This document shows, in pieces, positions 1 through 64,000 of a DNA stretch of 64,000 bases. Every line of letters starts with the position of its first letter. Positions within the stretch are counted from its first letter, which is position 1. This DNA is from Escherichia coli. GTDB lineage: Bacteria; Pseudomonadota; Gammaproteobacteria; Enterobacterales; Enterobacteriaceae. Under the pieces are notes generated by a model. That model did not search any database. It saw only the letters and a program-made list of their open reading frames with translations, and was not told the origin of the DNA. Location of the stretch: assembly GCF_017348835.2 (NCBI RefSeq), contig NZ_CP072315.1, one strand, 5' to 3'. Made by a program: the position numbers and the translations under genes.

Positions 1-60
1 TGGACTCACCGCGCATCGAGCCGGATGTGTCGATAACAAGGTAAACAGGCAGGCGGCGCA

Positions 61-702
61 TCACATGTAATTCCTCAGGTGCGAGACAAACGAATCTGAT
101 TCTGAAGGCTCACCAATTGCCCTGAGTTTCCAGCCTGTAGCCTCGCGTATCAGCTCGGCAAAAACCATGGAGCGCTGGCTGGCGAAGGCGGGTCCGCCAG
201 AAAGATCGAATCGTGCCATTTCAATATTACGGGCATCTACTGCCCGGATGAAGGCATTCTGAACTTTACCAAAGTGCTGCTGGAGCTTTTCACCATTGTA
301 GATCTGAACGATGAACACAATTTTCTCGTACTGAGCGTCAAGGGAATTCAGGCGCACAATAATTTGCTCATCGTCACCATCACCGGCTCCGGTTCGGTTA
401 TCGCCCGTCAGCCAGATATTTCCTGACTTATGGCGAAGGCTGTTGAAAAAGATGATATCGCCATTCACAAGCGTTGGTTTACCATTTTCCACATTGCCGA
501 GATCGGTCACCTTTCCGGCTGAATTACACAGGAAAGCGATCACATCAAGGTCGTATTCTTCTTCTTTTTTACCAAAGATCCCGCCGAGGAAACCTTTCTT
601 TTCCTCATTAATATCCCAACCCAGGCCGATAGTAACGGACGAGAGATCGTATTCATTTTTTTTCAGGCTTACGCCCTGGCCTTTGCTCAGACTGACAGAC
701 AT
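61..702 (-). CDS. terX: TerD-family stress protein (TerX-like)
   Basis: 213-aa ORF with TerD-domain hallmarks (MSVSLSKG N-terminus, GDNRTGxGDGDDE motif) shared with the TerZ/TerD/TerE paralogs in this window; sits beside vWA TerY and TerW. Confidence 0.75.
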   Translation of the reverse strand: MSVSLSKGQGVSLKKNEYDLSSVTIGLGWDINEEKKGFLGGIFGKKEEEYDLDVIAFLCNSAGKVTDLGNVENGKPTLVNGDIIFFNSLRHKSGNIWLTGDNRTGAGDGDDEQIIVRLNSLDAQYEKIVFIVQIYNGEKLQQHFGKVQNAFIRAVDARNIEMARFDLSGGPAFASQRSMVFAELIREATGWKLRAIGEPSESDSFVSHLRNYM

Positions 703-724
703 GACATCCCCTTAATTAATAAAA

Positions 725-1444
725 TTATAAGACCACGTTTACTTCTGGCGGCGGCGGTGGCAGGTCTTCAAGACCGATCACTTCTTTTTTGCTGGACTCC
801 ACTTTCTGACTGCCTACCGAAATGCTCGCACTGACCCATTTAAAGAAAGCTTTAATCGTCGAACTGTCAGCTGTATCGAGCTGAACCACGATTTCAGTGA
901 TTTCTTTGAGGACGCTGGTATCGGCATCATGCCCGGCTGCACATGCCACAACAACGCCGGTTCTGGCCGCTTTAAAGTCATTCAGGCCTTTACGCCAGTC
1001 ATCATTCGGACTTCCATCCGTCATCAGGAATACAAGGGGACGCCAGTCACCTTTAGTGTCAGCCGTCGTTTTCTGTACTTCTTTGGCAATGGAGCTGGCC
1101 GTCAGGGTAAGCGCTTCGCCAAGAGAGGTGGTGCCGCTGGCTGTTAGTGCTGGCATCTGGAAACTCAGGAGGTCTGTCAGGGGGACTGCCTGTCGGGCTG
1201 AAGAATCAAAGGTGATCACTGACACGTAAGCCGTTTCGAGTGCATACGGATCCTGTTTCAGCGTGGTAAGCAGCGTCTGAACGCCATTCTTAACCGCTTC
1301 GATAGGCTCTCCGTGCATAGAGCCGGACGTGTCGAGTAGCAGATATACGGGTAAGCGTCTCAAATGTAATTCCTTCTTAAGAGATCGGAAGAGGAGAGTA
1401 GTTTCAGGAAGAGGCCAGAGTTTGTAGATTTGATAAAACGGCAC
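725..1444 (-). CDS. terY: von Willebrand factor A domain protein (TerY-like)
   Basis: 239-aa ORF with a MIDAS-like motif (LLLDTSGSM ... MTDG); the true start may be a downstream alternative codon. Confidence 0.75.
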   Translation of the reverse strand: MPFYQIYKLWPLPETTLLFRSLKKELHLRRLPVYLLLDTSGSMHGEPIEAVKNGVQTLLTTLKQDPYALETAYVSVITFDSSARQAVPLTDLLSFQMPALTASGTTSLGEALTLTASSIAKEVQKTTADTKGDWRPLVFLMTDGSPNDDWRKGLNDFKAARTGVVVACAAGHDADTSVLKEITEIVVQLDTADSSTIKAFFKWVSASISVGSQKVESSKKEVIGLEDLPPPPPEVNVVL

Positions 1445-1789
1445 GACATCTGTCGGGTGGAGATTAAATACTCAGAAGCGGCATTAAAGAAATAAGTTAA
1501 CCACCATTGAATTACCGACATGTGAATGGCCTCTTATCAGAGAAAAAAATTCAGACCGTACTGGAATATAAATTTCTGAAAAAAACTCCGGCAAAAATAA
1601 ACTTTCTTATGTATGAAAATCATCATACATCACAGATCTGCATGAATGGAGTGTAAATCGCCCAAAGATTGATGTGTAGCACAAGAGGATGTCAAGACAC
1701 CAGGTTTTGTAGGCAGAAAGGCGCTGCTGACATTGCGGGAGGAGAATAGATCAAAACTCCGTCACGCAGATACAGAGGTGAAATATGAC

Positions 1790-1814
1790 AAAACCGGGGT
1801 TTTCACCCCGGTCT
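1790..1814 (-). terminator. Putative intrinsic terminator downstream of terW
   Basis: Hairpin ACCGGGG/CCCCGGT followed by a short T-tract on the minus strand, immediately 3' of the terW stop. Confidence 0.4.
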
Positions 1815-1825
1815 GAGATTTAGCG

Positions 1826-2293
1826 TCAGGACTTTTTAGCGCTGTATTCTTTTATCAGTTCATCAACGGAGTGCAGAGCCAGCTTCTCTACCGCTTCACT
1901 TCGGGTCGAGCCACTCAGCGCAGCCAGACGGTCAATTTTTCTTAAAATCCGCATGCGTAGCGATAATGACACGGCTGTTTTTTTATCCTTATCGAGTACG
2001 ACCTTCCCTGTGGACTCACCGGTTTTCAGTTCAGCATTCTGTGCGAGCGCTTCATTCATCCGGCGAAGGGTCTTTTTATCCAGCTGGCCCGGATTAACGA
2101 GATGGTAGGAATGACCTGCCTTGCTGTATTTGATCTCCGCAGAATATGACTCGCGTAGCTCTTTGAGTGCCCGGGTTAATGTCGGCTCTGAGCATTCCAG
2201 ACTGGTTATAATGTCGGCAGCGGAAACGGGCTTGCCGGTGCCCAGTAAGTTGGCAAGCTTAAAAATCCGGGCCTGTCTGGTATTTAATTGCAT
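1826..2293 (-). CDS. terW: TerW-like regulatory protein
   Basis: 155-aa ORF; size and position between terY and the Ter-linked module match terW of ter islands. Confidence 0.65.
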   Translation of the reverse strand: MQLNTRQARIFKLANLLGTGKPVSAADIITSLECSEPTLTRALKELRESYSAEIKYSKAGHSYHLVNPGQLDKKTLRRMNEALAQNAELKTGESTGKVVLDKDKKTAVSLSLRMRILRKIDRLAALSGSTRSEAVEKLALHSVDELIKEYSAKKS

Positions 2294-2310
2294 CGTAAGA
2301 TTTAGCCTGC

Positions 2311-3519
2311 TTAAAGGGTTAGTGGTTCAATAGGCTGAAAAATGAAGGTACTGCTCATCTTTCGAATAACCGGGTGATCGCCTAACGCTTCAACCGGATC
2401 AATGTGTTCTAAGCCTGCAAAATTTACTGACGACATCTGGCTGCGACTGCATTTGCAGGACAGGATATACTCATCCTCCAGATAGCCGGTCCGCTTACTG
2501 ACCCGTTGCGTAAAGCCTGACACAATCACGTTGTCGAACGGTAGCGTATGTAAAACGATACCGACCAGGCGGAACAAGCAGCCATGGACGTGGCGGGCAT
2601 AGTTTTCGCGTACGGCTTTTTGCGTCATGGCTTTTTCCGTCAGCTCCGTGCCCCGGGCATTAACGCCGTAAATCTTATCAGGGAAATCTTCAATCTCAGC
2701 TAAATCAACATCCAGCAGGACTGCTGATAGCTCCGGCTTTACTTCAAATGCAACAAGCGTTTCACGCGGCCATTCAGTTTCTGCCAGCACACCCGCCAGG
2801 TATGATTCGAAAAACGCGGCGTCTGTCCGGAACTGCTGCCGGGCATCTGCCTGAGCCGTGGCGAGCCGTTTTTCATGTTCTTCAGCCTCAAACTTCCAGT
2901 TTGCATACTGTTCGGCCCAGGCCGTCCGTTGTTGCTGGTACCGGTGCTGTCGAAGGGTATTCTCACGCTCCACATCAATCAGCTCCTGCTGCCACCGGCG
3001 AAGATTTTCGGCGTGGCGCTCAGCTTTAGCTGATTCCGATTCAAACCATTTACCCAGAAAACTAATGCCTTCGCTCTCGGCAGGCTTTTCCGGCAATGCA
3101 AGATAGTCTGGCTTTTCTGGACGCACCGGTGCCGGAACCTGAAAAGGCGACGTTCTGTTATGCAGGTATACTGCTTCCAGCTCTGCCCAGCTGATGCCTG
3201 TTTTAGGATCCGGCGTCAGCTCGTGAATATTACGGATTGCGGTCACCGCTGACATGAGATCAGCGGCTTCCTCCTCAAGCGCCTGTCTGAGCCCCGGGTC
3301 GGTAGCCGTCCGGTTCCCACCTCCGGAACGCGCGGCCCGATCAAGCCGGGTACGGTAACTCAGCCCGGTACCGGGCAAGCCCAGATTGGCATAGGTCCCC
3401 CGGCTTCCAAAAGAAACGGAAGCACCTCTCGGCCCGACACTCAGGCTCGGTGCACCGTTACTCAGGTTGAGGCGAACACCAGGAATAATGTTGATCGACT
3501 TTCTGAATCTGAACCCCAT
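2311..3519 (-). CDS. Ter-associated protein with DUF4236-like N-terminus, function unknown
   Basis: 402-aa ORF co-directional and tightly packed with the module; glycine-rich N-terminal segment (GPRGASVSFGSRGTYANLGLPGTGLSYR). Confidence 0.55.
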   Translation of the reverse strand: MGFRFRKSINIIPGVRLNLSNGAPSLSVGPRGASVSFGSRGTYANLGLPGTGLSYRTRLDRAARSGGGNRTATDPGLRQALEEEAADLMSAVTAIRNIHELTPDPKTGISWAELEAVYLHNRTSPFQVPAPVRPEKPDYLALPEKPAESEGISFLGKWFESESAKAERHAENLRRWQQELIDVERENTLRQHRYQQQRTAWAEQYANWKFEAEEHEKRLATAQADARQQFRTDAAFFESYLAGVLAETEWPRETLVAFEVKPELSAVLLDVDLAEIEDFPDKIYGVNARGTELTEKAMTQKAVRENYARHVHGCLFRLVGIVLHTLPFDNVIVSGFTQRVSKRTGYLEDEYILSCKCSRSQMSSVNFAGLEHIDPVEALGDHPVIRKMSSTFIFQPIEPLTL

Positions 3520-3529
3520 TATGATTTCC

Positions 3530-4489
3530 TTAATGATGCTGGGTCACGGTAAGTAATCTGATTCCATCAGCGCTTTGCTCGTTCTGTAACCCATAAAAAC
3601 GAGCTCTGTCCAGAATGCCAGCCGCCCAGCGGCGATGTGTGGCGGGTTCACACATTGCTCCCTGCGACTTAAACACGGCCTGGGTAGAGTTCAGGATCCG
3701 CAGAGCGTCAGAATGCTCACCCTGAGTGACCATCAGCGCGTTTTGAATGACCTCTATCTGACCCGGGTGAATGGCCGTTTTCCCAACAAGCCCATGTGCC
3801 ATATCAAGAGCCAGCTCTCTGGCCATTACGGCATGATCGTCAATATGCTCACATACGGGCGCGGTCAGGGCAAAATCACGCGGGCCGAAGACCGAAACGA
3901 GCATTTTGATGACGTAGCCCATCGGGCTGTCATACAGCGTCAGGTCCCGGGGACGGCGAAGCGACACAACGTTCATAAGATCGTTGCCGCCGATTCGAAG
4001 CGCAATAATGCGGTCGTGGCAGGGATGTTCCACCAGACGGGTGGCCAGCTCCCGCATCTGAACCACGTCAAAGACGTCTTCTGTTTCCAGCGTTGGCATC
4101 ATGCACAGGTGAGTCCCGCCCATGATATCCCACCATTCAGCTAACGAACTGAGGGTAAATTTCGGCAACACAAACCCGTCGACAGCGGAAAGATCATAAT
4201 GCGCTTTTAACCATCTGCCCATTTCGGCATGCCGGGGGCGAATGAACACCAGAGGCCAGTCATTTTTACCCAGGCTATGCATGCTGTTACTGAGCTCGTG
4301 CAGCAGGTGCTCCAGATTTTTGAGGGCGACGGGGATGTCTGCTTCACTGACAGCATCCTCCAGGCAAATCACCAGAGAGCGCAAACCCGGGATTTTCCCG
4401 TGCAGGACGGCATCAGCAATATCTTCCCGTGTTGCAGGCATGTATAGCGTGGCTCCCAGATTCCAGGGAGAAAGACGATTTTTCATCAA
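3530..4489 (-). CDS. HpcH/HpaI aldolase / citrate-lyase beta-like (TIM-barrel) enzyme
   Basis: 319-aa ORF; start overlaps the upstream gene's stop (ATGA at 4486-4489), indicating translational coupling; fold assignment is from sequence similarity by eye. Confidence 0.6.
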   Translation of the reverse strand: MMKNRLSPWNLGATLYMPATREDIADAVLHGKIPGLRSLVICLEDAVSEADIPVALKNLEHLLHELSNSMHSLGKNDWPLVFIRPRHAEMGRWLKAHYDLSAVDGFVLPKFTLSSLAEWWDIMGGTHLCMMPTLETEDVFDVVQMRELATRLVEHPCHDRIIALRIGGNDLMNVVSLRRPRDLTLYDSPMGYVIKMLVSVFGPRDFALTAPVCEHIDDHAVMARELALDMAHGLVGKTAIHPGQIEVIQNALMVTQGEHSDALRILNSTQAVFKSQGAMCEPATHRRWAAGILDRARFYGLQNEQSADGIRLLTVTQHH

Positions 4490-5565
4490 AGTACCTTCTT
4501 GATAATGGTTACAGCCCGATACTGGCCGAGGGTTCCCCCCATTTCTGTAACAACTATTCCCTTTTCACGAGCAAGCCCTACAAGCAAGGCAACGTCCGAG
4601 TCGTCAATAGAACGCACAAATACATGGTCCGGTACCCGACGTAATACAGCCCGGGTTGCTTCAGCAATACCGGGTTTTATACGATTGACGCTGTCCACTT
4701 TAAATTCATCGGCCAGGAACGCGATAACGTCGCGACTTGTCTGCCATAAGACCCGGGCTGACTCCGTATTCCAGCTCAGGGGAGCGAGGGATGACGGGGT
4801 TAACTTCTTACGGAAATGAGCGACGGTATCGACAAGCATCCGGCTGCATTCGAATTCACTGAGATGCTCGCAAACCATGCACCCGTGTAATCCTTCAGAG
4901 GACCACACTGACCGGGAGATCAGGCCTGACACCGGCGCACCCATGATGCCAAAAGGAATGAGCCAGTCATCATCACTGGCTGCAAGCCAGGAGCAGCCAC
5001 AGGGATCGGCCAGGACAACCAGTCGCGGCTGCTCAGGATAGCCCGGGCGATCTTTCAGTGCGCGTACAAGCTCTCCGGTAATTGCGCCTTTACCTGTCCA
5101 TCCGTCAACAAAGACAATACCGCTGGTACCATGCCGCTCTTCAATGACGTCGAGGGCTGCACCGTCAATTCCACGATCCCGGATAATGCTGATACCGTAA
5201 TGCCATGAGGTTTTCCCCATGTCACGCAGGGCCTGGTGCAGCATAACGCCGAGCGGCACGCCAGCCCTGACAAGACTGGCCAGTACAATGGGCTCATCAC
5301 CAAAGCGTTTGGCCAGAGCAATAGCGAGCTGTGTGACTTCTTTTGCAAGTCTCTCTGCGCCCCGATCCAGCGCCCGGTGAAACAAATCAAGATGCCATTG
5401 TGTTGGCGCTGGCTCCTGACTGAGCATGTCCGAATAATGTTTCTTCCCTGACTGAATCAGCTCTTCTTTTTGCTCAACCGGCGTCATCTCAATGACAACC
5501 GGCTTTAGCAGAAATTCCACGTCACCGGGCTGGTATGAGCCGGTAAATGTGTCATGTGGCTGCAT
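4486..5565 (-). CDS. Phosphoribosyltransferase-like protein (divergent)
   Basis: ATG at 5565 preceded by a GGAGAA ribosome-binding site and placed 1 nt after the HAD stop; degenerate PRTase-like motif IVFVDGWTGKGAITG. Confidence 0.55.
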   Translation of the reverse strand: MQPHDTFTGSYQPGDVEFLLKPVVIEMTPVEQKEELIQSGKKHYSDMLSQEPAPTQWHLDLFHRALDRGAERLAKEVTQLAIALAKRFGDEPIVLASLVRAGVPLGVMLHQALRDMGKTSWHYGISIIRDRGIDGAALDVIEERHGTSGIVFVDGWTGKGAITGELVRALKDRPGYPEQPRLVVLADPCGCSWLAASDDDWLIPFGIMGAPVSGLISRSVWSSEGLHGCMVCEHLSEFECSRMLVDTVAHFRKKLTPSSLAPLSWNTESARVLWQTSRDVIAFLADEFKVDSVNRIKPGIAEATRAVLRRVPDHVFVRSIDDSDVALLVGLAREKGIVVTEMGGTLGQYRAVTIIKKVL

Positions 5566-5566
5566 T

Positions 5567-6340
5567 TTAATTTTCTCCAAAAATTCGCTGTGAAATGGCA
5601 TCTGCAAACTGACTCTGACGCGGGATGCCAAACCAGCTGCACAGTTTCATAAAACGATGATCGCTCAGGCTGTCGCCCAGGCCAATTACGGGGAAGACTC
5701 CGCGTTCAGCCCGAAGTTTTTCAAGCAGCCATCTGACTGCCAGCCCTTTCTCAACCGGGGTGGGAAGCCAGGCCACGTTATTACTGTTGCGGTGGATGTA
5801 GAAGCCCTCGGTCGGAAACACCGTTTCTATCTCATCTGCAATGGCATTAAGCTCGTCAAGGCGGGTGCTGTCGCGGTGCTTCATCACCATATAAACCGCC
5901 GTTTCACCGTATTCGAAGTTCAGCCTTGCCCAGGCATTGATCCCTTTTGCGTCCATCATTTCAGTGATCAGACGCTGCATCGATGTCAGCTTTTCCTGGT
6001 AGGGAGCCAGCTGGCCAAGCATATGGGCCTTCCACTCCTCGTCGGGTTTGCCTTCAGGCGTGAGAATGACGGCCCCGTGCGTGGTGATTGCCCAGGAGTG
6101 GAAAGGGATCCGGACGCGGCTGATTTCTTCAGTTCCCCGGGCGGTAACAGGTATGAGTTCAGCCTGCTCCAGGAGCCAGTCCACCAACATGGACTGTTCT
6201 TCCGTCATAAAGCTTCGTGGATTCAGGGTGCGATCAACGGCACCGGTACGGAATGGCTCCAGGGCCAGCTCGTCCACCATTTTACGACGGGTCTGAAAGA
6301 GCGTGTCGTCAAGGTCGCTCAGAACAACGGGTTTATTCAT
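5567..6340 (-). CDS. HAD-superfamily hydrolase
   Basis: Starts MNKPVVLSDLDDTLF (HAD motif I DxDxT); ATG at 6340 overlaps the PRTase gene's stop by 8 nt; the longer track ORF 5567..6676 is an upstream extension. Confidence 0.7.
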   Translation of the reverse strand: MNKPVVLSDLDDTLFQTRRKMVDELALEPFRTGAVDRTLNPRSFMTEEQSMLVDWLLEQAELIPVTARGTEEISRVRIPFHSWAITTHGAVILTPEGKPDEEWKAHMLGQLAPYQEKLTSMQRLITEMMDAKGINAWARLNFEYGETAVYMVMKHRDSTRLDELNAIADEIETVFPTEGFYIHRNSNNVAWLPTPVEKGLAVRWLLEKLRAERGVFPVIGLGDSLSDHRFMKLCSWFGIPRQSQFADAISQRIFGEN

Positions 6341-7481
6341 AGGTAACAATCTCCACGACGGGCGCAACCTCAGCCAGGGCTTTAAGAAGCTGCGTGTCAA
6401 TACTTTCTGCGGGTGTCTCAGTACACACAAGAATACGGTCAAACTGCTGGTGGGCGACGTTATAGACAAAATTGGGGATGCCCAGCCCGTAGTTATCCGT
6501 AAAGGAAATGGCGGACTCAATGGCATAACCAACGGCGATAGGGGAGCGGGTGGTCGAACCATAAAGTGCCTGTGCTCCGGCAGCTTCGAGCCGTTCAGCA
6601 AGCAGGAACGGCTCCCAGACGAATTCCCCGGTCCCGAGAACCAGAATACGTTCCCCCTTGCGGACGGAGACCTCATGGCCGAGATCGGCCGCAGGTGCGA
6701 GCATCCCCAGTCGACCCCAGGACTGTTTTCCCAGGATGTCCCATTCTCCGCGTGAAGTTACGTTGACTTTCGGCATGTCCGGGACAGGTGCATCAGGTAA
6801 TGGGGTCCATCCCCACTGACCGCTTACAAGCGAAACCGAAGTGACGGGCAAGGATGTGCGCTCCGACAGGGCGTTGCTACTCCAGTCGGTAAGCGTAACG
6901 GCGATAACCTGTTCAATATGTTGAAGCTTGCCGGTATTACGCAGGGCAGAAAGCAGGTTAATAAAGGTATTACCGGTGGTTGCCTCGTCATCAATCAAAA
7001 CCAGCGTTCGTGCGTTGGTAACACGACGTCTTTTCTCTTCATCATCTGGCAGATAGATCAGATGATCGGTGGCGTGGCTGTGTTCTTCCTTGAACTCGCA
7101 AAGTAACGTGCCATCAACCGGGTGACGGGTAGAGGTCAGATAGACAGATTCACGATGCTGGTGGCGCACTTCATCAAACACACCGGCCCCTAGCCCAACG
7201 GCGGTTTCAGCCATACCGATAAAAAGTACGGGCCCTGTCAGCGTTGCGGGGAACTGGCTGGCAAGCTGTCTGTAGGCCTGCCGCATGACTGAGGGTGGCA
7301 CGGGAATGTGCCTGCCGAGTACTTTGCTGACAAACAGAAAGGCGCGTTTCGGGTTACGTCTTTCAGCGATATCAAACAGGTCATCGAGCGAAACATCACC
7401 CTGGTCGCGGGTTACCTGTATCGTACCGCATGAGAGGGTACGGCGATAAATCATATCTTCGAGGGTATCAGACATAAACAC
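6333..7481 (-). CDS. Phosphoribosyltransferase-domain protein
   Basis: 382-aa ORF with PRTase signature VLIDDEATTGNT; GTG start at 7481 or ATG at 7475. Confidence 0.7.
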   Translation of the reverse strand: MFMSDTLEDMIYRRTLSCGTIQVTRDQGDVSLDDLFDIAERRNPKRAFLFVSKVLGRHIPVPPSVMRQAYRQLASQFPATLTGPVLFIGMAETAVGLGAGVFDEVRHQHRESVYLTSTRHPVDGTLLCEFKEEHSHATDHLIYLPDDEEKRRRVTNARTLVLIDDEATTGNTFINLLSALRNTGKLQHIEQVIAVTLTDWSSNALSERTSLPVTSVSLVSGQWGWTPLPDAPVPDMPKVNVTSRGEWDILGKQSWGRLGMLAPAADLGHEVSVRKGERILVLGTGEFVWEPFLLAERLEAAGAQALYGSTTRSPIAVGYAIESAISFTDNYGLGIPNFVYNVAHQQFDRILVCTETPAESIDTQLLKALAEVAPVVEIVTYE

Positions 7482-7484
7482 GCC

Positions 7485-8543
7485 TTAATTCAGATGGTTA
7501 GAGAGTGATTCCGGGTAAACGATGACATCTGTGATGGATCTCACTGCAACCGGAGAAAAGGTATTTCTGGCGCTCTGGATCACCGCATCTTCAGACATCA
7601 GACCGAGCTTAAAGGCAGCAAACAACCCGGGAAGGTTCACCCCGCTGTGAAGGGTATAACCCACCCCGCCTGACGGACGCATGTTGGTTTCAAGCAGCAC
7701 CGGGTTGCCATTCACATCGTTTCGCGTCTGAACATTCACCAGCCCGTCGGCCTTCATAACCCGGGCGCAGTCACAAGCCAGTTCCCAGGCGCTTCCTTCG
7801 TTTACCAGATACTGGATAGCCCCTTCCTTACGGCGTCCCACGGCTGCGAGTATTTCGCCCTTATCCGCGAGGATATCGACGGAAAATTCCGGGCCTGGCA
7901 GGTACGGCATCAAAACAAGGGGTTTAAACGACTCAGAAGCCGATGCTGCTGCAATATACTGTTGCGGACTGACCAGACGATGTTCGGGATGATTAAAGAC
8001 GGCCATGGGCGAAGCACTGTCATCAAAGCGCCAGAATCCCATGCCATAGATACCCGTCACCGGCTTCACGCATACCGGGCTGTCCGAGAACGGCGGGGCC
8101 GCGAGGTGCGTCTTTAATTCTGCCAGCGTATTCACCCGCCAGGACGGTACGACCGGGAGCCCGTTTTGCTCCATAAACTGAGCAAAAGTAACTTTTTCGT
8201 CAGCCAGAGTTAACCAGTCGACGCCTGTTGCACCGGTAGTAAGGGTGGCTCCGGTCGATTCAATGGCTGAACGGTGTTCTTCAAACCACTGGCTGTTACG
8301 GCCAGTATGAATATGGTGGATGCCGTAGGTCTGAATGGTTTCCTGAATAAACTGAAGACGTTTTTGAGGATCTTCAGGTTCAGTCAAAGAATAATCGGCA
8401 ACGGAAAGAATTTCATGTCTTTCGTTACGGTGGGAGGCAAATACGGTAATAGCAAAATTATTTTTTTGTGCAAATGATTTTACCCCCTGAATAATATCTC
8501 GCTGGGAGGACAAACCTTCCATAAACCAAATTTTCTTGTTCAT
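7485..8543 (-). CDS. ATP-grasp family enzyme
   Basis: 352-aa ORF, first gene of the minus-strand module; ATP-grasp-like fold judged from sequence. Confidence 0.65.
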   Translation of the reverse strand: MNKKIWFMEGLSSQRDIIQGVKSFAQKNNFAITVFASHRNERHEILSVADYSLTEPEDPQKRLQFIQETIQTYGIHHIHTGRNSQWFEEHRSAIESTGATLTTGATGVDWLTLADEKVTFAQFMEQNGLPVVPSWRVNTLAELKTHLAAPPFSDSPVCVKPVTGIYGMGFWRFDDSASPMAVFNHPEHRLVSPQQYIAAASASESFKPLVLMPYLPGPEFSVDILADKGEILAAVGRRKEGAIQYLVNEGSAWELACDCARVMKADGLVNVQTRNDVNGNPVLLETNMRPSGGVGYTLHSGVNLPGLFAAFKLGLMSEDAVIQSARNTFSPVAVRSITDVIVYPESLSNHLN

Positions 8544-8865
8544 TTTTTTTAATTATCCGGAACGCCATGCAAATTTATGATTGAGAAGTGAGTCTATGAG
8601 TGTCTACGCTACATGTCAATCATAATATGATTAATAACTTCAGTGGTTATGGAGTGCGTCAGTGTTTTTTTAGTGCCTTATAACGTATTGATATTTAAAT
8701 TAAAAATAGAAAAATGAACACCATGAAAAGGATTTATTTTTGTGTTTTTGAAGAAAACTACCAAAATTTCCCTTGTCAGAGAACTTCATCATGATATGAT
8801 TTTCTTCGTCAGTTACTAAATATACCTTTGATTGTCTCGGTCATTACCATTTTAAGGAATAAAAC
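8544..8865. promoter_or_regulatory. AT-rich divergent intergenic region between the Ter-linked module and terZ
   Basis: 322-bp AT-rich non-coding stretch separating divergently oriented operons; GGAA ribosome-binding site upstream of terZ. Confidence 0.5.
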
Positions 8866-9447
8866 ATGGTTTCATTAAGTAAGAACCAGACGGTATCACT
8901 CAGCAAAGAATCTTCAGCATTAAGCCAGCTTCAATTCGGTCTCGGTTGGGATCCGGTTAAGAAAAAAGGTCTTCTTGGAGGATTGTTTGGAGGCAACGAC
9001 TCAATCGATCTCGATGCTGGCTGCGTATTAATGGACAGCACCGGTAAAACAATTGACACCATCTGGTTCCGCAAACTGGAATCCACCTGCGGCGCTGTTG
9101 TGCACAGTGGCGATAACCTGACCGGTGAGGGTGACGGTGACGATGAGGTGATTAAGGTCAACCTCTCCCGACTGCCTGCAAACGTTGAATACCTGGCGTT
9201 TACGGTAAACAGCTTCCGTGGTCAGTCGTTCAATGACGTCGAAAACGCGTTCTGCCGCGTTGTCGATCAAACCGGCAAAGAGCTGGCTCGCTACAAGCTG
9301 ACTGAGCAGGGCTCACATACCGGGATCGTTATTTCTTCGCTGCGCCGTAATAACGGCAACTGGGACTTTACCGCCCTTGGCCATGCCTGTCGCGGCCGCA
9401 CAATTGACGATATGCACTCCGATATCGTTTCAGCGGTTATTCGCTAA
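8866..9447 (+). CDS. terZ: Tellurium resistance protein TerZ (TerD family)
   Basis: 193-aa ORF with TerD domain; first gene of a terZABCDE-order cluster. Confidence 0.85.
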   Translation: MVSLSKNQTVSLSKESSALSQLQFGLGWDPVKKKGLLGGLFGGNDSIDLDAGCVLMDSTGKTIDTIWFRKLESTCGAVVHSGDNLTGEGDGDDEVIKVNLSRLPANVEYLAFTVNSFRGQSFNDVENAFCRVVDQTGKELARYKLTEQGSHTGIVISSLRRNNGNWDFTALGHACRGRTIDDMHSDIVSAVIR

Positions 9448-10604
9448 TGAACCTGACGCCGGGGGGCAATGCCCCCGTTCCAGCCCAGGAGTTGCGGGTC
9501 CGGATCACCTCGGGCGGCCAGGTGGATGCTTCGGCGTTTCGCCTGTATGCCGACGGGAAGGTGCAGGGTGATGCGGACATGGTGTTTTATGGTCAGCCAC
9601 GTAACGATGATGGTACCGTCAGCCTGGTCAGTGAAGGCCAGTACTCAACCTTTACTGTCGCGCTCAACCGGCTGAAACCTGATGTCCAGAAAATTGCGTT
9701 CACCGTGACCTGTGACGGTGGGCAGACGGTGTCCGGTCTTCGTAATCTTTCCATCGACGTGGAGCAAGGGGCTACCGGCCTGGTTAGCGGCAGTGTCGAA
9801 CTGAGCGGCCGTCAGGAAGCAGCCTTAATTCTGGGTGAATTTTACCGTCGTAATAATGACTGGAAATTCCGCTTCGTTGCGCAGGGGTTCAACGGTGGAC
9901 TTAAACCGCTGGCAGAGCATTTCGGCGTAAATATTGCCGACGAACCGGCTCCCGCAGCCCCGACTCCTCCGGTTGTAACCCCTCCGCCAGTTGAGACAAA
10001 AATCAGCCTGAGCAAGGTATCGCTGACAAAAGAGAAGCCTGCAATCAGCCTGACCAAACGGGATAACTTCGGTGAAATCCGGATCAACCTGAACTGGCAC
10101 CGGGGCAGCGGCAAATCAGGCTTTGCAGGCATGTTCGGCTCCAAAGGAATCGACCTGGATCTGGGGGCCTTTGTTGAGCTTCAGGACGGGTATAAATCGG
10201 TCATTCAGGCGCTCGGTAATGCATTCGGTAATTATCGCGATGAACCGTATGTTCAGCTCAAGGGCGATGACCGGACGGGTGATGTATCAGACGGCGAGTG
10301 GCTGCATATCAATGGACGTGAATGGAAGCATATCCGCGAAGTGCTGATTTACGCCTTTATTTATGAAGGTGTTCCCAGCTGGGACAAGACTGATGGTGTG
10401 GTCACCATTCATGTGCCGGATCAACCGCCCATTGAGACCCGCCTGACCGAAGGTGAAAACCGTCGCACATTGTGCGCCATTGCCAGACTCGTAAACGAAA
10501 ACGGCGCAATTAAAGTCGAGCGAATTAACCAGTACTTCAAAGGCCAGGACGAAATGGACCGGGCATTTGGCTGGGGATTTCGCTGGAGCGCCGGTTCTAA
10601 ATAA
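9447..10604 (+). CDS. terA: Tellurium resistance protein TerA
   Basis: 385-aa ORF; TAATG stop/start overlap with terZ. Confidence 0.85.
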   Translation: MNLTPGGNAPVPAQELRVRITSGGQVDASAFRLYADGKVQGDADMVFYGQPRNDDGTVSLVSEGQYSTFTVALNRLKPDVQKIAFTVTCDGGQTVSGLRNLSIDVEQGATGLVSGSVELSGRQEAALILGEFYRRNNDWKFRFVAQGFNGGLKPLAEHFGVNIADEPAPAAPTPPVVTPPPVETKISLSKVSLTKEKPAISLTKRDNFGEIRINLNWHRGSGKSGFAGMFGSKGIDLDLGAFVELQDGYKSVIQALGNAFGNYRDEPYVQLKGDDRTGDVSDGEWLHINGREWKHIREVLIYAFIYEGVPSWDKTDGVVTIHVPDQPPIETRLTEGENRRTLCAIARLVNENGAIKVERINQYFKGQDEMDRAFGWGFRWSAGSK

Positions 10605-10626
10605 CACAGCAACAAAGGAAACAGGT

Positions 10627-11082
10627 ATGAGCTTTTTCGACAAGGTAAAAGGTGCCATTAACTCTGGCCGGGACGAACTGACCCGCCAGGTTGGTCGTTT
10701 CAAAAACAAAAAATTTATGCACGGCACCGTTGCTGTATGTGCCCGTATTGCCGTATCGAGTGACGGCGTGAGTTCGGAAGAAAAGCAGAAAATGATGGGC
10801 TTTCTTCGCTCTTCAGAAGAGCTGAAGGTCTTCGATACCAATGAGGTGATCGAGTTCTTCAATAAACTGGTTTCAAGCTTCGATTTCGATGTTGAAATCG
10901 GCAAGGGCGAAACCATGAAATACATCCTGGCGCTGAAAGATCAGCCTGAGGCCGCTCAGCTGGCCTTACGTGTTGGTATTGCCGTTGCGAAAAGTGACGG
11001 TAACTTCGATCAGGACGAGAAACTGGCCTCCCGCGAGATCGCTATCGCGTTGGGCTTCGACCCGGCTGAATTTGGCCTCTGA
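10627..11082 (+). CDS. terB: Tellurium resistance protein TerB
   Basis: ATG at 10627 with AAGGAAACAGG ribosome-binding site gives 151 aa (MSFFDKVKG...); the track ORF from 10567 is an upstream extension. Confidence 0.85.
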   Translation: MSFFDKVKGAINSGRDELTRQVGRFKNKKFMHGTVAVCARIAVSSDGVSSEEKQKMMGFLRSSEELKVFDTNEVIEFFNKLVSSFDFDVEIGKGETMKYILALKDQPEAAQLALRVGIAVAKSDGNFDQDEKLASREIAIALGFDPAEFGL

Positions 11083-11104
11083 TCCACATCCCTAAGGGTA
11101 AAAT

Positions 11105-12145
11105 ATGGTTTCCACACACATCGGCTTCCCGACTGAAACGGTCATTGTTTTCATTGCGCTTTCAGTCGGTGCCATCTTTATTGACCTGTTTATGCACCGT
11201 GATGACAAGCCCATTTCCCTGAAGAGTGCGGCGCTCTGGTCCGTATTCTGGGTTGTGGTTGCGATGGCATTTGCCGGTTTCCTCTACATCCACCACGGTG
11301 CTGAGGTTGCCAGCCTGTTTGTAACGGGTTATGCGCTGGAGAAAGTGCTGTCGGTCGACAACCTGTTTGTCATGATGGCCATCTTCTCCTGGTTCGCCGT
11401 TCCTGATCGTTACCGCCACCGTGTTCTCTACTGGGGGATCATTGGTGCCATCGTCTTCAGGGGCATCTTTGTCGCCATCGGTACGAGCCTGCTGAGTCTG
11501 GGGCCGTATGTTGAAGTTGTCTTCGCTATCATCGTCGCCTGGACGGCGGTCATGATGCTTAAAAGCGGTGATGACGATGATGAAATTGAGGATTATTCCC
11601 AGCATCTGGCTTACCGCATGGTTAAACGCTTCTTCCCTATCTGGCCGAAGCTCAGAGGTCATGCTTTCCTGCTTAACCAGAAGGAAGTGGATGCCGAACT
11701 GGCGAAACCAGAAAACAGCGATGTCACCATTGGCCGTGGTAAAAAGGCGGCGCTGTATGCGACCCCTCTGTTCCTGTGTGTGGCCGTGGTTGAACTCTCG
11801 GATGTTATGTTTGCGTTTGACTCGGTACCGGCAATCATTGCCGTCAGTCGTGAACCGCTTATCGTCTATAGTGCCATGATGTTTGCTATCCTGGGCCTGC
11901 GTACTCTGTACTTTGTCCTTGAAGCACTGAAACAGTACCTGGTTCATCTGGAGAAGGCCGTTATCGTGCTGCTGTTCTTCATCGCGGCAAAACTGGGCCT
12001 GAATGCGACCGATCACATTTGGCATCATGGTTACAGCATCGCGGCGACAACCAGCCTGTATGTTGTACTGGGTGTTTTGGCGCTGGGCATTCTCGCAAGC
12101 GTCATATTCCCGGGCAAACCTGAATCTGAGGAAAAGGGGAGCTGA
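11105..12145 (+). CDS. terC: Integral membrane protein TerC
   Basis: 346-aa ORF with multiple hydrophobic helices. Confidence 0.85.
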   Translation: MVSTHIGFPTETVIVFIALSVGAIFIDLFMHRDDKPISLKSAALWSVFWVVVAMAFAGFLYIHHGAEVASLFVTGYALEKVLSVDNLFVMMAIFSWFAVPDRYRHRVLYWGIIGAIVFRGIFVAIGTSLLSLGPYVEVVFAIIVAWTAVMMLKSGDDDDEIEDYSQHLAYRMVKRFFPIWPKLRGHAFLLNQKEVDAELAKPENSDVTIGRGKKAALYATPLFLCVAVVELSDVMFAFDSVPAIIAVSREPLIVYSAMMFAILGLRTLYFVLEALKQYLVHLEKAVIVLLFFIAAKLGLNATDHIWHHGYSIAATTSLYVVLGVLALGILASVIFPGKPESEEKGS

Positions 12146-12193
12146 TCCCCTGAAGTGTTAACCTGAACAATTACTAATCGAAGAGGTTATTTT

Positions 12194-12772
12194 ATGAGTG
12201 TTTCTCTTTCCAAAGGCGGGAACGTCTCCCTGAGTAAAGCAGCTCCGTCAATGAAAAACGTCCTGGTGGGCCTTGGCTGGGATGCGCGTTCAACAGACGG
12301 TCAGGACTTTGACCTGGATGCTTCAGCATTCCTGCTGGCCGCAAATGGCAAAGTGCGCGGCGATTCAGATTTCATCTTCTATAACAACCTGACGTCATCT
12401 GACGGTTCCGTAACCCATACCGGTGATAACCGTACCGGTGAAGGTGATGGTGATGATGAATCGCTGAAAATTAAACTGGACGCCGTCCCGTCTGATGTTG
12501 ACAAGATCATCTTCGTTGTCACTATCCATGATGCTCAGGCTCGTCGCCAGAGCTTTGGTCAGGTATCCGGTGCGTTTATTCGCCTGGTCAATGACGATAA
12601 CCAGACTGAAGTCGCTCGCTACGATCTGACCGAAGATGCGTCCACTGAGACTGCCATGCTGTTCGGCGAGCTGTATCGCCACAATGGTGAGTGGAAATTC
12701 CGCGCAGTGGGCCAGGGTTATGCTGGTGGTCTGGCATCTGTATGTGCTCAGTACGGCATTAACGCGTCCTGA
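12194..12772 (+). CDS. terD: Tellurium resistance protein TerD
   Basis: 192-aa [16 protein letters not shown] motif. Confidence 0.9.
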
Positions 12773-12839
12773 TCGAAAAGTAACTTTTCACCCGGGGCTG
12801 TTAATGCAGCCCTCATTCAACTGTTTGCAGGAGCTAAAA

Positions 12840-13415
12840 ATGGCAGTTTCTCTCGTAAAAGGCGGCAACGTATCTCTGACCAAAGAAGCACCAACCATGA
12901 ATATCGCTATGGTTGGCCTCGGCTGGGATGCCCGTGTAACTGACGGTCAGGCTTTTGACCTGGACGCTTCCGTGTTCGCAGTAGGCGAAGACGGTAAAGT
13001 GCTGTCAGATGCGCATTTCATTTTCTTCAATAACAAAACCAGCCCTGATGGCGCGGTAGAGCACCAGGGCGACAACCGTACCGGTGAAGGCGACGGTGAC
13101 GATGAGCAGGTCAAAATCGATCTGACCAAAGTCTCAGCAGATATCAAAAAACTGGTGTTTGCCGTTACCATCTATGATGCAGAAGCGCGTAAACAAAACT
13201 TCGGCATGGTGAGCAACAGCTTCATGCGCGTTTACAACAACGACAACGGCACGGAAATTGCCCGTTTCGATCTGTCTGAAGATGCCTCAACCGAAACCGC
13301 TATGGTCTTCGGTGAACTGTATCGTCATGGCGCTGAGTGGAAGTTTAAAGCTGTCGGTCAGGGCTTTGCCGGTGGCCTGGCGGCTCTTGCCTCCCAGCAC
13401 GGCGTTAACATCTAA
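12840..13415 (+). CDS. terE: Tellurium resistance protein TerE
   Basis: ATG at 12840 after a GGAG ribosome-binding site gives 191 aa (MAVSLVKGG...), a close paralog of TerD. Confidence 0.85.
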
Positions 13416-13432
13416 AACAACGCTGAATCATA

Positions 13433-13457
13433 CCCCGGCAATGCCGGGGTTTTTTTT
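13433..13457 (+). terminator. Rho-independent terminator after terE
   Basis: Hairpin CCCCGGC-AAT-GCCGGGG followed by eight T residues. Confidence 0.75.
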
Positions 13458-13843
13458 GGTTGCGATCCGCTTTCAGGAGGGAGTAGTAGAAAGGGGACTG
13501 GAAATTTCAGAAAGCAGGTCATGTTAATTCAGACCTGAGCCTTTTAAAGGCAGGAAACGGATTTATCTCTGGTTGCTGGTTAAAGCCGGTATTCCGTGCC
13601 TTTTATCAACAGAATGCCCCTCTGATATATGTTACTTTTGCGGTTTATGAAGGAACGGGATCTGGAACATAAGATACCCGGTCAATCAAAATTCCAGTTC
13701 AACAGGTATAGAAACTTCAGCGTGATGAAATATGGTGTCACACCATATATACGCCTCACCAGAAATCCAGCGTCCTGAACTAAGCCTGGGGAACATATAT
13801 AAGCGCTGCGCTTTAAAAATAATCAAAAATCAGGAGAGTTAAT

Positions 13844-15085
13844 GTGAATCTACAATCCGGACAAAACATACCGCTTCAGCAATCTGCGATCAGGCTGAAT
13901 CTTCAGTACCCTGCCAAATCCGGCTTTAAAGGCGAACCCGATACCTGCCTCTTCCTGCTTAATGCTCAGGGAAAGGTAACCGGCGATTCTGACTTTATCT
14001 TTTATAATAATCTGTCTTCTCCTGAAGGGGCAGTAAAGCTCGTTACCGGTTCTCAGCAGTCCAGCATTGAGATAGCACTGGATCGTGTTCCGGCGAACGT
14101 CAGTAAGATTGCGATCACCGTTGTCATTGATGGTGAAGATACTATCAGTGGGCTCAGTTTATTGAGCATTCAGGCTCCTGGTATCGCTGATTTTCAGGCT
14201 GAGACTCAGGGCCGCAGTGAGAAAGCAATCATCCTGGGTGAAGTATATCGGCACAATGGCGCCTGGAAGCTTCGTGCGCTCGGGCAGGGTTTCAACGGTG
14301 GTCTTGAGCCTCTGGCCATTAGCTTTGGCGTTGATGTCGCACAGCCAGCTCCGCAGCCAGCAAAGCCTGCTCGTATCAGTCTGGAAAAGAAACTTGAAAC
14401 CAGATCTCCGCGCCTCGTAAGCCTCGCTAAAAAAGCCTCGGTCAGTCTCACTAAAAATAAACTGGACACCCTTGAGGCAGCGGTTGCATTTGTACTTGAC
14501 GCATCCGGCTCAATGAGTGGCCAGTTCAGTAAGGGCAACGTTCAGTCTGTGCTGGACCGCATCGCCGTTCTTGCCGCCCAGTTCGACGACGACGGTGAAA
14601 TGGATGTCTGGGGATTTGGAGAGAAGCACAAGAAGTATCCAAACGTCACACTGGACAACCTGGACACATATATTCAGTCCATTCGCGGGTCTGGAAAGCG
14701 TTCAGCCTGGGAGAACCTGCCGGGACTTGGTGGGACAAACAATGAGCCCCCTGTGATGGAAGAAATTGTCGACTACTTTAAGGACTCGAAAATCCCGGTA
14801 TATGTTGTATTTATTACCGATGGCGGGATCAGCAAGACCCGGGCGATTAAAGATGCAATCCGGCGTTCTGCCAACTACCCCATCTTCTGGAAGTTTGTCG
14901 GCCTGGGTGGTTCAAGCTACGGTATCCTCAAAAATCTGGATGACTTTACTGACCGCCGGGTTGATAACACCCACTTCTTTGCCATGGATGATTTCGGTTC
15001 GATCAGCGATGAAAAGTTATATGATAATTTACTGGAAGAATTCAGACCGTGGATCGATGAAACAAAAAGGTTAGGCATCCTGTAA
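13844..15085 (+). CDS. terF: TerF-like protein (TerD domain fused to vWA domain)
   Basis: 413-aa ORF with GTG start after a CAGGAGAG ribosome-binding site; TerD-like N-half and vWA-like C-half (VLDASGSM). Confidence 0.75.
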
Positions 15086-15647
15086 TACGCACAGTTTTCG
15101 CATGGTTAAAGGAGCTCTACAGCAGCTTAATACTGTAGAGCCTTTGTTCACTGGAAATCGTACAGGGAGGAGCATATGGACCGCATCAAGTACCTGAAAT
15201 GGATAGCTGAAGAATCACCAACTGATGATGAAATCGACAACTACGATAGTATCATTAGTCGGGGCGCAGAAAGGGCCGAGAAGGTTCAGTTGTCTTTAAG
15301 ACGTTAATATACGGGAGTTTAAATGTTCGCAGAAATCAAAGATAATTATTCGTTAGGTGGATAAAGAAAGGTTGCCATTACCAGCTTTCGACGAGTCGAA
15401 AATAAAAACCTTATTTATAGTGACAGGGAGTATGAGCTGACGCTTGCCAATGGAACAATAATTAAAAATGTACTTAGAAAAGAAGAGTGGGAACTGTTAG
15501 AAAGCAATTCAATTAAGGTTATATTATAACGAAAATATATTTACAGTTTTGGATAGGTTTCAAACGAGTCCGGACATTTGTACCTGAAGTATCTGACATT
15601 ACAGTTAAGTGACGATTATGCCAGCACGTCTGTTGCTGGCAGCTTAG

Positions 15648-15929
15648 CTATCGGTCTAAAAGCTGATCCATTAATAATTCTTCGTAAAGCCCAGAGGTAT
15701 CGGGCTTTATTACAATATCCGTTATTTCGAAGCGTTCAAGTACAAATTGCAGATATTCCGGAGTAACGTAGTAGGGATCAGGTTCAGCCAGATTAGTATA
15801 GAGTGGGTCTTCTGCTGCATTAATGTCATAATCAATGCACATATGAAACCACTGCAAAGGTGGATCCCAGCCTAACATCACCTGAACAATTCCCTGATTG
15901 CTTTTCACCTCATACCAGTGCTGGCTCAT
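15648..15929 (-). CDS. Hypothetical protein
   Basis: 93-aa ORF, no recognisable motif. Confidence 0.4.
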   Translation of the reverse strand: MSQHWYEVKSNQGIVQVMLGWDPPLQWFHMCIDYDINAAEDPLYTNLAEPDPYYVTPEYLQFVLERFEITDIVIKPDTSGLYEELLMDQLLDR

Positions 15930-15978
15930 ACTTAGTCCTTAAGAAAATTTGTCATCGGAAAATAACACGAAGCCTGCA

Positions 15979-16170
15979 TCATCGAGGCGCATAACCTTCT
16001 TCCCTTAACGCCTGTTGTAATTTATCAACTGCGCTTTTCATTACCCAGGCTTCTTCGTCACTCACAGCACAACCACGTAGATCGCTCCAGCTCAGACGTT
16101 TAACAAATTGAGCAAGGGCCATAGTTTCGTTCTCATCAAGCCGCAAACTCAGTGTCTCAATACCTTCCAC
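15979..16170 (-). CDS. Hypothetical small protein
   Basis: 63-aa ORF. Confidence 0.35.
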   Translation of the reverse strand: MEGIETLSLRLDENETMALAQFVKRLSWSDLRGCAVSDEEAWVMKSAVDKLQQALREEGYAPR

Positions 16171-16261
16171 AATCTAACCTCCCTTATAATGAAAAATGGC
16201 GCTTTACTTCTGACCAGATGCCGAAGCCTTGAATGCAGCCGGAACTGTCGTTGTTTCTACT

Positions 16262-16633
16262 TTACAGAAATGGAATTAAAAAGTGGTGATGCTGGGCACG
16301 TTTCTTTTCCAGCCGGGGTTTAAGCCAGAGCTGAAACTCATTCAACTTCTCAGCAGCCAAAACCGCTTCAACGGGGAAAACTTTATATTTACCCTGTTGC
16401 TGAGGTTCACCCAGCCATCGCCTGATGGCTCCGTCAGTCCATAAACGAGTCTCTTTTAGCCTAGTTACAGTGACCCATTTTCTGGACCATTCATCAAATT
16501 GTCGCTGGCGATCCCGATAACGTTGTTCTTCCTGCTGCCGAAGCCACTCGCGATCAACAGCAAATTTTCGGTATCCAACAAAGAGCCCTTGTACTTTGGC
16601 CATGTCATATTCCGGTTGCTTAGAGTTACTCAT
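16262..16633 (-). CDS. Hypothetical protein (Arg/Gln-rich)
   Basis: 123-aa ORF. Confidence 0.4.
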   Translation of the reverse strand: MSNSKQPEYDMAKVQGLFVGYRKFAVDREWLRQQEEQRYRDRQRQFDEWSRKWVTVTRLKETRLWTDGAIRRWLGEPQQQGKYKVFPVEAVLAAEKLNEFQLWLKPRLEKKRAQHHHFLIPFL

Positions 16634-16936
16634 TCAACCAAAACCTAAACGTCGATACAAACTCTGTTTCATAACCAGGGTTTTATCCTTACCGCGACAG
16701 TAAGTAACAGGGGCTGCATAAACCGGTCATTTAGTCCGTTATGCAAAAATTATTGAGGATCCGGGCTGTTAAACTGTTCTTCCTCTTTCGCTTCCGGTGA
16801 AAAGGGGAGGTGTCACCCTGCGAGCCCGTGTAGTGAAAGGGATTCGTCGTAATACAGGCCAAAGGCTAACATGACCGCAAAGGACGCCCGGGCGACCGGA
16901 TACCTGCCGGGTTGTGCGATGTAAAATCCGGAAGCA

Positions 16937-17368
16937 GTGATAACACAAACAGGCCCCTACAGCGTAAGGATTGTGATGGACGATAAAGAGCAGTTTACGA
17001 ATCTTGTGGCAAAGCATGCCTCCGGACTCACCGAAGAGCAGCTGGCCGGGTACGATGCCTGTTCCCTGGATGGTGAATGCGTCACGCCTTCATACGAGGT
17101 TTTCCGGGGGTATCGTACCCGCCACACACTGGATGAATTTCTGGAGATGGCCATATCGCTGAATGCCATCCACCCGGATGAATATTTAACGGATATGCTG
17201 CTGAAGCCTCATGAGGTGATCGGCGCTCTGGCCGATGAAGGCGACCAGCTGAACAACGCCACCCCGGTTTATTTCTTTCCGGATACCGGCGTCTATGCAG
17301 CGGCCGTTAGTGAAACCCGGGTGCTCGATGCCTGGCTTTGCTGGCCATGCTACCCGGCGAACTGGTAA
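16937..17368 (+). CDS. Hypothetical protein
   Basis: 143-aa ORF. Confidence 0.4.
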   Translation: MITQTGPYSVRIVMDDKEQFTNLVAKHASGLTEEQLAGYDACSLDGECVTPSYEVFRGYRTRHTLDEFLEMAISLNAIHPDEYLTDMLLKPHEVIGALADEGDQLNNATPVYFFPDTGVYAAAVSETRVLDAWLCWPCYPANW

Positions 17369-17439
17369 CGCGGCCGTTGGAATTGCACCGGCCGGATACG
17401 AATTTAACCGATCCCGTGGCGGGAAGGCTATCAGAGTTG

Positions 17440-17685
17440 CATGTCCTCATCCCTCAAGCCCCCTGCCAGGCCCCAACGTGCTGTCAGGCTTCGCCTGATT
17501 CCCGATCTGCGCCGATACTTCAGCCGATAACTTTTTGTTTTCTTTTTATTTTCTTCCCATTTCCTCAAAAATCGCGGGCGGCGTGGACAGGGCACCATTG
17601 CCGCATGTGGGGTCTTAATAAGGGCAGGGTGGTCAGTTTTGCTCGATGCCATGGGTAGGCCCTCCCCTTCATGGGATGAGGACAT
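17440..17685. repeat. Pair of perfect 15-bp inverted repeats flanking a non-coding segment
   Basis: GCATGTCCTCATCCC at 17440-17454 and its reverse complement GGGATGAGGACATGC at 17671-17685. Confidence 0.6.
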
Positions 17686-17840
17686 GCAAGTAAGCTAACT
17701 ATCTGAAATGACGAAGGTTCATTTGGTGAATGTCGCTTCATATTAATGTTGTGTCACTTATGATCGTATGTAGCTGGTTGCAAAGAGGAGCGATGAGACA
17801 ATAAAGTTGTATCGCTAACAAGATTTATGCTGCCACATAG

Positions 17841-17940
17841 TAACAGCCTAAAAGTTGTACGCCCTATTTAACAGCTTTTAGGCTGTTAATTTGATATTAC
17901 AGCTTTTAGGGTGTATGTTTAGGAAACAGCCTGCAAGGTG
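17841..17940 (+). promoter_or_regulatory. Four iterated operator-like motifs upstream of hipB
   Basis: ACAGC(C/T)TNNAAG-like motif at about 17842, 17871, 17899 and 17926, partly palindromic. Confidence 0.45.
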
Positions 17941-17968
17941 TATCAGAGGAAACTACTGAGGCCAGCTT

Positions 17969-18265
17969 ATGATCAATAATGATTACCCGTTAAACACGCT
18001 CAACCAGCTGCGTCCCTTGCTCATTGGTTTTCGCAAGGCGAATGGCCTGACGCAAAAAGACCTGTCCGAAAGGTTAGGCGTCACTCAACAGACATACTCA
18101 CGTCTGGAAGCCAACCCTGCCAGTGCGAGCATTGAACGGCTATTCAAGGTGTTTTCCATCCTGGGCGTAAAAATCAGCTTCTCCTCGGCAACCACCTCTT
18201 CAGAGAGGAAGCAGACGGAAGAAATGCTTAAATCAAACTCACCTGCACGACAGGAGGATTGGTAA
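17969..18265 (+). CDS. hipB: HipB-like HTH (XRE-family) antitoxin
   Basis: 98-aa ORF with HTH segment (LTQKDLSERLGVTQQTYSRLE) directly upstream of the hipA-like gene. Confidence 0.75.
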   Translation: MINNDYPLNTLNQLRPLLIGFRKANGLTQKDLSERLGVTQQTYSRLEANPASASIERLFKVFSILGVKISFSSATTSSERKQTEEMLKSNSPARQEDW

Positions 18266-18269
18266 CGAT

Positions 18270-19595
18270 ATGAGCCGGAAACAGCAACGTCTGGTAATTT
18301 GGATGAACGGCATCAAAGTCGGGTACTGGGAAAAAAGCAAAGGGGTAGACAGCTTAGAATACCTTCCTGAATGGGTTGCTGACGAACAGGGAAGGCCGCT
18401 GTCATTGTCCCTTCCTTTTACTCCCGGGAACCAGGTCTGGCGTGGAAATGTGGTACGTGACTATTTTGATAATTTACTGCCGGACAGCGAAGGCATACGC
18501 AGACGTCTGGCAATGCGTTACAAGGCCGATAGCCTGGAGCCTTTTGATCTGCTGACGGAGCTGGGAAAAGACTGCGTGGGCGCGATACAGCTGCTTCATG
18601 ACGGAGATGAACCCACTGATTTATATTCCGTGAAGTATCACCCGCTTACTGAATCAGAAATTGCGGCAACTTTGCGTAATACCACGGAGACATTGCTACC
18701 GGGCAGGCCAGAAGATAACGACGACTTACGTTTATCTATTGCCGGTGCTCAGGAGAAAACAGCCCTACTGTGGCATGAAGATCGGTGGTGTATGCCGGAG
18801 GGTAATACACCAACGACGCATATATTCAAGCTACCGCTCGGACTTGTGGGGAACATGAAAGCCGACATGAGCTCGTCGGTTGAAAATGAATGGCTCTGCT
18901 CGGTACTTCTCGGCCAGTACGGGCTCCCCGTGGCAAGAACGCAGATTGCTCACTTTGAAGATCAGAAAGCGCTGGTGGTAGAACGTTTTGACCGAAAATG
19001 GTCAGGAGACGGACAATGGATCATTCGTTTACCCCAGGAGGATATGTGTCAGGCCCTGGGCGTTTCGCCATTACGAAAATATCAGGCGGACGGCGGGCCA
19101 GGTATATCGGAAATTATGGAGGTTCTGAGTAATTCAGACCGTGCTGAGCGTGACAAAGCGCAGTTTTTTATGACGCAGATAATTTTCTGGATGATGGCCG
19201 CAACAGATGGCCACGCTAAAAATTTCAGTATTTCTATTGGGCCACAGGGACGTTATCACCTTACACCAAACTATGATGTGTTGTCGGCATGGCCGGTGAT
19301 CGGTCATGGGAACAATCAGATATCCTGGCAGAAGTGCAAACTGGCGATGGCCGTACGTGGCAGTAGCAACTATTACCAGATATATCGAATACAACGACGC
19401 CACTGGATCAGGCATGGTGAGATAACCGGCCTGAGTAAACAGCAGACAGAGGCGATGATAGAGGAAATCATCGCCAGAACCCCGGGTGTCATTGAACGTG
19501 TTAGCGGGCTTCTTCCGGACCAGTTCCCCCAGCAGCTTGCGGAAAGTATTTTTGATGGAATGAGGCAGCAATGCAGGCGCCTGGCTGAGAAATGA
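18270..19595 (+). CDS. hipA: HipA-like Ser/Thr kinase toxin
   Basis: 441-aa ORF, 4 nt after the hipB stop; N-terminal HipA-like coupling region and kinase-like core. Confidence 0.75.
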   Translation: MSRKQQRLVIWMNGIKVGYWEKSKGVDSLEYLPEWVADEQGRPLSLSLPFTPGNQVWRGNVVRDYFDNLLPDSEGIRRRLAMRYKADSLEPFDLLTELGKDCVGAIQLLHDGDEPTDLYSVKYHPLTESEIAATLRNTTETLLPGRPEDNDDLRLSIAGAQEKTALLWHEDRWCMPEGNTPTTHIFKLPLGLVGNMKADMSSSVENEWLCSVLLGQYGLPVARTQIAHFEDQKALVVERFDRKWSGDGQWIIRLPQEDMCQALGVSPLRKYQADGGPGISEIMEVLSNSDRAERDKAQFFMTQIIFWMMAATDGHAKNFSISIGPQGRYHLTPNYDVLSAWPVIGHGNNQISWQKCKLAMAVRGSSNYYQIYRIQRRHWIRHGEITGLSKQQTEAMIEEIIARTPGVIERVSGLLPDQFPQQLAESIFDGMRQQCRRLAEK

Positions 19596-19655
19596 CAGCC
19601 GCAATTTATAGTGTGCATGTTTTCAGAATAGCTGATGTAAGCGTGAGGATTCAGT

Positions 19656-19862
19656 ATGACTGAAGAACAAAAAAGAATAGAGCGGGCTATTGAGTTGGCT
19701 TGTCGTTACGGCGGAACCGATGAAATGCATCATCTGCAATGGGTCGTGGATCAGATGGTAAGAGAACTTGCTGGAGAACGTTATGCACAGATTGTAGCTG
19801 ATGCCACCAGCGGAGAAGATGGGCCTGATACTTACAAATGGAGTGTTGGGATCGCGCCTTAA
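19656..19862 (+). CDS. Hypothetical small protein
   Basis: 68-aa ORF. Confidence 0.35.
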   Translation: MTEEQKRIERAIELACRYGGTDEMHHLQWVVDQMVRELAGERYAQIVADATSGEDGPDTYKWSVGIAP

Positions 19863-19963
19863 CAGCTGTCGGTCTGGGGGTGAAAACGTATTCTTCATTC
19901 AGCGAATTCCCAGGCTTCACATTAAGACTAAAGCGGCGGCCGCAGTAACGTAAGAGAAAATAA

Positions 19964-20374
19964 ATGGCTATTTTAGCAATCATTGCAGTTATCGCCCTGG
20001 GTGGGTACGCCTACGGATTTATTAAAACCCGTGAGCTGAGCGCTTTGCGTAAAGAAATGAAACTATACGTGGATCGCATGGAAGCGGCGGAGCTGGACTT
20101 ACACGCAATCAGAAGTGTAGCGGAGCACCGGTTGCACGGTGCAGGTAAACAGTTTGCCGACCTTTACAGCCGTATCGACGGTGCAACTGTGACGCTGACA
20201 CCCGAAGATCAGCTGTTACTGGCAACGATGCCATTTAATATTCAGGATGTAGAAGACATCGTAAACGAGCGCGGTCCAAAGACAATTAGCGGCCGTCCAT
20301 TCTGGGAAGTTGAGCCAGGCCCGCATGATTATGAATATGGCCCGCAATATCCGTATTTCCCAGACCAGCGCTAG
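19964..20374 (+). CDS. Hypothetical membrane-anchored protein
   Basis: 136-aa ORF with N-terminal hydrophobic helix; ends 12 nt before the HNH gene. Confidence 0.45.
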   Translation: MAILAIIAVIALGGYAYGFIKTRELSALRKEMKLYVDRMEAAELDLHAIRSVAEHRLHGAGKQFADLYSRIDGATVTLTPEDQLLLATMPFNIQDVEDIVNERGPKTISGRPFWEVEPGPHDYEYGPQYPYFPDQR

Positions 20375-20386
20375 GAAGAGATCAAG

Positions 20387-21202
20387 ATGAGAGAGCCAAG
20401 ACCACGCCATACCTTGCAGGTCATTCGTGTACCTTCTCTGGAGGTTCAGGACCTGGGGCTGACCAGCTTTGATAGCTGGCTTGACGAGCACGGGTATGAC
20501 AAAACGAATGCCAGAAATAACCGTACCATCTGGGCGAGAGAAGGCGGATGGCATCTGAAACGTTGCAGAAATCTTGAAACTGGCACGGACGATTTCTGGT
20601 TTATCGCTTTCGATGGTAAAGGCGGGAAGATTTACCCGCTGAAAACCCAAAGAGACTACCGGGCTGCATATCGTAAGCTGGAAGCAGAAGGTTATGCGCC
20701 TGCGGTCATCGAGCAAATGACCACAGGCGCAGCATATAACCTGGCCTATCCACGTTCCATCCTAAAACAAGCTGAGACGGCCACCAGCGAGCCAATTCGG
20801 AAACCTGACGTAGATATCCAGGGTGAGCACTGCGAGCGCGTAGTGACGCAACGTAGTGGCGTGGCACAGGGTAAATTCAAAGCTCTGCTCATCGAGAATT
20901 TCGCAGGCCGTTGTGCGGTAACCGGTTGGGTTAATGGAGGTGTCCTGGATGCGGCACACATTGAACATGGAACCCGGTACAATCCGTCTAATGGCATCCT
21001 GATGACTCCAACAATGCATGCGCTGTTTGATGCCGATCTTATGGGCATAGATCCGGCCACCCTGACCGTTCATTTTAAGCCAGGCATTGAGGTGGGCGAG
21101 CTGTTTGAAGGCCGTAAAATCACACCGCTGGTGTACGATCTGGACTTAGAGCGGCTGGCCGTACGCTGGGCAGAATACCAGGGCCTTGCTCAGGACCAAT
21201 GA
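20387..21202 (+). CDS. HNH-family endonuclease
   Basis: 271-aa ORF with HNH-like C-terminal motif (CAVTGW ... LDAAHI ... NGILMTPTMHALFD). Confidence 0.65.
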   Translation: MREPRPRHTLQVIRVPSLEVQDLGLTSFDSWLDEHGYDKTNARNNRTIWAREGGWHLKRCRNLETGTDDFWFIAFDGKGGKIYPLKTQRDYRAAYRKLEAEGYAPAVIEQMTTGAAYNLAYPRSILKQAETATSEPIRKPDVDIQGEHCERVVTQRSGVAQGKFKALLIENFAGRCAVTGWVNGGVLDAAHIEHGTRYNPSNGILMTPTMHALFDADLMGIDPATLTVHFKPGIEVGELFEGRKITPLVYDLDLERLAVRWAEYQGLAQDQ

Positions 21203-21485
21203 AGGGTGACAGCCAGGTTGTGCCTAAACCTGGCAGTAAAACCTGCATGCCACAAACCTTTAAATTCTGACTCAAGAGCCTGGCACAAGATAAAAGCGAA
21301 ATGAAAAGGTTAAAACCGGTGCACCAGACCTCTTAGGTTTAATACCTGAGCCAGTATACTGGCAGTCTCAGGTAAGTGGGTATCATACACTTCAGAAATA
21401 TCCACACCGAGATAACCGCAACAGTTAAAGGGTGATGCTGCCAACTTACTGATTTAGTGTATGATGGTGTTTTTGAGGTGCTCCA

Positions 21486-21761
21486 GTGGCTTCTGTTTCT
21501 ATCAGCTGTCCCTCCTGTTCAGCTACTGACGGGGTGGTGCGTAACGGCAAAAGCACCGCCGGACATCAGCGCTATCTCTGCTCTCACTGCCGTAAAACAT
21601 GGCAACTGCAGTTCACTTACACCGCTTCTCAACCCGGTACGCACCAGAAAATCATTGATATGGCCATGAATGGCGTTGGATGCCGGGCAACCGCCCGCAT
21701 TATGGGCGTTGGCCTCAACACGATTTTCCGCCATTTAAAAAACTCAGGCCGCAGTCGGTAA
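21486..21761 (+). CDS. insA: IS1 InsA
   Basis: 91-aa [40 protein letters not shown]... Confidence 0.9.
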
Positions 21762-22183
21762 CCTCGCGCATACAGCCGGGCAGTGACGTCATCGTCTGCG
21801 CGGAAATGGACGAACAGTGGGGATACGTCGGGGCTAAATCGCGCCAGCGCTGGCTGTTTTACGCGTATGACAGGCTCCGGAAGACGGTTGTTGCGCACGT
21901 ATTCGGTGAACGCACTATGGCGACGCTGGGGCGTCTTATGAGCCTGCTGTCACCCTTTGACGTGGTGATATGGATGACGGATGGCTGGCCGCTGTATGAA
22001 TCCCGCCTGAAGGGAAAGCTGCACGTAATCAGCAAGCGATATACGCAGCGAATTGAGCGGCATAACCTGAATCTGAGGCAGCACCTGGCACGGCTGGGAC
22101 GGAAGTCGCTGTCGTTCTCAAAATCGGTGGAGCTGCATGACAAAGTCATCGGGCATTATCTGAACATAAAACACTATCAATAA
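21680..22183 (+). CDS. insB: IS1 InsB (expressed as an InsAB' frameshift fusion)
   Basis: 167-aa ORF overlapping insA in the -1 frame. Confidence 0.85.
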
Positions 22184-22226
22184 GTTGGAGTCATTACCGG
22201 AGAATTGTATCATTAACAGTCTAGTT

Positions 22227-22892
22227 CTAACGACTACCACTTTTAAGTATGTATTGAGCCAGTTTTATATTCAGGCACACCATATTGCACTCTAGCTCTT
22301 TCATCATTCTTGAAGAACTCTTAATTAAGTATTCTTCAAGTGGGCCAGCATATGCCCCTGATGTCACGATCGTTAGTTGCGTAAGAGGATGAGTCAAACT
22401 CTCAATGCCCTTCAGGATGTCATTCTGGACAGCAGCAATATAAACAGGCGAAGCCGCAATCAAATATTCATCATTCGGGCTGGACTGCATTAACTGGCTT
22501 ATAGTTGCGCAACGGTTATGCTTACCTAGTGATTTTGTGATGGCTTTCCACCAGAGATCATGCCTGAATGGTACTTGATGAAATGTCGCCTCGTAAGAGG
22601 GCACCCGATCTCGACTATTTAAAAACCCCATCCCGGCAGAGATTATCCACAACTCCAGATTTCTGGTTGAGTTTAAAATTTCCTTTGCCGTAGACCAGTG
22701 ATTACCTGAATACAAGGACAATGCCGGTACCGCCTGATTACTTCTGGCGTCGTCTACAATGTTACTCCAGGCATATGCTGCGTCGTCCGGGGTTTGTTTT
22801 GGATCTATGTCCAATGTCGGCCAGACGTGGCCCTGATGATTCTTGCCCTTTGTACAGGAAGTGATTAAGTGTACTGAGCGTTCAGAGAACAT
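22227..22892 (-). CDS. Hypothetical protein
   Basis: 221-aa ORF, second gene of a two-gene minus-strand unit. Confidence 0.45.
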   Translation of the reverse strand: MFSERSVHLITSCTKGKNHQGHVWPTLDIDPKQTPDDAAYAWSNIVDDARSNQAVPALSLYSGNHWSTAKEILNSTRNLELWIISAGMGFLNSRDRVPSYEATFHQVPFRHDLWWKAITKSLGKHNRCATISQLMQSSPNDEYLIAASPVYIAAVQNDILKGIESLTHPLTQLTIVTSGAYAGPLEEYLIKSSSRMMKELECNMVCLNIKLAQYILKSGSR

Positions 22893-22949
22893 TATCTTCC
22901 TTACATACCCATAGAACAGCTTTCTAAGAACGGTGGGCTCGCCTGAAAA

Positions 22950-23330
22950 TTACAAATCAGCCCCTTTCACGGCATCATTTTGATTCTTCGCGTCTGCCCC
23001 CAGTAAGATGACCGGTTTTCTGCATGACAGTGTTATTCCTAACAAACGCAACACAAAACCACGCCAGCCAGAGCAAATTTTTTCATTTGCTGCGTAAAGC
23101 CTATTGTTTTCTCTTTTAAGCTTCGCCCACTCGTTACAGAGGGTAACATCATCAAGCGCTGTTATATGCTTCGCCTCACCTTCGACGATAACGGTATGGA
23201 TACCGTATGCTGTAAATCTCATACTATTTTCCAGAACCCAGTTGCGGTATTCGTCGAGTCCACCTTCGGAACCGGTAGCTCTGCGCCACATTTCAATTTG
23301 CTTGTGTGATGGGTCAAGTGTACTTGTCAT
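22950..23330 (-). CDS. Hypothetical protein
   Basis: 126-aa ORF, first gene of the unit, downstream of a palindrome-rich leader. Confidence 0.45.
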   Translation of the reverse strand: MTSTLDPSHKQIEMWRRATGSEGGLDEYRNWVLENSMRFTAYGIHTVIVEGEAKHITALDDVTLCNEWAKLKRENNRLYAANEKICSGWRGFVLRLLGITLSCRKPVILLGADAKNQNDAVKGADL

Positions 23331-23972
23331 TGAAGCCTCGTCTCAGCGATAACGCTTGAAATAGCCCGCTTTGGTCATCATGAAATTAGCCATCTGACTG
23401 GCGATTTGATTGTATCTTACTCATAGTGCCCTACCTATAGGTTAAAAAGGGGCATTTTCGCTTTATAGCGTGTTCAGCAGCATCAATCCTCCCAAGAAAG
23501 GCTGGCTTATTAAGCCGGTCCATCATTTTCTGTATATCTCTCATCAATTTTTATATCCGCCCTGGAGTGCACCGTTCAAGCACACCGATTAGGCAGATAG
23601 TCACTAGTTAACTCTTTACTAGTGACTAAATTCCATTGATATACGTGACAACGTCACGTCATGAAAGCTTATAAATGCCTATTTTTCATACAATGGGATT
23701 TAATTAGGAGTAAATCCCATAGGCTTACATAAGGATGACAATTAAAAGCGTTAAATATCAACCAGATAGAATGATTACCCCCAATTAATGGGCTCATCAC
23801 ATTATTTCACTGGCTGGGGTTATTGCTGGCATATCTGAAAGTGCTAATATGTTAGTCATTAGTAATTAGTAAAGCCTTTACTAAACGCGTTTCTACGTAA
23901 ATTCTATAGGTTTTATAGTGTCCTACCTTTGCTCAAATCAAAATGTTCTGACATACCAAAATGGAGTGTAAA

Positions 23973-24791
23973 ATGACTCAAAACCAGGGTTCTGAGCCAG
24001 TACCGGCGAGCCGGACAGGGCAGCTCATCAGCGCCCGGGATATGGCCATGCAGAAATTCGAAGAAGGGATGCGGTTAATCTCGGAAGCGTCGGAACTGTG
24101 CGGTCTCTCTCTCTTCACCAGCAGAATTATGCAGCCCAACGCATTTGGTCTTCCGTCGTCACTGGATCGCACCATCGAGGAGGGGCGTAAGGAAATTGAC
24201 CGTAAAACGTGGAAAAGGCTCTTTGAAGAAACAGGTATGGACCGGTACTGGAACCATAAGCAAAAAGAAGCCTTTAACGAATCCCTTCGTACGGATCCGC
24301 CCGTCGCTTCCCTGGAGATTGTTAAGGGAACATTACAGCATGCACTGGCTAACAGACGAGACACCCTTGCAGAAGGTTTCGTTGATGTTCTCAACAAGCT
24401 TGACCGAAGTTTCAAAAGCAATGCCAGGCAATATACAATGCCAAAAAAGCTTGTTCTTCGGGGGATTTTTCCTGGTGTGAACGTGCTGAGGTACAACGGT
24501 TTCTCGCAGGACAATCACTTTTGTTTACGCGACTTTGAGAATATTGTATGCATCTGTTCTGATACTCCAACACCTGCAACCGGCGGTGGGCTGAGTATGG
24601 TCGACAGGCTGACGGCCATGAGAAATACAGAATTCACAGGCGAGGTCAGTGATGAGAATGGCTGGCGGTGTCGCCTGTTTGAGAATGGAAACGTTCATAT
24701 TTGCATCGACAGTATCTCGCTTCTGAATGCTCTGAACGATCTTATCAGCATATATTTTGCAAACCAGCTTCCGGCCGCAGGAAAAAAATGA
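23973..24791 (+). CDS. Hypothetical protein
   Basis: ATG at 23973 has a GGAGTG ribosome-binding site (track ORF starts at 23961); stop overlaps the next gene's start (ATGA at 24788-24791). Confidence 0.5.
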   Translation: MTQNQGSEPVPASRTGQLISARDMAMQKFEEGMRLISEASELCGLSLFTSRIMQPNAFGLPSSLDRTIEEGRKEIDRKTWKRLFEETGMDRYWNHKQKEAFNESLRTDPPVASLEIVKGTLQHALANRRDTLAEGFVDVLNKLDRSFKSNARQYTMPKKLVLRGIFPGVNVLRYNGFSQDNHFCLRDFENIVCICSDTPTPATGGGLSMVDRLTAMRNTEFTGEVSDENGWRCRLFENGNVHICIDSISLLNALNDLISIYFANQLPAAGKK

Positions 24792-25993
24792 TGATTGAAA
24801 ATGATAAAGAAAAAAGCCTGAACGATGCTACCCCGCCAGAGGTGCAGAATGACATCCGCAGCGAATCCACTGAAAAATCAAAGGAAATGGGTCGTTCAAG
24901 GTACTCATCTATCGCGATGATCGATTACTTCAATGCAATCGAACGTCTGTGCAAAGAGAAAGAAATTAACCCGGAAAATATCGATCTGAGCTTCAAAGTT
25001 CACTGGCTCAGAAACGCTGTTGGCGGCTCGTTTGCAAGGTCACAGGAGATGTTCGCGGAGTACCAGAAGTATGTTAAAGAGGTTCCTGAAGAGGCCCGTT
25101 ACCTGGATATACCCGATGAGGTAAAGGTTGCACTCGGCGATATTATCTCGTACATCACCTGGCACTACCGTAGAAGCTATACCGCAATACAGAATGATAG
25201 TGTTAAAAAAGCTGAAGCACGTAGCATGCAGCTGGAGGAGGAGGTAACGCAGCTGTTACAGCGGCTTGAGCAAAGCGCTACCGATATGGATGAGCTGAAA
25301 CTTGAGAATCAGGCACTACAGGGTCGATTAGAGATCCGGGACAGTACCGTCAAGGAGTTAGAAACAAGGCTGAATGTTGCCGAAGCAGAACTCGAAACCT
25401 GCCATCACCAGTTAGATAGCACACGGCATGAATTGAGCCTCGCACAGCAGTCAAATGACTCACTCTCCCAGCAACTGGCTGAACGTAAAACAGAGATCGC
25501 TGGTCACCTTGAATATCAAAAAAAGCTGAACGAAGAGATCAACACGCAGCGTTCTGATAACGCCGGTCTTTCCAGACAATGCGACCAGTTAAGTCAGACT
25601 GTGTCAGATACAAAGGCAGAGAGGGACAGGTTTGAACAGGAATTGATTGCTGCACAGAACCTTTGTACTGAGCTGAAAAGTGCACTGTCCGGGAAAGAGG
25701 GTGACCTGGTGGCGGTGAATGCCGAGCTTACTGAACTCCATAAACTAAACGAGTCGCTGAGCGCCGACCTGAATAAAGTAACTTTGGTCAGCCAGGGCTA
25801 TGAAGCGGAAGTGGCTGAACAAAGCAATGAACTCAAAACGCTCCAGGCCAAAGTAATGAAGCTGGAAGCTACCCTGGAGGCGGAGAAAACAATCTCAGAA
25901 TCCCTAAAAGGCACCATTGATACATTAACTGGTGCAATGGCAGGGGGAGGTACTGGAAAGTCAAAACAGCCGCGTAGCAGAAAAACATCATGA
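24788..25993 (+). CDS. Coiled-coil protein (KfrA-like architecture suspected)
   Basis: About 401 aa from ATG 24788; about 150-aa N-terminal domain then a long heptad-rich Glu/Leu/Gln/Lys helical region. Confidence 0.5.
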   Translation: MMIENDKEKSLNDATPPEVQNDIRSESTEKSKEMGRSRYSSIAMIDYFNAIERLCKEKEINPENIDLSFKVHWLRNAVGGSFARSQEMFAEYQKYVKEVPEEARYLDIPDEVKVALGDIISYITWHYRRSYTAIQNDSVKKAEARSMQLEEEVTQLLQRLEQSATDMDELKLENQALQGRLEIRDSTVKELETRLNVAEAELETCHHQLDSTRHELSLAQQSNDSLSQQLAERKTEIAGHLEYQKKLNEEINTQRSDNAGLSRQCDQLSQTVSDTKAERDRFEQELIAAQNLCTELKSALSGKEGDLVAVNAELTELHKLNESLSADLNKVTLVSQGYEAEVAEQSNELKTLQAKVMKLEATLEAEKTISESLKGTIDTLTGAMAGGGTGKSKQPRSRKTS

Positions 25994-26056
25994 TAAATGA
26001 AGCCAGGTTGATACACTTCTCTGCATCCCCTGGCACATAAGAACTTCTGCGGACAT

Positions 26057-26260
26057 TCAGCCCGTCCGCAGGAGTTTTCGTCCTTCAGTCAACAAATGCA
26101 CTACCTTTTTTGAGTCTCCACTTTCCAGAGCAGAAAACACGTTACCGATTCTACCAACAGCTTGTATCTGAGTGATAACCCCAGTCTTGTAATCATCTAG
26201 GATCCCTGACAGGAAAGCGTTCAGTTTTGTCTGTTCGCTTAGCGAAAGCATGTAGGACAT
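26057..26260 (-). CDS. Hypothetical small protein
   Basis: 67-aa ORF immediately downstream of the 439-aa gene. Confidence 0.35.
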   Translation of the reverse strand: MSYMLSLSEQTKLNAFLSGILDDYKTGVITQIQAVGRIGNVFSALESGDSKKVVHLLTEGRKLLRTG

Positions 26261-26272
26261 TTTTTCTCCATT

Positions 26273-27592
26273 TTAAGCAGGTGTGTCAGTTGAAAGAGGT
26301 TTGCGTGATTCTGGAAAATGAGGCAGCACCATAGTTTCAGATGCTGTGGTCGCATCCCAGTGCCACCATCCATAAGGCCCATATTCACGGTTGTAATAAT
26401 CTTTTTTGAGTTGCTTTCGGGCCAGATAAGCAGGAGTGGCCATACCAAATACTTCCATCGGGAACGGCTTATCGCTTTTTGTGTCGAGCAGGTAGAAGTC
26501 AGGGAACACCTCACTAATACTCGCATCATAACGCATGGGCTTAACGTACTGCCGGTGCTCTGCATCCAGCTTTTCTGCAACAACCGCCTCATAGGAGGAG
26601 TCCAGAGGTATCCAGTTCTCGCTAACGTGCATCAGCACAATTTGATGAGCTCTTACAGAAGGGCCTCTGCCGGTTACCACAGCTGGTGACGTCAACGCAA
26701 AGACAACTATTTTCGCCCCGGATTTCCATGCTGCGTACTCCGATGAAAATCGTTTCTTTACGCTATCCCAATGGACTTCTGAATTGAAAAAAATCAGCGG
26801 TAGCCCCCCAAAATTCCGCAGGGGTAAAAATTTAAGTGGCTTCTCATGCTTTTCAGCATCGTAGCGAGGTAAAACTGACAGGAGCATGAGACGTTTATCA
26901 CTCATCGCCTGTGATGAAAGACGCTGAATTTGCGACTGAGCGACAGGTTGTTTCGGGTCAGGTACACCAATGAATAAATGGTCACCTATGCAGGCTCTGC
27001 CGGTACGAATTTGTTTAGCGGTTTCAAGCAGACGATACCGTACCAGTGAATCGTTACGTTTCCCTGCCATTTTCGGGTACCAGACATTCAGACCAGACTC
27101 TGTCCACAAAAGACTAAGCAAGCCCAGGAGGGTCATTGAGGCCTGACCTCCTTCTGGTCGCTGAACATGGGGCAGGGGAGGCACTTCTGATTTTTCAGGA
27201 GGATCTTTCTCTGTCATACCGATACCGAGCCTTACAGCCATATCACCTTCGGTTGTAATCCGGACCACACCACTCGCATATCCTTTCAGGCCGGTATGCC
27301 GGGCATCAAGGGAGAAGAATACACAGGAAGGATCATGCTCAATGCCCGTGTTAGCGGCTTTGACGAGAATAAAGGCATCACCGTTCGGTAAAGCACGAAC
27401 ATAAAGTCGCTTTTCTCCTTTTCCACGACATCCGCAGGTGATGACTGATTTTTGACCTGAGGTGTGGTGTGCCTTTTTAAGAGCCGACTGCCACCCTTTA
27501 GCAAACTCATCCTGCGTTTGAAAGTCAGGTGAATACCTTTTGACGTTTGGATCGTCGTCGTAAGCAATCATCACTGCGAATTTTTGGCTCAT
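26273..27592 (-). CDS. Hypothetical 439-aa protein with Cys/His-rich N-terminal region
   Basis: Long ORF co-oriented with and downstream of the C5-methyltransferase gene; CGCRGKG and HDPSC motifs; no recognised catalytic signature. Confidence 0.55.
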   Translation of the reverse strand: MSQKFAVMIAYDDDPNVKRYSPDFQTQDEFAKGWQSALKKAHHTSGQKSVITCGCRGKGEKRLYVRALPNGDAFILVKAANTGIEHDPSCVFFSLDARHTGLKGYASGVVRITTEGDMAVRLGIGMTEKDPPEKSEVPPLPHVQRPEGGQASMTLLGLLSLLWTESGLNVWYPKMAGKRNDSLVRYRLLETAKQIRTGRACIGDHLFIGVPDPKQPVAQSQIQRLSSQAMSDKRLMLLSVLPRYDAEKHEKPLKFLPLRNFGGLPLIFFNSEVHWDSVKKRFSSEYAAWKSGAKIVVFALTSPAVVTGRGPSVRAHQIVLMHVSENWIPLDSSYEAVVAEKLDAEHRQYVKPMRYDASISEVFPDFYLLDTKSDKPFPMEVFGMATPAYLARKQLKKDYYNREYGPYGWWHWDATTASETMVLPHFPESRKPLSTDTPA

Positions 27593-27616
27593 AGTAGTCT
27601 CCTAAACAGGAAGTTT

Positions 27617-27784
27617 AATATCCCAACCAGAGCAACACTTCCTGAGCGTCATACTGTTCCTTTACGCCCATGTCGCTAAAGAATTCTTCGAAATCTGTTT
27701 CGGGAACGCAATGCCTGGACAGTTCTTGTAATGCTCGTTCTTTAGATACCGTCTCACCTTCAGCTGATTCGAAATACGTCATGG
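27617..27784 (-). CDS. Hypothetical 55-aa acidic protein
   Basis: ATG at 27784; MTYFESAEGETVSKERALQELSRHCVPETDFEEFFSDMGVKEQYDAQEVLLWLGY; lies between the methyltransferase and the 439-aa gene; not in the ORF track (below 60 aa). Confidence 0.3.
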
Positions 27785-27842
27785 TTGACCTCTGACATTA
27801 TTACAACAATCTTAAGCATTTAAATTGATGAAGGAGCTCAGG

Positions 27843-29270
27843 TCAGCTGACTTCGTCGTAAAACTGCCGCAAGCGCTGGGAGGCTGCAAATTCAATTCGT
27901 GACTTCAGCAGTTTGGCGACGGCCGCAAAGACATCAACGACCACGGAGTTCCCAAACTGTCTGTAAGCCTGTGTATTGGACACAGGGATACGGAAAACAC
28001 TTTCCCCGGGTTTATCGAAGCCCATTAGCCTGCTGCATTCACGTGGCGTTAGCATGCGTGGCCGACGGTCCATGTTGTATGTGTTATGGAAATCAGTTTC
28101 TCCCAGTTCATGAGACCAGCCCCGATCAATAAGAATTTCAGATCCGTCTTTCATATAGCGGCTTGAGAGGGTTCTGGTGACACTATTAACATTGGAAGGA
28201 TCTACTAGTCCAAAACCAAAACCATTGCCTTTTGCCGCATGTTTCTTTGCATAGTTGTATAAGTACTCCCAGAGTTTAGGGGAGAGGATGTATTTACTAT
28301 CTACGCTCGGATCCAGTAAATCTGAGAGAGAAGGGCGCTTGTCCGGATAAAAGTCTTTAATGTCTCTCAGAGTAAAACCGTCTTTCAGACGTAGGTCGCG
28401 GCGAAAACCAATAAGGACGATACGTTCACGGTGCTGGGGTCGGAAATGACGGCCATCGATGACTTTAGGATCATCCGCGCCCGTGCTTTCGCTGTTTGCG
28501 ACGTCGTAGCCAAGCTCATCGAGCGTTTTCATGATGATGTTAAAGGTATTACCCTTATCGTGACTCTTCAGATTTTTTACGTTTTCCAGAACAAAAATTG
28601 CAGGTTGTTTTGCCCGGATGATCCTGGCCACATCAAAGAAGAGCGTACCCTGAGTGTCGCACTCGAAACCGTGTTTGCGACCCATAGAGTTCTTTTTACT
28701 GACACCGGCGATGCTGAATGGCTGGCATGGAAATCCCGCAAGAAGAACATCATGATCCGGGATAGAGGCATCGATAAATTTGTATGCCTCGTCATCAGTA
28801 ACCTCGGGCCGGTTGCTAAGAGTGATGTCACGGATGTCTGAATTGAAGCGGTGCTCGTTCTCATCGCAATACCAGTTCGCCCGGTAAGTACGGCTGGAAT
28901 AAGTATTCCATTCGCTCGTGAAAAGACATTTACCACCGATGGCATCAAATCCGCTTCGCAGTCCACCTATCCCTGCAAACAGATCGATAAAGCTAAAGTG
29001 CCTGTCCTCATAATCAGCAGGTCGTGAAGGTATTAAAGTCTGTAGATAGCGTCCATCTGCGATACTCAGCTCACAATGCTCAGGTATGCATGTAACCTGA
29101 CGTTTAAGGGATGCACGGGACCAATTACTGCCATTTTCATCATTTAATACCTGAGCCAGATATTTCAGGTCATAAATGGTCGAAGCTGTTAACAAAGTTT
29201 TGTGGATCAGAGATGGTGTTTTATCCACATCATTCAGGTCTGTCTCAAGATCATGAGTGTAACGTTTCAT
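27843..29270 (-). CDS. DNA (cytosine-5)-methyltransferase, Dcm-like
   Basis: C5-MTase motifs I ([10 protein letters not shown]), IV (GFPCQPFS), VI (ENV) and X (QFGNSV); likely ATG at 29270 (about 475 aa), alternative GTG at 29312. Confidence 0.85.
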
Positions 29271-29481
29271 CCAAACTCTCTCAGGAATAATATCTTTGAG
29301 ATAGATTAACACGCTTAATTTGGATTATTTTTTGGTTCAGGTTCTAAATTTATTGTGATTATTCTGCCTTTAAGTTGCAAAAAGATTGGTTTTAAGCCCG
29401 CCCATGAAATAATGACTTGTTAAAATACTGCCTGTAAATAGGCTTGTGGATACATGTCTGTACTCAACAAATCAAGGTGAA

Positions 29482-30000
29482 ATGATGTTTTTTTTAACAA
29501 AGTTACTTTTGCCCATCATGATTGTTGTATTCCCAGTGGCGTCCTGGGGGAACTCAACAACTTTTGAGGCAAAGGTGGTTAAGATTGTTGACGGTGACAC
29601 CATAACTGCGTTGGATGCTCAAAACACAACCATCAAAATACGGATGTATGGTATAGACGCTCCTGAATCTAAACAGGCTTTTGGCCAAAAAGCAAAACAG
29701 GCCTTAACCACAGCTATAGCAACTAAAATCGTTACCGTGATAGACCATGGTACGGATATCTATGGCCGTATGTTAGGTACCATCTGGTTAGATGGATATG
29801 ATATCAATGCCTCTATGGTGGACAGTGGATATGCGTGGGTTTATCGGTTCGAAGATAACGCCATTGTCCCTGGCTATATCAAATATGAATCCGCAGCACA
29901 AAAGGAGGCAAAAGGGTTATGGGCAGACACCAACCCTGTCCCACCATGGCAGTGGAGACAGGCAAACGAAAAGCCCAGAAAGGTGAAAGAGAAGAAATAA
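29482..30000 (+). CDS. Secreted thermonuclease (staphylococcal nuclease-like) protein
   Basis: ATG at 29482 after an AAGGTGA ribosome-binding site; N-terminal signal-like helix; SNase-like motifs (GDTIT, IRMYGIDAPE, DxYGR, GLW). Confidence 0.7.
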   Translation: MMFFLTKLLLPIMIVVFPVASWGNSTTFEAKVVKIVDGDTITALDAQNTTIKIRMYGIDAPESKQAFGQKAKQALTTAIATKIVTVIDHGTDIYGRMLGTIWLDGYDINASMVDSGYAWVYRFEDNAIVPGYIKYESAAQKEAKGLWADTNPVPPWQWRQANEKPRKVKEKK

Positions 30001-30002
30001 CC

Positions 30003-30899
30003 ATGATGAAAGAGCCTCATCCGTTACTTCAGTTGGTACTAAACGATTCCGGTCGTCTAACCATGCCTGTTTATTATAGAGATCAACAGTATTGCCCGAC
30101 TTGCCTTACAAAGGTGTTGAAGAGTGAGGATGGAAGTTTGGCGCACCTCGGGGAAATAAATCAAAATACATGTAGACCTTCTATTTCAGTAGTTGTGACA
30201 AAAGCAATTATTGAAATGTTATGTGACGGGGAAAAAATATATGTAAATCCAATACGACACCGAGGCCGGGTGCTGGCACCCTCAGTAATTTTTTCTCCCG
30301 ACACTCACACTTTCAAACCGTTTATAAATACAGACTATCAGCCTGTGGGAGCAAACTGGAAAAGTGAAAAGGGATATAAACTCGGTCTGTTTTATCTCAA
30401 AGATCGAGCCAACTCTATCAATAAAGAGGAATTTGATTTCATTGCCGTTATAGACCCTGAGGCAATGCAGAAAGAATTTATTTCGGCCTGGTCTGAGGTT
30501 GATGAAAAAAATCCATTGGAAACGCTGAAGCAGATCTTACGATCTAAAAACAACTCTTCTTTATGGGTAAAATGGCCTGGCAAAATTGAGCATGCGCAAA
30601 AAGGAAATTACAACGAAAATTACTGGTTCGATTATCAATCTGATAATCAGGAAGTGAACTGTACGGTCTCTGTTGTAGGTATCGAAGGTAACAGTTCCGG
30701 TGAGACAATTTATAGATTGCAAACTTTGCTAAAGCGTAAGCTCAATGAATATCAACTGGTTCGGTCTTTAGGGACTATTATGCTTCTTGATAATACCGGG
30801 AATATGATTCCATCAAACCATCCTTATTTTGAAGTCATCTCAAAAGCATGTATAAATGGAGTGCGTGACTTTGTTCGTCAAAACCCGTGGGTAGTCTGA
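30003..30899 (+). CDS. Hypothetical protein
   Basis: ATG 3 nt after the nuclease stop gives 298 aa; the track ORF from 29919 is an upstream extension overlapping the nuclease. Confidence 0.5.
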   Translation: MMKEPHPLLQLVLNDSGRLTMPVYYRDQQYCPTCLTKVLKSEDGSLAHLGEINQNTCRPSISVVVTKAIIEMLCDGEKIYVNPIRHRGRVLAPSVIFSPDTHTFKPFINTDYQPVGANWKSEKGYKLGLFYLKDRANSINKEEFDFIAVIDPEAMQKEFISAWSEVDEKNPLETLKQILRSKNNSSLWVKWPGKIEHAQKGNYNENYWFDYQSDNQEVNCTVSVVGIEGNSSGETIYRLQTLLKRKLNEYQLVRSLGTIMLLDNTGNMIPSNHPYFEVISKACINGVRDFVRQNPWVV

Positions 30900-30946
30900 C
30901 GGTCAACTATAAAGCATAATATAATTAGTAATAACAAGGAACAGAC

Positions 30947-31354
30947 ATGAATGAAAACTCAGTAATCTTAATAAGTTTATTTTGGTTTTTTTTGGGATCG
31001 AGTGTTGTAGCTGGTTTTATGGATGCATCATTATATTGCTGGATTTTTGCAGCCATAAGCGCATTGTTTCTTCTTTCGGTGATACAAACACCAAAGGAGT
31101 TAACGGTATCTATTAGTCATATGACAAGCAAAACGCTGATCTCAAAGACAGATGATGGATACACATTTAGCATTTCACCTTACGGAGACGGGTACCGCTT
31201 ATCAGTCTCGCCTGAAAATCGTCACAATGGTACCCAAAGCTTTGACGGCTGGTTCCCACGTTTTTTTTCCGAACCACAGTATGCCAAATCATCTTTAACT
31301 AAATTTCTCGGTGAGTCCTTAGTATGGGAAGAAGATTCAAGTAATGCTCTATGA
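30947..31354 (+). CDS. Hypothetical small membrane protein
   Basis: 135-aa ORF with two N-terminal hydrophobic helices; AT-rich context. Confidence 0.45.
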   Translation: MNENSVILISLFWFFLGSSVVAGFMDASLYCWIFAAISALFLLSVIQTPKELTVSISHMTSKTLISKTDDGYTFSISPYGDGYRLSVSPENRHNGTQSFDGWFPRFFSEPQYAKSSLTKFLGESLVWEEDSSNAL

Positions 31355-31399
31355 GATTACTTATTATAAATTTTTCTATTAATCTCCATGGAGTGATAT

Positions 31400-31654
31400 A
31401 TGAATTTGGCCTATTTTTTATTTTTGTCTATAACTGTTATGCTTACGAGCTTTATTATTAAATCACTTGTCGTATTGGTAAAGTTCAAATTACTTCGTGA
31501 TGAACGTCTCGAATATACCAGCAATAAAAATATTGATGAGATGTACGATTTAATGAATGCGAAGGAAGAAATCCTCATAAGGCATCATAAGCAGATGTTG
31601 GCATTGCATCTTTCACTATTAATATTCGTTCTATTTATTGCTTACATTTACTAA
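31400..31654 (+). CDS. Hypothetical small membrane protein
   Basis: 84-aa ORF with hydrophobic N- and C-terminal helices. Confidence 0.4.
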   Translation: MNLAYFLFLSITVMLTSFIIKSLVVLVKFKLLRDERLEYTSNKNIDEMYDLMNAKEEILIRHHKQMLALHLSLLIFVLFIAYIY

Positions 31655-31691
31655 AAATAATTTTATTCAACATTTCAACAAAGGGTTTTCA

Positions 31692-31979
31692 ATGGAAAGC
31701 TTCGAAACTGAACAAATGATTCAATATGCTTTCTACATAAATATCGTAATAACGACTGGTTTGGCATGGTTTTGCTTGCGGTCAGGATTGCATTACAATT
31801 TTTTCAGAAAAGCAGAGAGTGCCAGAACAAAAGGGCTGAGTAGTACCTCTACTGAACACGGTCCAGCAATAGTGAGACTAAAGAAGCTACAAGCATTAGT
31901 AGATTTTATTAGTAACTGTGCTTTTCTAATCCTTTCAATTGGCACAGCTTATATTTTGTATGTTTGGAGCCACAGTTAA
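31692..31979 (+). CDS. Hypothetical small membrane protein
   Basis: ATG at 31692 gives 95 aa (MESFETEQ...); the track start at 31638 overlaps the previous gene. Confidence 0.4.
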   Translation: MESFETEQMIQYAFYINIVITTGLAWFCLRSGLHYNFFRKAESARTKGLSSTSTEHGPAIVRLKKLQALVDFISNCAFLILSIGTAYILYVWSHS

Positions 31980-32015
31980 CTCATACGAGGTAACTTCGGC
32001 AGGTAACAACTTCTA

Positions 32016-32246
32016 ATGCAGGACTTTAATAACTCTAAGGGATTCTACATGAAAAAAGACGATCTAATTACGCGTTGTAAATTACTTAAAGGCGAACGCG
32101 ATGAGTCTATCTTTACCATATTAATTGGGATAGTAGTAAAGCTGGGGCTGGTAGGCCTGGCATTCTATCTGTTGCTTGGTTCCACGATTGATTGGTCAAG
32201 CTGGAAAACTTATGCCGCCATGTTGATCTTGGGAGCATTTCTCTAA
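32016..32246 (+). CDS. Hypothetical small membrane protein
   Basis: 76-aa ORF (alternative start at 32049) with a hydrophobic helix. Confidence 0.4.
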   Translation: MQDFNNSKGFYMKKDDLITRCKLLKGERDESIFTILIGIVVKLGLVGLAFYLLLGSTIDWSSWKTYAAMLILGAFL

Positions 32247-32582
32247 AATCTTGAACCTTTTTTCACTCATTACAAGCCATGACCTAGTGCGTAGATCATA
32301 CGATCTTTAAACCTTATGTCATTGATTTATAAGTACATATAACAAAGATTATGTTAAATACTGTATGTATGTACAGCATCAACAGTTGCCCCCCTCATAT
32401 TGAGGTAATTGCTACATTCATACCACTATTCTTCTTATAGTATCGACATCCTGAATTATTGCACCCTACTGCTTTGTCTTTAGCTGTTCCGAATTAAAAT
32501 TCATTGCTCAATTTGGATCACATGACGATCAGCGTATTCCTTTGCTTTATCAAAGTTAAGTTTTTAAAACATAAGATATGTA

Positions 32583-33044
32583 ATGACAAATTCTCAATCT
32601 GATTTTCCTTTGAACGATCAAAATTTTCAGGCAGATTTGCTGAAAATCAAAAAGGTTTTCGCCGACCTTATAACGCAGGCATCAGATGGTAAGATACCCA
32701 TAAGGTCTTCTCATGTACACGGCTTACACCATTTCGAGGAGCTCTACATCCGGGCAAGAGCAGGCATGTGTTCGGTCCTGGGATATCCGGTCATGGTTGT
32801 TTCAACTATCTCAGTTAAAGAGCCCGGCACAGGCATTTTTAGAGCGCTTCTTGCAGAATTGAAATGTATTGCAGATGAACAAAATTACATTTTGAAAATT
32901 GAAAATGTACTGCCTCCCCTATTCCGCAAATACCTTATTCAAGAAGGTTTTGTTTTCCCAGGTGAACCTTGGATGTGTGGTTCCGGCTATTGGTTTAAGA
33001 ACCCACAAGTACTTCATGAAAATATTGAGTTATTATCTGTTTAA
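32583..33044 (+). CDS. Hypothetical protein, possibly GNAT-like
   Basis: 153-aa ORF; core resembling acetyl-CoA-binding motif A (KEPGTGIFRALLAEL) — weak inference. Confidence 0.4.
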   Translation: MTNSQSDFPLNDQNFQADLLKIKKVFADLITQASDGKIPIRSSHVHGLHHFEELYIRARAGMCSVLGYPVMVVSTISVKEPGTGIFRALLAELKCIADEQNYILKIENVLPPLFRKYLIQEGFVFPGEPWMCGSGYWFKNPQVLHENIELLSV

Positions 33045-33073
33045 GTCGATCTAACAATTTCACTGGAGCTAAC

Positions 33074-33481
33074 ATGTCCCCGGAATTGGTATCAGACATT
33101 GCAAGAGTGGCGCATGAAAAGCTACTTTCAATTTTAACGGAGTGCGGCATAGAGAAGACGGCAGGCACTTGCCTTTTTGCAAGCTATCTTGTGTGTTATT
33201 TAGCAAAAACTAAAGGTCTAGATGCTGTTGTCCGTGGGGGTAACGGTGCAGATGATGGCGGTATATTTATAGAGTGTGGTGGCTTTGGCCATTATTGGTG
33301 TGAGTTGAATTTCGAAGAAGTGCAATATTATATTGACATCACTTCCGAACAGTTTGGGTTTCATCCATACATAGTGAAACTCGCCAACGATATAACAGGA
33401 TGGCCTCGATATATTCCTGGTGATCAGGAAACGGTCGATAGTCATTTAGAACAATTATTACGCGACGGCTATACAGAATAG
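33074..33481 (+). CDS. Hypothetical protein with Cys-His-Asp triad-like spacing (possible papain/transglutaminase-like fold)
   Basis: 135-aa ORF with ordered conserved-looking C (GTCLF), H (GHYWC) and D (YYIDIT); 29 nt after the previous gene. Confidence 0.4.
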   Translation: MSPELVSDIARVAHEKLLSILTECGIEKTAGTCLFASYLVCYLAKTKGLDAVVRGGNGADDGGIFIECGGFGHYWCELNFEEVQYYIDITSEQFGFHPYIVKLANDITGWPRYIPGDQETVDSHLEQLLRDGYTE

Positions 33482-33531
33482 GCTGCGTATACCCTATCGC
33501 AGCCTTTCAGGCTCTTAACCCTTGTGACCTG

Positions 33532-34059
33532 TTAACGGAACCACTCAGGATGACGCTGCCGATCAACTTTGATAACCTGCGAATTAAATTCAACGACATC
33601 CGCTGGAGTAAGCATTAATTCATCAGGATTTACAATAAATGGTCTTAAAACCACTTCGCCACCGTCTTCTTTTGCACCGTAGATATTAATAAGAAAGTGC
33701 AGTCGTTGATTTCCTTCAGCATTGCGTTGCCATTCTCTAAAAGTCAAAGTTTGTTTAATATAGTTTGTTAAAAGAAATGCGAATTCAGATTCTTCCGTTT
33801 GTGAGATACCGATTTTGTTAGACATTTTTTTTAGTATCTTTCCGAGCATGGACACACAGGCATCTAGACTTAACGATGTTGAAATTTTGGTCGTATTAAA
33901 ATCCTCCTGCGAAAGTGAAATCATCCATGTATTATCTTTATGATAGTCGGTAATATAAATAAAATGAGATGTAAAAGGCGTTGAGTGATTGAACTCTCCT
34001 AAGTTCCATCCATACTGACTCACTGTATTTGAGCTAAGTTCTTTGTCGGTAATGTTCAT
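33532..34059 (-). CDS. Hypothetical protein
   Basis: 175-aa ORF. Confidence 0.4.
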   Translation of the reverse strand: MNITDKELSSNTVSQYGWNLGEFNHSTPFTSHFIYITDYHKDNTWMISLSQEDFNTTKISTSLSLDACVSMLGKILKKMSNKIGISQTEESEFAFLLTNYIKQTLTFREWQRNAEGNQRLHFLINIYGAKEDGGEVVLRPFIVNPDELMLTPADVVEFNSQVIKVDRQRHPEWFR

Positions 34060-34225
34060 AATTCATACCTTTCGATAAAGTCTGTAATGATAATTAGCTA
34101 TCTCAAAGGACCAGAACAACTCTTGAAATAACCACACTCGAAGAATTTATCATATTGAACACCCCTACCTAATAACCTTGCCGACTTAATAAATCACAAT
34201 AGCCCTCCCCTGACATTTTAAAATG

Positions 34226-34612
34226 CTACTTGAATTTTTGATAGCTTATGGTTGTTTTATGTTCTTTGTGATACGCATATGTCATCTTCTCTTTCCAGTA
34301 CCAATCTTGTAGATCCTGCAAGTCTAGCCCATTTTTCTCACGTATGCTTTCGTGTAATTCGCTAAGCGCGAGTTTATCATTAGGTTTATAAATGGCTAAT
34401 TTTTCTTCAAATAAATCCAGCCAACGTTTCCCCATCTTACGACGCAAAACAAACACCATCGTGATAAATGTAATGAAATGCACAGCAATTAGTTCCAACT
34501 TATGCGATTGCTGACCAGATAAAATTACTATTGTAACAACAGGGATGGCCGTATATAAAGCAATCAAAGCGACCATAAGTTGGTATGGTTTTTCCCGTAT
34601 TACCATGTTCAT
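34226..34612 (-). CDS. Hypothetical membrane protein
   Basis: 128-aa ORF with two hydrophobic helices; ends 41 bp from the Tn1721 inverted repeat. Confidence 0.45.
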   Translation of the reverse strand: MNMVIREKPYQLMVALIALYTAIPVVTIVILSGQQSHKLELIAVHFITFITMVFVLRRKMGKRWLDLFEEKLAIYKPNDKLALSELHESIREKNGLDLQDLQDWYWKEKMTYAYHKEHKTTISYQKFK

Positions 34613-34652
34613 GGGTAAACCAGAGGACGCTACTGCTTGCCAAAATCTTAAA

Positions 34653-34690
34653 GGGGAGCCCGCAGAATTCGGAAAAAATCGTACGCTAAG
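34653..34690 (+). repeat. Tn1721-type 38-bp terminal inverted repeat (IRR-like)
   Basis: GGGGAGCCCGCAGAATTCGGAAAAAATCGTACGCTAAG. Confidence 0.85.
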
Positions 34691-35360
34691 GTTTTCCGGG
34701 CATCCGTAAGGGCCGAAACTTCCCGTCTTCCAGTCTGCGGCTCTGCCGCCAGACGTAATCGCCGGTTAGGTTGATGTGCTCCCAGCCCAGCGGCGACAGG
34801 AATTGCAGCAGCTCGCCGTCCACCGGCTTGCCGGCCTCGACCAACCCCTGGGTGGCGCGTTCCAGGTACACCGTGTTCCACAGCACGATAGCCGCCGTCA
34901 CCAGGTTGAGGCCGCTGGCCCGGTAGCGCTGCTGCTCGAAGCTCCGATCCCTGATTTCCCCAAGGCGGTTGAAGAACACCGCCCTGGCCAGCGAGTTGCG
35001 CGCCTCACCTTTGTTCAGGCCGGCATGCACGCGGCGGCGCAGTTCAACACTTTGCAGCCAGTCCAGGATGAACAGCGTGCGCTCGATCCGGCCCAGCTCG
35101 CGCAGGGCCACGGCCAGTCCGTTCTGGCGCGGGTAGCTGCCGAGCTTGCGCAGCATCAGCGAGGCGGTGACGGTGCCCTGCTTGATCGAGCTGGCCAGGC
35201 GCAGGATGTCGTCCCAGTGGGCACGCACGTGCTTGATGTTCAGGGTGCCGCCGATCAGCGGGCGCAACGTCGGGTAGGCTTGCACGCCCTGCGGCACGTA
35301 CAGCTTGGTTTCGCCGAGGTCGCGGATGCGCGGCGCGAAGCGGAAGCCTAGCAGGTGCAT
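34686..35360 (-). pseudogene. tnpA: 3' fragment of a Tn21-subgroup (Tn1721-type) transposase gene
   Basis: 224-aa ORF ending inside the 38-bp inverted repeat with Tn3-family transposase C-terminal character; fragment continues to the Tn3 repeat junction near 35400. Confidence 0.7.
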
Positions 35361-35402
35361 CAGGGCAAAGACGTGATCGGTGAAGCCGGCCGTGTCGGTG
35401 TA

Positions 35403-35440
35403 GGGGTCTGACGCTCAGTGGAACGAAAACTCACGTTAAG
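35403..35440 (+). repeat. Tn3 38-bp terminal inverted repeat
   Basis: GGGGTCTGACGCTCAGTGGAACGAAAACTCACGTTAAG. Confidence 0.9.
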
Positions 35441-36738
35441 CAACGTTTTCTGCCTCTGACGCCTCTTTTAATGGTCTCAGATGTCCTTTGGTCACCAGTT
35501 CTGCCAGCGTGAAGGAATAATGGCCGAGCATATTGATATGTCCGTGGCAAAGCGGGGAGAGGCGTGCGATATCTTCATCATTCAGTGTTTCACCCTGCGC
35601 CCGGAGATGATCCAGGGCTGCCTGCATATAAATAGTGTTCCATAACACGACGGCGTTAGTGACCAGCCCCAGTGTGCCCAGTTGATCTTCCTGACCGTCG
35701 GTATATCGTTTTCTTATCTCACCTTTTTGACCGTGACAGATGGCTCTGGCAACGGCATGGCGACTTTCTCCCCGATTAAGCTGGGTCAGAATGCGCCGGC
35801 GGTAATCTTCATCATCAATATAATTAAGCAGATACAGCGTTTTGTTGATGCGCCCCACTTCAATGATTGCCTGAGTCAGTCCGGAAGGACGTTCACTTTT
35901 CAGCAATGAACGGACCAGCACTGAAACCTGTACTTTGCCCAGCTTCAGGGAGCCAGCGGTCCGGATCATTTCGTCCCACTGAAGGACTATTTTTCGGGGA
36001 TCTGATTGCCCTCTGGCAATATCATTCAGCACGCCATAGTCGGCATCATGGTCCATTCGCCAGAAAACCGAAGCACCGGCATCAGCCAGGCGTGGAGAAA
36101 ACTGGTATCCCAGCAGCCAGAAAAGGCCAAAGACAAGTTCGCTGGCACCTGCTGTATCGGTCATAATTTCGGTTGGATTCAGCCCGGTCTCCTGTTCCAG
36201 AAGACCTTCCAGCACAAAGATAGAGTCCCTCAGCGTCCCCGGTATAACGATGCCATGAAAGCCGGAATACTGATCGGACACAAAGTTGTACCAGGTGATC
36301 CCTCTGTTATTACCAAAGTATTTGCGGTTCGGTCCGGCATTGATTGTTCTGACTGGCGTAACAAAGCGCATTCCATCTGCAGATGCCACTTCTCCTCCAC
36401 CCCATATCTGTGCCAGTGGCAGCGTTGCCTGAAAATCAACCAGTCTGGCATTAGCGCTGGTGATAGTTTCAGCCCGCAGATAGTTCGCTTTTGTCCAGTT
36501 CAGCCGGTGTCGGGTCAGTGCAGGAACATTTGATCTGATCAGTGGTTCCAGACCGATATTGCAGGCTTCAGCCATCAGCACGGCGCTGATGCTGACGGGC
36601 AGATCATCAACTCTGGCACTGGCTTCACTAGCATGGAAAAACTCATCAGCAAATCCGGTATGGGCGTTAATTTCGAGCAGCAACTCCGTTAAATCCACCG
36701 GAGGGAGTAGATCACTGATCATTTTGCTCAGTCGTTTC
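35436..36738 (-). pseudogene. tnpA: Tn3 transposase gene, 3' portion, truncated by IS26
   Basis: About 430 C-terminal residues of Tn3-type TnpA (…RLSKMISDLLPPVDLTELLLEINAHTGF… to …HLRPLKEASEAENVA); the track ORF's start codon lies inside IS26. Confidence 0.85.
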
Positions 36739-37557
36739 GGCACTGTTGCAAATAGTCGGTGGTGATAAACTTATCATCCCCTTTTGCTGATGGAGCTGCA
36801 CATGAACCCATTCAAAGGCCGGCATTTTCAGCGTGACATCATTCTGTGGGCCGTACGCTGGTACTGCAAATACGGCATCAGTTACCGTGAGCTGCAGGAG
36901 ATGCTGGCTGAACGCGGAGTGAATGTCGATCACTCCACGATTTACCGCTGGGTTCAGCGTTATGCGCCTGAAATGGAAAAACGGCTGCGCTGGTACTGGC
37001 GTAACCCTTCCGATCTTTGCCCGTGGCACATGGATGAAACCTACGTGAAGGTCAATGGCCGCTGGGCGTATCTGTACCGGGCCGTCGACAGCCGGGGCCG
37101 CACTGTCGATTTTTATCTCTCCTCCCGTCGTAACAGCAAAGCTGCATACCGGTTTCTGGGTAAAATCCTCAACAACGTGAAGAAGTGGCAGATCCCACGA
37201 TCCTCAACACGGATAAAGCGCCCGCCTATGGTCGCGCGCTTGCTCTGCTCAAACGCGAAGGCCGGTGCCCGTCTGACGTTGAACACCGACAGATTAAGTA
37301 CCGGAACAACGTGATTGAATGCGATCATGGCAAACTGAAACGGATAATCAACGCCACGCTGGGATTTAAATCCATGAAGACGGCTTACGCCACCATCAAA
37401 GGTATTGAGGTGATGCGTGCACTACGCAAAGGCCAGGCCTCAGCATTTTATTATGGTGATCCCCTGGGCGAAATGCGCCTGGTAAGCAGAGTTTTTGAAA
37501 TGTAAGGCCTTTGAATAAGACAAAAGGCTGCCTCATCGCTAACTTTGCAACAGTGCC
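36739..37557 (+). mobile_element. IS26 copy 1 (819 bp, transposase frameshifted)
   Basis: 14-bp ends GGCACTGTTGCAAA / TTTGCAACAGTGCC; 1 bp shorter than the other copies from a change near 37198 (CCCACGATCCTCAACACGG versus CCCACGATTCATCAACACGG in other copies); no 8-bp target duplication. Confidence 0.9.
36802..37505 (+). pseudogene. tnp26: IS26 transposase gene, frameshifted
   Basis: Reading frame splits into track ORFs 36784..37314 and 37185..37505; protein diverges after KKWQIPR. Confidence 0.85.
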
Positions 37558-37680
37558 GCCCCAGCAGCATCTCCAGCTGTGAACGCTGTTCGGCTGACGG
37601 TATCAGTGCCAGTTTGTTCCACAGGCGCAACGTCGCCTTTTCCCTTACCTCTGAAATCAACCGGGTCAGCGTAGTGGCTC
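37558..37680 (-). pseudogene. tnpA: Internal fragment of Tn3 transposase gene
   Basis: Encodes …ISEVREKATLRLWNKLALIPSAEQRSQLEMLLG, an internal TnpA segment not contiguous with the 3' fragment on the other side of IS26; right boundary approximate. Confidence 0.6.
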
Positions 37681-37707
37681 CGGGGAGAATAATAGTCTAT
37701 CCCGGCA

Positions 37708-38085
37708 TTGCCAGTCGGGGATATTAAAAAGAGTATAGGTTTTTATTGCGATAAACTAGGTTTCACTTTGGTTCACCATGAAGATGGATTCGCAGTTCTA
37801 ATGTGTAATGAGGTTCGGATTCATCTATGGGAGGCAAGTGATGAAGGCTGGCGCTCTCGTAGTAATGATTCACCGGTTTGTACAGGTGCGGAGTCGTTTA
37901 TTGCTGGTACTGCTAGTTGCCGCATTGAAGTAGAGGGAATTGATGAATTATATCAACATATTAAGCCTTTGGGCATTTTGCACCCCAATACATCATTAAA
38001 AGATCAGTGGTGGGATGAACGAGACTTTGCAGTAATTGATCCCGACAACAATTTGATTAGCTTTTTTCAACAAATAAAAAGCTAA
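37708..38085 (+). CDS. bleO: Bleomycin-binding protein, Gram-positive (pUB110-type) BleO-like
   Basis: 125 aa from TTG at 37708; sequence PVGDIKKSIGFYCDKLGFTLVHHEDGFAVLMCNEVRIHLWEASDEGW… matches the pUB110 bleomycin-resistance protein as I recall it; an in-frame stop upstream suggests the native N-terminus is missing. Confidence 0.7.
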   Translation: MPVGDIKKSIGFYCDKLGFTLVHHEDGFAVLMCNEVRIHLWEASDEGWRSRSNDSPVCTGAESFIAGTASCRIEVEGIDELYQHIKPLGILHPNTSLKDQWWDERDFAVIDPDNNLISFFQQIKS

Positions 38086-38404
38086 AATCTATTATTAATC
38101 TGTTCAGCAATCGGGCGCGATTGCTGAATAAAAGATACGAGAGACCTCTCTTGTATCTTTTTTATTTTGAGTGGTTTTGTCCGTTACACTAGAAAACCGA
38201 AAGACAATAAAAATTTTATTCTTGCTGAGTCTGGCTTTCGGTAAGCTAGACAAAACGGACAAAATAAAAATCTAAATATGCTTGAACAACTTGTAACTTA
38301 AATTCATAACTGTATTTTGCCATAAAAAATGACCTCCCATAAGTTAGATTTTTGGTCTAACTTATGGGGGTCAGTTCATTCTACACTTGGGCTGCATGTT
38401 TTGA

Positions 38405-38797
38405 TTAATTATCTAATATCTCCGGATCTCCTGTAAAGGAATATAAAACTGCCTGCATGTTTTTCAAATAAAATACGGTGAATTTCCCATCATCAGCGCT
38501 ATACCAATCTCTCAAATGCGGATTTGCTTCAAGCATTGCTTCCCTTGCTTCCACGGTATCATCAATTACGGCTTCGCCGGTGAGCCGAATCCATTTTCCT
38601 TTTGCCATACCTGAGACTTCCACCTTTGAATTTGCCAATAACTGCTGATAAACTTTTTTCTGATTGGTTGTACCAAGATAGACCTTGCCATTCCTCTCCA
38701 TGGCTGCATTAAACGGTCTGACCCTTGGCTGGTCTCCTTCAACGGTTGCAAAATAAAAAGTTTTTGCTTCATTTAAAAAATCAACAACTTGACTCAT
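38405..38797 (-). CDS. Pyridoxamine 5'-phosphate oxidase-like (flavin-binding split-barrel) protein
   Basis: 130-aa ORF in an AT-rich, Gram-positive-like segment; fold assignment tentative. Confidence 0.5.
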   Translation of the reverse strand: MSQVVDFLNEAKTFYFATVEGDQPRVRPFNAAMERNGKVYLGTTNQKKVYQQLLANSKVEVSGMAKGKWIRLTGEAVIDDTVEAREAMLEANPHLRDWYSADDGKFTVFYLKNMQAVLYSFTGDPEILDN

Positions 38798-39079
38798 CCT
38801 TTTTTACCTCCATAAATAAATTTTTCTTTACTTTTCTTTGACCTAAATTCCACGTGCATTTTTTATTAGCTTAAAAGAACACTATTTCACGAAGAATTTA
38901 AACTGATACTCCCACATTGTAACATTATTTACCACCACCTTTCAATCTTTTTCAATAAATTATTGATTGCAACTTTTGAGTAAAGATACTTATTAAACCC
39001 TGCAAGTTATCCACAGAGCAACACTCGATTTTCAAGATGATATCTTTATTACACCAGACATTTTTCATACACTTCCTTG

Positions 39080-39899
39080 GGCACTGTTGCAAAGTTAGCG
39101 ATGAGGCAGCCTTTTGTCTTATTCAAAGGCCTTACATTTCAAAAACTCTGCTTACCAGGCGCATTTCGCCCAGGGGATCACCATAATAAAATGCTGAGGC
39201 CTGGCCTTTGCGTAGTGCACGCATCACCTCAATACCTTTGATGGTGGCGTAAGCCGTCTTCATGGATTTAAATCCCAGCGTGGCGTTGATTATCCGTTTC
39301 AGTTTGCCATGATCGCATTCAATCACGTTGTTCCGGTACTTAATCTGTCGGTGTTCAACGTCAGACGGGCACCGGCCTTCGCGTTTGAGCAGAGCAAGCG
39401 CGCGACCATAGGCGGGCGCTTTATCCGTGTTGATGAATCGTGGGATCTGCCACTTCTTCACGTTGTTGAGGATTTTACCCAGAAACCGGTATGCAGCTTT
39501 GCTGTTACGACGGGAGGAGAGATAAAAATCGACAGTGCGGCCCCGGCTGTCGACGGCCCGGTACAGATACGCCCAGCGGCCATTGACCTTCACGTAGGTT
39601 TCATCCATGTGCCACGGGCAAAGATCGGAAGGGTTACGCCAGTACCAGCGCAGCCGTTTTTCCATTTCAGGCGCATAACGCTGAACCCAGCGGTAAATCG
39701 TGGAGTGATCGACATTCACTCCGCGTTCAGCCAGCATCTCCTGCAGCTCACGGTAACTGATGCCGTATTTGCAGTACCAGCGTACGGCCCACAGAATGAT
39801 GTCACGCTGAAAATGCCGGCCTTTGAATGGGTTCATGTGCAGCTCCATCAGCAAAAGGGGATGATAAGTTTATCACCACCGACTATTTGCAACAGTGCC
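39080..39899 (-). mobile_element. IS26 copy 2 (820 bp)
   Basis: Both 14-bp ends present; abuts a 5'-truncated IS26 in the opposite orientation at 39900. Confidence 0.9.
39132..39836 (-). CDS. tnp26: IS26 transposase Tnp26 (Asn at position 184)
   Basis: 234 aa from [12 protein letters not shown]; contains KRIINATLG. Confidence 0.9.
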   Translation of the reverse strand: MNPFKGRHFQRDIILWAVRWYCKYGISYRELQEMLAERGVNVDHSTIYRWVQRYAPEMEKRLRWYWRNPSDLCPWHMDETYVKVNGRWAYLYRAVDSRGRTVDFYLSSRRNSKAAYRFLGKILNNVKKWQIPRFINTDKAPAYGRALALLKREGRCPSDVEHRQIKYRNNVIECDHGKLKRIINATLGFKSMKTAYATIKGIEVMRALRKGQASAFYYGDPLGEMRLVSRVFEM

Positions 39900-40207
39900 C
39901 AAACGCGAAGGCCGGTGCCCGTCTGACGTTGAACACCGACAGATTAAGTACCGGAACAACGTGATTGAATGCGATCATGGCAAACTGAAACGGATAATCG
40001 GCGCCACGCTGGGATTTAAATCCATGAAGACGGCTTACGCCACCATCAAAGGTATTGAGGTGATGCGTGCACTACGCAAAGGCCAGGCCTCAGCATTTTA
40101 TTATGGTGATCCCCTGGGCGAAATGCGCCTGGTAAGCAGAGTTTTTGAAATGTAAGGCCTTTGAATAAGACAAAAGGCTGCCTCATCGCTAACTTTGCAA
40201 CAGTGCC
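39900..40207 (+). mobile_element. Partial IS26 (3' terminal 308 bp)
   Basis: Encodes the C-terminal about 80 aa of Tnp26 with Gly at position 184 (KRIIGATLG); ends with TTTGCAACAGTGCC. Confidence 0.85.
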
Positions 40208-40416
40208 GGCTGAAGGCCGAGCAAGCCTGACAGGCCCGAAAAGCCCGGCACGGGCGTCGGCGGCGATGACGGCGGCGGCATTATCCAGGGTTGATGATGG
40301 AAGTGGAGGATATCGACAACCTCTCGCGCAACCAAGACATCGCGGTCGGACTGCAAGTGATCTTGAAGCCACGGGCCCGTCCCACCCCGACATGGACCTC
40401 GATGCCCGAACGGACG

Positions 40417-40917
40417 TTAGATTTCGAGTTCTAGGCGTTCTGCGATGAAGGTTGGATCCCAGCCGGGATTGAAAGTGTCGACGTGGGTGAATCCGAGCCG
40501 CTCGTATAGGCCACGCAGGTTCGGGTGGCAGTCGAGCCGCAGCTTGGCGCACCCCTGCGTTCGCGCGGCATGGCGGCAAGCCTCGATCAGCGCGGAGCTG
40601 ACACCCCGGCCCGCATGTGTCCGTCGCACCGCGAGCTTGTGCAGATATGCGGCCTCCCCCTTGAGGGCGTCGGGCCAGAACTCGGGATCCTCGGCCGACA
40701 AGGTGCAACAGCCGACGATGCCGTCGCTGCAACTCGCGACTAGGAGCTCGGATCTCAGGACGAAGGTCTCCGCGAATGTCCGGTCGATCCGCGCGACGTC
40801 CCAGGCGGGCGTTCCCTTGGCGGACATCCACGCCGCAGCGTCGTGCATCAGCCGCACAACCTCGTCGATATCACCCGAGCAGGCGACCCGAACGTTCGGA
40901 GGCTCCTCGCTGTCCAT
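40417..40917 (-). CDS. orf5: GNAT acetyltransferase (orf5 of the 3'-conserved segment)
   Basis: 166-aa ORF MDSEEPPNVRVACSGDIDEVVRLMHDAAAWM…. Confidence 0.85.
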   Translation of the reverse strand: MDSEEPPNVRVACSGDIDEVVRLMHDAAAWMSAKGTPAWDVARIDRTFAETFVLRSELLVASCSDGIVGCCTLSAEDPEFWPDALKGEAAYLHKLAVRRTHAGRGVSSALIEACRHAARTQGCAKLRLDCHPNLRGLYERLGFTHVDTFNPGWDPTFIAERLELEI

Positions 40918-41044
40918 TCGCTCCCCTGGCGCGGTATGAACCGCCGCCTCATAGTGCAGTTTGATCCTGACGAGCCCAGCATGTCTGCGCCCACCTTCGC
41001 GGAACCTGACCAGGGTCCGCTAGCGGGCGGCCGGAAGGTGAATG

Positions 41045-41884
41045 CTAGGCATGATCTAACCCTCGGTCTCTGGCGTCGCGACTGCGAAATTTCGCGAGGG
41101 TTTCCGAGAAGGTGATTGCGCTTCGCAGATCTCCAGGCGCGTGGGTGCGGACGTAGTCAGCGCCATTGCCGATCGCGTGAAGTTCCGCCGCAAGGCTCGC
41201 TGGACCCAGATCCTTTACAGGAAGGCCAACGGTGGCGCCCAAGAAGGATTTCCGCGACACCGAGACCAATAGCGGAAGCCCCAACGCCGACTTCAGCTTT
41301 TGAAGGTTCGACAGCACGTGCAGCGATGTTTCCGGTGCGGGGCTCAAGAAAAATCCCATCCCCGGATCGAGGATGAGCCGGTCGGCAGCGACCCCGCTCC
41401 GTCGCAAGGCGGAAACCCGCGCCTCGAAGAACCGCACAATCTCGTCGAGCGCGTCTTCGGGTCGAAGGTGACCGGTGCGGGTGGCGATGCCATCCCGCTG
41501 CGCTGAGTGCATAACCACCAGCCTGCAGTCCGCCTCAGCAATATCGGGATAGAGCGCAGGGTCAGGAAATCCTTGGATATCGTTCAGGTAGCCCACGCCG
41601 CGCTTGAGCGCATAGCGCTGGGTTTCCGGTTGGAAGCTGTCGATTGAAACACGGTGCATCTGATCGGACAGGGCGTCTAAGAGCGGCGCAATACGTCTGA
41701 TCTCATCGGCCGGCGATACAGGCCTCGCGTCCGGATGGCTGGCGGCCGGTCCGACATCCACGACGTCTGATCCGACTCGCAGCATTTCGATCGCCGCGGT
41801 GACAGCGCCGGCGGGGTCTAGCCGCCGGCTCTCATCGAAGAAGGAGTCCTCGGTGAGATTCAGAATGCCGAACACCGTCACCAT
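41045..41884 (-). CDS. sul1: Sulfonamide-resistant dihydropteroate synthase Sul1
   Basis: 279 aa from [23 protein letters not shown]. Confidence 0.95.
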
Positions 41885-42225
41885 GGCGTCGGCCTCCGCA
41901 GCGACTTCCACGATGGGGATCGGGCGAGCAAAAAGGCAGCAATTATGAGCCCCATACCTACAAAGCCCCACGCATCAAGCTTTTGCCCATGAAGCAACCA
42001 GGCAATGGCTGTAATTATGACGACGCCGAGTCCCGACCAGACTGCATAAGCAACACCGACAGGGATGGATTTCAGAACCAGAGAAAGAAAATAAAATGCG
42101 ATGCCATAACCGATTATGACAACGGCGGAAGGGGCAAGCTTAGTAAAGCCCTCGCTAGATTTTAATGCGGATGTTGCGATTACTTCGCCAACTATTGCGA
42201 TAACAAGAAAAAGCCAGCCTTTCAT
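41878..42225 (-). CDS. qacEdelta1: Truncated SMR efflux protein QacEdelta1
   Basis: 115 aa [27 protein letters not shown]…. Confidence 0.95.
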
Positions 42226-42335
42226 GATATATCTCCCAATTTGTGTAGGGCTTATTATGCACGCTTAAAAATAATAAAAGCAGACTTGACCTGATAGTTT
42301 GGCTGTGAGCAATTATGTGCTTAGTGCATCTAACG
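42223..42335 (-). repeat. About 110-bp direct repeat, copy A (start of 3'-conserved segment upstream of qacEdelta1)
   Basis: CCCAATTTGTGTAGGGCTTATTATGCACGCTTAAAAATAATAAAAGCAGACTTGACCTGATAGTTTGGCTGTGAGCAATTATGTGCTTAGTGCATCTAACG. Confidence 0.9.
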
Positions 42336-42341
42336 CCTGAA

Positions 42342-43187
42342 TTAAGCTGCGCCGCGAAGCGGCGTCGGCTTGAATGAACTGTTAGACATCATTGGCGTGG
42401 AGCCGAGCAGACTGGCGGCTTCGTGCTTCACAAAGTAAATGAACGCAGTCAACTGATCAGCGCGTGAGGCCAAGCAATCCATCCCTTGTCCAAGGTAAGC
42501 CTGCTGGGCTTCAAGCAGCACGGGCTGATGTTGGACGGGCAGGCGTTCCATTACCCAGTTGGCAGCTACATCCTTCGGCGCGATCTTGCCGGTTGCTGCG
42601 CTGTACCAAATGCGAGACAAAGTAAGCACTACATTCCGCTCGTCGCCTGCCCAATCCGGTTGTGAGTTCCATAGTTTCAAGGTGTCGGCCAGTGCTTTGA
42701 ATAGATCGCTTTCCGGGACTGAGTTGAAGAAATCTTCCGCGGCCGAACCTGCCAAGGCAAGGCTGTGTTGCCTTGCTTTAGTTAGCAGAATAGCCAGATC
42801 AACATCGGTTGTCGCGGGCTCGAAGATGCCCGCAAGAATGTCCTTGCGCTGCCACTCCCCGAATTGCAGTTCCCGTCTGGCTGGATAACGCCAAGGAACA
42901 ACATCGCCGTACACGACGATGGTAACTTCCAAGGCACGGAGAGCTTCACTTTGGCCGGGAGAAGCGGAAACTTCCAGGAAATCTACGAACAGAGCCTGCC
43001 GCACAGTCTCATCGAGCTGTGCAGTCACAGTAACCAGCAAATCAATATCACTGCATGGCTTCAGGCCACCGTCGAGTGCAGAGCCGTACAAATGCACGGC
43101 CAGCAACGTCGATCCCAGATGATGCTCGATGACGTTGAGTGCCTGTGATAGCTGTACCGAAATCTCGGCGGGCACTGCGTTGCTCAT
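42342..43187 (-). CDS. aadA16: Aminoglycoside (3'')(9) adenylyltransferase, aadA16-type
   Basis: 281 aa from MSNAVPAEISVQ; C-terminus …MSNSSFKPTPLRGAA reads into the attC region; allele assignment is from the array context and my recollection of the gene length. Confidence 0.8.
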   Translation of the reverse strand: MSNAVPAEISVQLSQALNVIEHHLGSTLLAVHLYGSALDGGLKPCSDIDLLVTVTAQLDETVRQALFVDFLEVSASPGQSEALRALEVTIVVYGDVVPWRYPARRELQFGEWQRKDILAGIFEPATTDVDLAILLTKARQHSLALAGSAAEDFFNSVPESDLFKALADTLKLWNSQPDWAGDERNVVLTLSRIWYSAATGKIAPKDVAANWVMERLPVQHQPVLLEAQQAYLGQGMDCLASRADQLTAFIYFVKHEAASLLGSTPMMSNSSFKPTPLRGAA

Positions 43188-43299
43188 GATGTCTAACTCC
43201 CAATTTGTGTAGGGCTTATTATGCACGCTTAAAAATAATAAAAGCAGACTTGACCTGATAGTTTGGCTGTGAGCAATTATGTGCTTAGTGCATCTAACG
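43186..43299 (-). repeat. About 110-bp direct repeat, copy B (5' region of the aadA16 cassette)
   Basis: Near-identical to copy A; supplies the MSNA start of aadA16. Confidence 0.9.
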
Positions 43300-43367
43300 C
43301 CGCTAAGCAGCGGCACATTTTGCGTTTTGAGCGCAGCGAAGCAAAATGTGTCCGATGGCTTGGATGG

Positions 43368-43841
43368 TTAACCCCTTTGCCAGATTTGATAGCGATAATT
43401 TATATTTGAATGAAATTCCTGCTCGAACACCACATTGAACTCTTTGGGGATTTCCGGAAAGAAAACATTGCCCTCTGGCTCGGAATCTATTGTCGAGATA
43501 TGTAGCGTGTCGGCATGGGCGATCAGACTCTTGTAGATCTCTCCACCACCAGAAACAACAACATGGTTCGTAAGAGTCTTTAGCTCCCTCATTGCTGCTT
43601 CTATAGATGGAAACACAACCACATCATCGTTAGTAGCTACCGATCCTGAGCGGCTGACAACTGCATACTTTCTATTTGGGAGAGCCCCCATTGCCTCAAA
43701 TGTTTTACGGCCGACTAAGAGCCATTGATTGTAAGTTATTGCTTTAAAAAGCAGCTGCTCACCTTTAGCGTTCCACGGGATATCCGAGCCGCAGCCAATA
43801 ACCCCATTTCTTGCTTTTGCAGCCATTAGTGATATTTTCAC
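43368..43841 (-). CDS. dfrA27: Trimethoprim-resistant dihydrofolate reductase, dfrA27-type
   Basis: 157 aa from a GTG start (V)[22 protein letters not shown]…; 474 bp. Confidence 0.8.
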
Positions 43842-43973
43842 GATACTCCTTTGGGTTAACGCCGCCATAAACGGCGACAGGGTGGCGCGCCTATTGCGCA
43901 TAAAATGGCGAAGCCATGCGCAACAGGCGCGGAATCTCTGGCGTCCGGTTTGATGGCTTTGTTATGCAAAGGA

Positions 43974-44426
43974 CTAGTCTTCAATGACGTGTAAACCACG
44001 GCGCTTTAAGTCCTCCAACGAATCCAACATTCCCCTTATTAATTCAACAGGATGCCCCTCCCAGTCTTCAACAACGCCAACAATTCTCAAGGGTTCGCAG
44101 GTTCTATAGGACTGTGTTGGATTACCGGGAAATCTTTTGTTCGTAAGATTCGGATCGTCTTCGAACGGTCCTGTTGGCTCAACTATGTATATGTAGCCGC
44201 GACCCTCGAGGCCAGACAGTGACATAGCAAGTTCAGCTCCCCAAACTGCTGGCTCCATCAAGGCTGAAAAGTAGATGTGCTTAAGAATACGACCGTCCTC
44301 GAAATGAGAGATGAACCCTGTGGTTAGCAAGTCACCAATCGCCAAATTGGCTTTGGTTCCATGATAGAACGGTCCTTGCACCTGCTTGTAATTATCATGA
44401 GAGATGGGAATCCAATCTTTTACCAT
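43974..44426 (-). CDS. arr-3: Rifampin ADP-ribosyltransferase Arr-3
   Basis: 150 aa MVKDWIPISHDNYKQVQGPFYHGTKANL…. Confidence 0.9.
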   Translation of the reverse strand: MVKDWIPISHDNYKQVQGPFYHGTKANLAIGDLLTTGFISHFEDGRILKHIYFSALMEPAVWGAELAMSLSGLEGRGYIYIVEPTGPFEDDPNLTNKRFPGNPTQSYRTCEPLRIVGVVEDWEGHPVELIRGMLDSLEDLKRRGLHVIED

Positions 44427-44522
44427 TTTAAGACCCTTAATTGTTGGGATTTGGCTGCATAACGTTTGACATGAGGGGCGGCCAAGGGCGCCAGCCCTTG
44501 GACGTCCCCCTCGATGGAAGGG

Positions 44523-45122
44523 TTAGGCATCACTGCGTGTTCGCTCGAATGCCTGGCGTGTTTGAACCATGTACACGGCTGGACCATATGGGGTGGTTAC
44601 GGTACCTTGCCTCTCAAACCCCGCTTTCTCGTAGCATCGGATCGCTCGCAAGTTGCTCGGCGACGGGTCCGTTTGGATCTTGGTGACCTCGGGATCATTG
44701 AACAGCAACTCAACCAGAGCTCGAACCAGCTTGGTTCCCAAGCCTTTGCCCAGTTGTGATGCATTCGCCAGTAACTGGTCTATTCCGCGTACTCCTGGAT
44801 CGGTTTCTTCTTCCCACCGTCCGTCCCCGCTTCCAAGAGCAACGTACGACTGGGCATACCCAATCGGCTCTCCATTCAGCATTGCAATGTATGGAGTGAC
44901 GGACTCTTGCGCTAAAACGCTTGGCAAGTACTGTTCCTGTACGTCAGCAAGTGTCGGGCGTGCTTCTTCTCCGCCCCACCACTCGACGATATGAGATCGA
45001 TTTAGCCACTCATAGAGCATCGCAAGGTCATGCTCAGTCATGAGGCGCAGTGTGACGGAATCGTTGCTGTTGGTCACGATGCTGTACTTTGTGATGCCTA
45101 ACTTTGTTTTTGCGTTGCTCAT
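44523..45122 (-). CDS. aac(6')-Ib-cr: Aminoglycoside/fluoroquinolone acetyltransferase AAC(6')-Ib-cr
   Basis: 199 aa from MSNAKTKLG; carries both -cr signature substitutions (Trp102Arg in GDGRWEEE and Asp179Tyr in TTPYGPAVY, numbering per the usual convention). Confidence 0.9.
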
Positions 45123-45233
45123 GATGTCTAACTCCCAATTTGTGTAGGGCTTATTATGCACGCTTAAAAATAATAAAAGCAGACTTGACCTGATAGTTTG
45201 GCTGTGAGCAATTATGTGCTTAGTGCATCTAAC
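45119..45233 (-). repeat. About 110-bp direct repeat, copy C (5' region of the aac(6')-Ib-cr cassette, next to attI1)
   Basis: Near-identical to copies A and B. Confidence 0.9.
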
Positions 45234-45295
45234 TTTGTTTTAGGGCGACTGCCCTGCTGCGTAACATCGTTGCTGCTCCATAACATCAAACATCG
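45230..45295 (-). other. attI1 recombination site
   Basis: 5'-conserved-segment end sequence …GATGTTATGGAGCAGCAACGATGTTACGCAGCAGGGCAGTCGCCCTAAAACAAAGTT read on the minus strand. Confidence 0.8.
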
Positions 45296-45368
45296 ACCCA
45301 CGGCGTAACGCGCTTGCTGCTTGGATGCCCGAGGCATAGACTGTACAAAAAAACAGTCATAACAAGCC

Positions 45369-46382
45369 ATGAAAACCGCCACTGCGCCGTTACCACCGCT
45401 GCGTTCGGTCAAGGTTCTGGACCAGTTGCGTGAGCGCATACGCTACTTGCATTACAGCTTACGAACCGAACAGGCTTATGTCCACTGGGTTCGTGCCTTC
45501 ATCCGTTTCCACGGTGTGCGTCACCCGGCAACCTTGGGCAGCAGCGAAGTCGAGGCATTTCTGTCCTGGCTGGCGAACGAGCGCAAGGTTTCGGTCTCCA
45601 CGCATCGTCAGGCATTGGCGGCCTTGCTGTTCTTCTACGGCAAGGTGCTGTGCACGGATCTGCCCTGGCTTCAGGAGATCGGAAGACCTCGGCCGTCGCG
45701 GCGCTTGCCGGTGGTGCTGACCCCGGATGAAGTGGTTCGCATCCTCGGTTTTCTGGAAGGCGAGCATCGTTTGTTCGCCCAGCTTCTGTATGGAACGGGC
45801 ATGCGGATCAGTGAGGGTTTGCAACTGCGGGTCAAGGATCTGGATTTCGATCACGGCACGATCATCGTGCGGGAGGGCAAGGGCTCCAAGGATCGGGCCT
45901 TGATGTTACCCGAGAGCTTGGCACCCAGCCTGCGCGAGCAGCTGTCGCGTGCACGGGCATGGTGGCTGAAGGACCAGGCCGAGGGCCGCAGCGGCGTTGC
46001 GCTTCCCGACGCCCTTGAGCGGAAGTATCCGCGCGCCGGGCATTCCTGGCCGTGGTTCTGGGTTTTTGCGCAGCACACGCATTCGACCGATCCACGGAGC
46101 GGTGTCGTGCGTCGCCATCACATGTATGACCAGACCTTTCAGCGCGCCTTCAAACGTGCCGTAGAACAAGCAGGCATCACGAAGCCCGCCACACCGCACA
46201 CCCTCCGCCACTCGTTTGCGACGGCCTTGCTCCGCAGCGGTTACGACATTCGAACCGTGCAGGATCTGCTCGGCCATTCCGACGTCTCTACGACGATGAT
46301 TTACACGCATGTGCTGAAAGTTGGCGGTGCCGGAGTGCGCTCACCGCTTGATGCGCTGCCGCCCCTCACTAGTGAGAGGTAG
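45369..46382 (+). CDS. intI1: Class 1 integron integrase IntI1
   Basis: 337 aa [40 protein letters not shown]…. Confidence 0.95.
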
Positions 46383-46559
46383 GGCAGCGCAAGTCAATCC
46401 TGGCGGATTCACTACCCCTGCGCGAAGGCCATCGGTGCCGCATCGAACGGCCGGTTGCGGAAAGTCCTCCCTGCGTCCGCTGATGGCCGGCAGCAGCCCG
46501 TCGTTGCCTGATGGATCCAACCCCTCCGCTGCTATAGTGCAGTCGGCTTCTGACGTTCA

Positions 46560-46584
46560 GTGCAGCCGTCTTCTGAAAACGACA
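46560..46584 (+). repeat. Class 1 integron 25-bp inverted repeat IRi
   Basis: GTGCAGCCGTCTTCTGAAAACGACA (reverse complement of TGTCGTTTTCAGAAGACGGCTGCAC). Confidence 0.9.
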
Positions 46585-46800
46585 AACAGCCAGAAAGGCT
46601 GTTACAGGCGATTTGATCTGCAACCTATTGGTTAAATTAATGTATCAAAAACGATGGTTTTTGTGACAGTCTTGAAAAGTCCTGACTTCTCCCGAAAAAT
46701 GACTCCCCTCATGTAACAAAACTCGTTACTGTATCAACATAACAATAACCCCATAACTAATTAGCGAGAAAAGAATGAAAATCGGCTATGCACGTAAATC

Positions 46801-47620
46801 GGCACTGTTGCAAATAGTCGGTGGTGATAAACTTATCATCCCCTTTTGCTGATGGAGCTGCACATGAACCCATTCAAAGGCCGGCATTTTCAGCGTGACA
46901 TCATTCTGTGGGCCGTACGCTGGTACTGCAAATACGGCATCAGTTACCGTGAGCTGCAGGAGATGCTGGCTGAACGCGGAGTGAATGTCGATCACTCCAC
47001 GATTTACCGCTGGGTTCAGCGTTATGCGCCTGAAATGGAAAAACGGCTGCGCTGGTACTGGCGTAACCCTTCCGATCTTTGCCCGTGGCACATGGATGAA
47101 ACCTACGTGAAGGTCAATGGCCGCTGGGCGTATCTGTACCGGGCCGTCGACAGCCGGGGCCGCACTGTCGATTTTTATCTCTCCTCCCGTCGTAACAGCA
47201 AAGCTGCATACCGGTTTCTGGGTAAAATCCTCAACAACGTGAAGAAGTGGCAGATCCCACGATTCATCAACACGGATAAAGCGCCCGCCTATGGTCGCGC
47301 GCTTGCTCTGCTCAAACGCGAAGGCCGGTGCCCGTCTGACGTTGAACACCGACAGATTAAGTACCGGAACAACGTGATTGAATGCGATCATGGCAAACTG
47401 AAACGGATAATCAACGCCACGCTGGGATTTAAATCCATGAAGACGGCTTACGCCACCATCAAAGGTATTGAGGTGATGCGTGCACTACGCAAAGGCCAGG
47501 CCTCAGCATTTTATTATGGTGATCCCCTGGGCGAAATGCGCCTGGTAAGCAGAGTTTTTGAAATGTAAGGCCTTTGAATAAGACAAAAGGCTGCCTCATC
47601 GCTAACTTTGCAACAGTGCC
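46801..47620 (+). mobile_element. IS26 copy 3 (820 bp)
   Basis: Both 14-bp ends; no target duplication. Confidence 0.95.
46864..47568 (+). CDS. tnp26: IS26 transposase Tnp26 (Asn at position 184)
   Basis: 234 aa; KRIINATLG. Confidence 0.9.
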   Translation: MNPFKGRHFQRDIILWAVRWYCKYGISYRELQEMLAERGVNVDHSTIYRWVQRYAPEMEKRLRWYWRNPSDLCPWHMDETYVKVNGRWAYLYRAVDSRGRTVDFYLSSRRNSKAAYRFLGKILNNVKKWQIPRFINTDKAPAYGRALALLKREGRCPSDVEHRQIKYRNNVIECDHGKLKRIINATLGFKSMKTAYATIKGIEVMRALRKGQASAFYYGDPLGEMRLVSRVFEM

Positions 47621-48213
47621 TTTGCACACATATGGAATCTGTAAATCATTTTGGACAAACCCGAAAAGAAATCCGTGAGTATGTAGATCTTAATAAGATT
47701 ACTGACCAGGTTAGTATCCCTGAAGATGGTGAAGTCGTTAATCTTTAATTATACATCCCCACAACTTTAATCAGGCAGTTACTCATTATGGTTTTACTGG
47801 TGACTGCCGGCCCTCTTAGCATTCGAAATTTTTTATGTCACCCGATTTAGTTCCGCGCACTTTTTGAGATTTCCGGGGTTTCAGCCATCAGCCGGAAATT
47901 ACAGAGGGCAATGGCTGAAGAAGGTTTTTCCCCGCGATAGCGCAAGTTTCCACAAAAGGGCATCGAATTTTTTGAATGCCCTTTTCTTACCCCATCCCCT
48001 CATAACTTTATGTTTTTATTAACTTCGCGTTTTCGACGCCAGCGTTGGCCAGCTGCTGCCGGCGACGTGGCCACACAACCGATTATTCAAGTTCGCTGAA
48101 TGAGTTTTTACGGGCTGTATGCAACACAAATGCTACGATAATGCCCCCGGACAATACCGGCTCCCAATAATCCGGGGTGGGTTTGTTCTGCCGGTTTAGT
48201 CCGGGGAGCAAGG

Positions 48214-48501
48214 TCACTTTGAGGGGAGATCTTCAGCAAGTAATTTTCCATGCGCGATAAGCCACCTGCGGCGTTTTGCCATCCACTGCTGAAATTCAGA
48301 GGTGCTCTCAACCTTCAGCACATCCTTCCGCTTCCAGGCCATTATGGGGCCAGCTTTTTGTGGTTGGTCGAGAAAGTCAGATATGGCTTTATCAGTCCAG
48401 TACCGCGCTTTCAATCCACTTTTACTTATCCAGTTATCGTGCCATTCAGCGCTTGCTTTAGCGCGTGAATCGGCGGCGTTGTAATAAAGCCTTACCGTCA
48501 T
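48214..48501 (-). CDS. Hypothetical protein
   Basis: 95-aa ORF downstream of the helicase fragment. Confidence 0.35.
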   Translation of the reverse strand: MTVRLYYNAADSRAKASAEWHDNWISKSGLKARYWTDKAISDFLDQPQKAGPIMAWKRKDVLKVESTSEFQQWMAKRRRWLIAHGKLLAEDLPSK

Positions 48502-48510
48502 TACTCGCTC

Positions 48511-48965
48511 CTATAATCTCAAGGCTCTGTCATCGTTATTTTTTTCATGGCCTTTATCTTTAGGCCGGGCATTACCTTTATCCTGCGTCGGCTCGGCTTT
48601 GTCTCGGCCTTTTTCGCGGGTATCATGCTGCTGCTCTTTGGCATAGCGTTTGAGTTGTTCCAGCTCAAGCGCGGCGGTTTTGAACCCTTCCCGGCTGGCC
48701 GCTTTATCCAGCTTCTTCTCATCGTCGGTGTAAATGACGGCTTCGTGTTTAGCGCGGGTGACAGCCACGTAATAAACATCTTTGGCCGTTGTGAGTGATC
48801 GGGTATCCATATTGATAAAAACCTTGTCGCAGGTCAGCCCCTGAGCACTATGAACGGTCGAAGCGTAAGCCAGCCCTAAGTACATAGGTTTGTTGGCATC
48901 AATTTTTACCAGCCGCCCTTTCTCGTTCTCCAGCAGTACCTCACCACTCTGGACGCTTTTTACCT
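48511..48965 (-). pseudogene. 3' fragment of a RecD/TraI-type helicase (relaxase-like) gene, interrupted by Tn1721
   Basis: C-terminal helicase motifs (YASTVHSAQGLTCDKVFI, YVAVTRAKHEAVIYTDD); the reading frame continues up to the inverted repeat at 48972 with no start. Confidence 0.6.
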
Positions 48966-48971
48966 TAAAAC

Positions 48972-49009
48972 GGGGGAACCGCAGAATTCGGAAAAAATCG
49001 TACGCTAAG
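48972..49009 (+). repeat. Tn1721-type 38-bp terminal inverted repeat (IRL-like)
   Basis: GGGGGAACCGCAGAATTCGGAAAAAATCGTACGCTAAG. Confidence 0.85.
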
Positions 49010-49160
49010 CTAACGGTGTTCTCGTGACAGCTCTTTGACTAGGCTTTCTAAGGCCATTCTGATAGCCCTGACTTCCTGAAAAGCCATGGCTAAAATTTGT
49101 GCGGCTAAAAGGGATAACCGATGGTAAAGTAAGTTATCCCTGTCGAGATACTGAAAAGCG

Positions 49161-50738
49161 TTATCCTCGTTTTTCCCAAAACTGTTTTGCCAGTTCGCTC
49201 AGAGCGCTAGTTAACTGAGCGACAGATTTCGCACTTTGCAAATTATTCTGCCCGGTCTGTACATTGGTATCAGCAGCATCGCGTATATTGATAATACTGC
49301 GGTTTATGTCTTCACTTACTGCTCCCTGCTGCTCGACCGCAGTCGCTATTTGCGCGTTCATGTCGGTAATTTCGTTAACGCGTTGGCCAATTCCATCAAG
49401 AGCTGTAGCTGCTTCCTCTGCGTGAGCTACACTCGTGTGCGCTTGCCGACTACTTTGCTCCATGACTGTAACAGCGGATTGCGCTCGCTCTTGTAGAGCG
49501 CTGATCATGCTTTGAATATCCGTTGTCGATTGCTGTGTGCGAGCAGCAAGACTGCGAACCTCATCGGCGACAACAGCAAAACCACGCCCCTGCTCACCAG
49601 CACGCGCGGCCTCAATTGCTGCGTTGAGTGCCAACAAATTCGTTTGCTCGGCGATCCCTCGTATAACGTCAAGAACTTTTGATATCTCGTTACTTTGACC
49701 TTCAAGCTCATGAATAACCTGAGTGGCTTGCCTAATTTCACCTTCAAGGGCAGTGATTGACTGGCTTGTGTGGGCTACCAGACGCTGGCCAGATGCCGTC
49801 TCAGTGTCTGCTCTTCCGGCCGCATCTGCAGCATGCTGTGCATTGCTCGCAACCTCTTGAATGCTTGCCACCATTTGGTTTACTGCCGTTGCTATTTGAT
49901 CTGTCTCTGCCTGCTGCTCAACTGTAAGTACATTGCTTGACTCAATATCCTTTAGTAGGCCTCGGGTGTGTTCGCTAAGCCGATTTGATGCATCACCTAT
50001 GCGACCTACTATGGCGCCTGTTTCAGCTTGCATCATTCGTAAAGCAAACTCTATTTGGCCAAACTCATCGGTGCGCCCAGTGTAGAGGGATTGACTTAAT
50101 GGGTTATTGGAAATATTCCTGGCTCTTTCAACCAGTCTTCCAAGAGGAGAGAGAATAGCCAAAACACTAACAGAGCTTAAGCTTCCTGACATTAAAGTGG
50201 CTAACAATAAGCTGCTTATTGATGTATCAGTAAGCATGCCGGCAGCCATTGCGCTTGATATAATACTACCCCATATGAGCAAGAGTATTTTCACGGAAAA
50301 GCTAGCAGCCAATTTCGGCCTCGCGGCCTTCCCGCTTCTCAATTGAGCATATAATTTTTCCGCAGCCAAAACCTGCTCAGGTTCAGGCTTGGTCCTTACA
50401 GACTGGTATTCAACAATCGAACCATTCTTAGCTATTGGCGTTACATAAGCACTTACCCAATAGTGGTCGCCATTTTTACAGCGATTTTTTACTAGCCCCA
50501 TCCATGAGCGGCCAGATTTTAATGTACTCCACATATGCTCAAATGCAGCAGGCGGCATATCTGGGTGTCTTACGATGTTGTGAGGCTGGCCTAATAGTTC
50601 TTCCTCAGTGAAACCACTGATTTTAATGAAGTCAGGATTAACGTACGTGATATGGCTTTGAGGGGAGGTAGTCGAAAGAATATTGGCATCTTTTGGGAGT
50701 TCTAAGTTTCGACCCGTCACTGGTAAATTCTGGCGCAT
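49161..50738 (-). CDS. Methyl-accepting chemotaxis-like protein (Tn1721 orfI-type) with N-terminal PAS-like region
   Basis: 525 aa from [20 protein letters not shown] signalling-domain character; the 730-aa track ORF is a fusion with antisense IS26 sequence. Confidence 0.8.
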
Positions 50739-50762
50739 AAGAACCTCAAGGGTTGGCTGTTT

Positions 50763-51582
50763 GGCACTGTTGCAAATAGTCGGTGGTGATAAACTTATCA
50801 TCCCCTTTTGCTGATGGAGCTGCACATGAACCCATTCAAAGGCCGGCATTTTCAGCGTGACATCATTCTGTGGGCCGTACGCTGGTACTGCAAATACGGC
50901 ATCAGTTACCGTGAGCTGCAGGAGATGCTGGCTGAACGCGGAGTGAATGTCGATCACTCCACGATTTACCGCTGGGTTCAGCGTTATGCGCCTGAAATGG
51001 AAAAACGGCTGCGCTGGTACTGGCGTAACCCTTCCGATCTTTGCCCGTGGCACATGGATGAAACCTACGTGAAGGTCAATGGCCGCTGGGCGTATCTGTA
51101 CCGGGCCGTCGACAGCCGGGGCCGCACTGTCGATTTTTATCTCTCCTCCCGTCGTAACAGCAAAGCTGCATACCGGTTTCTGGGTAAAATCCTCAACAAC
51201 GTGAAGAAGTGGCAGATCCCGCGATTCATCAACACGGATAAAGCGCCCGCCTATGGTCGCGCGCTTGCTCTGCTCAAACGCGAAGGCCGGTGCCCGTCTG
51301 ACGTTGAACACCGACAGATTAAGTACCGGAACAACGTGATTGAATGCGATCATGGCAAACTGAAACGGATAATCGGCGCCACGCTGGGATTTAAATCCAT
51401 GAAGACGGCTTACGCCACCATCAAAGGTATTGAGGTGATGCGTGCACTACGCAAAGGCCAGGCCTCAGCATTTTATTATGGTGATCCCCTGGGCGAAATG
51501 CGCCTGGTAAGCAGAGTTTTTGAAATGTAAGGCCTTTGAATAAGACAAAAGGCTGCCTCATCGCTAACTTTGCAACAGTGCC
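50763..51582 (+). mobile_element. IS26 copy 4 (820 bp)
   Basis: Both 14-bp ends; lies 24 bp upstream of the mcp start codon. Confidence 0.95.
50826..51530 (+). CDS. tnp26: IS26 transposase Tnp26 (Gly at position 184)
   Basis: 234 aa; KRIIGATLG. Confidence 0.9.
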
Positions 51583-51778
51583 GCGCGACGAGCAGCAGCA
51601 CCAGGAGCAGAAGCACGTCGAGAAAAAGCAACAGCAGATCGAGCAGCGCCCACGGCGGGCCGCTCGCATCGGATAAGTCGAAAAATCCGGCTAAAGTGGC
51701 CGAGCTGCACATCAGGCCGCGCGGTTTTCCTCCCTGATCGCCGGCGCGGTTTCTTCCTCCCTGAACCGCATGCAGACT

Positions 51779-51812
51779 TGCCGCCTCGGACACCCCGAGG
51801 CGGTTTTTTTTC
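51779..51812 (+). terminator. Rho-independent terminator
   Basis: Hairpin CCGCCTCGG-ACACC-CCGAGGCGG followed by eight T residues. Confidence 0.7.
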
Positions 51813-51823
51813 GCCTCGCTCGA

Positions 51824-52037
51824 GCATCGCCGCATCCGACGATGCCGAGACGACCAGGCCGCGCACGTCGAGCTGCAGCATCGCCATTGCCGACGATGGC
51901 ACCAGGTCGCCGGCGGTGGCCACCGACCTCGAGCTCGCATCGCCACATCCGACGATGCGCGCCGGCGTCGACCATCGCCAGGTCTGACGATGGCGGCCGC
52001 CCTGCCCTGGATCTCGCATCGCCATTTCTGGCGATGA
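51824..52037 (+). repeat. Five iterated about 22-bp partly palindromic sites (GCATCG-N10-CGATGC type)
   Basis: Copies at 51824, 51877, 51937, 51972 and 52016, upstream of the serine recombinase gene. Confidence 0.7.
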
Positions 52038-52161
52038 GATCCACGGAGCGGCCATTTAGACCCGCCAATAACGACCCGGCCAAGATAAATCGCATGACGG
52101 CCTTTTTGGCCGGGGGTAGCATGACCGGACACTTTGCGTATGCCCAAAGGAGCCCGCAAGT

Positions 52162-52899
52162 ATGCGCAGGACGAAGCCAGTAGCCGCGCCGATGGTGGCG
52201 CGGGTCTATCTGCGCGTCAGCACCGACGCGCAGGACTTGGAACGCCAAGAGGCGATCACTACGGCCGCGAAGGCCGCCGGCTACTACGTCGCCGGCATCT
52301 ACCGTGAGAAGGCATCCGGCGCACGCGCCGACCGGCCTGAGCTGCTGCGCATGATCGGCGACCTACAGCCCGGCGAGGTGGTCATTGCCGAGAAGATCGA
52401 CCGCATCAGCCGCCTACCTTTGCCCGAGGCCGAGCGCCTGGTGGCCTCGATACAGGCCAAAGGCGCAAGCCTGGCCGTCCCTGGCGTGGTCGATCTATCC
52501 GACCTGGCGGCCGAGGCCCAGGGCGTCGCCAAGATCGTGCTGGAAGCCGTGCAGATCATGCTTTTTCGCCTGGCCTTGCAGATGGCCCGCGACGACTACG
52601 AGGACAGGCGCGAACGCCAGCGCCAAGGCATTGAGTTGGCCCGCCAGGCCGGGCGGTACAAGGGCCGCCGTGCTGATCCGAAGCGCCGCGCCCAAGTTGT
52701 CGCGCTGCGCAAGTCCGGCTACAGCATCAACAAGACCGCCGAGCTGGCCGGGTACAGTGCGGCCCAGGTGAAACGGATATGGGCCGAGGTCAGCCAGGCC
52801 GAAGCGAAGCAGCACGGCGCGTTCGTGGAGGACGCATTGACGGAAGCCGATGCCCTGGCCGCTGTCGGCCAGGATGAGCGCCAGGAGGAAAGGGCATGA
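52162..52899 (+). CDS. Serine recombinase (resolvase/invertase family)
   Basis: 245-aa ORF with N-terminal catalytic-domain character (YLRVSTDAQDLERQ) and a C-terminal HTH; alternative start near 52192. Confidence 0.7.
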   Translation: MRRTKPVAAPMVARVYLRVSTDAQDLERQEAITTAAKAAGYYVAGIYREKASGARADRPELLRMIGDLQPGEVVIAEKIDRISRLPLPEAERLVASIQAKGASLAVPGVVDLSDLAAEAQGVAKIVLEAVQIMLFRLALQMARDDYEDRRERQRQGIELARQAGRYKGRRADPKRRAQVVALRKSGYSINKTAELAGYSAAQVKRIWAEVSQAEAKQHGAFVEDALTEADALAAVGQDERQEERA

Positions 52900-53120
52900 A
52901 GAAGCCGAACCAAGACGACGAGCCGTTTTTCATCACCGAGGAGATTGCGGCCGAAATGATCGCCGGCGGCTATGAGTTCGAGCTGCCGCCCATTCCTTGC
53001 ACCATCCGCCTACGCGACGTGCTGGAGCGCATGACCGATGCTGAGCTAGCATTGCAGCCGGGCGAGATCGCCGACCAGGAGCGTGAACGCTGCCGGCGCA
53101 AGCCGTGTTCAACCTCATGA
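52896..53120 (+). CDS. Hypothetical small protein
   Basis: 74-aa ORF overlapping the recombinase stop (ATGA). Confidence 0.3.
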   Translation: MKKPNQDDEPFFITEEIAAEMIAGGYEFELPPIPCTIRLRDVLERMTDAELALQPGEIADQERERCRRKPCSTS

Positions 53121-53213
53121 TCTGGTCATGGTATTTTTCATGGCACTGAGCCTGATAGTTCTTGCAAATTGTTGTCACTAAAGGGTTTTGTGTGCTTGTT
53201 TACAATCGAGTGG

Positions 53214-54850
53214 GAGTGACGGGCACTGGCTGGCAATGTCTAGCAACGGCAGGCATTTCGGCTGAGGGTAAAAGAACTTTCCGCTAAGCGATAGACTGTA
53301 TGTAAACACAGTATTGCAAGGACGCGGAACATGCCTCATGTGGCGGCCAGGACGGCCAGCCGGGATCGGGATACTGGTCGTTACCAGAGCCACCGACCCG
53401 AGCAAACCCTTCTCTATCAGATCGTTGACGAGTATTACCCGGCATTCGCTGCGCTTATGGCAGAGCAGGGAAAGGAATTGCCGGGCTATGTGCAACGGGA
53501 ATTTGAAGAATTTCTCCAATGCGGGCGGCTGGAGCATGGCTTTCTACGGGTTCGCTGCGAGTCTTGCCACGCCGAGCACCTGGTCGCTTTCAGCTGTAAG
53601 CGTCGCGGTTTCTGCCCGAGCTGTGGGGCGCGGCGGATGGCCGAAAGTGCCGCCTTGCTGGTTGATGAAGTACTGCCTGAACAACCCATGCGTCAGTGGG
53701 TGTTGAGCTTCCCGTTTCAGCTGCGTTTCCTGTTTGCCAGCCGGCCCGAGATCATGGGGTGGGTGCTGGGCATCGTTTACCGCGTCATTGCCACGCACCT
53801 GGTCAAGAAAGCGGGCCATACCCACCAAGTGGCCAAGACGGGCGCGGTCACCCTGATCCAGCGTTTTGGATCGGCGCTCAATCTGAATGTTCACTTCCAC
53901 ATGCTGTTTCTCGACGGTGTGTATGTCGAGCAATCCCACGGCTCAGCGCGTTTCCGCTGGGTCAAGGCGCCGACCAGCCCAGAGCTCACCCAGCTGACGC
54001 ACACCATCGCCCACCGGGTGGGTCGCTATCTGGAACGGCAAGGCCTGCTGGAACGGGATGTCGAAAACAGCTATCTGGCCTCGGATGCGGTGGATGACGA
54101 CCCGATGACACCCCTGCTGGGGCACTCGATCACTTACCGTATCGCTGTCGGTTCACAGGCGGGGCGAAAGGTGTTCACTTTGCAAACTCTGCCGACCAGT
54201 GGTGATCCGTTCGGTGACGGGATTGGCAAGGTAGCCGGGTCCAGCCTGCACGCCGGCGTGGCGGCCAGGGCCGATGAACGCAAGAAGCTCGAACGGCTGT
54301 GCCGGTACATCAGCCGCCCGGCGGTATCCGAGAAGCGGCTGTCGTTAACACGAGGCGGCAACGTGCGCTACCAGCTCAAGACGCCGTACCGGGACGGCAC
54401 CACGCACGTCATTTTCGAACCATTGGATTTCATTGCAAGGCTGGCCGCCCTGGTACCGAAGCCCAGAGTCAACCTAACCCGCTTCCACGGGGTGTTCGCA
54501 CCCAACAGTCGGCACCGGGCGTTGGTCACGCCGGCAAAACGGGGCAGGGGCAACAAGGTCAGGGTGGCTGATGAACCGGCAACACCAGCACAACGGCGAG
54601 CGTCGATGACATGGGCGCAACGGCTCAAGCGTGTTTTCAATATCGACATCGAGACCTGCAGCGGCTGCGGCGGCGCCATGAAAGTCATCGCCTGCATTGA
54701 AGACCCTATAGTGATCAAGCAGATCCTTGATCACCTGAAGCACAAAGCCGAAACCAGCGGGACCAGGGCGTTACCCGAAAGCCGGGCGCCACCGGCTGAG
54801 CTGCTCCTGGGTCTGTTTGACTGACGAGCCTGAAGGCCAACGATACCAAT
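53214..54850 (+). mobile_element. ISCR2 (IS91-like rolling-circle element); 3' boundary approximate
   Basis: Contains the ISCR2-type transposase gene; its first 305 bp are duplicated at 57498-57802. Confidence 0.75.
53331..54824 (+). CDS. ISCR2 transposase (IS91 family)
   Basis: 497-aa ORF MPHVAARTASRDRDTGRYQSHRPEQTLLYQ…. Confidence 0.85.
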   Translation: MPHVAARTASRDRDTGRYQSHRPEQTLLYQIVDEYYPAFAALMAEQGKELPGYVQREFEEFLQCGRLEHGFLRVRCESCHAEHLVAFSCKRRGFCPSCGARRMAESAALLVDEVLPEQPMRQWVLSFPFQLRFLFASRPEIMGWVLGIVYRVIATHLVKKAGHTHQVAKTGAVTLIQRFGSALNLNVHFHMLFLDGVYVEQSHGSARFRWVKAPTSPELTQLTHTIAHRVGRYLERQGLLERDVENSYLASDAVDDDPMTPLLGHSITYRIAVGSQAGRKVFTLQTLPTSGDPFGDGIGKVAGSSLHAGVAARADERKKLERLCRYISRPAVSEKRLSLTRGGNVRYQLKTPYRDGTTHVIFEPLDFIARLAALVPKPRVNLTRFHGVFAPNSRHRALVTPAKRGRGNKVRVADEPATPAQRRASMTWAQRLKRVFNIDIETCSGCGGAMKVIACIEDPIVIKQILDHLKHKAETSGTRALPESRAPPAELLLGLFD

Positions 54851-54854
54851 CAAA

Positions 54855-55739
54855 ATGCTGCGTTCACAGCGCCGCGGCAGGGATCCGCCGTGCTGGTTGT
54901 CGGAAAAGGAGCCGCTAGTGGGAAAGAGGAGGGTAAATTTTCAGCGTTGCTGGCTCCCCGTCAGCCGGATTGGGTTGCATCGCAGGGGTGTCGAAAGAGT
55001 CAACTGCGGTCCAAAGCTGTTGGACTTGGGTGAAAAGGGCGTTTATTCTTCCTATACGTGCCGCGTTCCAGGCGGCGACTATGAGGGCTATGTCGATGCC
55101 CATGTGCGCCGGCTGGAGGCGCTACGCCGGGCCGGTATCGTCGAGCGGATCGACGCCGACCAATGGCGCATCCCCAATGATCTGGTCAGCCGTGCCGCCG
55201 CCCATGACGCCGGCCGAGACAGTCAGGCCAGCGTTCGCGTCCTTTCCCCGGTCGATCTGAACAAACAGATCGGATCGGACGGCGCGACCTGGCTGGACCG
55301 GCGGCTGATCCACGGCGAGACGGCCGACCTTGCGCCAACCGGCTTCGGGCAACAAGTCCGCGAAGCCATGGACCAGCGCCGCGAGCACCATATCGAACAG
55401 GGCGACGCCACCCGCAGCCGGGACAGCCGCGTCTTCTACCGGCGCAACCTTCTCGCCATCCTGCGGGAGCGCGAGGTAGCCGGCGTCGGATCGGATATGG
55501 CTTTGAGTAAGGGCCTGCCGTTCCGCGCCGCCACGGACGGCGAGAGCGTCAGCGGCAAGTTTACCGGAACCGTGCATCTATCGAGCGGCAAGTTCGCCGT
55601 GGTCGAGAAATCCCATGAGTTCACCCTTGTCCCGTGGCGGCCGATCATCGACCGCCAACTCGGCCGCGAGGTTATGGGCATCGTGCAGGGCGGGTCGGTG
55701 TCGTGGCAGTTAGGGCGGCAGAGGGGGCTGGAACGCTGA
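54855..55739 (+). pseudogene. Truncated VirD2-like relaxase fragment of the floR module
   Basis: 294-aa ORF between ISCR2 and floR; assignment from the familiar ISCR2-virD2-fragment-floR-lysR context. Confidence 0.55.
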
Positions 55740-55955
55740 GTGCGCCCATGCCGCATTGCGAAGCAAAAGATAATCGGATAAAATGTAGCAATTCATATTC
55801 GTAAGCGTGGAGTAATCAGATGGGAAATTCCAAGTCAGCAGACAAGTAAGCCGCAACAACCAGTATTGTTGTTGCGGCGCTCTGTAAGGCTAGTCTCATC
55901 TGATTGCTGACGAGCAGACGTCGCCCGGTATTCCTTAATCGAGGGTTGATTCGTC

Positions 55956-57170
55956 ATGACCACCACACGCCCCGCGTGGGCCTATACGCTGCCGGCAGCA
56001 CTGCTGCTGATGGCTCCTTTCGACATCCTCGCTTCACTGGCGATGGATATTTATCTCCCTGTCGTTCCAGCGATGCCCGGCATCCTGAACACGACGCCCG
56101 CTATGATCCAACTCACGTTGAGCCTCTATATGGTGATGCTCGGCGTGGGCCAGGTGATTTTTGGTCCGCTCTCAGACAGAATCGGGCGACGGCCAATTCT
56201 ACTTGCGGGCGCAACGGCTTTCGTCATTGCGTCTCTGGGAGCAGCTTGGTCTTCAACTGCACCGGCCTTTGTCGCTTTCCGTCTACTTCAAGCAGTGGGC
56301 GCGTCGGCCATGCTGGTGGCGACGTTCGCGACGGTTCGCGACGTTTATGCCAACCGTCCTGAGGGTGTCGTCATCTACGGCCTTTTCAGTTCGATGCTGG
56401 CGTTCGTGCCTGCGCTCGGCCCTATCGCCGGAACATTGATCGGCGAGTTCTTGGGATGGCAGGCGATATTCATTACTTTGGCTATACTGGCGATGCTCGC
56501 ACTCCTAAATGCGGGTTTCAGGTGGCACGAAACCCGCCCTCTGGATCAAGTCAAGACGCGCCGATCTGTCTTGCCGATCTTCGCGAGTCCGGCTTTTTGG
56601 GTTTACACTGTCGGCTTTAGCGCCGGTATGGGCACCTACTTCGTCTTCTTCTCGACGGCTCCCCGTGTGCTCATAGGCCAAGCGGAATATTCCGAGATCG
56701 GATTCAGCTTTGCCTTCGCCACTGTCGCGCTTGTAATGATCGTGACAACCCGTTTCGCGAAGTCCTTTGTCGCCAGATGGGGCATCGCAGGATGCGTGGC
56801 GCGTGGGATGGCGTTGCTTGTTTGCGGAGCGGTCCTGTTGGGGATCGGCGAACTTTACGGCTCGCCGTCATTCCTCACCTTCATCCTACCGATGTGGGTT
56901 GTCGCGGTCGGTATTGTCTTCACGGTGTCCGTTACCGCGAACGGCGCTTTGGCAGAGTTCGACGACATCGCGGGATCAGCGGTCGCGTTCTACTTCTGCG
57001 TTCAAAGCCTGATAGTCAGCATTGTCGGGACATTGGCGGTGGCACTTTTAAACGGTGACACAGCGTGGCCCGTGATCTGTTACGCCACGGCGATGGCGGT
57101 ACTGGTTTCGTTGGGGCTGGTGCTCCTTCGGCTCCGTGGGGCTGCCACCGAGAAGTCGCCAGTCGTCTAA
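55956..57170 (+). CDS. floR: Florfenicol/chloramphenicol MFS exporter FloR
   Basis: 404 aa MTTTRPAWAYTLPAALLLMAPFDILASLAMDIYLPVV…. Confidence 0.95.
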   Translation: MTTTRPAWAYTLPAALLLMAPFDILASLAMDIYLPVVPAMPGILNTTPAMIQLTLSLYMVMLGVGQVIFGPLSDRIGRRPILLAGATAFVIASLGAAWSSTAPAFVAFRLLQAVGASAMLVATFATVRDVYANRPEGVVIYGLFSSMLAFVPALGPIAGTLIGEFLGWQAIFITLAILAMLALLNAGFRWHETRPLDQVKTRRSVLPIFASPAFWVYTVGFSAGMGTYFVFFSTAPRVLIGQAEYSEIGFSFAFATVALVMIVTTRFAKSFVARWGIAGCVARGMALLVCGAVLLGIGELYGSPSFLTFILPMWVVAVGIVFTVSVTANGALAEFDDIAGSAVAFYFCVQSLIVSIVGTLAVALLNGDTAWPVICYATAMAVLVSLGLVLLRLRGAATEKSPVV

Positions 57171-57197
57171 CCGACGACTGGTAGCAGGCCCGCTCCG

Positions 57198-57503
57198 ATG
57201 CGGCGCACTAACCATCGAAACCTCGTGAATGTCGGTATCCTGTCTGGCAGGATACCGCTCATTTCCCTTGTTCAGTTCATCGCCGTCGCCGAGCATCTGA
57301 ATTTTCGGCATGCGGCCAAGGCACTTGGTATCAGCCAGTCGAGCGTCAGCGCGCGTGTGAAAGCGCTGGAGGATAACCTTGGTGTCCTGCTATTTGAGCG
57401 CCATGCGCGGGGCGTTCGGCTAACAGACGCAGGCAGGCACTTCATGGAGCGTGTCACGGCGGGTGTCGATCAACTCGATCACGCAGTGAAGACCGCGGAG
57501 TGA
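57198..57503 (+). pseudogene. lysR: Truncated LysR-family regulator
   Basis: 101 aa with LysR HTH only; cut off by the ISCR2 5' fragment. Confidence 0.75.
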
Positions 57504-57802
57504 CGGGCACTGGCTGGCAATGTCTAGCAACGGCAGGCATTTCGGCTGAGGGTAAAAGAACTTTCCGCTAAGCGATAGACTGTATGTAAACACAGTATTG
57601 CAAGGACGCGGAACATGCCTCATGTGGCGGCCAGGACGGCCAGCCGGGATCGGGATACTGGTCGTTACCAGAGCCACCGACCCGAGCAAACCCTTCTCTA
57701 TCAGATCGTTGACGAGTATTACCCGGCATTCGCTGCGCTTATGGCAGAGCAGGGAAAGGAATTGCCGGGCTATGTGCAACGGGAATTTGAAGAATTTCTC
57801 CA
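57498..57802 (+). mobile_element. ISCR2 5' fragment (305-bp direct repeat of 53214-53518)
   Basis: Identical by eye to the start of the complete ISCR2, including the first 63 codons of its transposase. Confidence 0.85.
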
Positions 57803-58969
57803 AAGCCCGCGACGCAGCGCCGGCAGGCAGAGCAAGTAGAGGGCAGCGCCTGCAATCCATGCCCACCCGTTCCACGTTGTTATAGAAGCCGCATAGATCG
57901 CCGTGAAGAGGAGGGGTCCGACGATCGAGGTCAGGCTGGTGAGCGCCGCCAGTGAGCCTTGCAGCTGCCCCTGACGTTCCTCATCCACCTGCCTGGACAA
58001 CATTGCTTGCAGCGCCGGCATTCCGATGCCACCCGAAGCAAGCAGGACCATGATCGGGAACGCCATCCATCCCCGTGTCGCGAAGGCAAGCAGGATGTAG
58101 CCTGTGCCGTCGGCAATCATTCCGAGCATGAGTGCCCGCCTTTCGCCGAGCCGGGCGGCTACAGGGCCGGTGATCATTGCCTGGGCGAGTGAATGCAGAA
58201 TGCCAAATGCGGCAAGCGAAATGCCGATCGTGGTCGCGTCCCAGTGAAAGCGATCCTCGCCGAAAATGACCCAAAGCGCGGCCGGCACCTGTCCGACAAG
58301 TTGCATGATGAAGAAGACCGCCATCAGGGCGGCGACGACGGTCATGCCCCGGGCCCACCGGAACGAAGCGAGCGGGTTGAGAGCCTCCCGGCGTAACGGC
58401 CGGCGTTCGCCTTTGTGCGACTCCGGCAAAAGGAAACAGCCCGTCAGGAAATTGAGGCCGTTCAAGGCTGCCGCGGCGAAGAACGGAGCGTGGGGGGAGA
58501 AACCGCCCATCAGCCCACCGAGCACAGGTCCCGCGACCATCCCGAACCCGAAACAGGCGCTCATGAAGCCGAAGTGCCGCGCGCGCTCATCGCCATCAGT
58601 GATATCGGCAATATAAGCGCCGGCTACCGCCCCAGTCGCCCCGGTGATGCCGGCCACGATCCGCCCGATATAGAGAACCCAAAGGAAAGGCGTCGTCGCC
58701 ATGATGGCGTAGTCGACAGCAGCGCCGGCCAGCGAGACGAGCAAGACCGGCCGCCGCCCGAAACGATCCGACAGCGCGCCCAGCACAGGTGCGCAGGCAA
58801 ATTGCATCAACGCATACAGCGCCAGCAGAATGCCATAGTGGGCGGTGACGTCGTTCGAGTGAACCAGATCGCGCAGGAGGCCCGGCAGCACCGGCATAAT
58901 CAGGCCGATGCCGACAGCGTCGAGCGCGACAGTGCTCAGAATTACGATCAGGGGTCTGTTGGGTTTCAC
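57770..58969 (-). CDS. tetA(A): Tetracycline efflux protein TetA(A), 3' end replaced by ISCR2-derived sequence
   Basis: 399 aa from a GTG start (V)KPNRPLIVILSTVALDAVG…; the last 33 nt lie inside the ISCR2 fragment, giving a …RRGLWRNSSNSRCT C-terminus. Confidence 0.9.
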   Translation of the reverse strand: MKPNRPLIVILSTVALDAVGIGLIMPVLPGLLRDLVHSNDVTAHYGILLALYALMQFACAPVLGALSDRFGRRPVLLVSLAGAAVDYAIMATTPFLWVLYIGRIVAGITGATGAVAGAYIADITDGDERARHFGFMSACFGFGMVAGPVLGGLMGGFSPHAPFFAAAALNGLNFLTGCFLLPESHKGERRPLRREALNPLASFRWARGMTVVAALMAVFFIMQLVGQVPAALWVIFGEDRFHWDATTIGISLAAFGILHSLAQAMITGPVAARLGERRALMLGMIADGTGYILLAFATRGWMAFPIMVLLASGGIGMPALQAMLSRQVDEERQGQLQGSLAALTSLTSIVGPLLFTAIYAASITTWNGWAWIAGAALYLLCLPALRRGLWRNSSNSRCT

Positions 58970-59017
58970 GTCTGGCCTCCGGACCAGCCTCCGCTGGTCC
59001 GATTGAACGCGCGGATT

Positions 59018-59066
59018 CTTTATCACTGATAAGTTGGTGGACATATTATGTTTATCAGTGATAAAG
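59018..59066. promoter_or_regulatory. tet operator region (two palindromic operators) between tetA and tetR
   Basis: TTTATCACTGATAA and TTTATCAGTGATAAA palindromes in the divergent intergenic region. Confidence 0.8.
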
Positions 59067-59074
59067 TGTCAAGC

Positions 59075-59725
59075 ATGACAAAGTTGCAGCCGAATACAGT
59101 GATCCGTGCCGCCCTGGACCTGTTGAACGAGGTCGGCGTAGACGGTCTGACGACACGCAAACTGGCGGAACGGTTGGGGGTTCAGCAGCCGGCGCTTTAC
59201 TGGCACTTCAGGAACAAGCGGGCGCTGCTCGACGCACTGGCCGAAGCCATGCTGGCGGAGAATCATACGCATTCGGTGCCGAGAGCCGACGACGACTGGC
59301 GCTCATTTCTGATCGGGAATGCCCGCAGCTTCAGGCAGGCGCTGCTCGCCTACCGCGATGGCGCGCGCATCCATGCCGGCACGCGACCGGGCGCACCGCA
59401 GATGGAAACGGCCGACGCGCAGCTTCGCTTCCTCTGCGAGGCGGGTTTTTCGGCCGGGGACGCCGTCAATGCGCTGATGACAATCAGCTACTTCACTGTT
59501 GGGGCCGTGCTTGAGGAGCAGGCCGGCGACAGCGATGCCGGCGAGCGCGGCGGCACCGTTGAACAGGCTCCGCTCTCGCCGCTGTTGCGGGCCGCGATAG
59601 ACGCCTTCGACGAAGCCGATCCGGACGCAGCGTTCGAGCAGGGACTCGCGGTGATTGTCGATGGATTGGCGAAAAGGAGGCTCGTTGTCAGGAACGTTGA
59701 AGGACCGAGAAAGGGTGACGATTGA
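59075..59725 (+). CDS. tetR(A): Tetracycline repressor TetR(A)
   Basis: 216 aa from MTKLQPNTVIRAALDLLNEVGVDGLTTRKLAERLGVQQPALYWHF. Confidence 0.95.
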   Translation: MTKLQPNTVIRAALDLLNEVGVDGLTTRKLAERLGVQQPALYWHFRNKRALLDALAEAMLAENHTHSVPRADDDWRSFLIGNARSFRQALLAYRDGARIHAGTRPGAPQMETADAQLRFLCEAGFSAGDAVNALMTISYFTVGAVLEEQAGDSDAGERGGTVEQAPLSPLLRAAIDAFDEADPDAAFEQGLAVIVDGLAKRRLVVRNVEGPRKGDD

Positions 59726-60198
59726 TCAGGACCGCTGCCGGAGCGCAACCCACTCACTACAGCAGAGCCATGTAGACAACATCCCCTCCCCCTTTCCACC
59801 GCGTCAGACGCCCGTAGCAGCCCGCTACGGGCTTTTTCATGCCCTGCCCTAGCGTCCAAGCCTCACGGCCGCGCTCGGCCTCTCTGGCGGCCTTCTGGCG
59901 CTCCTGCTGCGGCGTCCGCTCGTGGGCCGTGGCGCGGGTCCGCGCGCCGGCCTCGTGCGCCTGGCGCTCGCGGGCGAGGTCCAGGGCGGCCGTCTTCACG
60001 TTCTGCCTTGCGCAGATGAGATAGATCTAGCGTGGACTCAAGGCTCTCGCGAATGGCTCGCGTTGGAAACTTTCATTGACACTTGAGGGGCACCGCAGGG
60101 AAATTCTCGTCCTTGCGAGAACCGGCTATGTCGTGCTGCGCATCGAGCCTGCGCCCTTGGCTTGTCTCGCCCCTCTCCGCGTCGCTACGGGGCTTCCA

Positions 60199-60236
60199 GG
60201 GGTCGTTTGCGGGAAGGGGCGGAATCCTACGCTAAG
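60199..60236 (+). repeat. Tn3-family 38-bp inverted repeat, Tn5393-like, downstream of strB
   Basis: GGGGTCGTTTGCGGGAAGGGGCGGAATCCTACGCTAAG, 68 bp from the strB stop. Confidence 0.7.
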
Positions 60237-60304
60237 GCTTTGGCCAGCGATATTCTCCGGTGAGATTGATGTGTTCCCAGGGGATAGGAGAAGTCGCTTG
60301 ATAT

Positions 60305-61141
60305 CTAGTATGACGTCTGTCGCACCTGCTTGATCGCGGCCGCGATAGCTAGATCGCGTTGCTCCTCTTCTCCATCCGCGTTCCAAGCTGCGGAAAGGCA
60401 CCCATAAGCGTACGCCTGGTCGAGCAGGCGACGCGGATCGACGTCCAGCGCACGAGAGAATGCGTCCGCCATCTGTGCAATGCGTCTAGGATCGAGACAA
60501 AGGTCGTCTCTGTCAGCCGGATCGTAGAACATATTGGCGGCGCCAAAGCCCACTTCACCGACCAGACCGACGGGATCTATCACCAGCCAGCCGCGACTGG
60601 AGAACATGATGTTTTCATGATGCAGATCGCCATGTAGCCCACGCAGTTCCGAGGCATTGCTCATCATTTGATCGGCTATAATCGCCGCGTGGACGTAGTC
60701 AGTTTGACAACCTGCGTTTTGATCATCGCGCGCCCGCTGAAACAAAGCTGCAAAGCGATCCCGGATCGGGAGAAGGGCAGAAGGCAGGGGTTCCTCAGAT
60801 GCGGCATACAGCTTCGCCATTAGTTCCGCTGCAATTTCGGTCGCCTGGTAGTCGCCGTGCTCGGCAACGATGTGAGAGAGCATTCGCTCCCCGGCATATT
60901 CGAGCAACATCAGATTGTTCTCACGACCGAGCAACCGGACTGCTCCCCTCCCATTGCGCCATACCAGATAGTCGGCCCCGCGCAGTTCATCAGCAATGTC
61001 TTCTATAGGTTTCAATCCCTTGACGATTGCAGGAGTCCCGTCTGGCAATGAAACTTTCCAAACGAGGCTGGAAAAGGTGTCCGCAATGAGAACAGGTTGC
61101 GAAACGTGCCAATGAGCAGGAAAAACAGGCGGCATGAACAT
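60305..61141 (-). CDS. strB: Aminoglycoside 6-phosphotransferase APH(6)-Id (StrB)
   Basis: 278 aa from MFMPPVFPAHWHVSQPVLIADTFSSLVWKV. Confidence 0.95.
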   Translation of the reverse strand: MFMPPVFPAHWHVSQPVLIADTFSSLVWKVSLPDGTPAIVKGLKPIEDIADELRGADYLVWRNGRGAVRLLGRENNLMLLEYAGERMLSHIVAEHGDYQATEIAAELMAKLYAASEEPLPSALLPIRDRFAALFQRARDDQNAGCQTDYVHAAIIADQMMSNASELRGLHGDLHHENIMFSSRGWLVIDPVGLVGEVGFGAANMFYDPADRDDLCLDPRRIAQMADAFSRALDVDPRRLLDQAYAYGCLSAAWNADGEEEQRDLAIAAAIKQVRQTSY

Positions 61142-61944
61142 CAACCCCAAGTCAGAGGGTCCAATCGCAGATAGAAGGCAAGGCGTTCGCGGTCGGGGGC
61201 TTCGATCCCCAATACATTGAATAGGACAGCGAAGGCGCGCTCTGCTTCATCTGGCGCTGCCCAGTTCTCTTCGGCGTTAGCAATCATGAGTGCCAAATCG
61301 GCATAGCGATCTGCTGTTCCGAGCCGCCCAAGGTCGATCAGACCCGTGCATTGAAGAGTTTTAGGGTCCACCATGAAGTTCGGCATGCAGGGATCACCAT
61401 GGCAAACAACCATATCGGTGCGCTCTTGGTCGAGCCGCACCGGTAGCTCTCGTTCGACACGAGCCAAAAGATCGAGCTGCGGCGTACTCTTGTCCTCGTC
61501 CGGTAAGAAGTCGGGATTGACGGCATTGCGGGACACCACATCAACGGCGCGTCCGAACATTCGCGACAGCCTGCGCTCAAACGGACATTGATCAACCGAT
61601 AGGCTGTGAACAGCGCCAAGTTGCTGCCCCATTGACGGCCACGCTTTGAGCAAATCCGCTCCAGACAGATCAGCCGCCGGTACTCCCGGAATTGCCGTTA
61701 TCACCAAGCATGCACCCTCCTGTTCCTCCTGCCAGTTGATGACCTCGGGGCAAGCCACACCTCGACCTTTGAGCCAAATGAGGCGGTCACGCTCTCCAGC
61801 GAGCTCACCGCGGCGGGAAGCAGGTGCGATTTTCGCGAAGGCATGCCCGTCACCACGTCGAAAAACAAAATCACCAGATTCTCCGCCTCTGACAGGCAAC
61901 CAGTCAGAATGCGATTCACCAAAAAAAATATTAGTTCGATTCAA
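61141..61944 (-). CDS. strA: Aminoglycoside 3''-phosphotransferase APH(3'')-Ib (StrA)
   Basis: 267 aa MNRTNIFFGESHSDWLPVRGGESGDFVFRRGDGHAFAKIAPASRRGELAGERDRL. Confidence 0.95.
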   Translation of the reverse strand: MNRTNIFFGESHSDWLPVRGGESGDFVFRRGDGHAFAKIAPASRRGELAGERDRLIWLKGRGVACPEVINWQEEQEGACLVITAIPGVPAADLSGADLLKAWPSMGQQLGAVHSLSVDQCPFERRLSRMFGRAVDVVSRNAVNPDFLPDEDKSTPQLDLLARVERELPVRLDQERTDMVVCHGDPCMPNFMVDPKTLQCTGLIDLGRLGTADRYADLALMIANAEENWAAPDEAERAFAVLFNVLGIEAPDRERLAFYLRLDPLTWG

Positions 61945-62004
61945 TGGAGGTTCCTTCAGTTTTCTGATGAAGCGCGAATATAGAGAAATATCCCGAATGT
62001 GCAG

Positions 62005-62820
62005 TTAACGAATTCTTGCGGTTTCTTTTAGCGCCGCCAATACCGCCAGCCCGTCGCGCAAGGGGCGCGGCTCGTGTGTGCGGATGAAGTCAGCTCCACC
62101 TGCGGCGGCGGCAAGCTCTGCAGCGAGTGTCGCGGCCCCGACATCCCCCGGACCACGGCCTGTGAGCGCGCGCAGAAAGGATTTGCGCGAAACAGACAGA
62201 AGCACCGGCAAATCGAAGCGCAGCCGCAATTCATCGAACCGCGCCAGCACCGAGAGCGAGGTTTCGGGAGCAGCCCCCAGAAAAAACCCCATGCCGGGAT
62301 CAAGGACAAGGCGGTTGCGTTTGATACCGGCACCCGTCAGCGCCGCGATGCGCGCGTCAAAGAACGCCGCAATGTGATCCATGATGTCGCCAGCGGGTGC
62401 CTCGCGCCGATCTGCCTGCCCGTCTTGCACCGAATGCATAACGACGAGTTTGGCAGATGATTTCGCCAATTGCGGATAGAACGCAGCGTCTGGAAAACCG
62501 CGAATATCATTGAGATAGGCCACACCACGCGACAAGGCATAGGCTTGCGTCGCGGGTTGATAACTGTCGAGCGAGACGGGAATGCCATCTGCCTTGAGCG
62601 CGTCCAGCACCGGCGCGATACGCTCGATTTCTGTGTCGGACGAAACAGGCGCGGCGTCGGGGTTGCTGGATGCCGGACCGAGGTCGATCACATCTGCCCC
62701 CTCGGCCATCAACTTACGCGCCTGCGCAATGGCTGCGTCTGGCGCCAGATACCGGCCTCCATCGGAGAAACTGTCCGAGGTTATGTTGACGATGCCGAAA
62801 ATGATGAGCGATTTATTCAT
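62005..62820 (-). CDS. sul2: Sulfonamide-resistant dihydropteroate synthase Sul2
   Basis: 271 aa MNKSLIIFGIVNITSDSFSDGGRYLAPDAAIAQARKLMAEGADVIDLGPASSNPDA. Confidence 0.95.
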   Translation of the reverse strand: MNKSLIIFGIVNITSDSFSDGGRYLAPDAAIAQARKLMAEGADVIDLGPASSNPDAAPVSSDTEIERIAPVLDALKADGIPVSLDSYQPATQAYALSRGVAYLNDIRGFPDAAFYPQLAKSSAKLVVMHSVQDGQADRREAPAGDIMDHIAAFFDARIAALTGAGIKRNRLVLDPGMGFFLGAAPETSLSVLARFDELRLRFDLPVLLSVSRKSFLRALTGRGPGDVGAATLAAELAAAAGGADFIRTHEPRPLRDGLAVLAALKETARIR

Positions 62821-63127
62821 GGGGGCTTCTATAATAATAATAATCGAGCATGAGTCTCATACGGATGCTCGGGTCGAAAGGGAATCCCCAGGCGAGTAAC
62901 CTGTTTGCGGTGATCCATTAGCTGCAGGAGCAGAATAGCATACATCTGGAAGCAAAGCCAGGAAAGCGGCCTATGGAGCTGTGCGGCAGCGCTCAGTAGG
63001 CAATTTTTCAAAATATTGTTAAGCCTTTTCTGAGCATGGTATTTTTCATGGTATTACCAATTAGCAGGAAAATAAGCCATTGAATATAAAAGATAAAAAT
63101 GTCTTGTTTACAATAGAGTGGGGGGGG

Positions 63128-63979
63128 TCAGCCTGCCGCCTTGGGCCGGGTGATGTCGTACTTGCCCGCCGCGAACTCGGTTACCGTCCAGCCCAGCGCG
63201 ACCAGCTCCGGCAACGCCTCGCGCACCCGCTGGCGGCGCTTGCGCATGGTCGAACCACTGGCCTCTGACGGCCAGACATAGCCGCACAAGGTATCTATGG
63301 AAGCCTTGCCGGTTTTGCCGGGGTCGATCCAGCCACACAGCCGCTGGTGCAGCAGGCGGGCGGTTTCGCTGTCCAGCGCCCGCACCTCGTCCATGCTGAT
63401 GCGCACATGCTGGCCGCCACCCATGACGGCCTGCGCGATCAAGGGGTTCAGGGCCACGTACAGGCGCCCGTCCGCCTCGTCGCTGGCGTACTCCGACAGC
63501 AGCCGAAACCCCTGCCGCTTGCGGCCATTCTGGGCGATGATGGATACCTTCCAAAGGCGCTCGATGCAGTCCTGTATGTGCTTGAGCGCCCCACCACTAT
63601 CGACCTCTGCCCCGATTTCCTTTGCCAGCGCCCGATAGCTACCTTTGACCACCATGGCATCAGCGGTGACGGCCTCCCACTTGGGTTCCAGGAACAGCCG
63701 GAGCTGCCGTCCGCCTTCGGTCTTGGGTTCCGGGCCAAGCACTAGGCCATTAGGCCCAGCCATGGCCACCAGCCCTTGCAGGATGCGCAGATCATCAGCG
63801 CCCAGCGGCTCCGGGCCGCTGAACTCGATCCGCTTGCCGTCGCCGTAGTCATACGTCACGTCCAGCTTGCTGCGCTTGCGCTCGCCCCGCTTGAGGGCAC
63901 GGAACAGGCCGGGGGCCAGACAGTGCGCCGGGTCGTGCCGGACGTGGCTGAGGCTGTGCTTGTTCTTAGGCTTCACCAC
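63128..63979 (-). CDS. repC: RSF1010-type (IncQ) replication protein RepC
   Basis: 283 aa MVKPKNKHSLSHVRHDPAHCLAPGLFRALKRGERKRSKLDVTYDYGDGKRIEF…. Confidence 0.9.
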   Translation of the reverse strand: MVKPKNKHSLSHVRHDPAHCLAPGLFRALKRGERKRSKLDVTYDYGDGKRIEFSGPEPLGADDLRILQGLVAMAGPNGLVLGPEPKTEGGRQLRLFLEPKWEAVTADAMVVKGSYRALAKEIGAEVDSGGALKHIQDCIERLWKVSIIAQNGRKRQGFRLLSEYASDEADGRLYVALNPLIAQAVMGGGQHVRISMDEVRALDSETARLLHQRLCGWIDPGKTGKASIDTLCGYVWPSEASGSTMRKRRQRVREALPELVALGWTVTEFAAGKYDITRPKAAG

Positions 63980-64000
63980 GGGGCACCCCCTTGCTCTTGC
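63976..64000 (-). pseudogene. repA: 3' end of RSF1010-type repA (runs off the window edge)
   Basis: Reading frame overlapping the repC start, as in the RSF1010 repA-repC arrangement; only about 8 codons visible. Confidence 0.5.

Follow-up and report, generated by a model that had tools for sequence, protein, structure and literature searches.

A known R478-type ter locus of an IncHI2A plasmid: seven TerD-like domains and a possible membrane-proximal mode of action

The left part of a 64,000-nucleotide stretch of Escherichia coli DNA (contig NZ_CP072315.1; hereafter the window) carries a dense cluster of ter genes, which raises the question of what this locus is, whether it is all there, and how so many TerD-domain and vWA proteins might work together. 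The initial annotation had read the cluster as an IncHI2-type ter locus, plausibly a multi-component stress or defence locus whose mechanism is unclear. We found that window positions 1 to ~15,220 are the R478-type ter locus (IncHI2 ter loci being the 'ter-type 2' of PMC8193136) of an IncHI2A conjugative multidrug-resistance plasmid. A 15.5-kb span matched many plasmids typed as IncHI2A, conjugative, MOBH and MPF_F at 100% nucleotide identity, and a plasmid search returned 1237 plasmids with query coverage of at least 80%. The IncHI2 plasmids that share the locus at 100% identity number in the hundreds. The remainder of the window matched the same IncHI2A plasmids, with the replicon genes themselves lying outside it. 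The gene order is the published terY3Y2XY1W plus terZABCDEF (PMC11003894, PMC8115787); in comparison with published islands the locus was collinear with that of R478, and terW-terE and the biosynthetic operon were collinear with the O157 island. The IncHI2-type stress or defence reading is supported and matches the published view. The neighbourhood on the plasmid also contains the conflict genes HipBA, HNH, Dcm and DUF4942.

The locus is an ordinary one, because it is the well-known IncHI2 cluster for tellurite resistance, phage inhibition and colicin resistance, and nothing about it is new; recent papers still describe both its role in the cell and its mode of action as unresolved (PMC12054061, PMC8115787). 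Another reading, that the cluster is an unrelated or decayed TerD-domain cluster with a chance likeness to ter, is refuted and has virtually no probability left. All 16 open reading frames of the ter interval are intact, with no internal stops, and PGAP placed no pseudogene flag on any ter gene of a 100%-identical record, so that none of the paralogs is a pseudogene; Pfam E-values range from 1e-33 to 1e-88, the locus is collinear with R478, and we found no point in favour of such a reading.

The description of the island as complete was not borne out, since the window begins inside the locus, with terY2, terY3 and the PP2C and kinase genes running off its left edge:

2..61, minus strand: 5′ end of terY2 (first 20 codons), a vWA protein; translation MRRLPVYLVIDTSGSMRGES, with MIDAS DTSGS (DxSxS)

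On an identical plasmid terY2 is the PGAP CDS WP_001253658.1, and its 5′ end resembles the MIDAS region of TerF at the DNA level (inverted repeat I4). In pAMSH1, the identical plasmid, and in R478, the locus runs ~5 kb further left with TerY2 (vWA), TerY3 (vWA plus TerY_C), a PP2C and a protein kinase. Two vWA proteins had been counted; TerY1 and the C-terminal half of TerF (intact MIDAS DASGS) were confirmed as such in the window, but the leftward continuation with TerY2 and TerY3 means that the full locus has four.

Six TerD-domain proteins had also been counted, and all of them score 115-295 bits, far over the Pfam TerD (PF02342) gathering cut-off of 25.3 bits:

61..702, minus strand: terX, TerD-domain protein, 213 aa; 178 bits, E 1.3e-52; motif GDNRTGAGDGDDE
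8866..9447, plus strand: terZ, TerD-domain protein; 159 bits, E 1.2e-46
9447..10604, plus strand: terA, N-terminal TerD domain (residues 24-159; 115 bits, E 3.8e-33), Pro-rich linker and divergent TerD-like C-domain
12194..12772, plus strand: terD, canonical Ca2+-binding TerD protein; 295 bits, E 3.4e-88
12840..13415, plus strand: terE; 285 bits, E 3.4e-85; exact motif
13844..15085, plus strand: terF, GTG start preceded at 5 nt by the RBS GGAGAG; N-terminal TerD domain (13844 to ~14330; 121 bits, E 4e-35) and C-terminal vWA domain (vWA-TerF-like PF10138, E 2.6e-69)

The claim that all six share the Ca2+ motif GDNxTGxGDGDDE held only in part when the domains were aligned. The motif is exact in TerD and TerE, which are 66% identical in the identity matrix, and one residue off in TerZ and in TerX, but TerA-N and TerF-N have a 6-residue gap and substitutions in its place. 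TerD is near-identical to the solved Ca2+-binding Klebsiella TerD, 2KXT/2KXV (E 2.7e-122). Residues ~186-385 of TerA form a second, very divergent TerD-like domain with the degenerate motif GDDRTGDVSDGE. This domain scored below the Pfam cut-off (15.6 bits, E 0.011; collinear 3-176 versus 4-177/187), matched TerX in BLASTP at E 1e-4, and aligned over 161 columns with a profile of TerD, TerE, TerZ and TerX in hhalign (probability 95.9%, E 5.5e-9). An AF2 model of TerA consists of two all-beta domains (mean pLDDT 67), and the best Foldseek matches of the whole-protein model were the TerD structures 2KXT and 3IBZ, the output not indicating which domain was aligned. The second domain in TerA brings the number of TerD-like domains to seven, four of which carry the predicted Ca2+ motif. 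Among the TerD domains, TerA-N is closest to TerF-N and vice versa, at 47% identity, and in both proteins the N-terminal domain is followed by a Pro-rich linker and then a second domain; their motif-less TerD domains are probably non-Ca2+-binding adaptor modules.

TerB, TerC, TerW and a six-gene "nucleoside-like metabolite" operon, which make up most of the interval, were left out of the earlier description. The first three, together with TerY1, are:

725..1363, minus strand: terY1, vWA protein, 212 aa, TTG start (PGAP); Pfam VWA PF00092 E 3.4e-14, MIDAS DTSGS
1826..2293, minus strand: terW (PGAP name TerW), small winged-helix/HTH regulator, 155 aa; weak HTH_11, HVO_A0261_N and WYL-type matches
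10627..11082, plus strand: terB; Pfam TerB E 2.3e-20
11105..12145, plus strand: terC, integral membrane protein; Pfam TerC PF03741 E 2.2e-42

TerB matches the solved Klebsiella TerB 2JXU (E 1e-84), and TerW has been reported as a regulator of the ter operon (PMC12054061). The biosynthetic genes lie divergently from terZ:

2311..3519, minus strand: DUF4236 protein, 402 aa; Pfam DUF4236 E 1.2e-21
3530..4486, minus strand: TIM-barrel C-C bond lyase, HpcH/citrate-lyase-like; Pfam C-C_Bond_Lyase E 8e-114
4486..5565, minus strand: StiP cysteine-protease-like domain plus PELOTA RNA-binding domain; Pfam StiP E 4.6e-89, PELOTA_1 E 7.5e-25
5567..6340, minus strand: HAD-IIB-like phosphatase, 257 aa, annotated hypothetical; sub-threshold NCBIfam matches to HAD-SF-IIB-MPGP (E 3.6e-9) and HAD-SF-IIB (E 3e-5); weak Pfam S6PP
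6333..7475, minus strand: phosphoribosyltransferase (PRTase_2) plus TRSP domain; Pfam E 5.8e-64 and 1.4e-23
7485..8543, minus strand: Ter-associated ATP-grasp enzyme; Pfam ATPgrasp_Ter E 1.7e-37

The genes appear to form four transcription units, namely terZABCDE, a separately transcribed terF, the ATP-grasp gene to terW, and terY1-terX-terY2-terY3-PP2C-kinase. Three candidate control elements are consistent with this layout:

1791..1814, minus strand: predicted terminator-like hairpin just 3′ of the terW stop, 10-bp stem then T run
8544..8865, either strand: AT-rich control region that separates the biosynthetic operon from the divergent terZ, with promoter-like sites at 8619-8591 (minus) and 8773-8800 (plus), each with 10/12 consensus matches
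13432..13450, plus strand: predicted strong intrinsic-terminator-like hairpin 17 nt past the terE stop, 8-bp stem with 7 GC pairs, then T8

The hairpin at 1791-1814 would part the ATP-grasp, PRTase, HAD, StiP-PELOTA, C-C-lyase, DUF4236 and terW operon from the unit that starts with terY1, terX and terY2, and the hairpin at 13432-13450 would end the terZABCDE unit. Terminators and promoters were called by matching to consensus, and shuffled sequence gave at least as many calls in total. Upstream of terC we found no yybP-ykoY or other Rfam element.

How might these parts act together? Tellurite resistance, phage inhibition and resistance to colicins A, B and K are known from R478 and its relatives, according to PMC12054061 and PMC9933665. 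We infer, tentatively and with a little less than an even chance of being right, a membrane-proximal stress and exclusion system that is not a tellurium-specific detoxifier. The core would be a complex beneath the membrane in which TerC, an inner-membrane protein with divalent-metal exporters and metallochaperones in its family, joins TerB and the Ca2+-binding members of the TerD family, TerD and TerZ plus the redundant TerE and TerX; redundancy of TerE fits its identity to TerD. The complex may sense changes in ions or ligands caused by inner-membrane insults (phage DNA entry, colicins A, B and K, tellurite-derived oxidative damage), and by then shifting membrane permeability and ion homeostasis it would soften the insult. 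The divergent operon, controlled by TerW, would supply a small nucleoside-like compound as a signal to, or a ligand of, the TerB- and TerD-type domains. The vWA proteins (TerY1-3, TerF) and the PP2C/kinase pair could act as a scaffold or switch that depends on metal and is gated by phosphorylation, and that might also temper toxicity of terZ/A/B/C; these genes cause filamentation, as summarised in PMC8123226, and the title of Whelan 1997, cited in PMC8193136 and PMC8123226, has the terXYW side guard against toxicity of the ter cluster. In favour of the mechanism are the larger phage plaques and lower Zn, Mn and Te resistance after deletion of terC in Klebsiella (PMC12054061), the near-identity of TerD to a solved Ca2+-binding structure, and the published model of Iyer et al. 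described below. Counting against it are the lack of Zn or Mn efflux by heterologously expressed TerC, the modest phage effect in Klebsiella (both PMC12054061) and the lack of PADLOC v2 matches for the Ter proteins. The explanation as a whole, with the identity of the locus shown and the mechanism at the lower probability just given, we regard as very probable.

The biosynthetic genes also suggest a dedicated second-messenger anti-phage system, in which infection would trigger synthesis of a nucleotide-like signal by the PRTase, ATP-grasp and HAD enzymes, TerB and TerD would bind it, and the response of TerC and the vWA proteins would be abortive infection or a block to entry. Resistance to tellurite and to colicins would be a side effect. 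The Aravind group has an explicit model of this kind (Iyer et al. 2021, PMC7824862, citing Anantharaman et al. 2012), with synthesis of a nucleoside-derivative signal, TerB and TerD as ligand sensors, TerC as membrane effector and a sub-membrane vWA structure. Phage inhibition maps to terZ/A/C/D (PMC12054061), the adjacent vWA-PP2C-kinase triad resembles the stand-alone antiphage system TerY-P (Gao 2020, as cited in PMC11090510), and the other conflict genes lie nearby on the plasmid. However, terBCDE or terZCD as minimal sets confer tellurite resistance without the biosynthetic operon (PMC11003894, PMC12054061), O157 islands without terX, terY and the TerF vWA domain still confer resistance, phages were only modestly affected in recent Klebsiella work, through plaque size and with no strong loss of plating efficiency (PMC12054061), and no PADLOC model matched. 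We consider a dedicated anti-phage system unlikely.

The properties of TerC point in another direction, namely that the locus serves primarily metal and metalloid homeostasis, with TerC moving or chaperoning Mn, Zn and Ca, the TerD proteins buffering Ca2+, and tellurite resistance selected, or co-selected with the antibiotic resistance of the plasmid. Resistance against Zn(II), Mn(II) and Te(IV) depends in part on TerC (PMC12054061), other TerC-family proteins are described as metal exporters or chaperones (PMC12096827, PMC10197570), TerD binds Ca2+ (2KXT), and co-selection of ter-type 2 with the resistance genes that IncHI2 plasmids carry has been suggested (PMC8193136). Yet tellurite is vanishingly rare in hosts (PMC8115787), heterologously expressed TerC did not act as a Zn or Mn efflux pump (PMC12054061), and neither the colicin and phage phenotypes nor 13 extra genes, with their nucleoside-like pathway and phosphorylation switch, would be explained. 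We consider a primary role in metal homeostasis improbable.

The TerD-like domains might divide the labour, with TerD, TerE, TerZ and TerX as ion sensors and TerA-N, TerF-N and TerA-C as receptors for the putative nucleoside-like product. This division is speculative and quite doubtful. If it were true, the locus would defend against phage and colicins as an immune system that signals through a small molecule. Anantharaman, Iyer and Aravind have put forward signalling immunity in general terms before, and only the paralog-specific roles would be new.

Among known systems, the closest is R478 itself (Serratia marcescens, NC_005211; the Phi/PacB/TeR cluster of Whelan et al. 1995/1997), which has the same replicon type and the same order and orientation of all 16 genes. 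A single collinear blastn alignment of 15,227 bp covered window positions 3-15221 at 97.6% nucleotide identity (~2.4% divergence), and the 16 proteins were 93.8-100% identical, TerX being identical throughout; the PLSDB gene table, which is incomplete, omits the ATP-grasp gene of R478, and that gene aligns only from residue 17. Homology ends at position 15221. This point falls within a short ORF past the locus, 43 aa long here and 151 aa in R478, and the downstream backbone differs. In the chromosomal island of O157:H7 (SpLE1, O-islands 43 and 48; 'ter-type 1'), which adjoins iha on a prophage-like element (PMC8193136), terW-terE and the six-gene operon are collinear at ~97% nucleotide identity (window 1762-14149). 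Missing from this island are terX, terY1 and the entire TerY/PP2C/kinase unit, whose place is taken by IS66-family elements; its TerF is a truncated 128-aa TerD-only protein with no vWA domain, and in strain TW14359 the StiP gene is frameshifted. The pK2044-type ter locus of Klebsiella pneumoniae has the same two-operon layout, with terXYW and the biosynthetic genes opposite terZABCDEF (PMC8115787), and the solved Klebsiella TerD and TerB are near-identical to the proteins here. In contrast, the divergent-type plasmid copies among the matches listed, on different replicon types, match only terZ-terE (window 8836-13455) at only ~78% nucleotide identity; identities of 60-80% were seen for ~1180 plasmids.

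TerY-P (Gao et al. 2020) combines vWA, PP2C and Ser/Thr kinase proteins, and by Pfam the sister plasmids carry TerY3 (vWA plus TerY_C), PP2C and kinase directly left of the window; the triad itself is outside the window, in which TerY1 is a TerY-like vWA paralog. In the validated TerY-P system the kinase carries an OB fold at its C-terminus (PMC11090510), whereas the kinase here is annotated with a helix-hairpin-helix domain. Against PADLOC v2, the vWA and PP2C proteins of the left-flank triad had no match even at E up to 10, and its kinase gave weak generic kinase matches only. The PADLOC v2 defence models likewise did not match TerX, Y1, Z, A, B, C, D, E or F or most of the biosynthetic enzymes, with weak similarities only for TerW (WYL-like, E 4e-5) and the PRTase (E 8.5e-4). 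Finally, TerC belongs to the same Pfam family (PF03741) as the metal exporters and chaperones Alx of E. coli and MeeF and MeeY of B. subtilis, but those proteins work alone, some under riboswitch control, whereas TerC here is embedded in a 20-gene system.

Sixteen intact genes lie between positions 61 and 15085, as determined from an ORF listing and Pfam scans:

61-702 (-), terX, TerD domain
725-1363 (-), terY1, vWA domain
1826-2293 (-), terW, small HTH protein
2311-3519 (-), DUF4236 protein
3530-4486 (-), TIM-barrel C-C lyase
4486-5565 (-), StiP and PELOTA domains
5567-6340 (-), HAD-IIB-like phosphatase
6333-7475 (-), PRTase_2 and TRSP domains
7485-8543 (-), Ter-type ATP-grasp protein
8866-9447 (+), terZ
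9447-10604 (+), terA
10627-11082 (+), terB
11105-12145 (+), terC
12194-12772 (+), terD
12840-13415 (+), terE
13844-15085 (+), terF, GTG start and its own RBS

None of the 16 genes contains an internal stop, and none is flagged as a pseudogene by PGAP in a 100%-identical record; degraded paralogs, which the initial annotation had named as grounds for abandoning its interpretation, were therefore not found. However, the description of the island as complete does not hold. Positions 2-61 (-) encode MRRLPVYLVIDTSGSMRGES, only the N-terminus of terY2 including the MIDAS motif (the DxSxS motif of vWA domains), and beyond the left edge of the window both pAMSH1, a plasmid identical over this region, and the reference IncHI2 plasmid R478 continue with TerY2, TerY3 (vWA and TerY_C), a 545-aa PP2C phosphatase and a 499-aa protein kinase. 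The natural locus therefore comprises ∼20 genes and four vWA proteins, although the two counted previously (TerY1 and the C-terminal half of TerF) are indeed those within the window. At the far left of the full locus, just past the kinase gene, the pAMSH1 record encodes a protein of 360 aa whose N-terminal domain is CoiA-like (8949-10031 of that record, +), followed by an Hha/YmoA regulator and then a tyrosine recombinase; these three genes may form the border of the ter module within the IncHI2 backbone.

Pfam assigned a TerD domain to TerX, TerZ, TerA, TerD, TerE and the N-terminal half of TerF, in agreement with the six TerD-domain proteins proposed from inspection. The 13-residue Ca2+-binding motif said to be common to all six is less widespread: TerD and TerE have it exactly, TerZ and TerX each have it with one residue changed, but in TerA and TerF the N-terminal domain (TerA-N, TerF-N) lacks it and carries a short gap and substitutions in its place. 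These two domains are each other's closest paralog (47% identity over 159 residues), and each precedes a proline-rich linker and an 'ISLxK...VSLTK' segment. Judged by sequence comparison, TerA residues ∼186-385 (TerA-C) form another TerD-like domain, which is very divergent and has the degenerate motif GDDRTGDVSDGE. TerA-C aligned collinearly with the Pfam TerD model (3-176 versus 4-177 of 187; E 0.011, below the cut-off) and matched TerX by BLASTP (E 1e-4), and an hhalign profile-profile comparison of 35 TerA C-halves with TerD, TerE, TerZ and TerX gave a probability of 95.9% (E 5.5e-9, 161 columns). The assignment rests on hhalign because the AF2 model of TerA, which has two all-beta domains, is of moderate confidence only (pLDDT 67) and weak in the C-domain, and because the Foldseek output for the whole model, in which the TerD structures 2KXT and 3IBZ were the best matches, does not give the aligned domain. 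With this divergent domain, there are therefore seven TerD-like domains in six window proteins. TerD is near-identical to the solved Klebsiella TerD, as is TerB to the solved TerB. A repeat search found no structured repeats in the locus; long apparent repeats were rejected as such, being the DNA that codes for the TerD motif (TerX, TerZ, TerD, TerE) and for the MIDAS region (terY2, terF).

From matches to hairpin and promoter consensus sequences, we infer four transcription units in the ter locus. A strong terminator-like hairpin (13432-13450; 8-bp stem with 7 GC pairs, followed by T8) lies 17 nt past the terE stop, and terF starts 390 nt beyond it; a second hairpin (1814-1791, -) lies directly 3′ of the terW stop, followed by a 430-nt gap up to terY1; and the AT-rich 322-bp region at 8544-8865 contains the best divergent promoter-like sites. 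These features, together with the separate RBS of terF, are the basis for the four predicted units. Such an arrangement fits the insertion genetics of R478 (Whelan 1995, as summarized in PMC12054061), in which insertions in terE and terF had no phenotype, insertions in terZ, terC and terD abolished all three phenotypes, and insertions in terA lowered phage inhibition only. Two non-coding gaps in the locus are unusually long, 1364-1790 (∼430 bp, terW/terY1) and 13451-13843 (∼390 bp, terE/terF), and neither contains an Rfam match or a convincing small ORF; small ORFs in 1364-1825 and 13416-13843 were set aside because they look like noise. Rfam returned no match in 1-15.6 kb at gathering thresholds and, at E values up to 1, two chance-level matches only in the ter locus. 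One of these two, 'anti-hemB' at 13385-13457, was discounted, as it overlaps the terE terminator hairpin.

The R478 cluster makes cells resistant to tellurite and to colicins A, B and K and inhibits phage, according to PMC12054061 and PMC9933665. PMC8123226 attributes filamentation to terZ/A/B/C, and the title of Whelan 1997 (cited in PMC8193136 and PMC8123226) states that the terXYW side protects against ter-cluster toxicity. We tentatively rank a stress and exclusion complex close to the membrane as the likeliest mechanism. As proposed by Anantharaman, Iyer and Aravind and restated in PMC7824862, the PRTase/ATP-grasp/HAD/lyase operon would produce a signal resembling a nucleoside, a ligand or metal would be bound by TerB and the TerD domains, TerC would change membrane transport, and the vWA proteins would build a structure beneath the membrane, the PP2C/kinase pair serving as a switch. 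TerD is known to bind Ca2+. That these genes instead form a dedicated second-messenger immune system ranks second and seems rather unlikely. PADLOC v2 defence models matched no Ter protein, and scans covering the 16 proteins of the window plus their four neighbours outside it turned up no defence-model match (none for vWA or PP2C even at E up to 10). Literature searches found no recent paper that establishes a role of ter in phage defence or abortive infection, nor any settling its mechanism or listing it as a characterised defence system. A role primarily in metal homeostasis ranks third and is more doubtful still. Deletion of Klebsiella terC lowered Te, Zn and Mn resistance and also enlarged phage plaques, yet TerC did not behave as an efflux pump on heterologous expression (PMC12054061).

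Beyond terF, the remainder of the window also matches the IncHI2A plasmid family and then enters a resistance region. The plasmid backbone 3 kb beyond terF encodes a HipB-like HTH regulator at 17972-18265 (+) and a type II toxin of the HipA family at 18270-19595 (+), and a run of conflict-type backbone genes extends from 20387 to 30000:

20387-21202, HNH endonuclease
∼21486-22183, IS1
23973-24791, DUF4942 protein
24788-25993, 401-aa coiled-coil/SMC-like protein, directly after DUF4942
26273-27592 (-), DUF1173 protein
27843-29270 (-), Dcm-type C5 cytosine methyltransferase
29485-30000, thermonuclease

These genes may together represent a cluster for defence or anti-restriction that is so far uncharacterised. 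A class 1 integron (41045-46382; intI1 at 45369-46382, +) carries aac(6')-Ib-cr, arr-3, dfrA27 and aadA16 cassettes (-), then qacEdelta1 and sul1, and the sole gathering-level Rfam match in the window (AAC_AAD_leader / attI, 45205-45279, -) falls between intI1 and the first cassette. The mosaic resistance region at 34686-40831 and 46786-64000 also holds an IS6 fragment, bleO, several IS26 copies and a PAS-domain chemotaxis-protein fragment, along with:

34686-36743, Tn3 transposase fragments
53331-57170, ISVsa3-floR
57770-59725, tet(A)/tetR
60305-62820, aph(6)-Id, aph(3'')-Ib and sul2

In Salmonella p2016062-242 (NZ_CP090540.1), which is the closest record, the two matching segments are split by a further 8.3 kb that carries oqxAB and blaTEM-1, adjoins IS26 copies and is absent from the window. 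In practical terms, the ter copy shows that the window is part of an IncHI2 multidrug-resistance plasmid on which ter is co-selected with resistance genes. Tellurite media exploit ter diagnostically for STEC, and ter has been linked to Klebsiella infection and to fitness in the gut.

The first 15.5 kb is 100% identical to many E. coli and Salmonella plasmids. The ter region matched 2499 plasmid records, with at least 80% query coverage in 1237, and the matching plasmids are typed as IncHI2A, conjugative and MOBH; in the collections searched, the locus is widespread, with 1041 of 5426 complete E. coli genomes and ∼2500 plasmids carrying it. Because this copy is identical in sequence to hundreds of deposited plasmids, the locus is already known and the copy adds nothing on ter mechanism. 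What this analysis adds is small and descriptive, and the primary literature may already contain it: the loss of the motif from TerA-N and TerF-N, the second TerD-like domain of TerA and the four predicted transcription units. The initial annotation was correct in substance but wrong on completeness, motif universality and the number of vWA proteins, and its interpretation as an IncHI2-type stress or defence locus is supported.

Alignment with R478 gave a single block (window 3-15221, 97.6% nucleotide identity) in which all 16 proteins are found in conserved order at 93.8-100% identity, and the published order terY3-Y2-X-Y1-W plus terZABCDEF (PMC11003894; PMC8115787) is that of the window; IncHI2 copies are classed as 'ter-type 2' (PMC8193136). 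R478 homology ends at 15221, within a small ORF 3′ of terF that spans 43 aa here and 151 aa in R478, and chromosomal ter copies stop at 15150; this marks, within 15086-15307, the right-hand recombination boundary of the conserved segment. The O157:H7 chromosomal island matches only 1762-14149 (∼97%), lacks terX and terY1 and has a TerF that is cut to 128 aa and has lost the vWA domain; the StiP gene of strain TW14359 is frameshifted. By every testable feature apart from its completeness in the window, the locus belongs to the R478-type IncHI2 ter family.

Follow-up and report, generated by a model that had tools for sequence, protein, structure and literature searches.

The locus studied here has its closest described counterpart in a set of Ter-linked enzymes that, according to a comparative-genomic prediction, make a nucleoside-like metabolite (Anantharaman, Iyer and Aravind, Mol Biosyst 2012); later papers cite the set in this way. 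In E. coli K-12, terZ-F alone gives tellurite resistance, so the phenotype after which the locus is named does not require the enzyme operon, which counts against the pathway proposed below. In Acinetobacter baylyi, StiP is reported to be needed for tellurite resistance and normal morphology, and to be a protease (Reichert et al., Can J Microbiol 2013). A HAD counterpart from Pseudomonas aeruginosa has been used as a trehalose-6-phosphate phosphatase (TPP) in enzyme assays. Two enzyme logics resemble that considered below: in OtsA/OtsB-type pairs, glycosyl transfer gives a phosphorylated glycoside that a HAD enzyme then dephosphorylates, and in CriT/CrpP, by a documented mechanism, PRPP-dependent Ribf-5P transfer is followed by HAD dephosphorylation. 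A literature search found no paper defining the product of the Ter-linked module and no report that its metabolite has been detected. The preliminary description of our locus, which held that no product or phenotype had been shown, thus stands as to the product, but not as to the phenotype, given the tellurite and morphology effects reported for A. baylyi StiP.

Gene content of the locus

The window (the whole 64,000-nt stretch of Escherichia coli DNA analysed) contains six co-directional minus-strand ORFs (8543-7485, 7481/7475-6333, 6340-5567, 5565-4486, 4489/4486-3530 and 3519-2311), with terW/terY/terX to their left and the divergent terZABCDE-terF to their right, as previously described. 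Sequence comparison showed this region to be 100% identical to hundreds of IncHI2 plasmids, and it is therefore already known. It is the module of biosynthetic enzymes that Anantharaman, Iyer and Aravind (2012) linked to Ter, its genes are real, its carrier is a very common IncHI2 resistance plasmid, and the operon is tightly packed. The genes are as follows.

7485-8543, minus strand: ATP-grasp ligase (ATPgrasp_Ter), 352 aa, first gene of the operon; PF15632, 2.7e-37
6333-7481, minus strand: PRTase_2 with C-terminal TRSP, 380-382 aa; PF15609, 1.6e-63, and PF12500, 5e-23
5567-6340, minus strand: HAD-IIB phosphatase, 257 aa; start overlaps the PRTase_2 stop by 8 nt
4486-5565, minus strand: StiP (formerly PRTase_1) with PELOTA_1 (L7Ae-like), 359 aa; PF11202, 4.9e-89, and PF15608, 1.4e-24
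3530-4489, minus strand: CitE/HpcH-like TIM-barrel C-C lyase (C-C_Bond_Lyase), 318-319 aa; PF15617, 9.4e-114
2311-3519, minus strand: DUF4236-domain protein, 402 aa; DUF4236, 2.4e-21, residues 3-56 only
1826-2293, minus strand: terW, small DNA-binding protein, 155 aa; AMRFinder terW at 100% identity
61-1444, minus strand: terX (TerD family) and terY (vWA domain), 3' of a terminator-like hairpin
8866-15085, plus strand: terZ-terA-terB-terC-terD-terE-terF, divergent; context, presumed functional partners

The family assignments made earlier for the six proteins hold in profile searches, the HAD protein being seen weakly by Pfam (NCBIfam HAD-IIB match 3.6e-9, all HAD motifs present), and these searches do not identify the genes as unrelated housekeeping enzymes. 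Both motifs pointed out before, LSDLDDTLF of the HAD and VLIDDEATTGNT of the PRTase, are present in the translated ORFs. The ATP-grasp and PRTase_2 genes are 3 nt apart, or 9 nt with the PRTase_2 start that PGAP places at the ATG at 7475; PRTase_2 and HAD share the 8-nt overlap already noted at 6333-6340 (ATGAATAA); HAD and StiP are separated by 1 nt, the lyase and DUF4236 genes by 10 nt, and the DUF4236 stop and terW by 17 nt. The initial account is borne out in its ORFs, families, motifs and 8-nt overlap, but the ATGA overlap it placed at 4486-4489 between StiP and the lyase is absent: the minus strand from 4489 to 4484 reads TTGATG, so that the two genes share 4 nt (TTGA) if the lyase starts at TTG, or 1 nt (TGATG) if it starts at PGAP's ATG.

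Conserved residues and folds of the encoded proteins

Catalytic motifs are conserved across 34-83 orthologues for every enzyme. The ATP-grasp profile matches carbamoyl-phosphate synthetase large subunit and 2pn1 (~5e-10), and residues K117, K160, E219, D223, E285, N287 and R289 are invariant. PRTase_2, whose nearest solved sequences are the weakly matching orotate PRTase and UMP synthase (E 0.03-0.7), has an invariant canonical PRPP loop (D162-D163-E164...T167-G168-x-T170), and is predicted to be a type I phosphoribosyltransferase. The lyase shows a weak match to citrate lyase 3qll, and E43, D44, R83, E134, D169, K236 and E280 are invariant among 74 diverse homologues. The DUF4236 protein begins with the beta-rich DUF4236 region, continues with a long helix and ends in an alpha/beta domain, and its homologues are also found without nearby biosynthetic genes.

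The HAD protein (conserved motifs D9-x-D11-x-T13, T66, K198 and G222-D223-S224..D227) is 37% identical over its full length to the 'trehalose phosphatase' of PDB 6D3V/6D3W/6CJ0, whose gene, on P. aeruginosa megaplasmids, lies in a Ter-linked module with PRTase_2 and StiP on either side. The family is one of active Mg-dependent sugar-phosphate phosphatases with solved structures, and the earlier view that biochemistry was lacking is outdated, since this counterpart has been crystallised and assayed as a TPP. Activity of the P. aeruginosa module enzyme on trehalose-6-phosphate was reportedly measured by Cross et al. (FASEB J 2018). The sole measured activity of a module enzyme is thus on trehalose-6-phosphate and not on a ribosyl compound, a point against a ribosyl pathway.

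In the AlphaFold2 model of StiP (pLDDT 93.9), purine PRTases rank at the top in Foldseek, and all significant neighbours are type I PRTases, PRPP-dependent ribofuranosyltransferases or L7Ae/Pelota domains. R100-A101-G102, D154-G155-W156 and G158-K159-G160 are invariant and T157 is conserved to at least 97%; there is no invariant cysteine, five cysteines being 64-88% conserved and replaced by A, G, F, Y or V. In the PELOTA domain, N294, K297, G299, E302, T304, R305, R309 and R310 are invariant, and the C-terminal profile matches the K-turn-binding region of L7Ae/eL8/Snu13, including an N-E-x-T-K/R-like motif (E ~0.007). The modelled fold suggests a type I phosphoribosyltransferase with an L7Ae-like domain, which conflicts with the RefSeq label 'cysteine protease StiP family'. 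The PELOTA/L7Ae-like domain suggests an RNA partner as much as a small molecule, and A. baylyi StiP was reported as a protease; both observations run against the pathway proposed below.

Conservation of the module

We compared 80 species with a lyase 50-86% identical to that of the plasmid, screening their loci for the window's own module and Ter proteins only. PRTase_2, HAD, StiP and lyase are near-universal (PRTase_2 in 79 species), and their order, PRTase_2-HAD-StiP-lyase, is kept in 74 of the 80 as well as in metagenomic loci at 34-54% identity. A jumbo phage carries the PRTase_2-HAD-StiP trio, with its order kept, beside genes for TerD, vWA and membrane proteins. TerB and TerC lie at most 10 kb from the module in 71 species, and some Ter gene is found in 77. 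The ATP-grasp gene (54/80) is an optional member of the module. Judged by its occurrence (7/80), the DUF4236 gene is a sporadic lineage-specific passenger, co-transcribed here but outside the conserved module. Three independent fusions in other lineages, StiP-PELOTA::lyase, lyase::PRTase_2-TRSP and lyase::HAD, tie the enzymes to one pathway or complex. On these comparisons the gene association is beyond chance, given the conserved order, and the conserved core is PRTase_2-TRSP, HAD-IIB phosphatase, StiP-PELOTA and the CitE-like C-C lyase.

Transcription unit and putative regulation

The seven genes from the ATP-grasp gene to terW appear to form one transcription unit, with a sigma-70-like promoter near 8600 and a terminator at ~1800, delimited by the following sites.

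8591-8619, minus strand: promoter-like site TTGACA-17-TAGACT, ~48 nt 5' of the ATP-grasp start codon
8619-8631: operator-like palindrome 1, ATCATA-A-TATGAT, abutting the -35 hexamer of the biosynthetic-operon promoter
8788-8800: operator-like palindrome 2, ATCATG-A-TATGAT, overlapping the terZ -10 hexamer TATGAT
1791-1814, minus strand: intrinsic-terminator-like hairpin, 12 nt 3' of the terW stop

Of the earlier interpretation, the Ter-linked set with a predicted nucleoside-like metabolite is supported, but not the six-gene unit: terW belongs to the apparent transcription unit, the DUF4236 gene is sporadic and the ATP-grasp gene optional. The site at 8591-8619, in the AT-rich divergent intergenic region (GC 0.42), has 10/12 consensus matches and is joint best among 9 sites reported in 1-9000; since such sites are no more numerous than expected from shuffling, it is the position that argues for it. 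The terZ promoter-like site lies at 8773-8800 (-10 hexamer TATGAT). The strong terminator-like hairpin (a stem of 10 bp, 6 of them G-C, followed by a T-rich tail) is likely the 3' end of the operon, and terX/terY, 3' of it and beyond a 381-nt gap, therefore probably form a separate transcription unit.

The pattern ATCAT-N3-ATGAT occurs only at the two palindromes in 64 kb, with 0.14 expected. The palindromes are kept in 55 of 57 terW-carrying loci versus 1 of 19 loci without terW. Phylogeny confounds this link, since terW is missing from the more distant loci. terW follows the lyase in 59/80 species, and in profile searches its product matches HTH-type profiles at the N terminus and, over a short C-terminal segment, an aCcr1-type family; we infer this segment to be ribbon-helix-helix. 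TerW is the candidate regulator, and probably controls both divergent promoters via the paired palindromes.

Proposed pathway and alternatives

The tellurite/phage-resistance (Ter) system is poorly understood; the enzymes of the operon probably make a small molecule containing ribose for it. More specifically, we hold, with slightly better than even confidence, that this is an operon for PRPP-dependent phosphoribosyl transfer and dephosphorylation, making a ribosylated small molecule for the Ter complex, with TerW controlling both promoters. PRTase_2 would couple PRPP to a small aglycone, giving a 5'-phosphoribosyl compound. StiP, by its motifs and model a second, divergent and probably active PRPP-dependent transferase, would add or handle a further phosphoribosyl unit, possibly on a hydroxyl as with CriT-type ribofuranosyltransferases, while its L7Ae-like domain may hold a ribose-phosphate or RNA-like ligand. 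The HAD-IIB phosphatase would take off the 5-phosphate, by the logic of OtsA/OtsB, sucrose-phosphate synthase/phosphatase and CriT/CrpP; the Mg-dependent C-C lyase would make or trim the carbon skeleton of the aglycone; and the ATP-grasp enzyme, where present, would attach an amide-linked group. The ribosylated product would act on the divergently encoded TerB/TerD/TerC membrane complex, and TerW would probably control both promoters through the paired ATCAT-N3-ATGAT palindromes. We infer these steps as the most likely ones; the nature of the aglycone and the functions assigned to the lyase, TRSP domain and ATP-grasp enzyme are guesses.

Alternatively, the PELOTA_1/L7Ae-like domain may bring StiP to a structured RNA, whose ribose or base would be phosphoribosylated and dephosphorylated, with no free metabolite. 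Rit1 provides an example of PRPP-dependent modification, of initiator tRNA. The L7Ae/eL8/Snu13 match and the eight invariant PELOTA residues (N294 to R310) favour this, but neither the module nor the DNA next to it contains a conserved RNA gene or an Rfam family, the CitE-like lyase fusions and the ATP-grasp enzyme suit small-molecule chemistry better, and the HAD is of the small-substrate sugar-phosphate type, with in vitro activity on a disaccharide phosphate; we regard it as unlikely. Marginally more doubtful still is that the PRTases, once Ter sensors fire, use up PRPP or nucleobases or produce a toxic nucleotide analogue, halting cell or phage growth as do ShosT/retron PRTase effectors. 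Depletion needs no phosphatase, C-C lyase, ATP-grasp enzyme and second PRTase in fixed order and fused, and nothing in the operon, with its ordinary promoter-like site and linked regulator, is arranged like a toxin-antitoxin system. The literature does attribute phage inhibition to the Ter cluster and describes PRTase defence effectors that disturb purine metabolism, and PRTase_2 is weakly similar to retron type III-A PRTase effectors (PADLOC, E ~1e-3), but no module protein rises above noise against PADLOC defence models.

It is improbable that StiP and HAD, acting as CriT/CrpP, decorate surface polysaccharide or LPS with ribofuranose and so alter phage and colicin receptors. A mechanism combining CriT with a HAD is on record, and phage and colicin resistance are among the Ter phenotypes in the literature, but genes for a glycan polymerase, flippase, ABC exporter or lipid carrier are not listed in the loci with gene annotation, purine PRTases come first in Foldseek, and the L7Ae-like domain, lyase and ATP-grasp enzyme have no counterpart in glycan Ribf systems. 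Taking the annotations at face value, as functionally unrelated neighbours (trehalose-6-phosphate phosphatase, cysteine protease, citrate-lyase-like enzyme and so on), would agree with the name given by the PDB depositors to the HAD homologue and its TPP use in assays, and with the name 'cysteine protease StiP' that RefSeq and Pfam give to gene 4 after Reichert 2013. This is very improbable: order and linkage hold across 74/80 species and persist at identities as low as 34%, the enzymes are joined to one another in three fusion architectures, none of the neighbours of the StiP model is protease-like, conservation of the StiP cysteines reaches only 64-88%, and the annotation of the ter locus includes no trehalose-phosphate synthase.

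Comparison with known systems

ShosT and the retron type III-A PRTase share with the module a type I PRTase fold, a phage-resistance context and a weak PADLOC match; however, they are single infection-triggered effectors, whereas the Ter module is a multi-enzyme operon with its own regulator. CriT/CrpP (Haemophilus influenzae Bcs3) and the Thermobacillus composti ribofuranosyltransferase-phosphatase (PDB 8A0C, 7SHG) act on glycan hydroxyls in capsule/O-antigen machines. The Ter module lacks glycan machinery, has ~11% sequence identity to them, and adds a second, canonical PRTase, a C-C lyase, an ATP-grasp enzyme and an L7Ae-like domain. The nearest named families of the HAD are the phosphatases of the OtsA/OtsB, sucrose-phosphate and mannosyl-3-phosphoglycerate synthase/phosphatase pairs, but the upstream transferases there are NDP-sugar GT-B glycosyltransferases, instead of PRTases using PRPP. 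The P. aeruginosa 'trehalose-6-phosphate phosphatase' has the same HAD-IIB family and module position as the plasmid HAD; it was characterised outside the Ter context, trehalose-6-phosphate being the substrate tested, and its locus, unlike the plasmid one, adds a second HAD and a trypsin-like peptidase gene. A. baylyi StiP belongs to the same Pfam family, PF11202, which is named after it, but was reported as a protease, whereas plasmid StiP has a modelled PRTase fold, invariant PRPP-binding motifs and no invariant cysteine.

With the Ter-linked module of Anantharaman et al. (2012) there is no difference in kind. All five enzyme families match, in the described association with TerD/TerB/TerC, and Pfam families were made for this module (ATPgrasp_Ter, PRTase_2, TRSP, StiP (PRTase_1), PELOTA_1 and C-C_Bond_Lyase). 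The five-enzyme and reduced versions known from the literature are both present among relatives of the plasmid locus. In the plasmid lineage, an inserted DUF4236 gene separates the lyase from terW, which is the last gene of the operon.

Identity and origin of the locus

The window is a portion of an IncHI2 (R478-like) multiresistance plasmid. Many plasmids from Escherichia coli and Salmonella carry its interval 2311-8543 with 100% identity; the interval matches 1,347 plasmid records, 675 of them at 99% identity or more, and 1-15878 is 99.98% identical to pF2_18C_HI2. At 15875-15878 the window is without an IS3-family insertion of ~1.26 kb that pF2_18C_HI2 carries downstream of terF, and apart from this insertion the two are collinear to ~20.2 kb. 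The six minus-strand open reading frames claimed in the preliminary description are all present, with terW (1826-2293), terY and terX to their left and the divergent terZ-A-B-C-D-E-F genes to their right. The profile check that it had proposed did not show them to encode unrelated housekeeping enzymes.

Profile matches of the six proteins encoded at 2311-8543, minus strand
ATP-grasp gene: ATPgrasp_Ter (E 2.7e-37)
PRTase gene: PRTase_2 (PF15609; E 1.6e-63) and C-terminal TRSP (PF12500; E 5.1e-23)
HAD gene: weak in Pfam; NCBIfam HAD-IIB/MPGP (E 3.6e-9)
Gene 4: StiP (PF11202, formerly PRTase_1; E 4.9e-89) and fused PELOTA_1 (PF15608; E 1.4e-24)
Lyase gene: C-C_Bond_Lyase (E 9.4e-114)
Last of the six: DUF4236, over residues 3-56 only

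Because several of the matched Pfam families bear Ter-context names, we identify the operon with the Ter-linked biosynthetic module of Anantharaman, Iyer and Aravind (2012), whose five-enzyme version, including a TIM-barrel C-C lyase and an ATP-grasp ligase, is present here in full. As related by papers that cite the 2012 model, the module comprises two or five enzymes, the PRTase and the HAD always being there, its product is probably a pyrimidine-derived ribonucleoside, and TerB possibly joins this product to TerD and TerC. No product of the module is reported in the literature searched. The feature is genuine and was correctly spotted; it is already known as a predicted pathway with a product still to be named, and our re-examination adds nothing new in kind. 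The earlier interpretation holds in substance, and fails in the boundaries of the unit, in one sequence detail and in its statement that no product or phenotype had been shown: a StiP phenotype has been reported in A. baylyi, and a relative of the HAD protein has been assayed as a TPP.

A few kb downstream of terF, at 17970-19595, are genes for a regulator of the HTH type and a toxin of the HipA family (hipA, 18270-19595), assigned by correspondence with the annotated plasmid. The stretch 20200-64000 includes a mosaic multiresistance region.

Features located within 20200-64000
27843-29312, Dcm-type DNA cytosine methylase
~36737-37557, 39079-39899, 46799-47621 and 50763-51582, four IS26 copies
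42342-43316, aadA cassette
45369-46382, class 1 integron integrase
49161-51353, PAS/methyl-accepting chemotaxis-like open reading frame of 730 aa, overlapping one IS26 copy
53331-54824, ISCR transposase
55956-57170, floR
60199-61976, aph(6)-Id/aph(3'')-Ib
within 20200-64000, Tn3-family transposase fragment

Transcription units

The 8-nt overlap described at 6333-6340 (ATGAATAA), between the HAD gene and the stop codon of the PRTase_2 gene, is borne out by the sequence. The ATGA placed at 4486-4489 actually reads TTGATG, and the overlap there is 4 nt or 1 nt depending on the start codon chosen. The remaining junctions are gaps of 1-17 nt, including the 17 nt from the DUF4236 stop codon to the terW start, and the genes are flanked by the following signals.

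8619-8591, minus strand, promoter-like site TTGACA-17-TAGACT, upstream of the ATP-grasp gene
1814-1791, minus strand, terminator-like GC-rich hairpin of 10 bp with a T-rich tail, directly 3' of terW

Together, the short gaps, the promoter-like site and the hairpin suggest a transcription unit of seven genes, from the ATP-grasp gene through terW, in place of the six-gene unit proposed earlier, with a conserved core of three or four enzymes (next section). A gap of 381 nt, with a promoter-like site of its own at 1594-1565, precedes terY; given this gap and the hairpin after terW, terW appears to be part of the enzyme operon, and terY/terX a separate unit. Directly past the left edge of the window, identical plasmids (L001, 1825-6751) encode a TerY-C metal-binding protein, a PP2C phosphatase and a kinase-like protein, beside which there is an extra vWA gene. 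We take this trio to be the TerY-P arrangement, catalogued as an anti-phage system.

A permissive Rfam scan of 1-16000 found neither a riboswitch nor a leader RNA that would serve the operon. It gave only a sub-threshold match to the Burkholderia anti-hemB sRNA at 13385-13457 on the plus strand, between terE and terF (score 24.8 bits, gathering threshold 49.5; E 0.038), which is most likely due to chance.

Conserved core of the module

In the global library, the lyase family forms 857 clusters at 50% identity (E ≤ 0.001), and querying seven distant members returned nine loci. In seven of the nine, representing six of the seven members, the lyase gene adjoins TerD/TerB/TerC genes and StiP-PELOTA is adjacent or fused to it, with PRTase_2-TRSP and HAD there wherever the contig reaches far enough. 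Ter context is lacking in one branch, which is 31% identical. Its C-C_Bond_Lyase genes in two of the loci (L009, 9122-10876; L010, 2092-3846) are paired with one for an unannotated 291-aa protein, followed by an OprD-family porin gene, and this branch may have a different function. A genome scan with a 16-sequence lyase alignment, using one genome per species, identified at least 566 relatives, and we mapped the window's proteins to the best 80 of these. The 80 loci are mostly from Enterobacterales, and include Shewanella, Photobacterium, Pseudomonas, Thiothrix, a Neisseriaceae genome, and Desulfovibrio and Sericytochromatia MAGs.

Occurrence of the window's genes in the best 80 loci, one per species
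StiP: 80/80
Lyase: 80/80
PRTase_2: 79/80
HAD: 75/80; adjacent to StiP in 75/80 species
TerB and TerC: 71/80
terW: 59/80
ATP-grasp: 54/80
DUF4236: 7/80
Any Ter gene within 10 kb: 77/80 species

The order PRTase_2-HAD-StiP-lyase is conserved, as is the linkage to Ter genes. Three types of gene fusion occur in metagenomic sequences or MAGs, each beside TerD/TerB genes, namely StiP-PELOTA_1 with the C-C lyase (683 aa; locus L006, 1231-3282), the C-C lyase with PRTase_2-TRSP (874 aa; locus L007, 190-2814), and the C-C lyase with HAD (543 aa; locus L008, 10001-11632). These fusions argue for a single pathway or complex in which the enzymes work together. In the jumbo Acinetobacter phage vB_AbaM_ME3, PRTase_2, HAD and StiP stand in the same order as here, without lyase or ATP-grasp, adjoining genes annotated as encoding TerD-like, vWA-domain and membrane proteins; a paper citing the 2012 model is in agreement with this. 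By these comparisons the core comprises three or four enzymes rather than six genes, and its true members are PRTase_2, HAD, StiP and the lyase.

The version on a Pseudomonas megaplasmid (L097, P. aeruginosa pWTJH12-KPC, 5592-17057) has the module and terZABCDE all on one strand, in the order ATP-grasp, peptidase, PRTase, HAD, StiP, lyase, second HAD, TerD, TerD, TerB, TerC, TerD, TerD. The extra genes are those for a trypsin-like peptidase, between ATP-grasp and PRTase, and for another HAD hydrolase, which follows the lyase gene.

Where the DUF4236 gene is found among the 80 loci, it always lies between the lyase gene and terW. A search for full-length homologues gave 655 hits. In Psychromonas ingrahamii (L092, 7052-10977), a 41%-identical full-length homologue sits between TerD-family genes without biosynthetic enzymes nearby, which suggests a link of the DUF4236 protein with TerD proteins instead of the pathway. 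Other homologues occur in Truepera, without any Ter genes, and in a mobile island beside integrase, nuclease and radical-SAM genes. We therefore rejected the DUF4236 protein as a sixth biosynthetic enzyme, given its presence in 7 species and its homologues elsewhere without the enzymes, and regard its gene as a passenger.

StiP: phosphoribosyltransferase or protease

The structural model of StiP (pLDDT 93.9) consists of a type I PRTase domain and an L7Ae/Pelota-like domain. Its significant Foldseek neighbours are nearly all HGPRTs, plus PyrR, and neither structural-neighbour list for the model contains a protease. The residues R100-A101-G102, D154-G155-W156 and G158-K159-G160 are invariant in 56-83 StiP orthologues, and T157 is conserved in at least 97%; from their spacing and the motifs of uracil PRTases, R100-A101-G102 and D154 to G160 would be the PPi loop and the PRPP (5-phosphate) loop, respectively. 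The putative PRPP loop lacks a vicinal acidic pair (DD/DE), G155 coming after D154. Uracil PRTases are likewise without this pair. The same is true of CriT, the PRPP-dependent ribofuranosyltransferase that is paired with the HAD phosphatase CrpP in Haemophilus influenzae Bcs3, and by analogy the missing pair argues for divergence, not inactivity. The model and the conserved motifs show that "divergent PRTase-like" was the right early description of gene 4.

RefSeq and Pfam label the product of gene 4 a "cysteine protease". As a citing paper relates it, Reichert (2013) found StiP of A. baylyi to be a protease required for tellurite resistance and normal morphology, and the name derives from that report. 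None of the five cysteines of StiP is invariant among the 83 orthologues (C189 83%, C191 64%, C229 87%, C232 88%, C240 80%), and A, G, F, Y, V or other residues stand in their place. The label conflicts with the modelled fold and with the conservation of residues, and we rejected the cysteine protease assignment on these two grounds; the A. baylyi phenotype may well be real.

An assayed relative of the HAD phosphatase

Motifs I-IV of the HAD protein (DxDxT, T66, K198 and GDSxxD) are conserved. A profile of 47 orthologues matches the PDB entries 6D3V, 6D3W and 6CJ0, named "trehalose phosphatase", over its full length (E 7.5e-85), and the window's protein alone matches 6D3V/6CJ0 with E 2.7e-43 and 37% identity over 252 residues. 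The crystallised sequence maps to P. aeruginosa megaplasmids at 94-99.6% identity, where it is the first HAD of the L097 module, between PRTase and StiP. The enzyme has reportedly been found, in work by Cross et al. (FASEB J 2018), to hydrolyse trehalose-6-phosphate in a Mg-dependent manner. Since this relative sits in a Ter module, one of the module enzymes already has a biochemistry. The relative was employed in phosphatase assays under the name "extrachromosomal TPP of P. aeruginosa", and these show the HAD family to be an active phosphatase on a phosphorylated glycoside. The assays were read outside the Ter context and do not define the product of the module.

The other enzymes

Conserved residues were found in PRTase_2 (D162-D163-E164...T167-G168-x-T170) and in ATP-grasp (K117, K160, E285, N287 and R289). 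In the lyase, which has weak matches to RipC and CitE, E43, D44, R83, E134 and D169 are invariant; by analogy, E43, D44, E134 and D169 would be acidic metal ligands and R83 a substrate-binding arginine. Single-sequence PDB searches found no close solved relative of ATP-grasp, PRTase_2, StiP or the lyase, and profiles gave distant matches only.

TerW and the paired palindromes

A 13-bp palindrome, ATCAT(A/G)ATATGAT, is present twice within the 322-bp divergent intergenic region and nowhere else in the 64 kb, where 0.14 matches would be expected.

8619-8631, first copy, abutting the -35 hexamer of the biosynthetic promoter
8788-8800, second copy, covering the -10 hexamer of the terZ promoter-like site

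Of the 57 loci with terW, 55 contain the pattern ATCAT-N3-ATGAT, with at most one mismatch, in the equivalent region, and 51 of them have at least two copies; of the 19 loci without terW, 1 contains it, the background being 0.019 per 460 bp. This association is confounded by phylogeny, because the terW-less loci are also more distant. TerW has HTH-type matches, a WYL-named regulator model of PADLOC 2.0 matches its N-terminal HTH region, and its C-terminal segment is, by our reading, a ribbon-helix-helix. The distribution of the palindromes with terW and the HTH matches make TerW the likely cognate regulator, and the palindromes candidate TerW operators.

Proposed pathway and alternative explanations

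We propose that PRTase_2 would couple PRPP to an aglycone, that StiP would perform either another PRPP-dependent transfer or the binding of a ribose-phosphate, that HAD would remove the 5-phosphate, that the lyase would work on the carbon skeleton, and that ATP-grasp would optionally add an amide-linked group. The StiP-HAD pair sets a PRTase-like transferase beside a HAD phosphatase, as in the CriT/CrpP type, and StiP has structural similarity to the transferase of that type. It is conceivable, and in our judgement rather unlikely as one joint claim, that StiP and HAD are a cytoplasmic pair of the CriT/CrpP kind, that their O-ribofuranosylated product is a ligand of the Ter proteins, and that its level is set by TerW. 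Such a pair might make a disaccharide-type nucleoside by two successive PRPP-dependent transfers, StiP placing a second ribose-5-phosphate on a hydroxyl of the N-glycoside from PRTase_2, or it might ribosylate an RNA bound by the L7Ae-like domain. If so, the activity published as "trehalose-6-phosphate phosphatase" would be secondary in an enzyme that dephosphorylates glycoside phosphates, and the product would be the ligand that has long been sought as the link between TerB/TerD/TerC and resistance to phages and stress. Its level would be under the control of TerW via the paired palindromes.

The proposed pathway has to be weighed with several rivals. RNA modification through the L7Ae-like domain of StiP would accord with the C-terminal profile of StiP, which matches the K-turn-binding region of L7Ae (E ~0.007). 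The module might also be a defence effector that perturbs PRPP or nucleotides; PADLOC 2.0 gave no defence-system match beyond marginal PRTase_III-A hits (E ~1e-3) and the TerW hit named above, a PHROGs search matched only the N-terminal domain of DUF4236, to phage families of unknown function, and neither search was informative on the module enzymes. Taken at face value, the annotations would make the enzymes unrelated. The phosphatase assays speak for one of these names; no OtsA-type gene for trehalose-6-phosphate synthesis is annotated in the ter locus, either the window's or that of L097, the conserved neighbours of the HAD gene are PRTases, and the fusions favour a shared pathway. Both names, "trehalose phosphatase" for HAD and "cysteine protease" for StiP, are annotation problems deserving attention. 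A requirement of the module for tellurite resistance is rejected, as terZ-F alone confers this resistance on E. coli K-12.

Significance and comparison with the CriT/CrpP system

Few accessory loci are as widespread on enterobacterial plasmids and in pathogenicity islands as the ter cluster. It is tied to resistance against tellurite, phages and colicins and, in Klebsiella, to fitness in the gut and to infection, and its working has been a puzzle for ~30 years. The enzyme operon offers the most accessible way in, since a known metabolite would hand the Ter proteins a ligand. Our analysis sharpens the model by defining the core, by locating a HAD structure and assay under another name, and by showing the conflict over the StiP label, and the candidate TerW operators are directly testable. 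The remaining rival is ribofuranosylation of an envelope glycan in the manner of CriT/CrpP, which act on glycans. CriT/CrpP are set in glycan-assembly machinery; the loci with gene annotation, the window's own included, list no such genes, and the queries of the 80-species tblastn screen were the module and Ter proteins. What the CriT/CrpP system offers is a chemical precedent, the PRPP-dependent transfer of ribofuranosyl-5-phosphate followed by dephosphorylation by a HAD enzyme.

Follow-up and report, generated by a model that had tools for sequence, protein, structure and literature searches.

The window, by which we mean the whole stretch of 64,000 nucleotides of Escherichia coli DNA that was analysed, is 100% identical to IncHI2 plasmids, for example pSTM6-275. 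Plasmids of this type rank among the main vehicles of mcr-1, oqxAB, blaCTX-M and metal resistance. The cluster studied here occupies an interval bounded on the left by terF and on the right by the hipBA toxin–antitoxin genes. Its left anchor, terF (13844–15085, plus strand), is the last gene of terZABCDEF and encodes a TerD domain and a TerF-type vWA domain (Pfam TerD, 4e-35; vWA-TerF-like, 2.6e-69); in pSTM6-275 it is annotated as a VWA domain protein. We found the region in 1,478 plasmid records and the cluster in ~8% of complete E. coli genomes (411/5,426). The region is a hotspot for IS insertions and deletions.

The original prediction had named three minus-strand ORFs (93, 63 and 123 aa), one plus-strand ORF (143 aa) and a short ORF at 15179–15307 in this interval. 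All of them exist, at the coordinates given, except that the short ORF (43 aa, plus strand) starts at 15176 and not at 15179. Two of the features in the interval are gene remnants; the other four are genuine small genes, intact, conserved and apparently dispensable, which we refer to as orf93, orf63, orf113 and orf130. In the K. variicola IncHI2 plasmid NZ_CP044051.1 (L017), terF is followed by rightward genes for a 151-aa protein, a 171-aa RelB-domain protein, a 92-aa zinc-ribbon protein and a 68-aa protein, then by leftward genes for the 93-, 63- and 113-aa proteins, and then by the rightward gene for the 130-aa protein, further genes and hipBA. Compared with that plasmid, the lineage of the window carries three lesions, namely the loss of 1,315 bp, a nonsense change in the 68-aa gene, and the absence of the genes that separate orf130 from hipB. 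In the comparator loci, nothing matches the unique 130 nt at 17690–17819.

Two gene remnants beside terF

The original prediction had suspected decayed genes next to terF, and rightly so. The 43-aa ORF (15176–15307, plus strand) is a chimeric remnant of a deletion, with its junction against L017 at 15223|15224. Positions 15176–15223 are the first 16 codons of the 151-aa gene, including a strong ribosome-binding site, whilst 15224–15307 are the last 27 codons and the stop of the 92-aa gene, whose product is Cys-rich (CPQC...CTSC). Window positions 12000–15223 align with L017 1263–4486, and 15224–17689 with L017 5802–8265; the 1,315 bp missing from the window are L017 4487–5801. The 151-, 171-, 92- and 68-aa genes are intact in both L017 and L016; the RelB domain belongs to the 171-aa protein, and the zinc-ribbon matches of the 92-aa protein are weak. 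CP099295.1 tolerates an ISVsa5 insertion immediately after terF, and in that record the 43-aa ORF is no longer annotated.

The second feature, described in the original prediction as a degenerate frame at 15360–15530, is also real. It is a 68-codon frame (15323–15529, plus strand) with a good ribosome-binding site and one in-frame TAA at 15362–15364, and is a nonsense pseudogene of the gene that encodes WP_020833827.1 when intact. The lesion is a C>A change at 15364: codon 14 is TAC (Tyr) in the intact orthologues of L016 and L017, versus TAA in the window. Beyond this change, the frame differs from L017 at seven positions, six of them third codon positions and one an Arg/Lys replacement. By tblastn, the frame is present in 717 plasmids; in the sampled IncHI2 rows, 67/68 residues match and no CDS is annotated, as expected of the stop allele, judged in these rows from matches and annotation. 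Illegitimate recombination removed the 1,315 bp and so created the chimeric ORF, and a nonsense mutation disabled the 68-aa gene.

The four intact genes

The rightmost of the three leftward genes, orf113 (16262–16603, minus strand), encodes a basic 113-aa protein (pI 10.3). Homologues and the NCBI annotation place its start at ATG 16603, and the predicted 123-aa ORF (16262–16633) is therefore an over-extension. Its dN/dS lies within 0.04–0.16. An AF2 model has a pLDDT of 93–95 over residues 41–100 and shows strands at residues 43–45, 68–70 and 73–77 and helices at 46–52 and 57–63, in the order beta-alpha-alpha-beta-beta. From this model, orf113 would be a small basic DNA-binding protein with a winged helix of the excisionase/MerR type. 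Its C-terminal helices give a weak JetB match (6.6e-5), and its best PDB match is a 53-aa chain named "Hachiman" (8tto), which is not below E = 0.25 and is not traceable in the literature. Phage genomes held no orf113 homologue. The genes that follow orf113 homologues encode unrelated small peptides; they were tested as possible DUF7706 members and are not DUF7706.

The middle gene, orf63 (15979–16170, minus strand), has a GTG start and a strong AGGGAGG ribosome-binding site, and encodes a 63-aa protein of pI 4.6. The ORFs of 93, 63, 123 and 143 aa had been described as free of recognisable motifs. The other three have no Pfam family, but orf63 is a member of Pfam DUF7706 (PF24806, E = 1.1e-25; a score of 89.9 bits, where the Pfam gathering threshold is 27; residues 7–63 on model positions 7–63 of 63) and is currently named "DUF7706 family protein" in RefSeq. 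The homologue on pOXA-48 is 51% identical, and is reported to be among the most abundant plasmid proteins (bioRxiv 10.64898/2026.07.12.738056). Neither orf93 nor orf113 adjoins the DUF7706 homologues of pOXA-48 and of loci L018 and L019, and L021 has DUF7706 without orf93.

The last gene, orf93 (15648–15929, minus strand), is preceded by a Shine-Dalgarno sequence and encodes an acidic 93-aa protein (pI 4.05, net charge −13). It is a real gene, and belongs to an orphan family of enterobacterial plasmids with relatives of 36–40% identity in other small plasmids. Against diverged homologues, dN is 0.16–0.20 with dS saturated. In ~440 plasmids orf93 is reduced to its first 20 codons, whilst orf63 (447 records at 92%) and orf113 (445 at 98%) are retained, and in pF2_18C_HI2 an IS3 lies inside orf93. 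The original prediction had proposed to look for conservation of the orf93/orf63 pair (15648–16170), and homologues of either gene prove to occur without the other: beside orf93 homologues of 38–78% identity, a DUF7706 neighbour is never present (L002–L006, L028 and L029), and their upstream genes are unrelated. The predicted structure of orf93 (pLDDT 71) gave only fold matches below significance.

On the other strand, orf130 (16976–17368, plus strand) encodes an acidic 130-aa protein (pI 4.26, net charge −15) with a conserved C-terminal motif, PVYFFPxxGVYA...VWLSWPxYPxGW. The predicted 143-aa ORF, from GTG 16937, is again an over-extension: homology to pHCM1 (IncHI1) begins only at 16947, the homologues in an exhaustive HMMER search (23 representative clusters) start at residue 14, and pHCM1, newer PGAP records and the K. 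variicola plasmid all have an annotated CDS of 393 nt, which in the window starts at ATG 16976. Matches of that search to proteins of 569–2,839 aa were set aside as apparently low-complexity repeats, as both of those inspected were. The gene is preceded by a Shine-Dalgarno sequence, its dN/dS is 0.00–0.16, and it has no match in Pfam, the PDB or other families.

Searches of the five ORFs against Pfam, NCBIfam, PHROGs and PADLOC returned DUF7706 as the sole family, the remainder being the weak JetB match and sub-threshold noise (Cdh, Bestrophin, transthyretin). Members of the ORF families, scanned against Pfam, gave nothing meaningful, and sequence and profile searches of the PDB gave nothing below E = 0.25. 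Near several homologues lie neighbours of ~330 aa, which on comparison are not one family. Rfam had no match at the locus. In the literature we found no experiment or transcript data on the locus and no paper that mentions the accessions of the cluster proteins, and the terF–hipB interval is not dealt with in the comparative and transcriptome papers on IncHI plasmids that we found.

Arrangement, selection and flanking DNA

Between orf113 and orf130 lies a divergent intergenic region of 372 bp (16604–16975) that is 98.1% identical to L017. It contains recombination breakpoints, since homology to L013 stops at 16624 and homology to L015 starts at 16661. An 82-aa minus-strand ORF within it is not coding, differing at six residues from the L017 copy. 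An IS5 insertion in this region is tolerated in pEh3_OXA48. Promoter-like hexamers, read by eye, are weak; scans for promoters and terminators yielded no convincing candidate, and in particular none for a sigma-70 promoter ahead of orf113 or orf130, and the fold of the 16661–16975 leader is unremarkable (z = −1.1).

Downstream of orf130, and outside the interval of the original prediction, we observed a conserved non-coding element of 253 nt (17437–17689), bounded by a perfect 17-nt inverted repeat and forming one unit with orf130. All IncHI lineages diverge at its right end, 17689.

At the level of sequence, the four genes are shown to form two separate blocks. The first, orf93-orf63-orf113, accompanies the ter operon, also where the latter lies on IncF plasmids. 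The second, orf130 with its downstream hairpin element, is part of the IncHI backbone and is conserved in both IncHI1 and IncHI2; IncHI1 plasmids have orf130 without orf93, orf63 and orf113, and in other IncHI2 plasmids it lies ~20 kb from them. Each gene family also occurs alone in other plasmids and in integrative elements. As judged from substitution patterns, orf93, orf113 and orf130 are demonstrably under purifying selection. The corresponding figure for orf63 (dN/dS ~0.35–0.40) is tentative, coming from only 5–7 differences. That the ORFs are not products of chance is also indicated by the 1,478 plasmid records and by the Shine-Dalgarno sequences before orf93, orf63 and orf130.

What the interval is likely to encode

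We consider it probable that the terF–hipB interval is mosaic, partly decayed IncHI2 accessory DNA and not one functional system. Its likeliest content is one small DNA-binding regulator together with orphan accessory proteins. Most likely, orf113 regulates its own leftward operon, orf113-orf63-orf93, in which the gaps between the genes are 91 and 49 nt and no terminator-like site was found between them. Judged by their size and charge, orf63, orf93 and orf130 are most likely small acidic cytoplasmic proteins that bind other proteins in the interplay of plasmid and host. As orf113 and orf63 are co-retained in all ter-linked versions, they could be a functional pair. The four genes appear to be dispensable for plasmid maintenance, given the ~440 plasmids that keep orf63 and orf113 with a 20-codon stub of orf93, and the IS3 within orf93.

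The original prediction had thought of addiction functions, and orf63/orf93 or orf113/orf63 might accordingly be read as a type II toxin–antitoxin module that stabilises the plasmid. We give this very little chance, despite the small, co-oriented neighbouring genes with short gaps, the real hipBA module that adjoins them and the RelB-domain gene that belongs to the uninterrupted module. The basic, DNA-binding-like orf113 followed by a small acidic protein has a superficial likeness to a regulator and its partner, and both major IncHI2 lineages co-retain orf113 and orf63. However, the searches of Pfam, NCBIfam and PADLOC gave no match to a toxin or antitoxin family, and the partners are not conserved: orf93, DUF7706 and orf113 homologues have other partners or none, and those of DUF7706 are either solitary or placed last in another operon. 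Moreover, orf93 is freely lost, and since orf63 is kept without it in ~440 plasmids, as well as in the one with an IS in orf93, orf93 cannot be an essential antitoxin. We give almost no credence to the opposite extreme, in which the ORFs would be relics without function that make no protein under selection. Two neighbouring features are genuine wrecks in a hotspot of deletion and IS insertion, but the dN/dS of orf93, orf113 and orf130 is well below 1, diverged full-length homologues exist in other genera, and a DUF7706 protein is abundantly expressed from pOXA-48.

An anti-restriction or anti-defence role, in which orf93 and/or orf130 are new acidic DNA mimics or inhibitors that aid establishment in new hosts, strikes us as unlikely. 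Both proteins are small, strongly acidic and confined to plasmids and other mobile elements, and distant orf93 homologues lie near an ArdB-type "Antirestrict" gene or in an IncN-like CcgAII region. Against this stand the absence of homology to ArdA, ArdB/KlcA, Ocr or any PADLOC or PHROG family (for ArdA, PF07275, and ArdB/KlcA, PF03230, no Pfam match at E <= 1 was obtained with orf93, orf113 or orf130, nor with family members of orf113 and orf130), the sub-significant fold matches of the orf93 model, and the hundreds of successful plasmids that do without orf93. No ORF of the 64-kb window exceeds 730 aa, the length that a relaxase would be expected to have, so that a leading-region position is conjectural. 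It is highly unlikely that orf93, orf63 and orf113, inherited as a block with terZABCDEF, serve the Ter system as a functional accessory in resistance to stress, phage and colicins. IncHI2 plasmids, an Enterobacter IncF plasmid and the more diverged ter locus L020 (DUF7706 identity 81%) do have the block after terF, but this link is positional only: many ter-positive plasmids (L013, L016 and L020) have lost, truncated or frameshifted genes of the block, and all three families are found elsewhere without ter. Two bolder proposals, which we regard as decidedly unlikely, are that orf93 and/or orf130 found new families of acidic anti-defence proteins or host-factor inhibitors, and that 17437–17689 is an undescribed structured RNA or recombination site. 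Were the first true, new inhibitor families would be carried by >1,000 clinically important IncHI plasmids; were the second, the element with its invariant 17-nt repeat would mark the edge of cargo exchange in the IncHI backbone, given that its final base is the exact point of divergence of every lineage.

If the interval is a decaying and dispensable block rather than an addiction system, as we favour, it drops off the list of candidate stability determinants. The analysis also corrects two gene starts and explains two mis-annotated "hypothetical proteins". The 1,315-bp deletion and the TAA allele, versus the alternative deletion that removes orf93, offer clean typing markers for IncHI2 lineages, whilst DUF7706 and the orphan families of orf93, orf113 and orf130 are cheap targets for screens of anti-defence and regulation.

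With type II modules such as hipBA and relBE, the cluster has in common that its genes are small, adjacent and co-oriented and lie on a large plasmid of low copy number; unlike them, it has no family match, its pairing is not conserved, and one of the partners is lost freely. Similarly, orf93 and orf130 resemble ArdA, Ocr and ArdB/KlcA in size, acidity and restriction to plasmids, but not in sequence, nor, for the orf93 model, in fold. The likeness of orf63 to the 7.8-kDa DUF7706 protein of pOXA-48 (IncL) is closer, as both are small, acidic and plasmid-borne and have a common ALAQ-VKRL-SD-R...EEGYAPR motif. The pOXA-48 gene, however, is the last in an operon with genes for RelB-domain, HTH, 227-aa and 72-aa proteins, next to umuDC, whereas orf63 sits between orf113 and orf93. 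Finally, the modelled core of orf113 (residues 43–77) appears to share its strand-helix-helix-hairpin topology with TorI, the AlpA-family excisionase of GIsul2, Pukovnik Xis and the DNA-binding domain of pSK1 Par, and, like proteins of the excisionase/MerR type, orf113 is small, basic and found on mobile elements, sometimes beside a relaxase and an integrase.

Gene content of the terF-hipB interval

The interval between terF and hipB is an ordinary plasmid accessory region, much sequenced yet uncharacterised, that holds two wrecked genes and four orphan genes. Positions 15000-17700 recur at 100% identity in many IncHI2 plasmids from Escherichia, Salmonella, Klebsiella and Enterobacter, such as pSTM6-275, in which the interval is flanked by terZABCDE-terF and hipBA and encloses five NCBI "hypothetical proteins"; the current RefSeq name of one interval gene is "DUF7706 family protein". 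Part or all of this stretch occurs in 1,478 plasmid records. Among complete E. coli genomes, 411 of 5,426 carry the interval, and 431 of its 455 places are plasmid-borne.

All five predicted ORFs were found in the window where they had been placed. The minus strand carries orf93 (93 aa; 15648-15929), orf63 (63 aa; 15979-16170) and a 123-aa ORF (16262-16633), and the plus strand a 143-aa ORF (16937-17368). In most full-length homologues, the "123-aa" protein has 113 aa and starts at the second methionine (ATG 16603), as it does in the PGAP annotation; we therefore call this gene orf113. Homologues of the "143-aa" protein start at residue 14 (ATG 16976), where there is a TAAGGA ribosome-binding site. 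The resulting 393-nt gene, orf130, is annotated as such in the IncHI1 plasmid pHCM1 and in newer records, and homology with pHCM1 begins no earlier than 16947, within the supposed N-terminal extension. Shine-Dalgarno sequences are good for orf93, orf63 and orf130, and weak for orf113. The original prediction saw no recognisable motifs in these ORFs. This held in Pfam, NCBIfam, PHROGs and PADLOC searches for all except the 63-aa protein, which belongs over its full length to Pfam DUF7706 (E = 1e-25).

Judged by sequence comparison, the four intact genes are real. The orf93 protein is identical to that of the Klebsiella variicola IncHI2 plasmid NZ_CP044051.1 (locus L017), with 2 synonymous differences, and dN is 0.16-0.20 against homologues of 68-74% identity, at which dS is saturated. 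For orf113, dN/dS is 0.06-0.09 (against L017 and the Enterobacter plasmid OW849517.1, locus L013), and for orf130 it is 0.00-0.16 (against L017, pR47-309 and pHCM1). The value of 0.35-0.40 for orf63 (against L017 and L013) is based on 5-7 differences. An 82-aa ORF in the orf113/orf130 intergenic region is not coding, since 6 of its 82 residues differ from the L017 copy.

Decay of the left part

The suspicion that decayed genes lie left of orf93 was borne out by three related plasmids: L013, L017 and the Citrobacter plasmid NZ_CP055589.1. In L013, a 151-aa gene starts exactly at the start of the 43-aa ORF (15176-15307, plus strand). The Citrobacter plasmid has, in order, the 151-aa gene, an IS66-family insertion, a 171-aa RelB-domain protein, a 92-aa Cys-rich ORF, a 68-aa gene and, on the opposite strand, orf93. 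The full series without the insertion sequence is found in L017 (terF, 151, 171, 92, 68, then orf93, orf63 and orf113 on the opposite strand), followed by orf130, a 59-aa gene, a trypsin-like protease, a membrane protein and a 462-aa protein. Window positions 12000-15223 align with L017 1263-4486, and 15224-17689 with L017 5802-8265; 1,315 bp are thus missing from the window, because the adjacent bases 15223 and 15224 align to L017 4486 and 5802. Microhomology is not evident at the junction (CACCAACT/GATGATGAA). Across it, the first 16 codons of the 151-aa gene run in frame into the final 27 codons of the 92-aa gene, and this chimera is the 43-aa ORF.

The neighbouring 68-codon frame (15323-15529), previously noted as degenerate, has one internal stop. 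Relative to the intact allele of the 68-aa gene, it carries TAC>TAA at codon 14, six changes at third positions and one between Arg and Lys; on this pattern, the gene was constrained until recently. The frame is found in 717 plasmids; in the sampled IncHI2 records it is unannotated and matches to the degree that the stop allele predicts, an assignment made from identity. Plasmids of the L013 type carry a different deletion, which begins shortly before the 171-aa gene and ends in codon 18-20 of orf93, and only the first 20 codons of orf93 are left in ~440 plasmids. A 7-bp GC-rich hairpin (15622-15642; GCCAGCA-N7-TGCTGGC) with no U-tract on either strand lies 6 nt past the orf93 stop, where orf93 and the 68-codon pseudogene converge.

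Mosaic structure and a conserved non-coding element

Comparison of the relatives indicates that the four intact genes are not one system. Relatives of orf93 at 68-78% identity lie in other small-gene plasmid clusters, with unrelated upstream genes and without either DUF7706 or orf113. A 71% DUF7706 relative stands alone close to a RecA-dependent nuclease gene, and a 51% relative is the last gene of a different operon on pOXA-48. Relatives of orf113 (54-67% identity) occur in elements of Xenorhabdus, Vibrio, Brenneria and Klebsiella, those in Brenneria directly upstream of a TraI_2 relaxase and integrase; the genes that follow are unrelated small ones (a hydrophobic peptide, a DUF4236 protein and others). 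In IncHI1 (pHCM1, 89% DNA identity), orf130 is present without orf93, orf63 and orf113. Its family, which numbers just 23 representative clusters in 1.8 billion proteins, is defined by a conserved C-terminal motif, PVYFFPxxGVYA…VWLSWPxYPxGW.

In the interval, a ter-linked block (the 151-aa gene to orf113) thus meets an IncHI backbone block (orf130 and a downstream element), with breakpoints at 16624 and 16661. IncF plasmids also carry the ter-linked block, as does L020, a diverged ter-linked locus. The second main IncHI2 lineage (~440 plasmids of the Enterobacter and pR47-309 type) has orf113 and orf130 ~20 kb apart, which makes the divergent intergenic region a recombination joint (16624-16661). 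Immediately left of orf130, pR47-309 has genes for a helicase and a 328-aa protein. The segments concerned are L013 from 6520 on and, in the pR47-309 locus L015, the part up to 4948.

Rightward, the match to L017, L015 and pHCM1 ends at 17689. The next 130 nt (17690-17819) have no match in the comparator loci, and the hipB control region continues from 17820. The window lineage is without the 59-aa gene, trypsin-like serine protease, membrane protein and 462-aa gene found in other IncHI2 plasmids between the repeat element and hipB (L015 5976-9311; L017 from 8266); in pR47-309, hipBA comes after the last three of these. Four copies of a palindromic ACAGC-N6-GCTGT-like motif (17836-17942), close upstream of hipB (17969), presumably serve as operators for HipB in hipBA autoregulation. 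Natural insertions indicate that large parts of the interval are dispensable: ISVsa5 just downstream of terF (in a plasmid in which the 43-aa ORF is unannotated), IS3 within orf93 and IS5 within the orf113/orf130 intergenic region. Between the terE-like gene and terF, sub-threshold Rfam matches at 13385-13457 (anti-hemB, E 0.017; Betaproteobacteria toxic sRNA and PsrR1, E ~1) probably reflect just a terminator-like hairpin.

The downstream element is a 253-nt non-coding sequence (17437-17689), 68 nt past orf130, with a perfect 17-nt inverted repeat at its ends (TTGCATGTCCTCATCCC / GGGATGAGGACATGCAA). All IncHI plasmids examined have it after orf130, and 1,451 plasmids carry one copy each. The arms are perfect and invariant in IncHI1, IncHI1B and IncHI2, the right interior half has diverged to ~50%, and all lineages diverge completely straight after 17689, its final base. 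Its predicted RNA fold is better than that of shuffled sequence (z = -4.2). Compensatory changes occur in nine of the predicted pairs, and Rfam gave no match. The element could be a structured RNA, a pair of protein-binding sites or a recombination site.

Possible functions

Among the four orphan genes, orf113 is probably a DNA-binding regulator. The orf93 model is mediocre (pLDDT 71) and gave no significant fold match. The orf63 protein has a pI of 4.6; its DUF7706 relative on pOXA-48 is reported to be among the most abundant plasmid-encoded proteins (2026 preprint, bioRxiv 10.64898/2026.07.12.738056).

The original prediction also raised addiction or anti-restriction functions. Addiction is not supported: membership of a toxin-antitoxin system failed on both family match and gene pairing, and orf93 is ruled out as an antitoxin because it has been lost where orf63 is kept. 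Near these small genes there are repeatedly proteins that combine a RelB/DinJ-like N-terminal domain with a long unrelated C-terminal extension, in an IncHI2 plasmid (171 aa; L017 5071-5586), pOXA-48 (395 aa; L021 2541-3728) and a Brenneria integrative element (318 aa; L011 926-1882); the first two have a Pfam RelB match, and the third was assigned by N-terminal sequence alone. In L020, a metagenome-style assembly whose orf113 copy is frameshifted at the C-terminus, a gene with pertussis-toxin-S1 / enterotoxin-A (ADP-ribosyltransferase) Pfam matches (1948-2733) lies ~2 kb from the orf113 homologue. Homology gave no support for anti-restriction among the interval proteins; charge (pI 4.05 for orf93 and 4.26 for orf130) and some neighbourhoods of distant homologues hint faintly at such a role. 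Relatives of orf93 at 36-40% identity adjoin parA and ArdB-type genes, or lie within an IncN-like CcgAII region.

What the first reader, a model, noticed from the sequence alone, without database searches (positions are those of the whole stretch)
17440..17685. Perfect 15-bp inverted repeats bracketing a 216-bp non-coding segment
GCATGTCCTCATCCC at 17440-17454 and its exact reverse complement at 17671-17685 flank a segment with no convincing ORF. This could form a long stem, or be a MITE-like or recombination-site remnant.
Basis: seen in the sequence. Interest (0 to 1): 0.3.

Follow-up and report, generated by a model that had tools for sequence, protein, structure and literature searches.

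The report
Conserved hairpin-bounded non-coding element of IncHI plasmids
The inverted repeat is real and bounds a roughly 250-base non-coding element that IncHI resistance plasmids have kept almost unchanged, one copy each; it is not a jumping element or a flip-switch, and its function is still unknown.

Summary
The repeat is real but is 17 nt, not 15: TTGCATGTCCTCATCCC at 17437-17453 and its exact complement at 17673-17689, with 219 nt between. The window is an IncHI2 plasmid.

The 253-nt unit is single-copy and found only in about 1,450 IncHI-type plasmids (IncHI2, IncHI1, IncHI1B-like) and related metagenomic contigs. In 9 of the 11 lineages examined it lies 67-69 nt after the stop codon of one small unknown gene. 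It sits at the edge of a variable defence-gene region.

The arms, a small hairpin (CAGGC-TTC-GCCTG) and a 21-nt T-tract are invariant. The sequence around them has diverged to near-random identity. The deepest lineage carries a compensated arm change (C:G to A:T). The interior is non-coding.

Not supported:
- MITE: one copy, same position everywhere, no target duplication.
- Invertible switch: 0 of 1,167 plasmids flipped.
- Frpo-type single-strand promoter.
- Any Rfam family.
- Canonical Ter, Xer or attC sites.

The interior is no more stably folded than shuffled sequence, and covariation is limited to one pair.

My best guess (about 0.3) is a cis-acting RNA element, co-transcribed with the upstream gene and closed by the long-range arm stem. 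Rival readings are paired DNA protein-binding sites or a single-stranded DNA conjugation signal.

It is unannotated. Interest is moderate.

The parts
16937..17368 (+). Upstream partner gene (ORF143; conserved 130-aa core from the ATG at 16976). A hypothetical protein that precedes the element in every lineage carrying it.
17369..17436 (+). 68-nt spacer between the stop codon and the left arm. Its length is fixed (67-69 nt) in 9 of 11 lineages, although its sequence is only 43-47% identical between spacer types.
   Evidence: In L021 and L040, a remnant of the ORF's 3' end plus this spacer still precedes the arm, despite an inserted gene.
17437..17453 (+). Left arm, TTGCATGTCCTCATCCC.
   Evidence: Invariant in 9 distinct sequences. 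In the deep lineages it reads CTGCATGTCATCATCCC (L041) and ATGCATGTCATCATCCC (L016).
17461..17480 (+). 5' strand of a candidate long-range helix (P2), CCCTGCCAGGCCCCAACGTG.
   Evidence: RNAalifold. Pair counts: 12 of 16 pairs never vary, and one pair covaries (window 17474:17577 = C-G, U.G, A-U, U-A). The inner part is not kept column-for-column in L041.
17483..17499 (+). Invariant small hairpin / 15-bp palindrome, G-TCAGGC-TTC-GCCTGA-T.
   Evidence: The only changes are in the loop (TTC to TCC) or improve the closing pair (G.U to A-U) in L021. It is intact in L041 and L016.
17527..17566 (+). Pyrimidine / T-rich tract, ATAACTTTTTGTTTTCTTTTTATTTTCTTCCCATTTCCTC. The 21-nt core TTTGTTTTCTTTTTATTTTCT is almost invariant. 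The minus strand carries an A-tract plus an IHF-like core at 17528-17540.
   Evidence: Alignments. The IHF-like match has 1 mismatch, is conserved in 6 of 7 lineages, and is expected by chance about 0.2 times per element.
17573..17592 (+). 3' strand of candidate helix P2, CGCGGGCGGCGTGGACAGGG.
17600..17672 (+). Variable right interior. Identity between lineages is 45-60%, but length is conserved.
   Evidence: Arm-to-arm length is 252-256 nt in all lineages. Candidate helices here pair in different registers in different lineages, so the evidence is inconclusive.
17673..17689 (+). Right arm, GGGATGAGGACATGCAA. The well-conserved sequence ends at its outer end.
   Evidence: BLAST alignments to other lineages stop at query position 310 = 17689. 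L041 has GGGATGATGACATGCAA, the compensating change. The first base is T in pPSP, L020, L021 and L040.
17690..17817 (+). Lineage-specific right flank (pESC15ND24-1 type). At about 17818-17820 it joins the hipB upstream region, where R478-type plasmids carry about 3.2 kb more (protease plus Bunzi genes).
   Evidence: BLAST map; for the genes.

Best explanation
The 253-nt unit (17437-17689) is a conserved, single-copy, cis-acting non-coding element of the IncHI plasmid backbone.

I propose that it works as RNA. It would be transcribed on the + strand, as the 3' untranslated or intercistronic continuation of the small upstream gene. No promoter or terminator consensus lies within the element or the 68-nt spacer.

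In the transcript, the two arms would pair into a perfect 16-17-bp long-range stem. That stem closes a domain holding a GC-rich helix, an invariant small hairpin, and an exposed, invariant U-rich / CCUC-containing tract.

A long perfect duplex at the boundary between a backbone gene and variable cargo would be expected to serve as a processing or stability determinant. It could be a double-strand-specific RNase target or a 3' exonuclease barrier. The displayed U-rich tract could serve as a binding platform for a protein or another RNA.

Shown here: the anatomy, the conservation, the non-coding nature, the fixed orientation and distance to the gene, and retention of arm complementarity through a double change.

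Inferred: transcription, folding in vivo, and every functional consequence.
For: - Fixed orientation in all lineages, and a fixed 67-69-nt distance to the stop codon of the same gene family in 9 of 11 lineages, despite an unalignable spacer sequence.
- Same strand as the flanking genes. No sigma-70 promoter or intrinsic terminator match lies in the spacer or element.
- The interior is non-coding.
- Arm complementarity survived a double substitution in L041 (C:G to A:T). By my arithmetic, about 1 in 51 (2%) that the single right-arm change hits the partner position with the complementary base by chance.
- One P2 pair shows four compatible states, including U.G intermediates that pair only on the + strand.
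- The small hairpin changes only in its loop, or towards better pairing.
- The + strand interior folds 5-15 kcal/mol more stably than the - strand in 4 of 5 lineages.
- Arm-to-arm length is fixed at 252-256 nt although the right interior is only 45-60% identical.
Against: - The interior alone is no more stable than dinucleotide shuffles (z from -1.2 to +1.3). The unit's z of -3.5 comes from the arms.
- Covariation amounts to one pair plus one arm pair. Consensus folding does not favour either strand.
- The arms and T-tract are invariant at sequence level, not just in pairing. That goes beyond what a stem needs and fits protein recognition of DNA at least as well.
- A third arm-like copy in IncHI1 types lies in direct orientation.
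- No Rfam match, no expression data, and no intrinsic terminator to define an RNA end.
- ORF130 homologues exist without the element (L010-L013, L018).
Confidence: 0.3

Rival explanations
1. Double-stranded DNA element. The two arms are the same 17-bp protein recognition sequence placed in inverted orientation 236 bp apart. The A/T-tract and IHF-like site lie between them. The bound protein would be plasmid-encoded: the very divergent Tus homologue (a miniature replication-fork trap like the inverted Ter pairs of R6K or R1), or another backbone DNA-binding protein that loops or insulates the DNA.
For: - Sequence-level invariance of the arms, as islands of 100% identity in random-level flanks.
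- Symmetric co-variation of both arms in the lineage whose backbone proteins are most divergent.
- Fixed spacing between the arms.
- A third copy of the motif occurs only nearby, and nowhere else on whole R27 or R478.
- IncHI plasmids encode a Tus homologue, yet have no canonical Ter sites above chance.
- The R27 cumulative GC-skew maximum (148.5-150 kb) lies 2-4 kb from the element.
- An IHF-like core is conserved.
Against: - No arm-like motif lies upstream of tus, unlike E. coli TerB.
- R478 skew does not pinpoint the element: there is a plateau at 55-112 kb and the maximum is at 159 kb.
- The arms match the Ter consensus only weakly by eye, and there is no GTTGTAAC-like core in the element.
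- The 150-nt conserved interior and the fixed distance to the ORF are not explained.
- The IHF match is expected by chance in about 1 of 5 elements.
- The skew coincidence is post hoc (about 4% by chance).
Confidence: 0.2
2. Single-stranded DNA signal used during conjugation. It would act as a priming site (ssi), or as a hairpin recognised on the transferred strand in the recipient, functionally like the Frpo/ssi elements of F and ColIb-P9 or the paired ssiA/ssiB of RSF1010.
For: - The perfect arms give a strong DNA hairpin: z -3.5 on the + strand and -2.7 on the - strand.
- These plasmids are very large, conjugative MOBH plasmids that must prime complementary-strand synthesis repeatedly.
- They encode a toprim-domain protein.
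- The flanking genes point towards oriT on the side opposite the relaxase operon. By analogy with F, this would make the transferred strand their template.
Against: - No -35/-10 boxes are reconstituted in any helix (and inspection).
- It is not a long, near-continuous hairpin. Delta G is about -50 kcal/mol, against the < -75 threshold used for ssDNA promoters (PMC12672017).
- No sequence similarity to Frpo-bearing F or I plasmids: BLAST hits only IncHI plasmids.
- It lies 44 kb (R27) to about 100 kb (R478) from the inferred oriT.
- The wobble evidence favours the strand that would not be transferred, under the F analogy.
Confidence: 0.12
3. Site-specific recombination site. It would be a resolution or cassette-exchange site for the conserved backbone tyrosine recombinase, and it marks the edge of the variable defence-gene region.
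For: - A tyrosine recombinase is syntenic 4-8 kb upstream in IncHI1-type, pPSP-type and L041 backbones.
- Flank types re-assort against interior types, and pRHBSTW-00464_2 has its crossover at the left arm.
- In IncHI1 types, the right arm and a 15/16-identical direct copy bracket a small gene.
- Several different right flanks begin directly after the arm.
Against: - 0 of 1,167 plasmids have the interior inverted, as dsDNA recombination between inverted sites would produce.
- The L014 crossover lies inside the interior, as expected for plain homologous recombination.
- No Xer or attC core consensus is conserved.
- The recombinase has no recognisable arm-binding domain. In IncHI2 it is about 29 kb away.
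- No further arm copies lie between the other cargo genes.
Confidence: 0.1
4. Ancient insertion of a miniature transposable element (TIR-bounded) that is now immobile and has no function of its own.
For: - Terminal inverted repeats of typical length and an overall size of about 250 bp.
- Homology to other lineages ends at an arm.
Against: - Single copy per plasmid, and no copies elsewhere in 5,426 E. coli genomes except with IncHI DNA.
- No target-site duplication.
- The arms and left interior are far better conserved than the adjacent protein-coding gene and flanks, and one arm change is compensated. Neutral decay would not give this.
Confidence: 0.06

Closest known systems
Intercistronic or 3'-UTR stem-loop elements of bacterial operons (RNase III processing hairpins such as lambda sib and the T7 early sites; REP/ERIC-type transcribed repeats acting as mRNA stabilisers)
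   Same: Located between co-oriented genes with no promoter or terminator of its own. A long perfect duplex is formed by inverted repeats. Orientation relative to the upstream gene is fixed.
   Different: The stem closes a 219-nt interior rather than a short loop. It is single-copy and plasmid-family-specific, not a dispersed repeat. Its sequence is invariant, not merely its pairing. Neither transcription nor processing has been shown.
Inverted Ter-site pairs bound by Tus (R6K, R1/R100 plasmid termini)
   Same: Two identical asymmetric sites in inverted orientation, a few hundred bp or less apart, on a plasmid that encodes a Tus-family protein. In R27 the element is near the GC-skew switch.
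   Different: The arm sequence does not match the Ter consensus. No site lies next to tus. A conserved 150-nt interior has no counterpart. Binding is untested.
Frpo/ssi single-stranded DNA promoters and priming signals of conjugative plasmids (F, ColIb-P9, pESBL)
   Same: A non-coding unit of about 250-330 nt with strong hairpin potential on a conjugative plasmid, next to defence or anti-defence-type cargo.
   Different: No reconstituted -35/-10 boxes and no sequence homology. Hairpin energy is much weaker. It lies tens of kb from oriT.
MITEs / miniature inverted-repeat elements and invertons (invertible promoters)
   Same: Perfect short inverted repeats bracket about 220 bp of non-coding DNA.
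   Different: No target duplication, one copy, fixed location, never inverted in 1,167 assemblies, and no internal promoter.

Membership tests
MITE / non-autonomous IS derivative | Terminal inverted repeats | tested here: met
   17-bp perfect inverted repeats.
MITE / non-autonomous IS derivative | Flanking target-site duplication | tested here: not met
   The flanks differ in every lineage, for example ...ATCAGAG|arm...arm|GTAAGCT and ...ATCACAA|...|TTCACTA.
MITE / non-autonomous IS derivative | Multiple copies at unrelated sites (evidence of mobility) | tested here: not met
   One place per record in 1,451 plasmids. No paralogue on whole R27, whole R478 or the window. Position is syntenic in all lineages.
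MITE / non-autonomous IS derivative | Termini matching those of a known IS family | not testable with these tools
   No IS-terminus library was available. No match from memory.
Inverton (invertible promoter) | Both orientations of the segment present in populations or assemblies | tested here: not met
   An artificially flipped query found 0 of 1,167 plasmids with 80% or more coverage in one place.
Inverton (invertible promoter) | Promoter inside the invertible segment | tested here: not met
   No sigma-70-like site within 17437-17689 on either strand. No sigma-54 match.
Frpo/ssi-type ssDNA promoter | Long near-continuous hairpin reconstituting -35 and -10 boxes | tested here: not met
   The DNA fold is a multibranch structure at about -50 kcal/mol, and no hexamer pair lies in any helix. 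The published criterion is < -75 kcal/mol (PMC12672017).
Frpo/ssi-type ssDNA promoter | Sequence similarity to known Frpo/ssi | tested here: not met
   Sensitive blastn against 72,556 plasmids returns only IncHI-type records.
Frpo/ssi-type ssDNA promoter | Location in the leading region next to oriT, on the transferred strand | tested here: inconclusive
   The element is 44 kb (R27) and about 100 kb (R478) from the mobI-proximal oriT region. Transfer polarity of IncHI was not found in the literature held.
Any curated RNA family (Rfam 15) | Covariance-model match | tested here: not met
   Nothing in the 7-kb scan overlaps the element (its single hit, E=0.25, lies at 14362-14492). Only chance-level eukaryotic snoRNA/miRNA hits appear in the 401-nt scan.
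Tus-Ter replication fork trap | Ter consensus core (GTTGTAAC-type) | tested here: not met
   No match with up to 1 mismatch in the element in 7 lineages. Plasmid-wide Ter-like hits are at chance level.
Tus-Ter replication fork trap | Position at the replication terminus | tested here: inconclusive
   The R27 skew maximum lies 2-4 kb away. R478 is uninformative.
Tus-Ter replication fork trap | Binding and polar fork arrest by the cognate Tus | not testable with these tools
   The IncHI Tus homologue is too divergent (E=6e-5 to 1ECR) to infer its specificity.
Integron attC / Xer (dif, cer) recombination sites | Conserved core sequences (GTTRRRY/RYYYAAC; XerC and XerD half-sites) | tested here: not met
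   No conserved occurrence across lineages.
Retron msr-msd | Reverse transcriptase gene adjacent to an inverted-repeat-bounded non-coding RNA | tested here: not met
   No RT appears in the annotated neighbourhood of any lineage.
hok/sok-type type I toxin mRNA (5'-3' fold-back) | Conserved small hydrophobic toxin ORF inside the unit | tested here: not met
   No conserved ORF and no coding signature. No Rfam hok/sok hit.

The most novel reading that the evidence does not exclude
The arms are the recognition sites of a plasmid-encoded DNA-binding protein, most interestingly the orphan, highly divergent Tus homologue of IncHI plasmids. The element would then be a self-contained replication-fork trap or insulator with a new Ter sequence. 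It would sit at the edge of the defence-gene hotspot, near the skew-inferred terminus.
Probability: 0.1. Interest if true: 0.65.

Novelty: new variant of a known kind. Interest (0 to 1): 0.4.

Why it matters
IncHI1 and IncHI2 plasmids are major carriers of multidrug, colistin and heavy-metal resistance in Salmonella, E. coli and Enterobacter. This element is among their most conserved stretches, better conserved than the protein-coding gene next to it. Yet no record annotates it and no library recognises it.

If it is a cis-acting site needed for gene expression, replication termination, transfer or stability, it would be a new functional landmark of the IncH backbone. It would also be a specific marker or target for these plasmids.

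It also marks the exact edge of a region where defence cargo (Bunzi, HipBA, HNH nucleases) is exchanged between lineages.

Tried and rejected
- **Coding.** The 84-aa minus-strand ORF and the 106-aa plus-strand ORF were rejected by frame conservation and substitution pattern.
- **Inverton.** Rejected by the flipped-query search.
- **MITE.** Rejected on copy number, synteny and absent target duplication.
- **oriT.** The relaxase and mobI lie 44-100 kb away.
- **Promoter or terminator.** None found in the element. The TTGGGA-18-TATAAT over the right arm in L041 is not conserved elsewhere.
- **Shine-Dalgarno / start-codon sequestration by the arms.** Dropped, because L041 changes GAGGA to GATGA.
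- **Rfam.** Nothing.
- **Known DNA-site consensi** (Xer, DnaA, LexA, sigma-54, attC, PriA hexamer, Ter): none conserved.
- **Arm-like site near tus.** None.
- **Thermodynamic structure of the interior.** Not above shuffles.
- **Strand choice by consensus folding.** Undecided.
- **P3 helix next to the right arm.** It pairs in different registers in different lineages, so I did not count it as covariation.
- **Two genome-contig scans.** Nothing found.
- **Literature searches** for IncHI non-coding elements, transfer polarity and plasmid Tus/Ter: nothing relevant.
- **Structure of the upstream protein.** No informative relative. The afdb50 library was unavailable.
- **G-quadruplex and attP-like readings.** Considered by eye only and dropped, as not conserved or not supported by the recombinase's domain make-up.
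- **Site-specific crossover at the arms.** Not needed once the L014 crossover was located inside the interior.

Full report
**Observation**

The inverted repeat exists, but it is 17 nt long. TTGCATGTCCTCATCCC lies at 17437-17453 and its exact reverse complement at 17673-17689, with 219 nt between them.

The motif occurs nowhere else in the window, even with three mismatches allowed. By my arithmetic, a non-overlapping 17-nt perfect inverted repeat within 300 nt is expected about once per thousand such windows.

**Where it comes from**

The window is an IncHI2 plasmid. It is 100% identical over this stretch to pSTM6-275 and to many other 200-290-kb plasmids of Escherichia, Salmonella, Enterobacter and Klebsiella.

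Sensitive BLAST finds the element in 1,451 plasmid records, always as one place per record. Even with the most divergent copy as query, the same 1,451 records come back. In complete E. coli genomes, 397 of 411 places are on plasmids, and RefSeq annotates nothing under the match.

Two scans of species-representative genomes found nothing. A metagenome scan built on interior motifs found 20 contigs, all with both arms. A profile search finds no paralogue on whole R27, whole R478 or the window.

**Anatomy and conservation**

In 9 of the 11 lineages examined, the element starts 67-69 nt after the stop codon of the same small gene (ORF143 here, about 130 aa elsewhere), on the same strand. These include IncHI2 types, IncHI1 R27 type, L014, pPSP-a3e type and the deep metagenomic L041/L016 type. 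In the L021/L040 type, another gene has been inserted, but a remnant of the ORF's 3' end plus the same spacer still precedes the left arm.

Pairwise comparisons show islands of conservation. For the window against pPSP-a3e:

| Segment | Identity |
|---|---|
| ORF 3' end | 64% |
| Spacer | 44% |
| Left arm | 100% |
| Left interior | 85% |
| Right interior | 53% |
| Right arm | 94-100% |
| Downstream | about 37% |

Three features are invariant or nearly so, even in the L041/L016 lineage, which is only 62-69% identical overall:
- the arms;
- a 15-bp palindrome / hairpin, TCAGGC-TTC-GCCTGA;
- a 21-nt T-tract, TTTGTTTTCTTTTTATTTTCT.

Arm-to-arm length is 252-256 nt everywhere.

In L041 the left arm reads CTGCATGTCATCATCCC and the right arm GGGATGATGACATGCAA. 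The internal C-to-A change is matched by G-to-T at the partner position, while the outermost pair is lost. By my arithmetic, the single right-arm change falls at the partner position with the complementary base by chance about 2% of the time.

**Not coding**

No frame on either strand shows third-position bias or a synonymous excess. The frame that happens to stay open is at or next to the lowest synonymous count in the five between-lineage comparisons. The 84-aa minus-strand ORF is not conserved.

**Mobile-element and switch readings**

There is no target duplication, only one copy, and a fixed location, so this is not an active or recent MITE.

I queried the plasmid collection with a version in which the interior was artificially inverted. 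None of the 1,167 matching plasmids covers it in one piece. A frequently switching inverton is therefore excluded. No internal promoter is found either.

**Structure**

As single-stranded DNA or RNA, the whole unit folds better than shuffles (z = -3.5 on the + strand, -2.7 on the - strand). This is due to the arms. The interior alone has z between -1.2 and +1.3 on either strand in five lineages.

RNAalifold proposes a GC-rich long-range helix (17461-17480 with 17573-17592) that encloses the small hairpin and the T-tract. An explicit pair count gives the following:
- The arm helix never varies, so it is uninformative on pairing.
- The long-range helix has one pair with four compatible states: C-G, U.G, A-U and U-A.
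- The shuffle and slide controls are only marginally exceeded.

The inner part of that helix is not kept column-for-column in L041. Consensus folding does not prefer a strand. The U.G intermediates and the lower + strand energies lean towards the sense strand.

Selection for a folded strand is therefore suggested but not demonstrated.

**Known families**

- Rfam gives nothing.
- The element shares no sequence with Frpo/ssi-bearing plasmids. It does not form the long hairpin with reconstituted -35/-10 boxes that defines those promoters (criteria in PMC11541004 and PMC12672017).
- It lies 44 kb (R27) or about 100 kb (R478) from the mobI/MobH relaxase region where oriT is expected.
- Xer, attC, DnaA, LexA, sigma-54 and Ter consensi are not conserved in it. 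An IHF-like core next to the A-tract is conserved, but it is a chance-level match.

**DNA-level leads**

IncHI plasmids encode a Tus-family protein. It is very remote from E. coli Tus (E = 6e-5). Neither R27 nor R478 has canonical Ter sites above chance.

R27's cumulative GC skew has its minimum near the RepHI1 replicons (about 70 kb) and its maximum at 148.5-150 kb, which is 2-4 kb from the element. In R478 large accessory insertions blur the skew, and the element sits on a plateau. No arm-like motif lies next to tus.

A pair of inverted recognition sites acting as a fork trap is thus a live reading, but only a circumstantial one.

A conserved tyrosine recombinase lies 4-8 kb upstream in most lineages. 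It has no arm-binding domain and belongs to no specific family.

**Mosaicism**

Left-flank, interior and right-flank types re-assort. pRHBSTW-00464_2 switches parent at the left arm. IncHI2 interiors occur with two unrelated right flanks that begin directly after the arm.

However, L014 switches from pPSP-like to R27-like inside the interior, around position 76. This is what ordinary homologous recombination within conserved sequence would give. Site-specific exchange at the arms is not required.

In IncHI1-type lineages a third, slightly degenerate copy of the right arm (RATGAGGTYATGYAA) lies 340-375 nt further on, in direct orientation. It brackets a 67-76-aa gene, and the motif occurs nowhere else on R27 or R478.

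**Context**

The DNA to the right of the element is variable cargo:
- In R478-type IncHI2 plasmids: a trypsin-like protease and a Bunzi defence system (BnzB, E = 6.5e-53), then hipBA.
- In R27: HNH nucleases.
- In L041: an unrelated gene.

The window lineage has lost about 3.2 kb here, so the element is followed almost directly by hipBA.

The upstream protein has no family assignment. Its confident predicted fold has no informative relative.

**Verdict**

The finding is real and more interesting than a chance palindrome. It is an unannotated, strongly constrained, IncHI-specific non-coding element bounded by a perfect inverted repeat.

The MITE, remnant and inverton readings fail. Function cannot be fixed with these tools.

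I rank the readings as follows:
1. A co-transcribed RNA element closed by the arm stem (about 0.3).
2. A paired DNA protein-binding site, possibly Ter-like (about 0.2).
3. A single-stranded DNA conjugation signal (about 0.12).
4. A recombination site (about 0.1).
5. A functionless relic (about 0.06).

The main unexplained point is why the arms and the T-tract are fixed at the level of sequence, rather than merely of pairing.

Noticed in passing
window 17690-17820; L004 4648-7397: R478-type IncHI2 plasmids carry a trypsin-like protease plus Bunzi anti-phage genes (BnzA-like, BnzB E=6.5e-53) between the element and hipBA. The window lineage has a deletion of about 3.2 kb that joins a pESC15ND24-1-type right flank to the hipB upstream region at about 17818-17820.
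   Followed up: yes
L003 4619-4634; L002 4636-4650; L008 4609-4623; L014 4076-4090: A third, slightly degenerate copy of the right arm (RATGAGGTYATGYAA) lies 340-375 nt downstream, in direct orientation, in all IncHI1-type lineages. It brackets a 67-76-aa gene. The motif occurs nowhere else on whole R27 or R478.
   Followed up: partly
R27 162022-162981 (L024 13022-13981, minus strand); R478 55875-56855: IncHI plasmids encode a very divergent Tus-family protein (E=6e-5 to E. coli Tus) but have no canonical Ter sites above chance. Its target is unknown. The R27 cumulative GC skew peaks at 148.5-150 kb.
   Followed up: partly
L021 896-1292; L040 (reverse strand): In this lineage a 72-aa gene is inserted after the ORF130 allele. 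It is followed by a remnant of a second ORF130 3' end, then the usual 68-nt spacer and the element. L021's contig ends exactly at the right arm.
   Followed up: partly
[not shown]
   Followed up: partly
window 17836-17942: Nested imperfect palindromes (ACAGCYTWWAAG-type) overlap a promoter-like site just upstream of hipB (17969-18265) and hipA (18270-19595). They are presumably HipB operators.
   Followed up: no
window 15979-16170 (minus strand): A small ORF matching DUF7706 (E=1.1e-25) lies among three small minus-strand genes between the ter operon and ORF143.
   Followed up: no
L010-L013, L018 (about 3394-3900): ORF130 homologues at about 53% identity are followed by an unrelated 89-aa gene and no element. 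The gene and the element are therefore separable.
   Followed up: partly
L041 13160-13200: In the deepest lineage, a near-consensus promoter (TTGGGA-18-TATAAT) overlaps the right arm. It is not conserved in other lineages.
   Followed up: no
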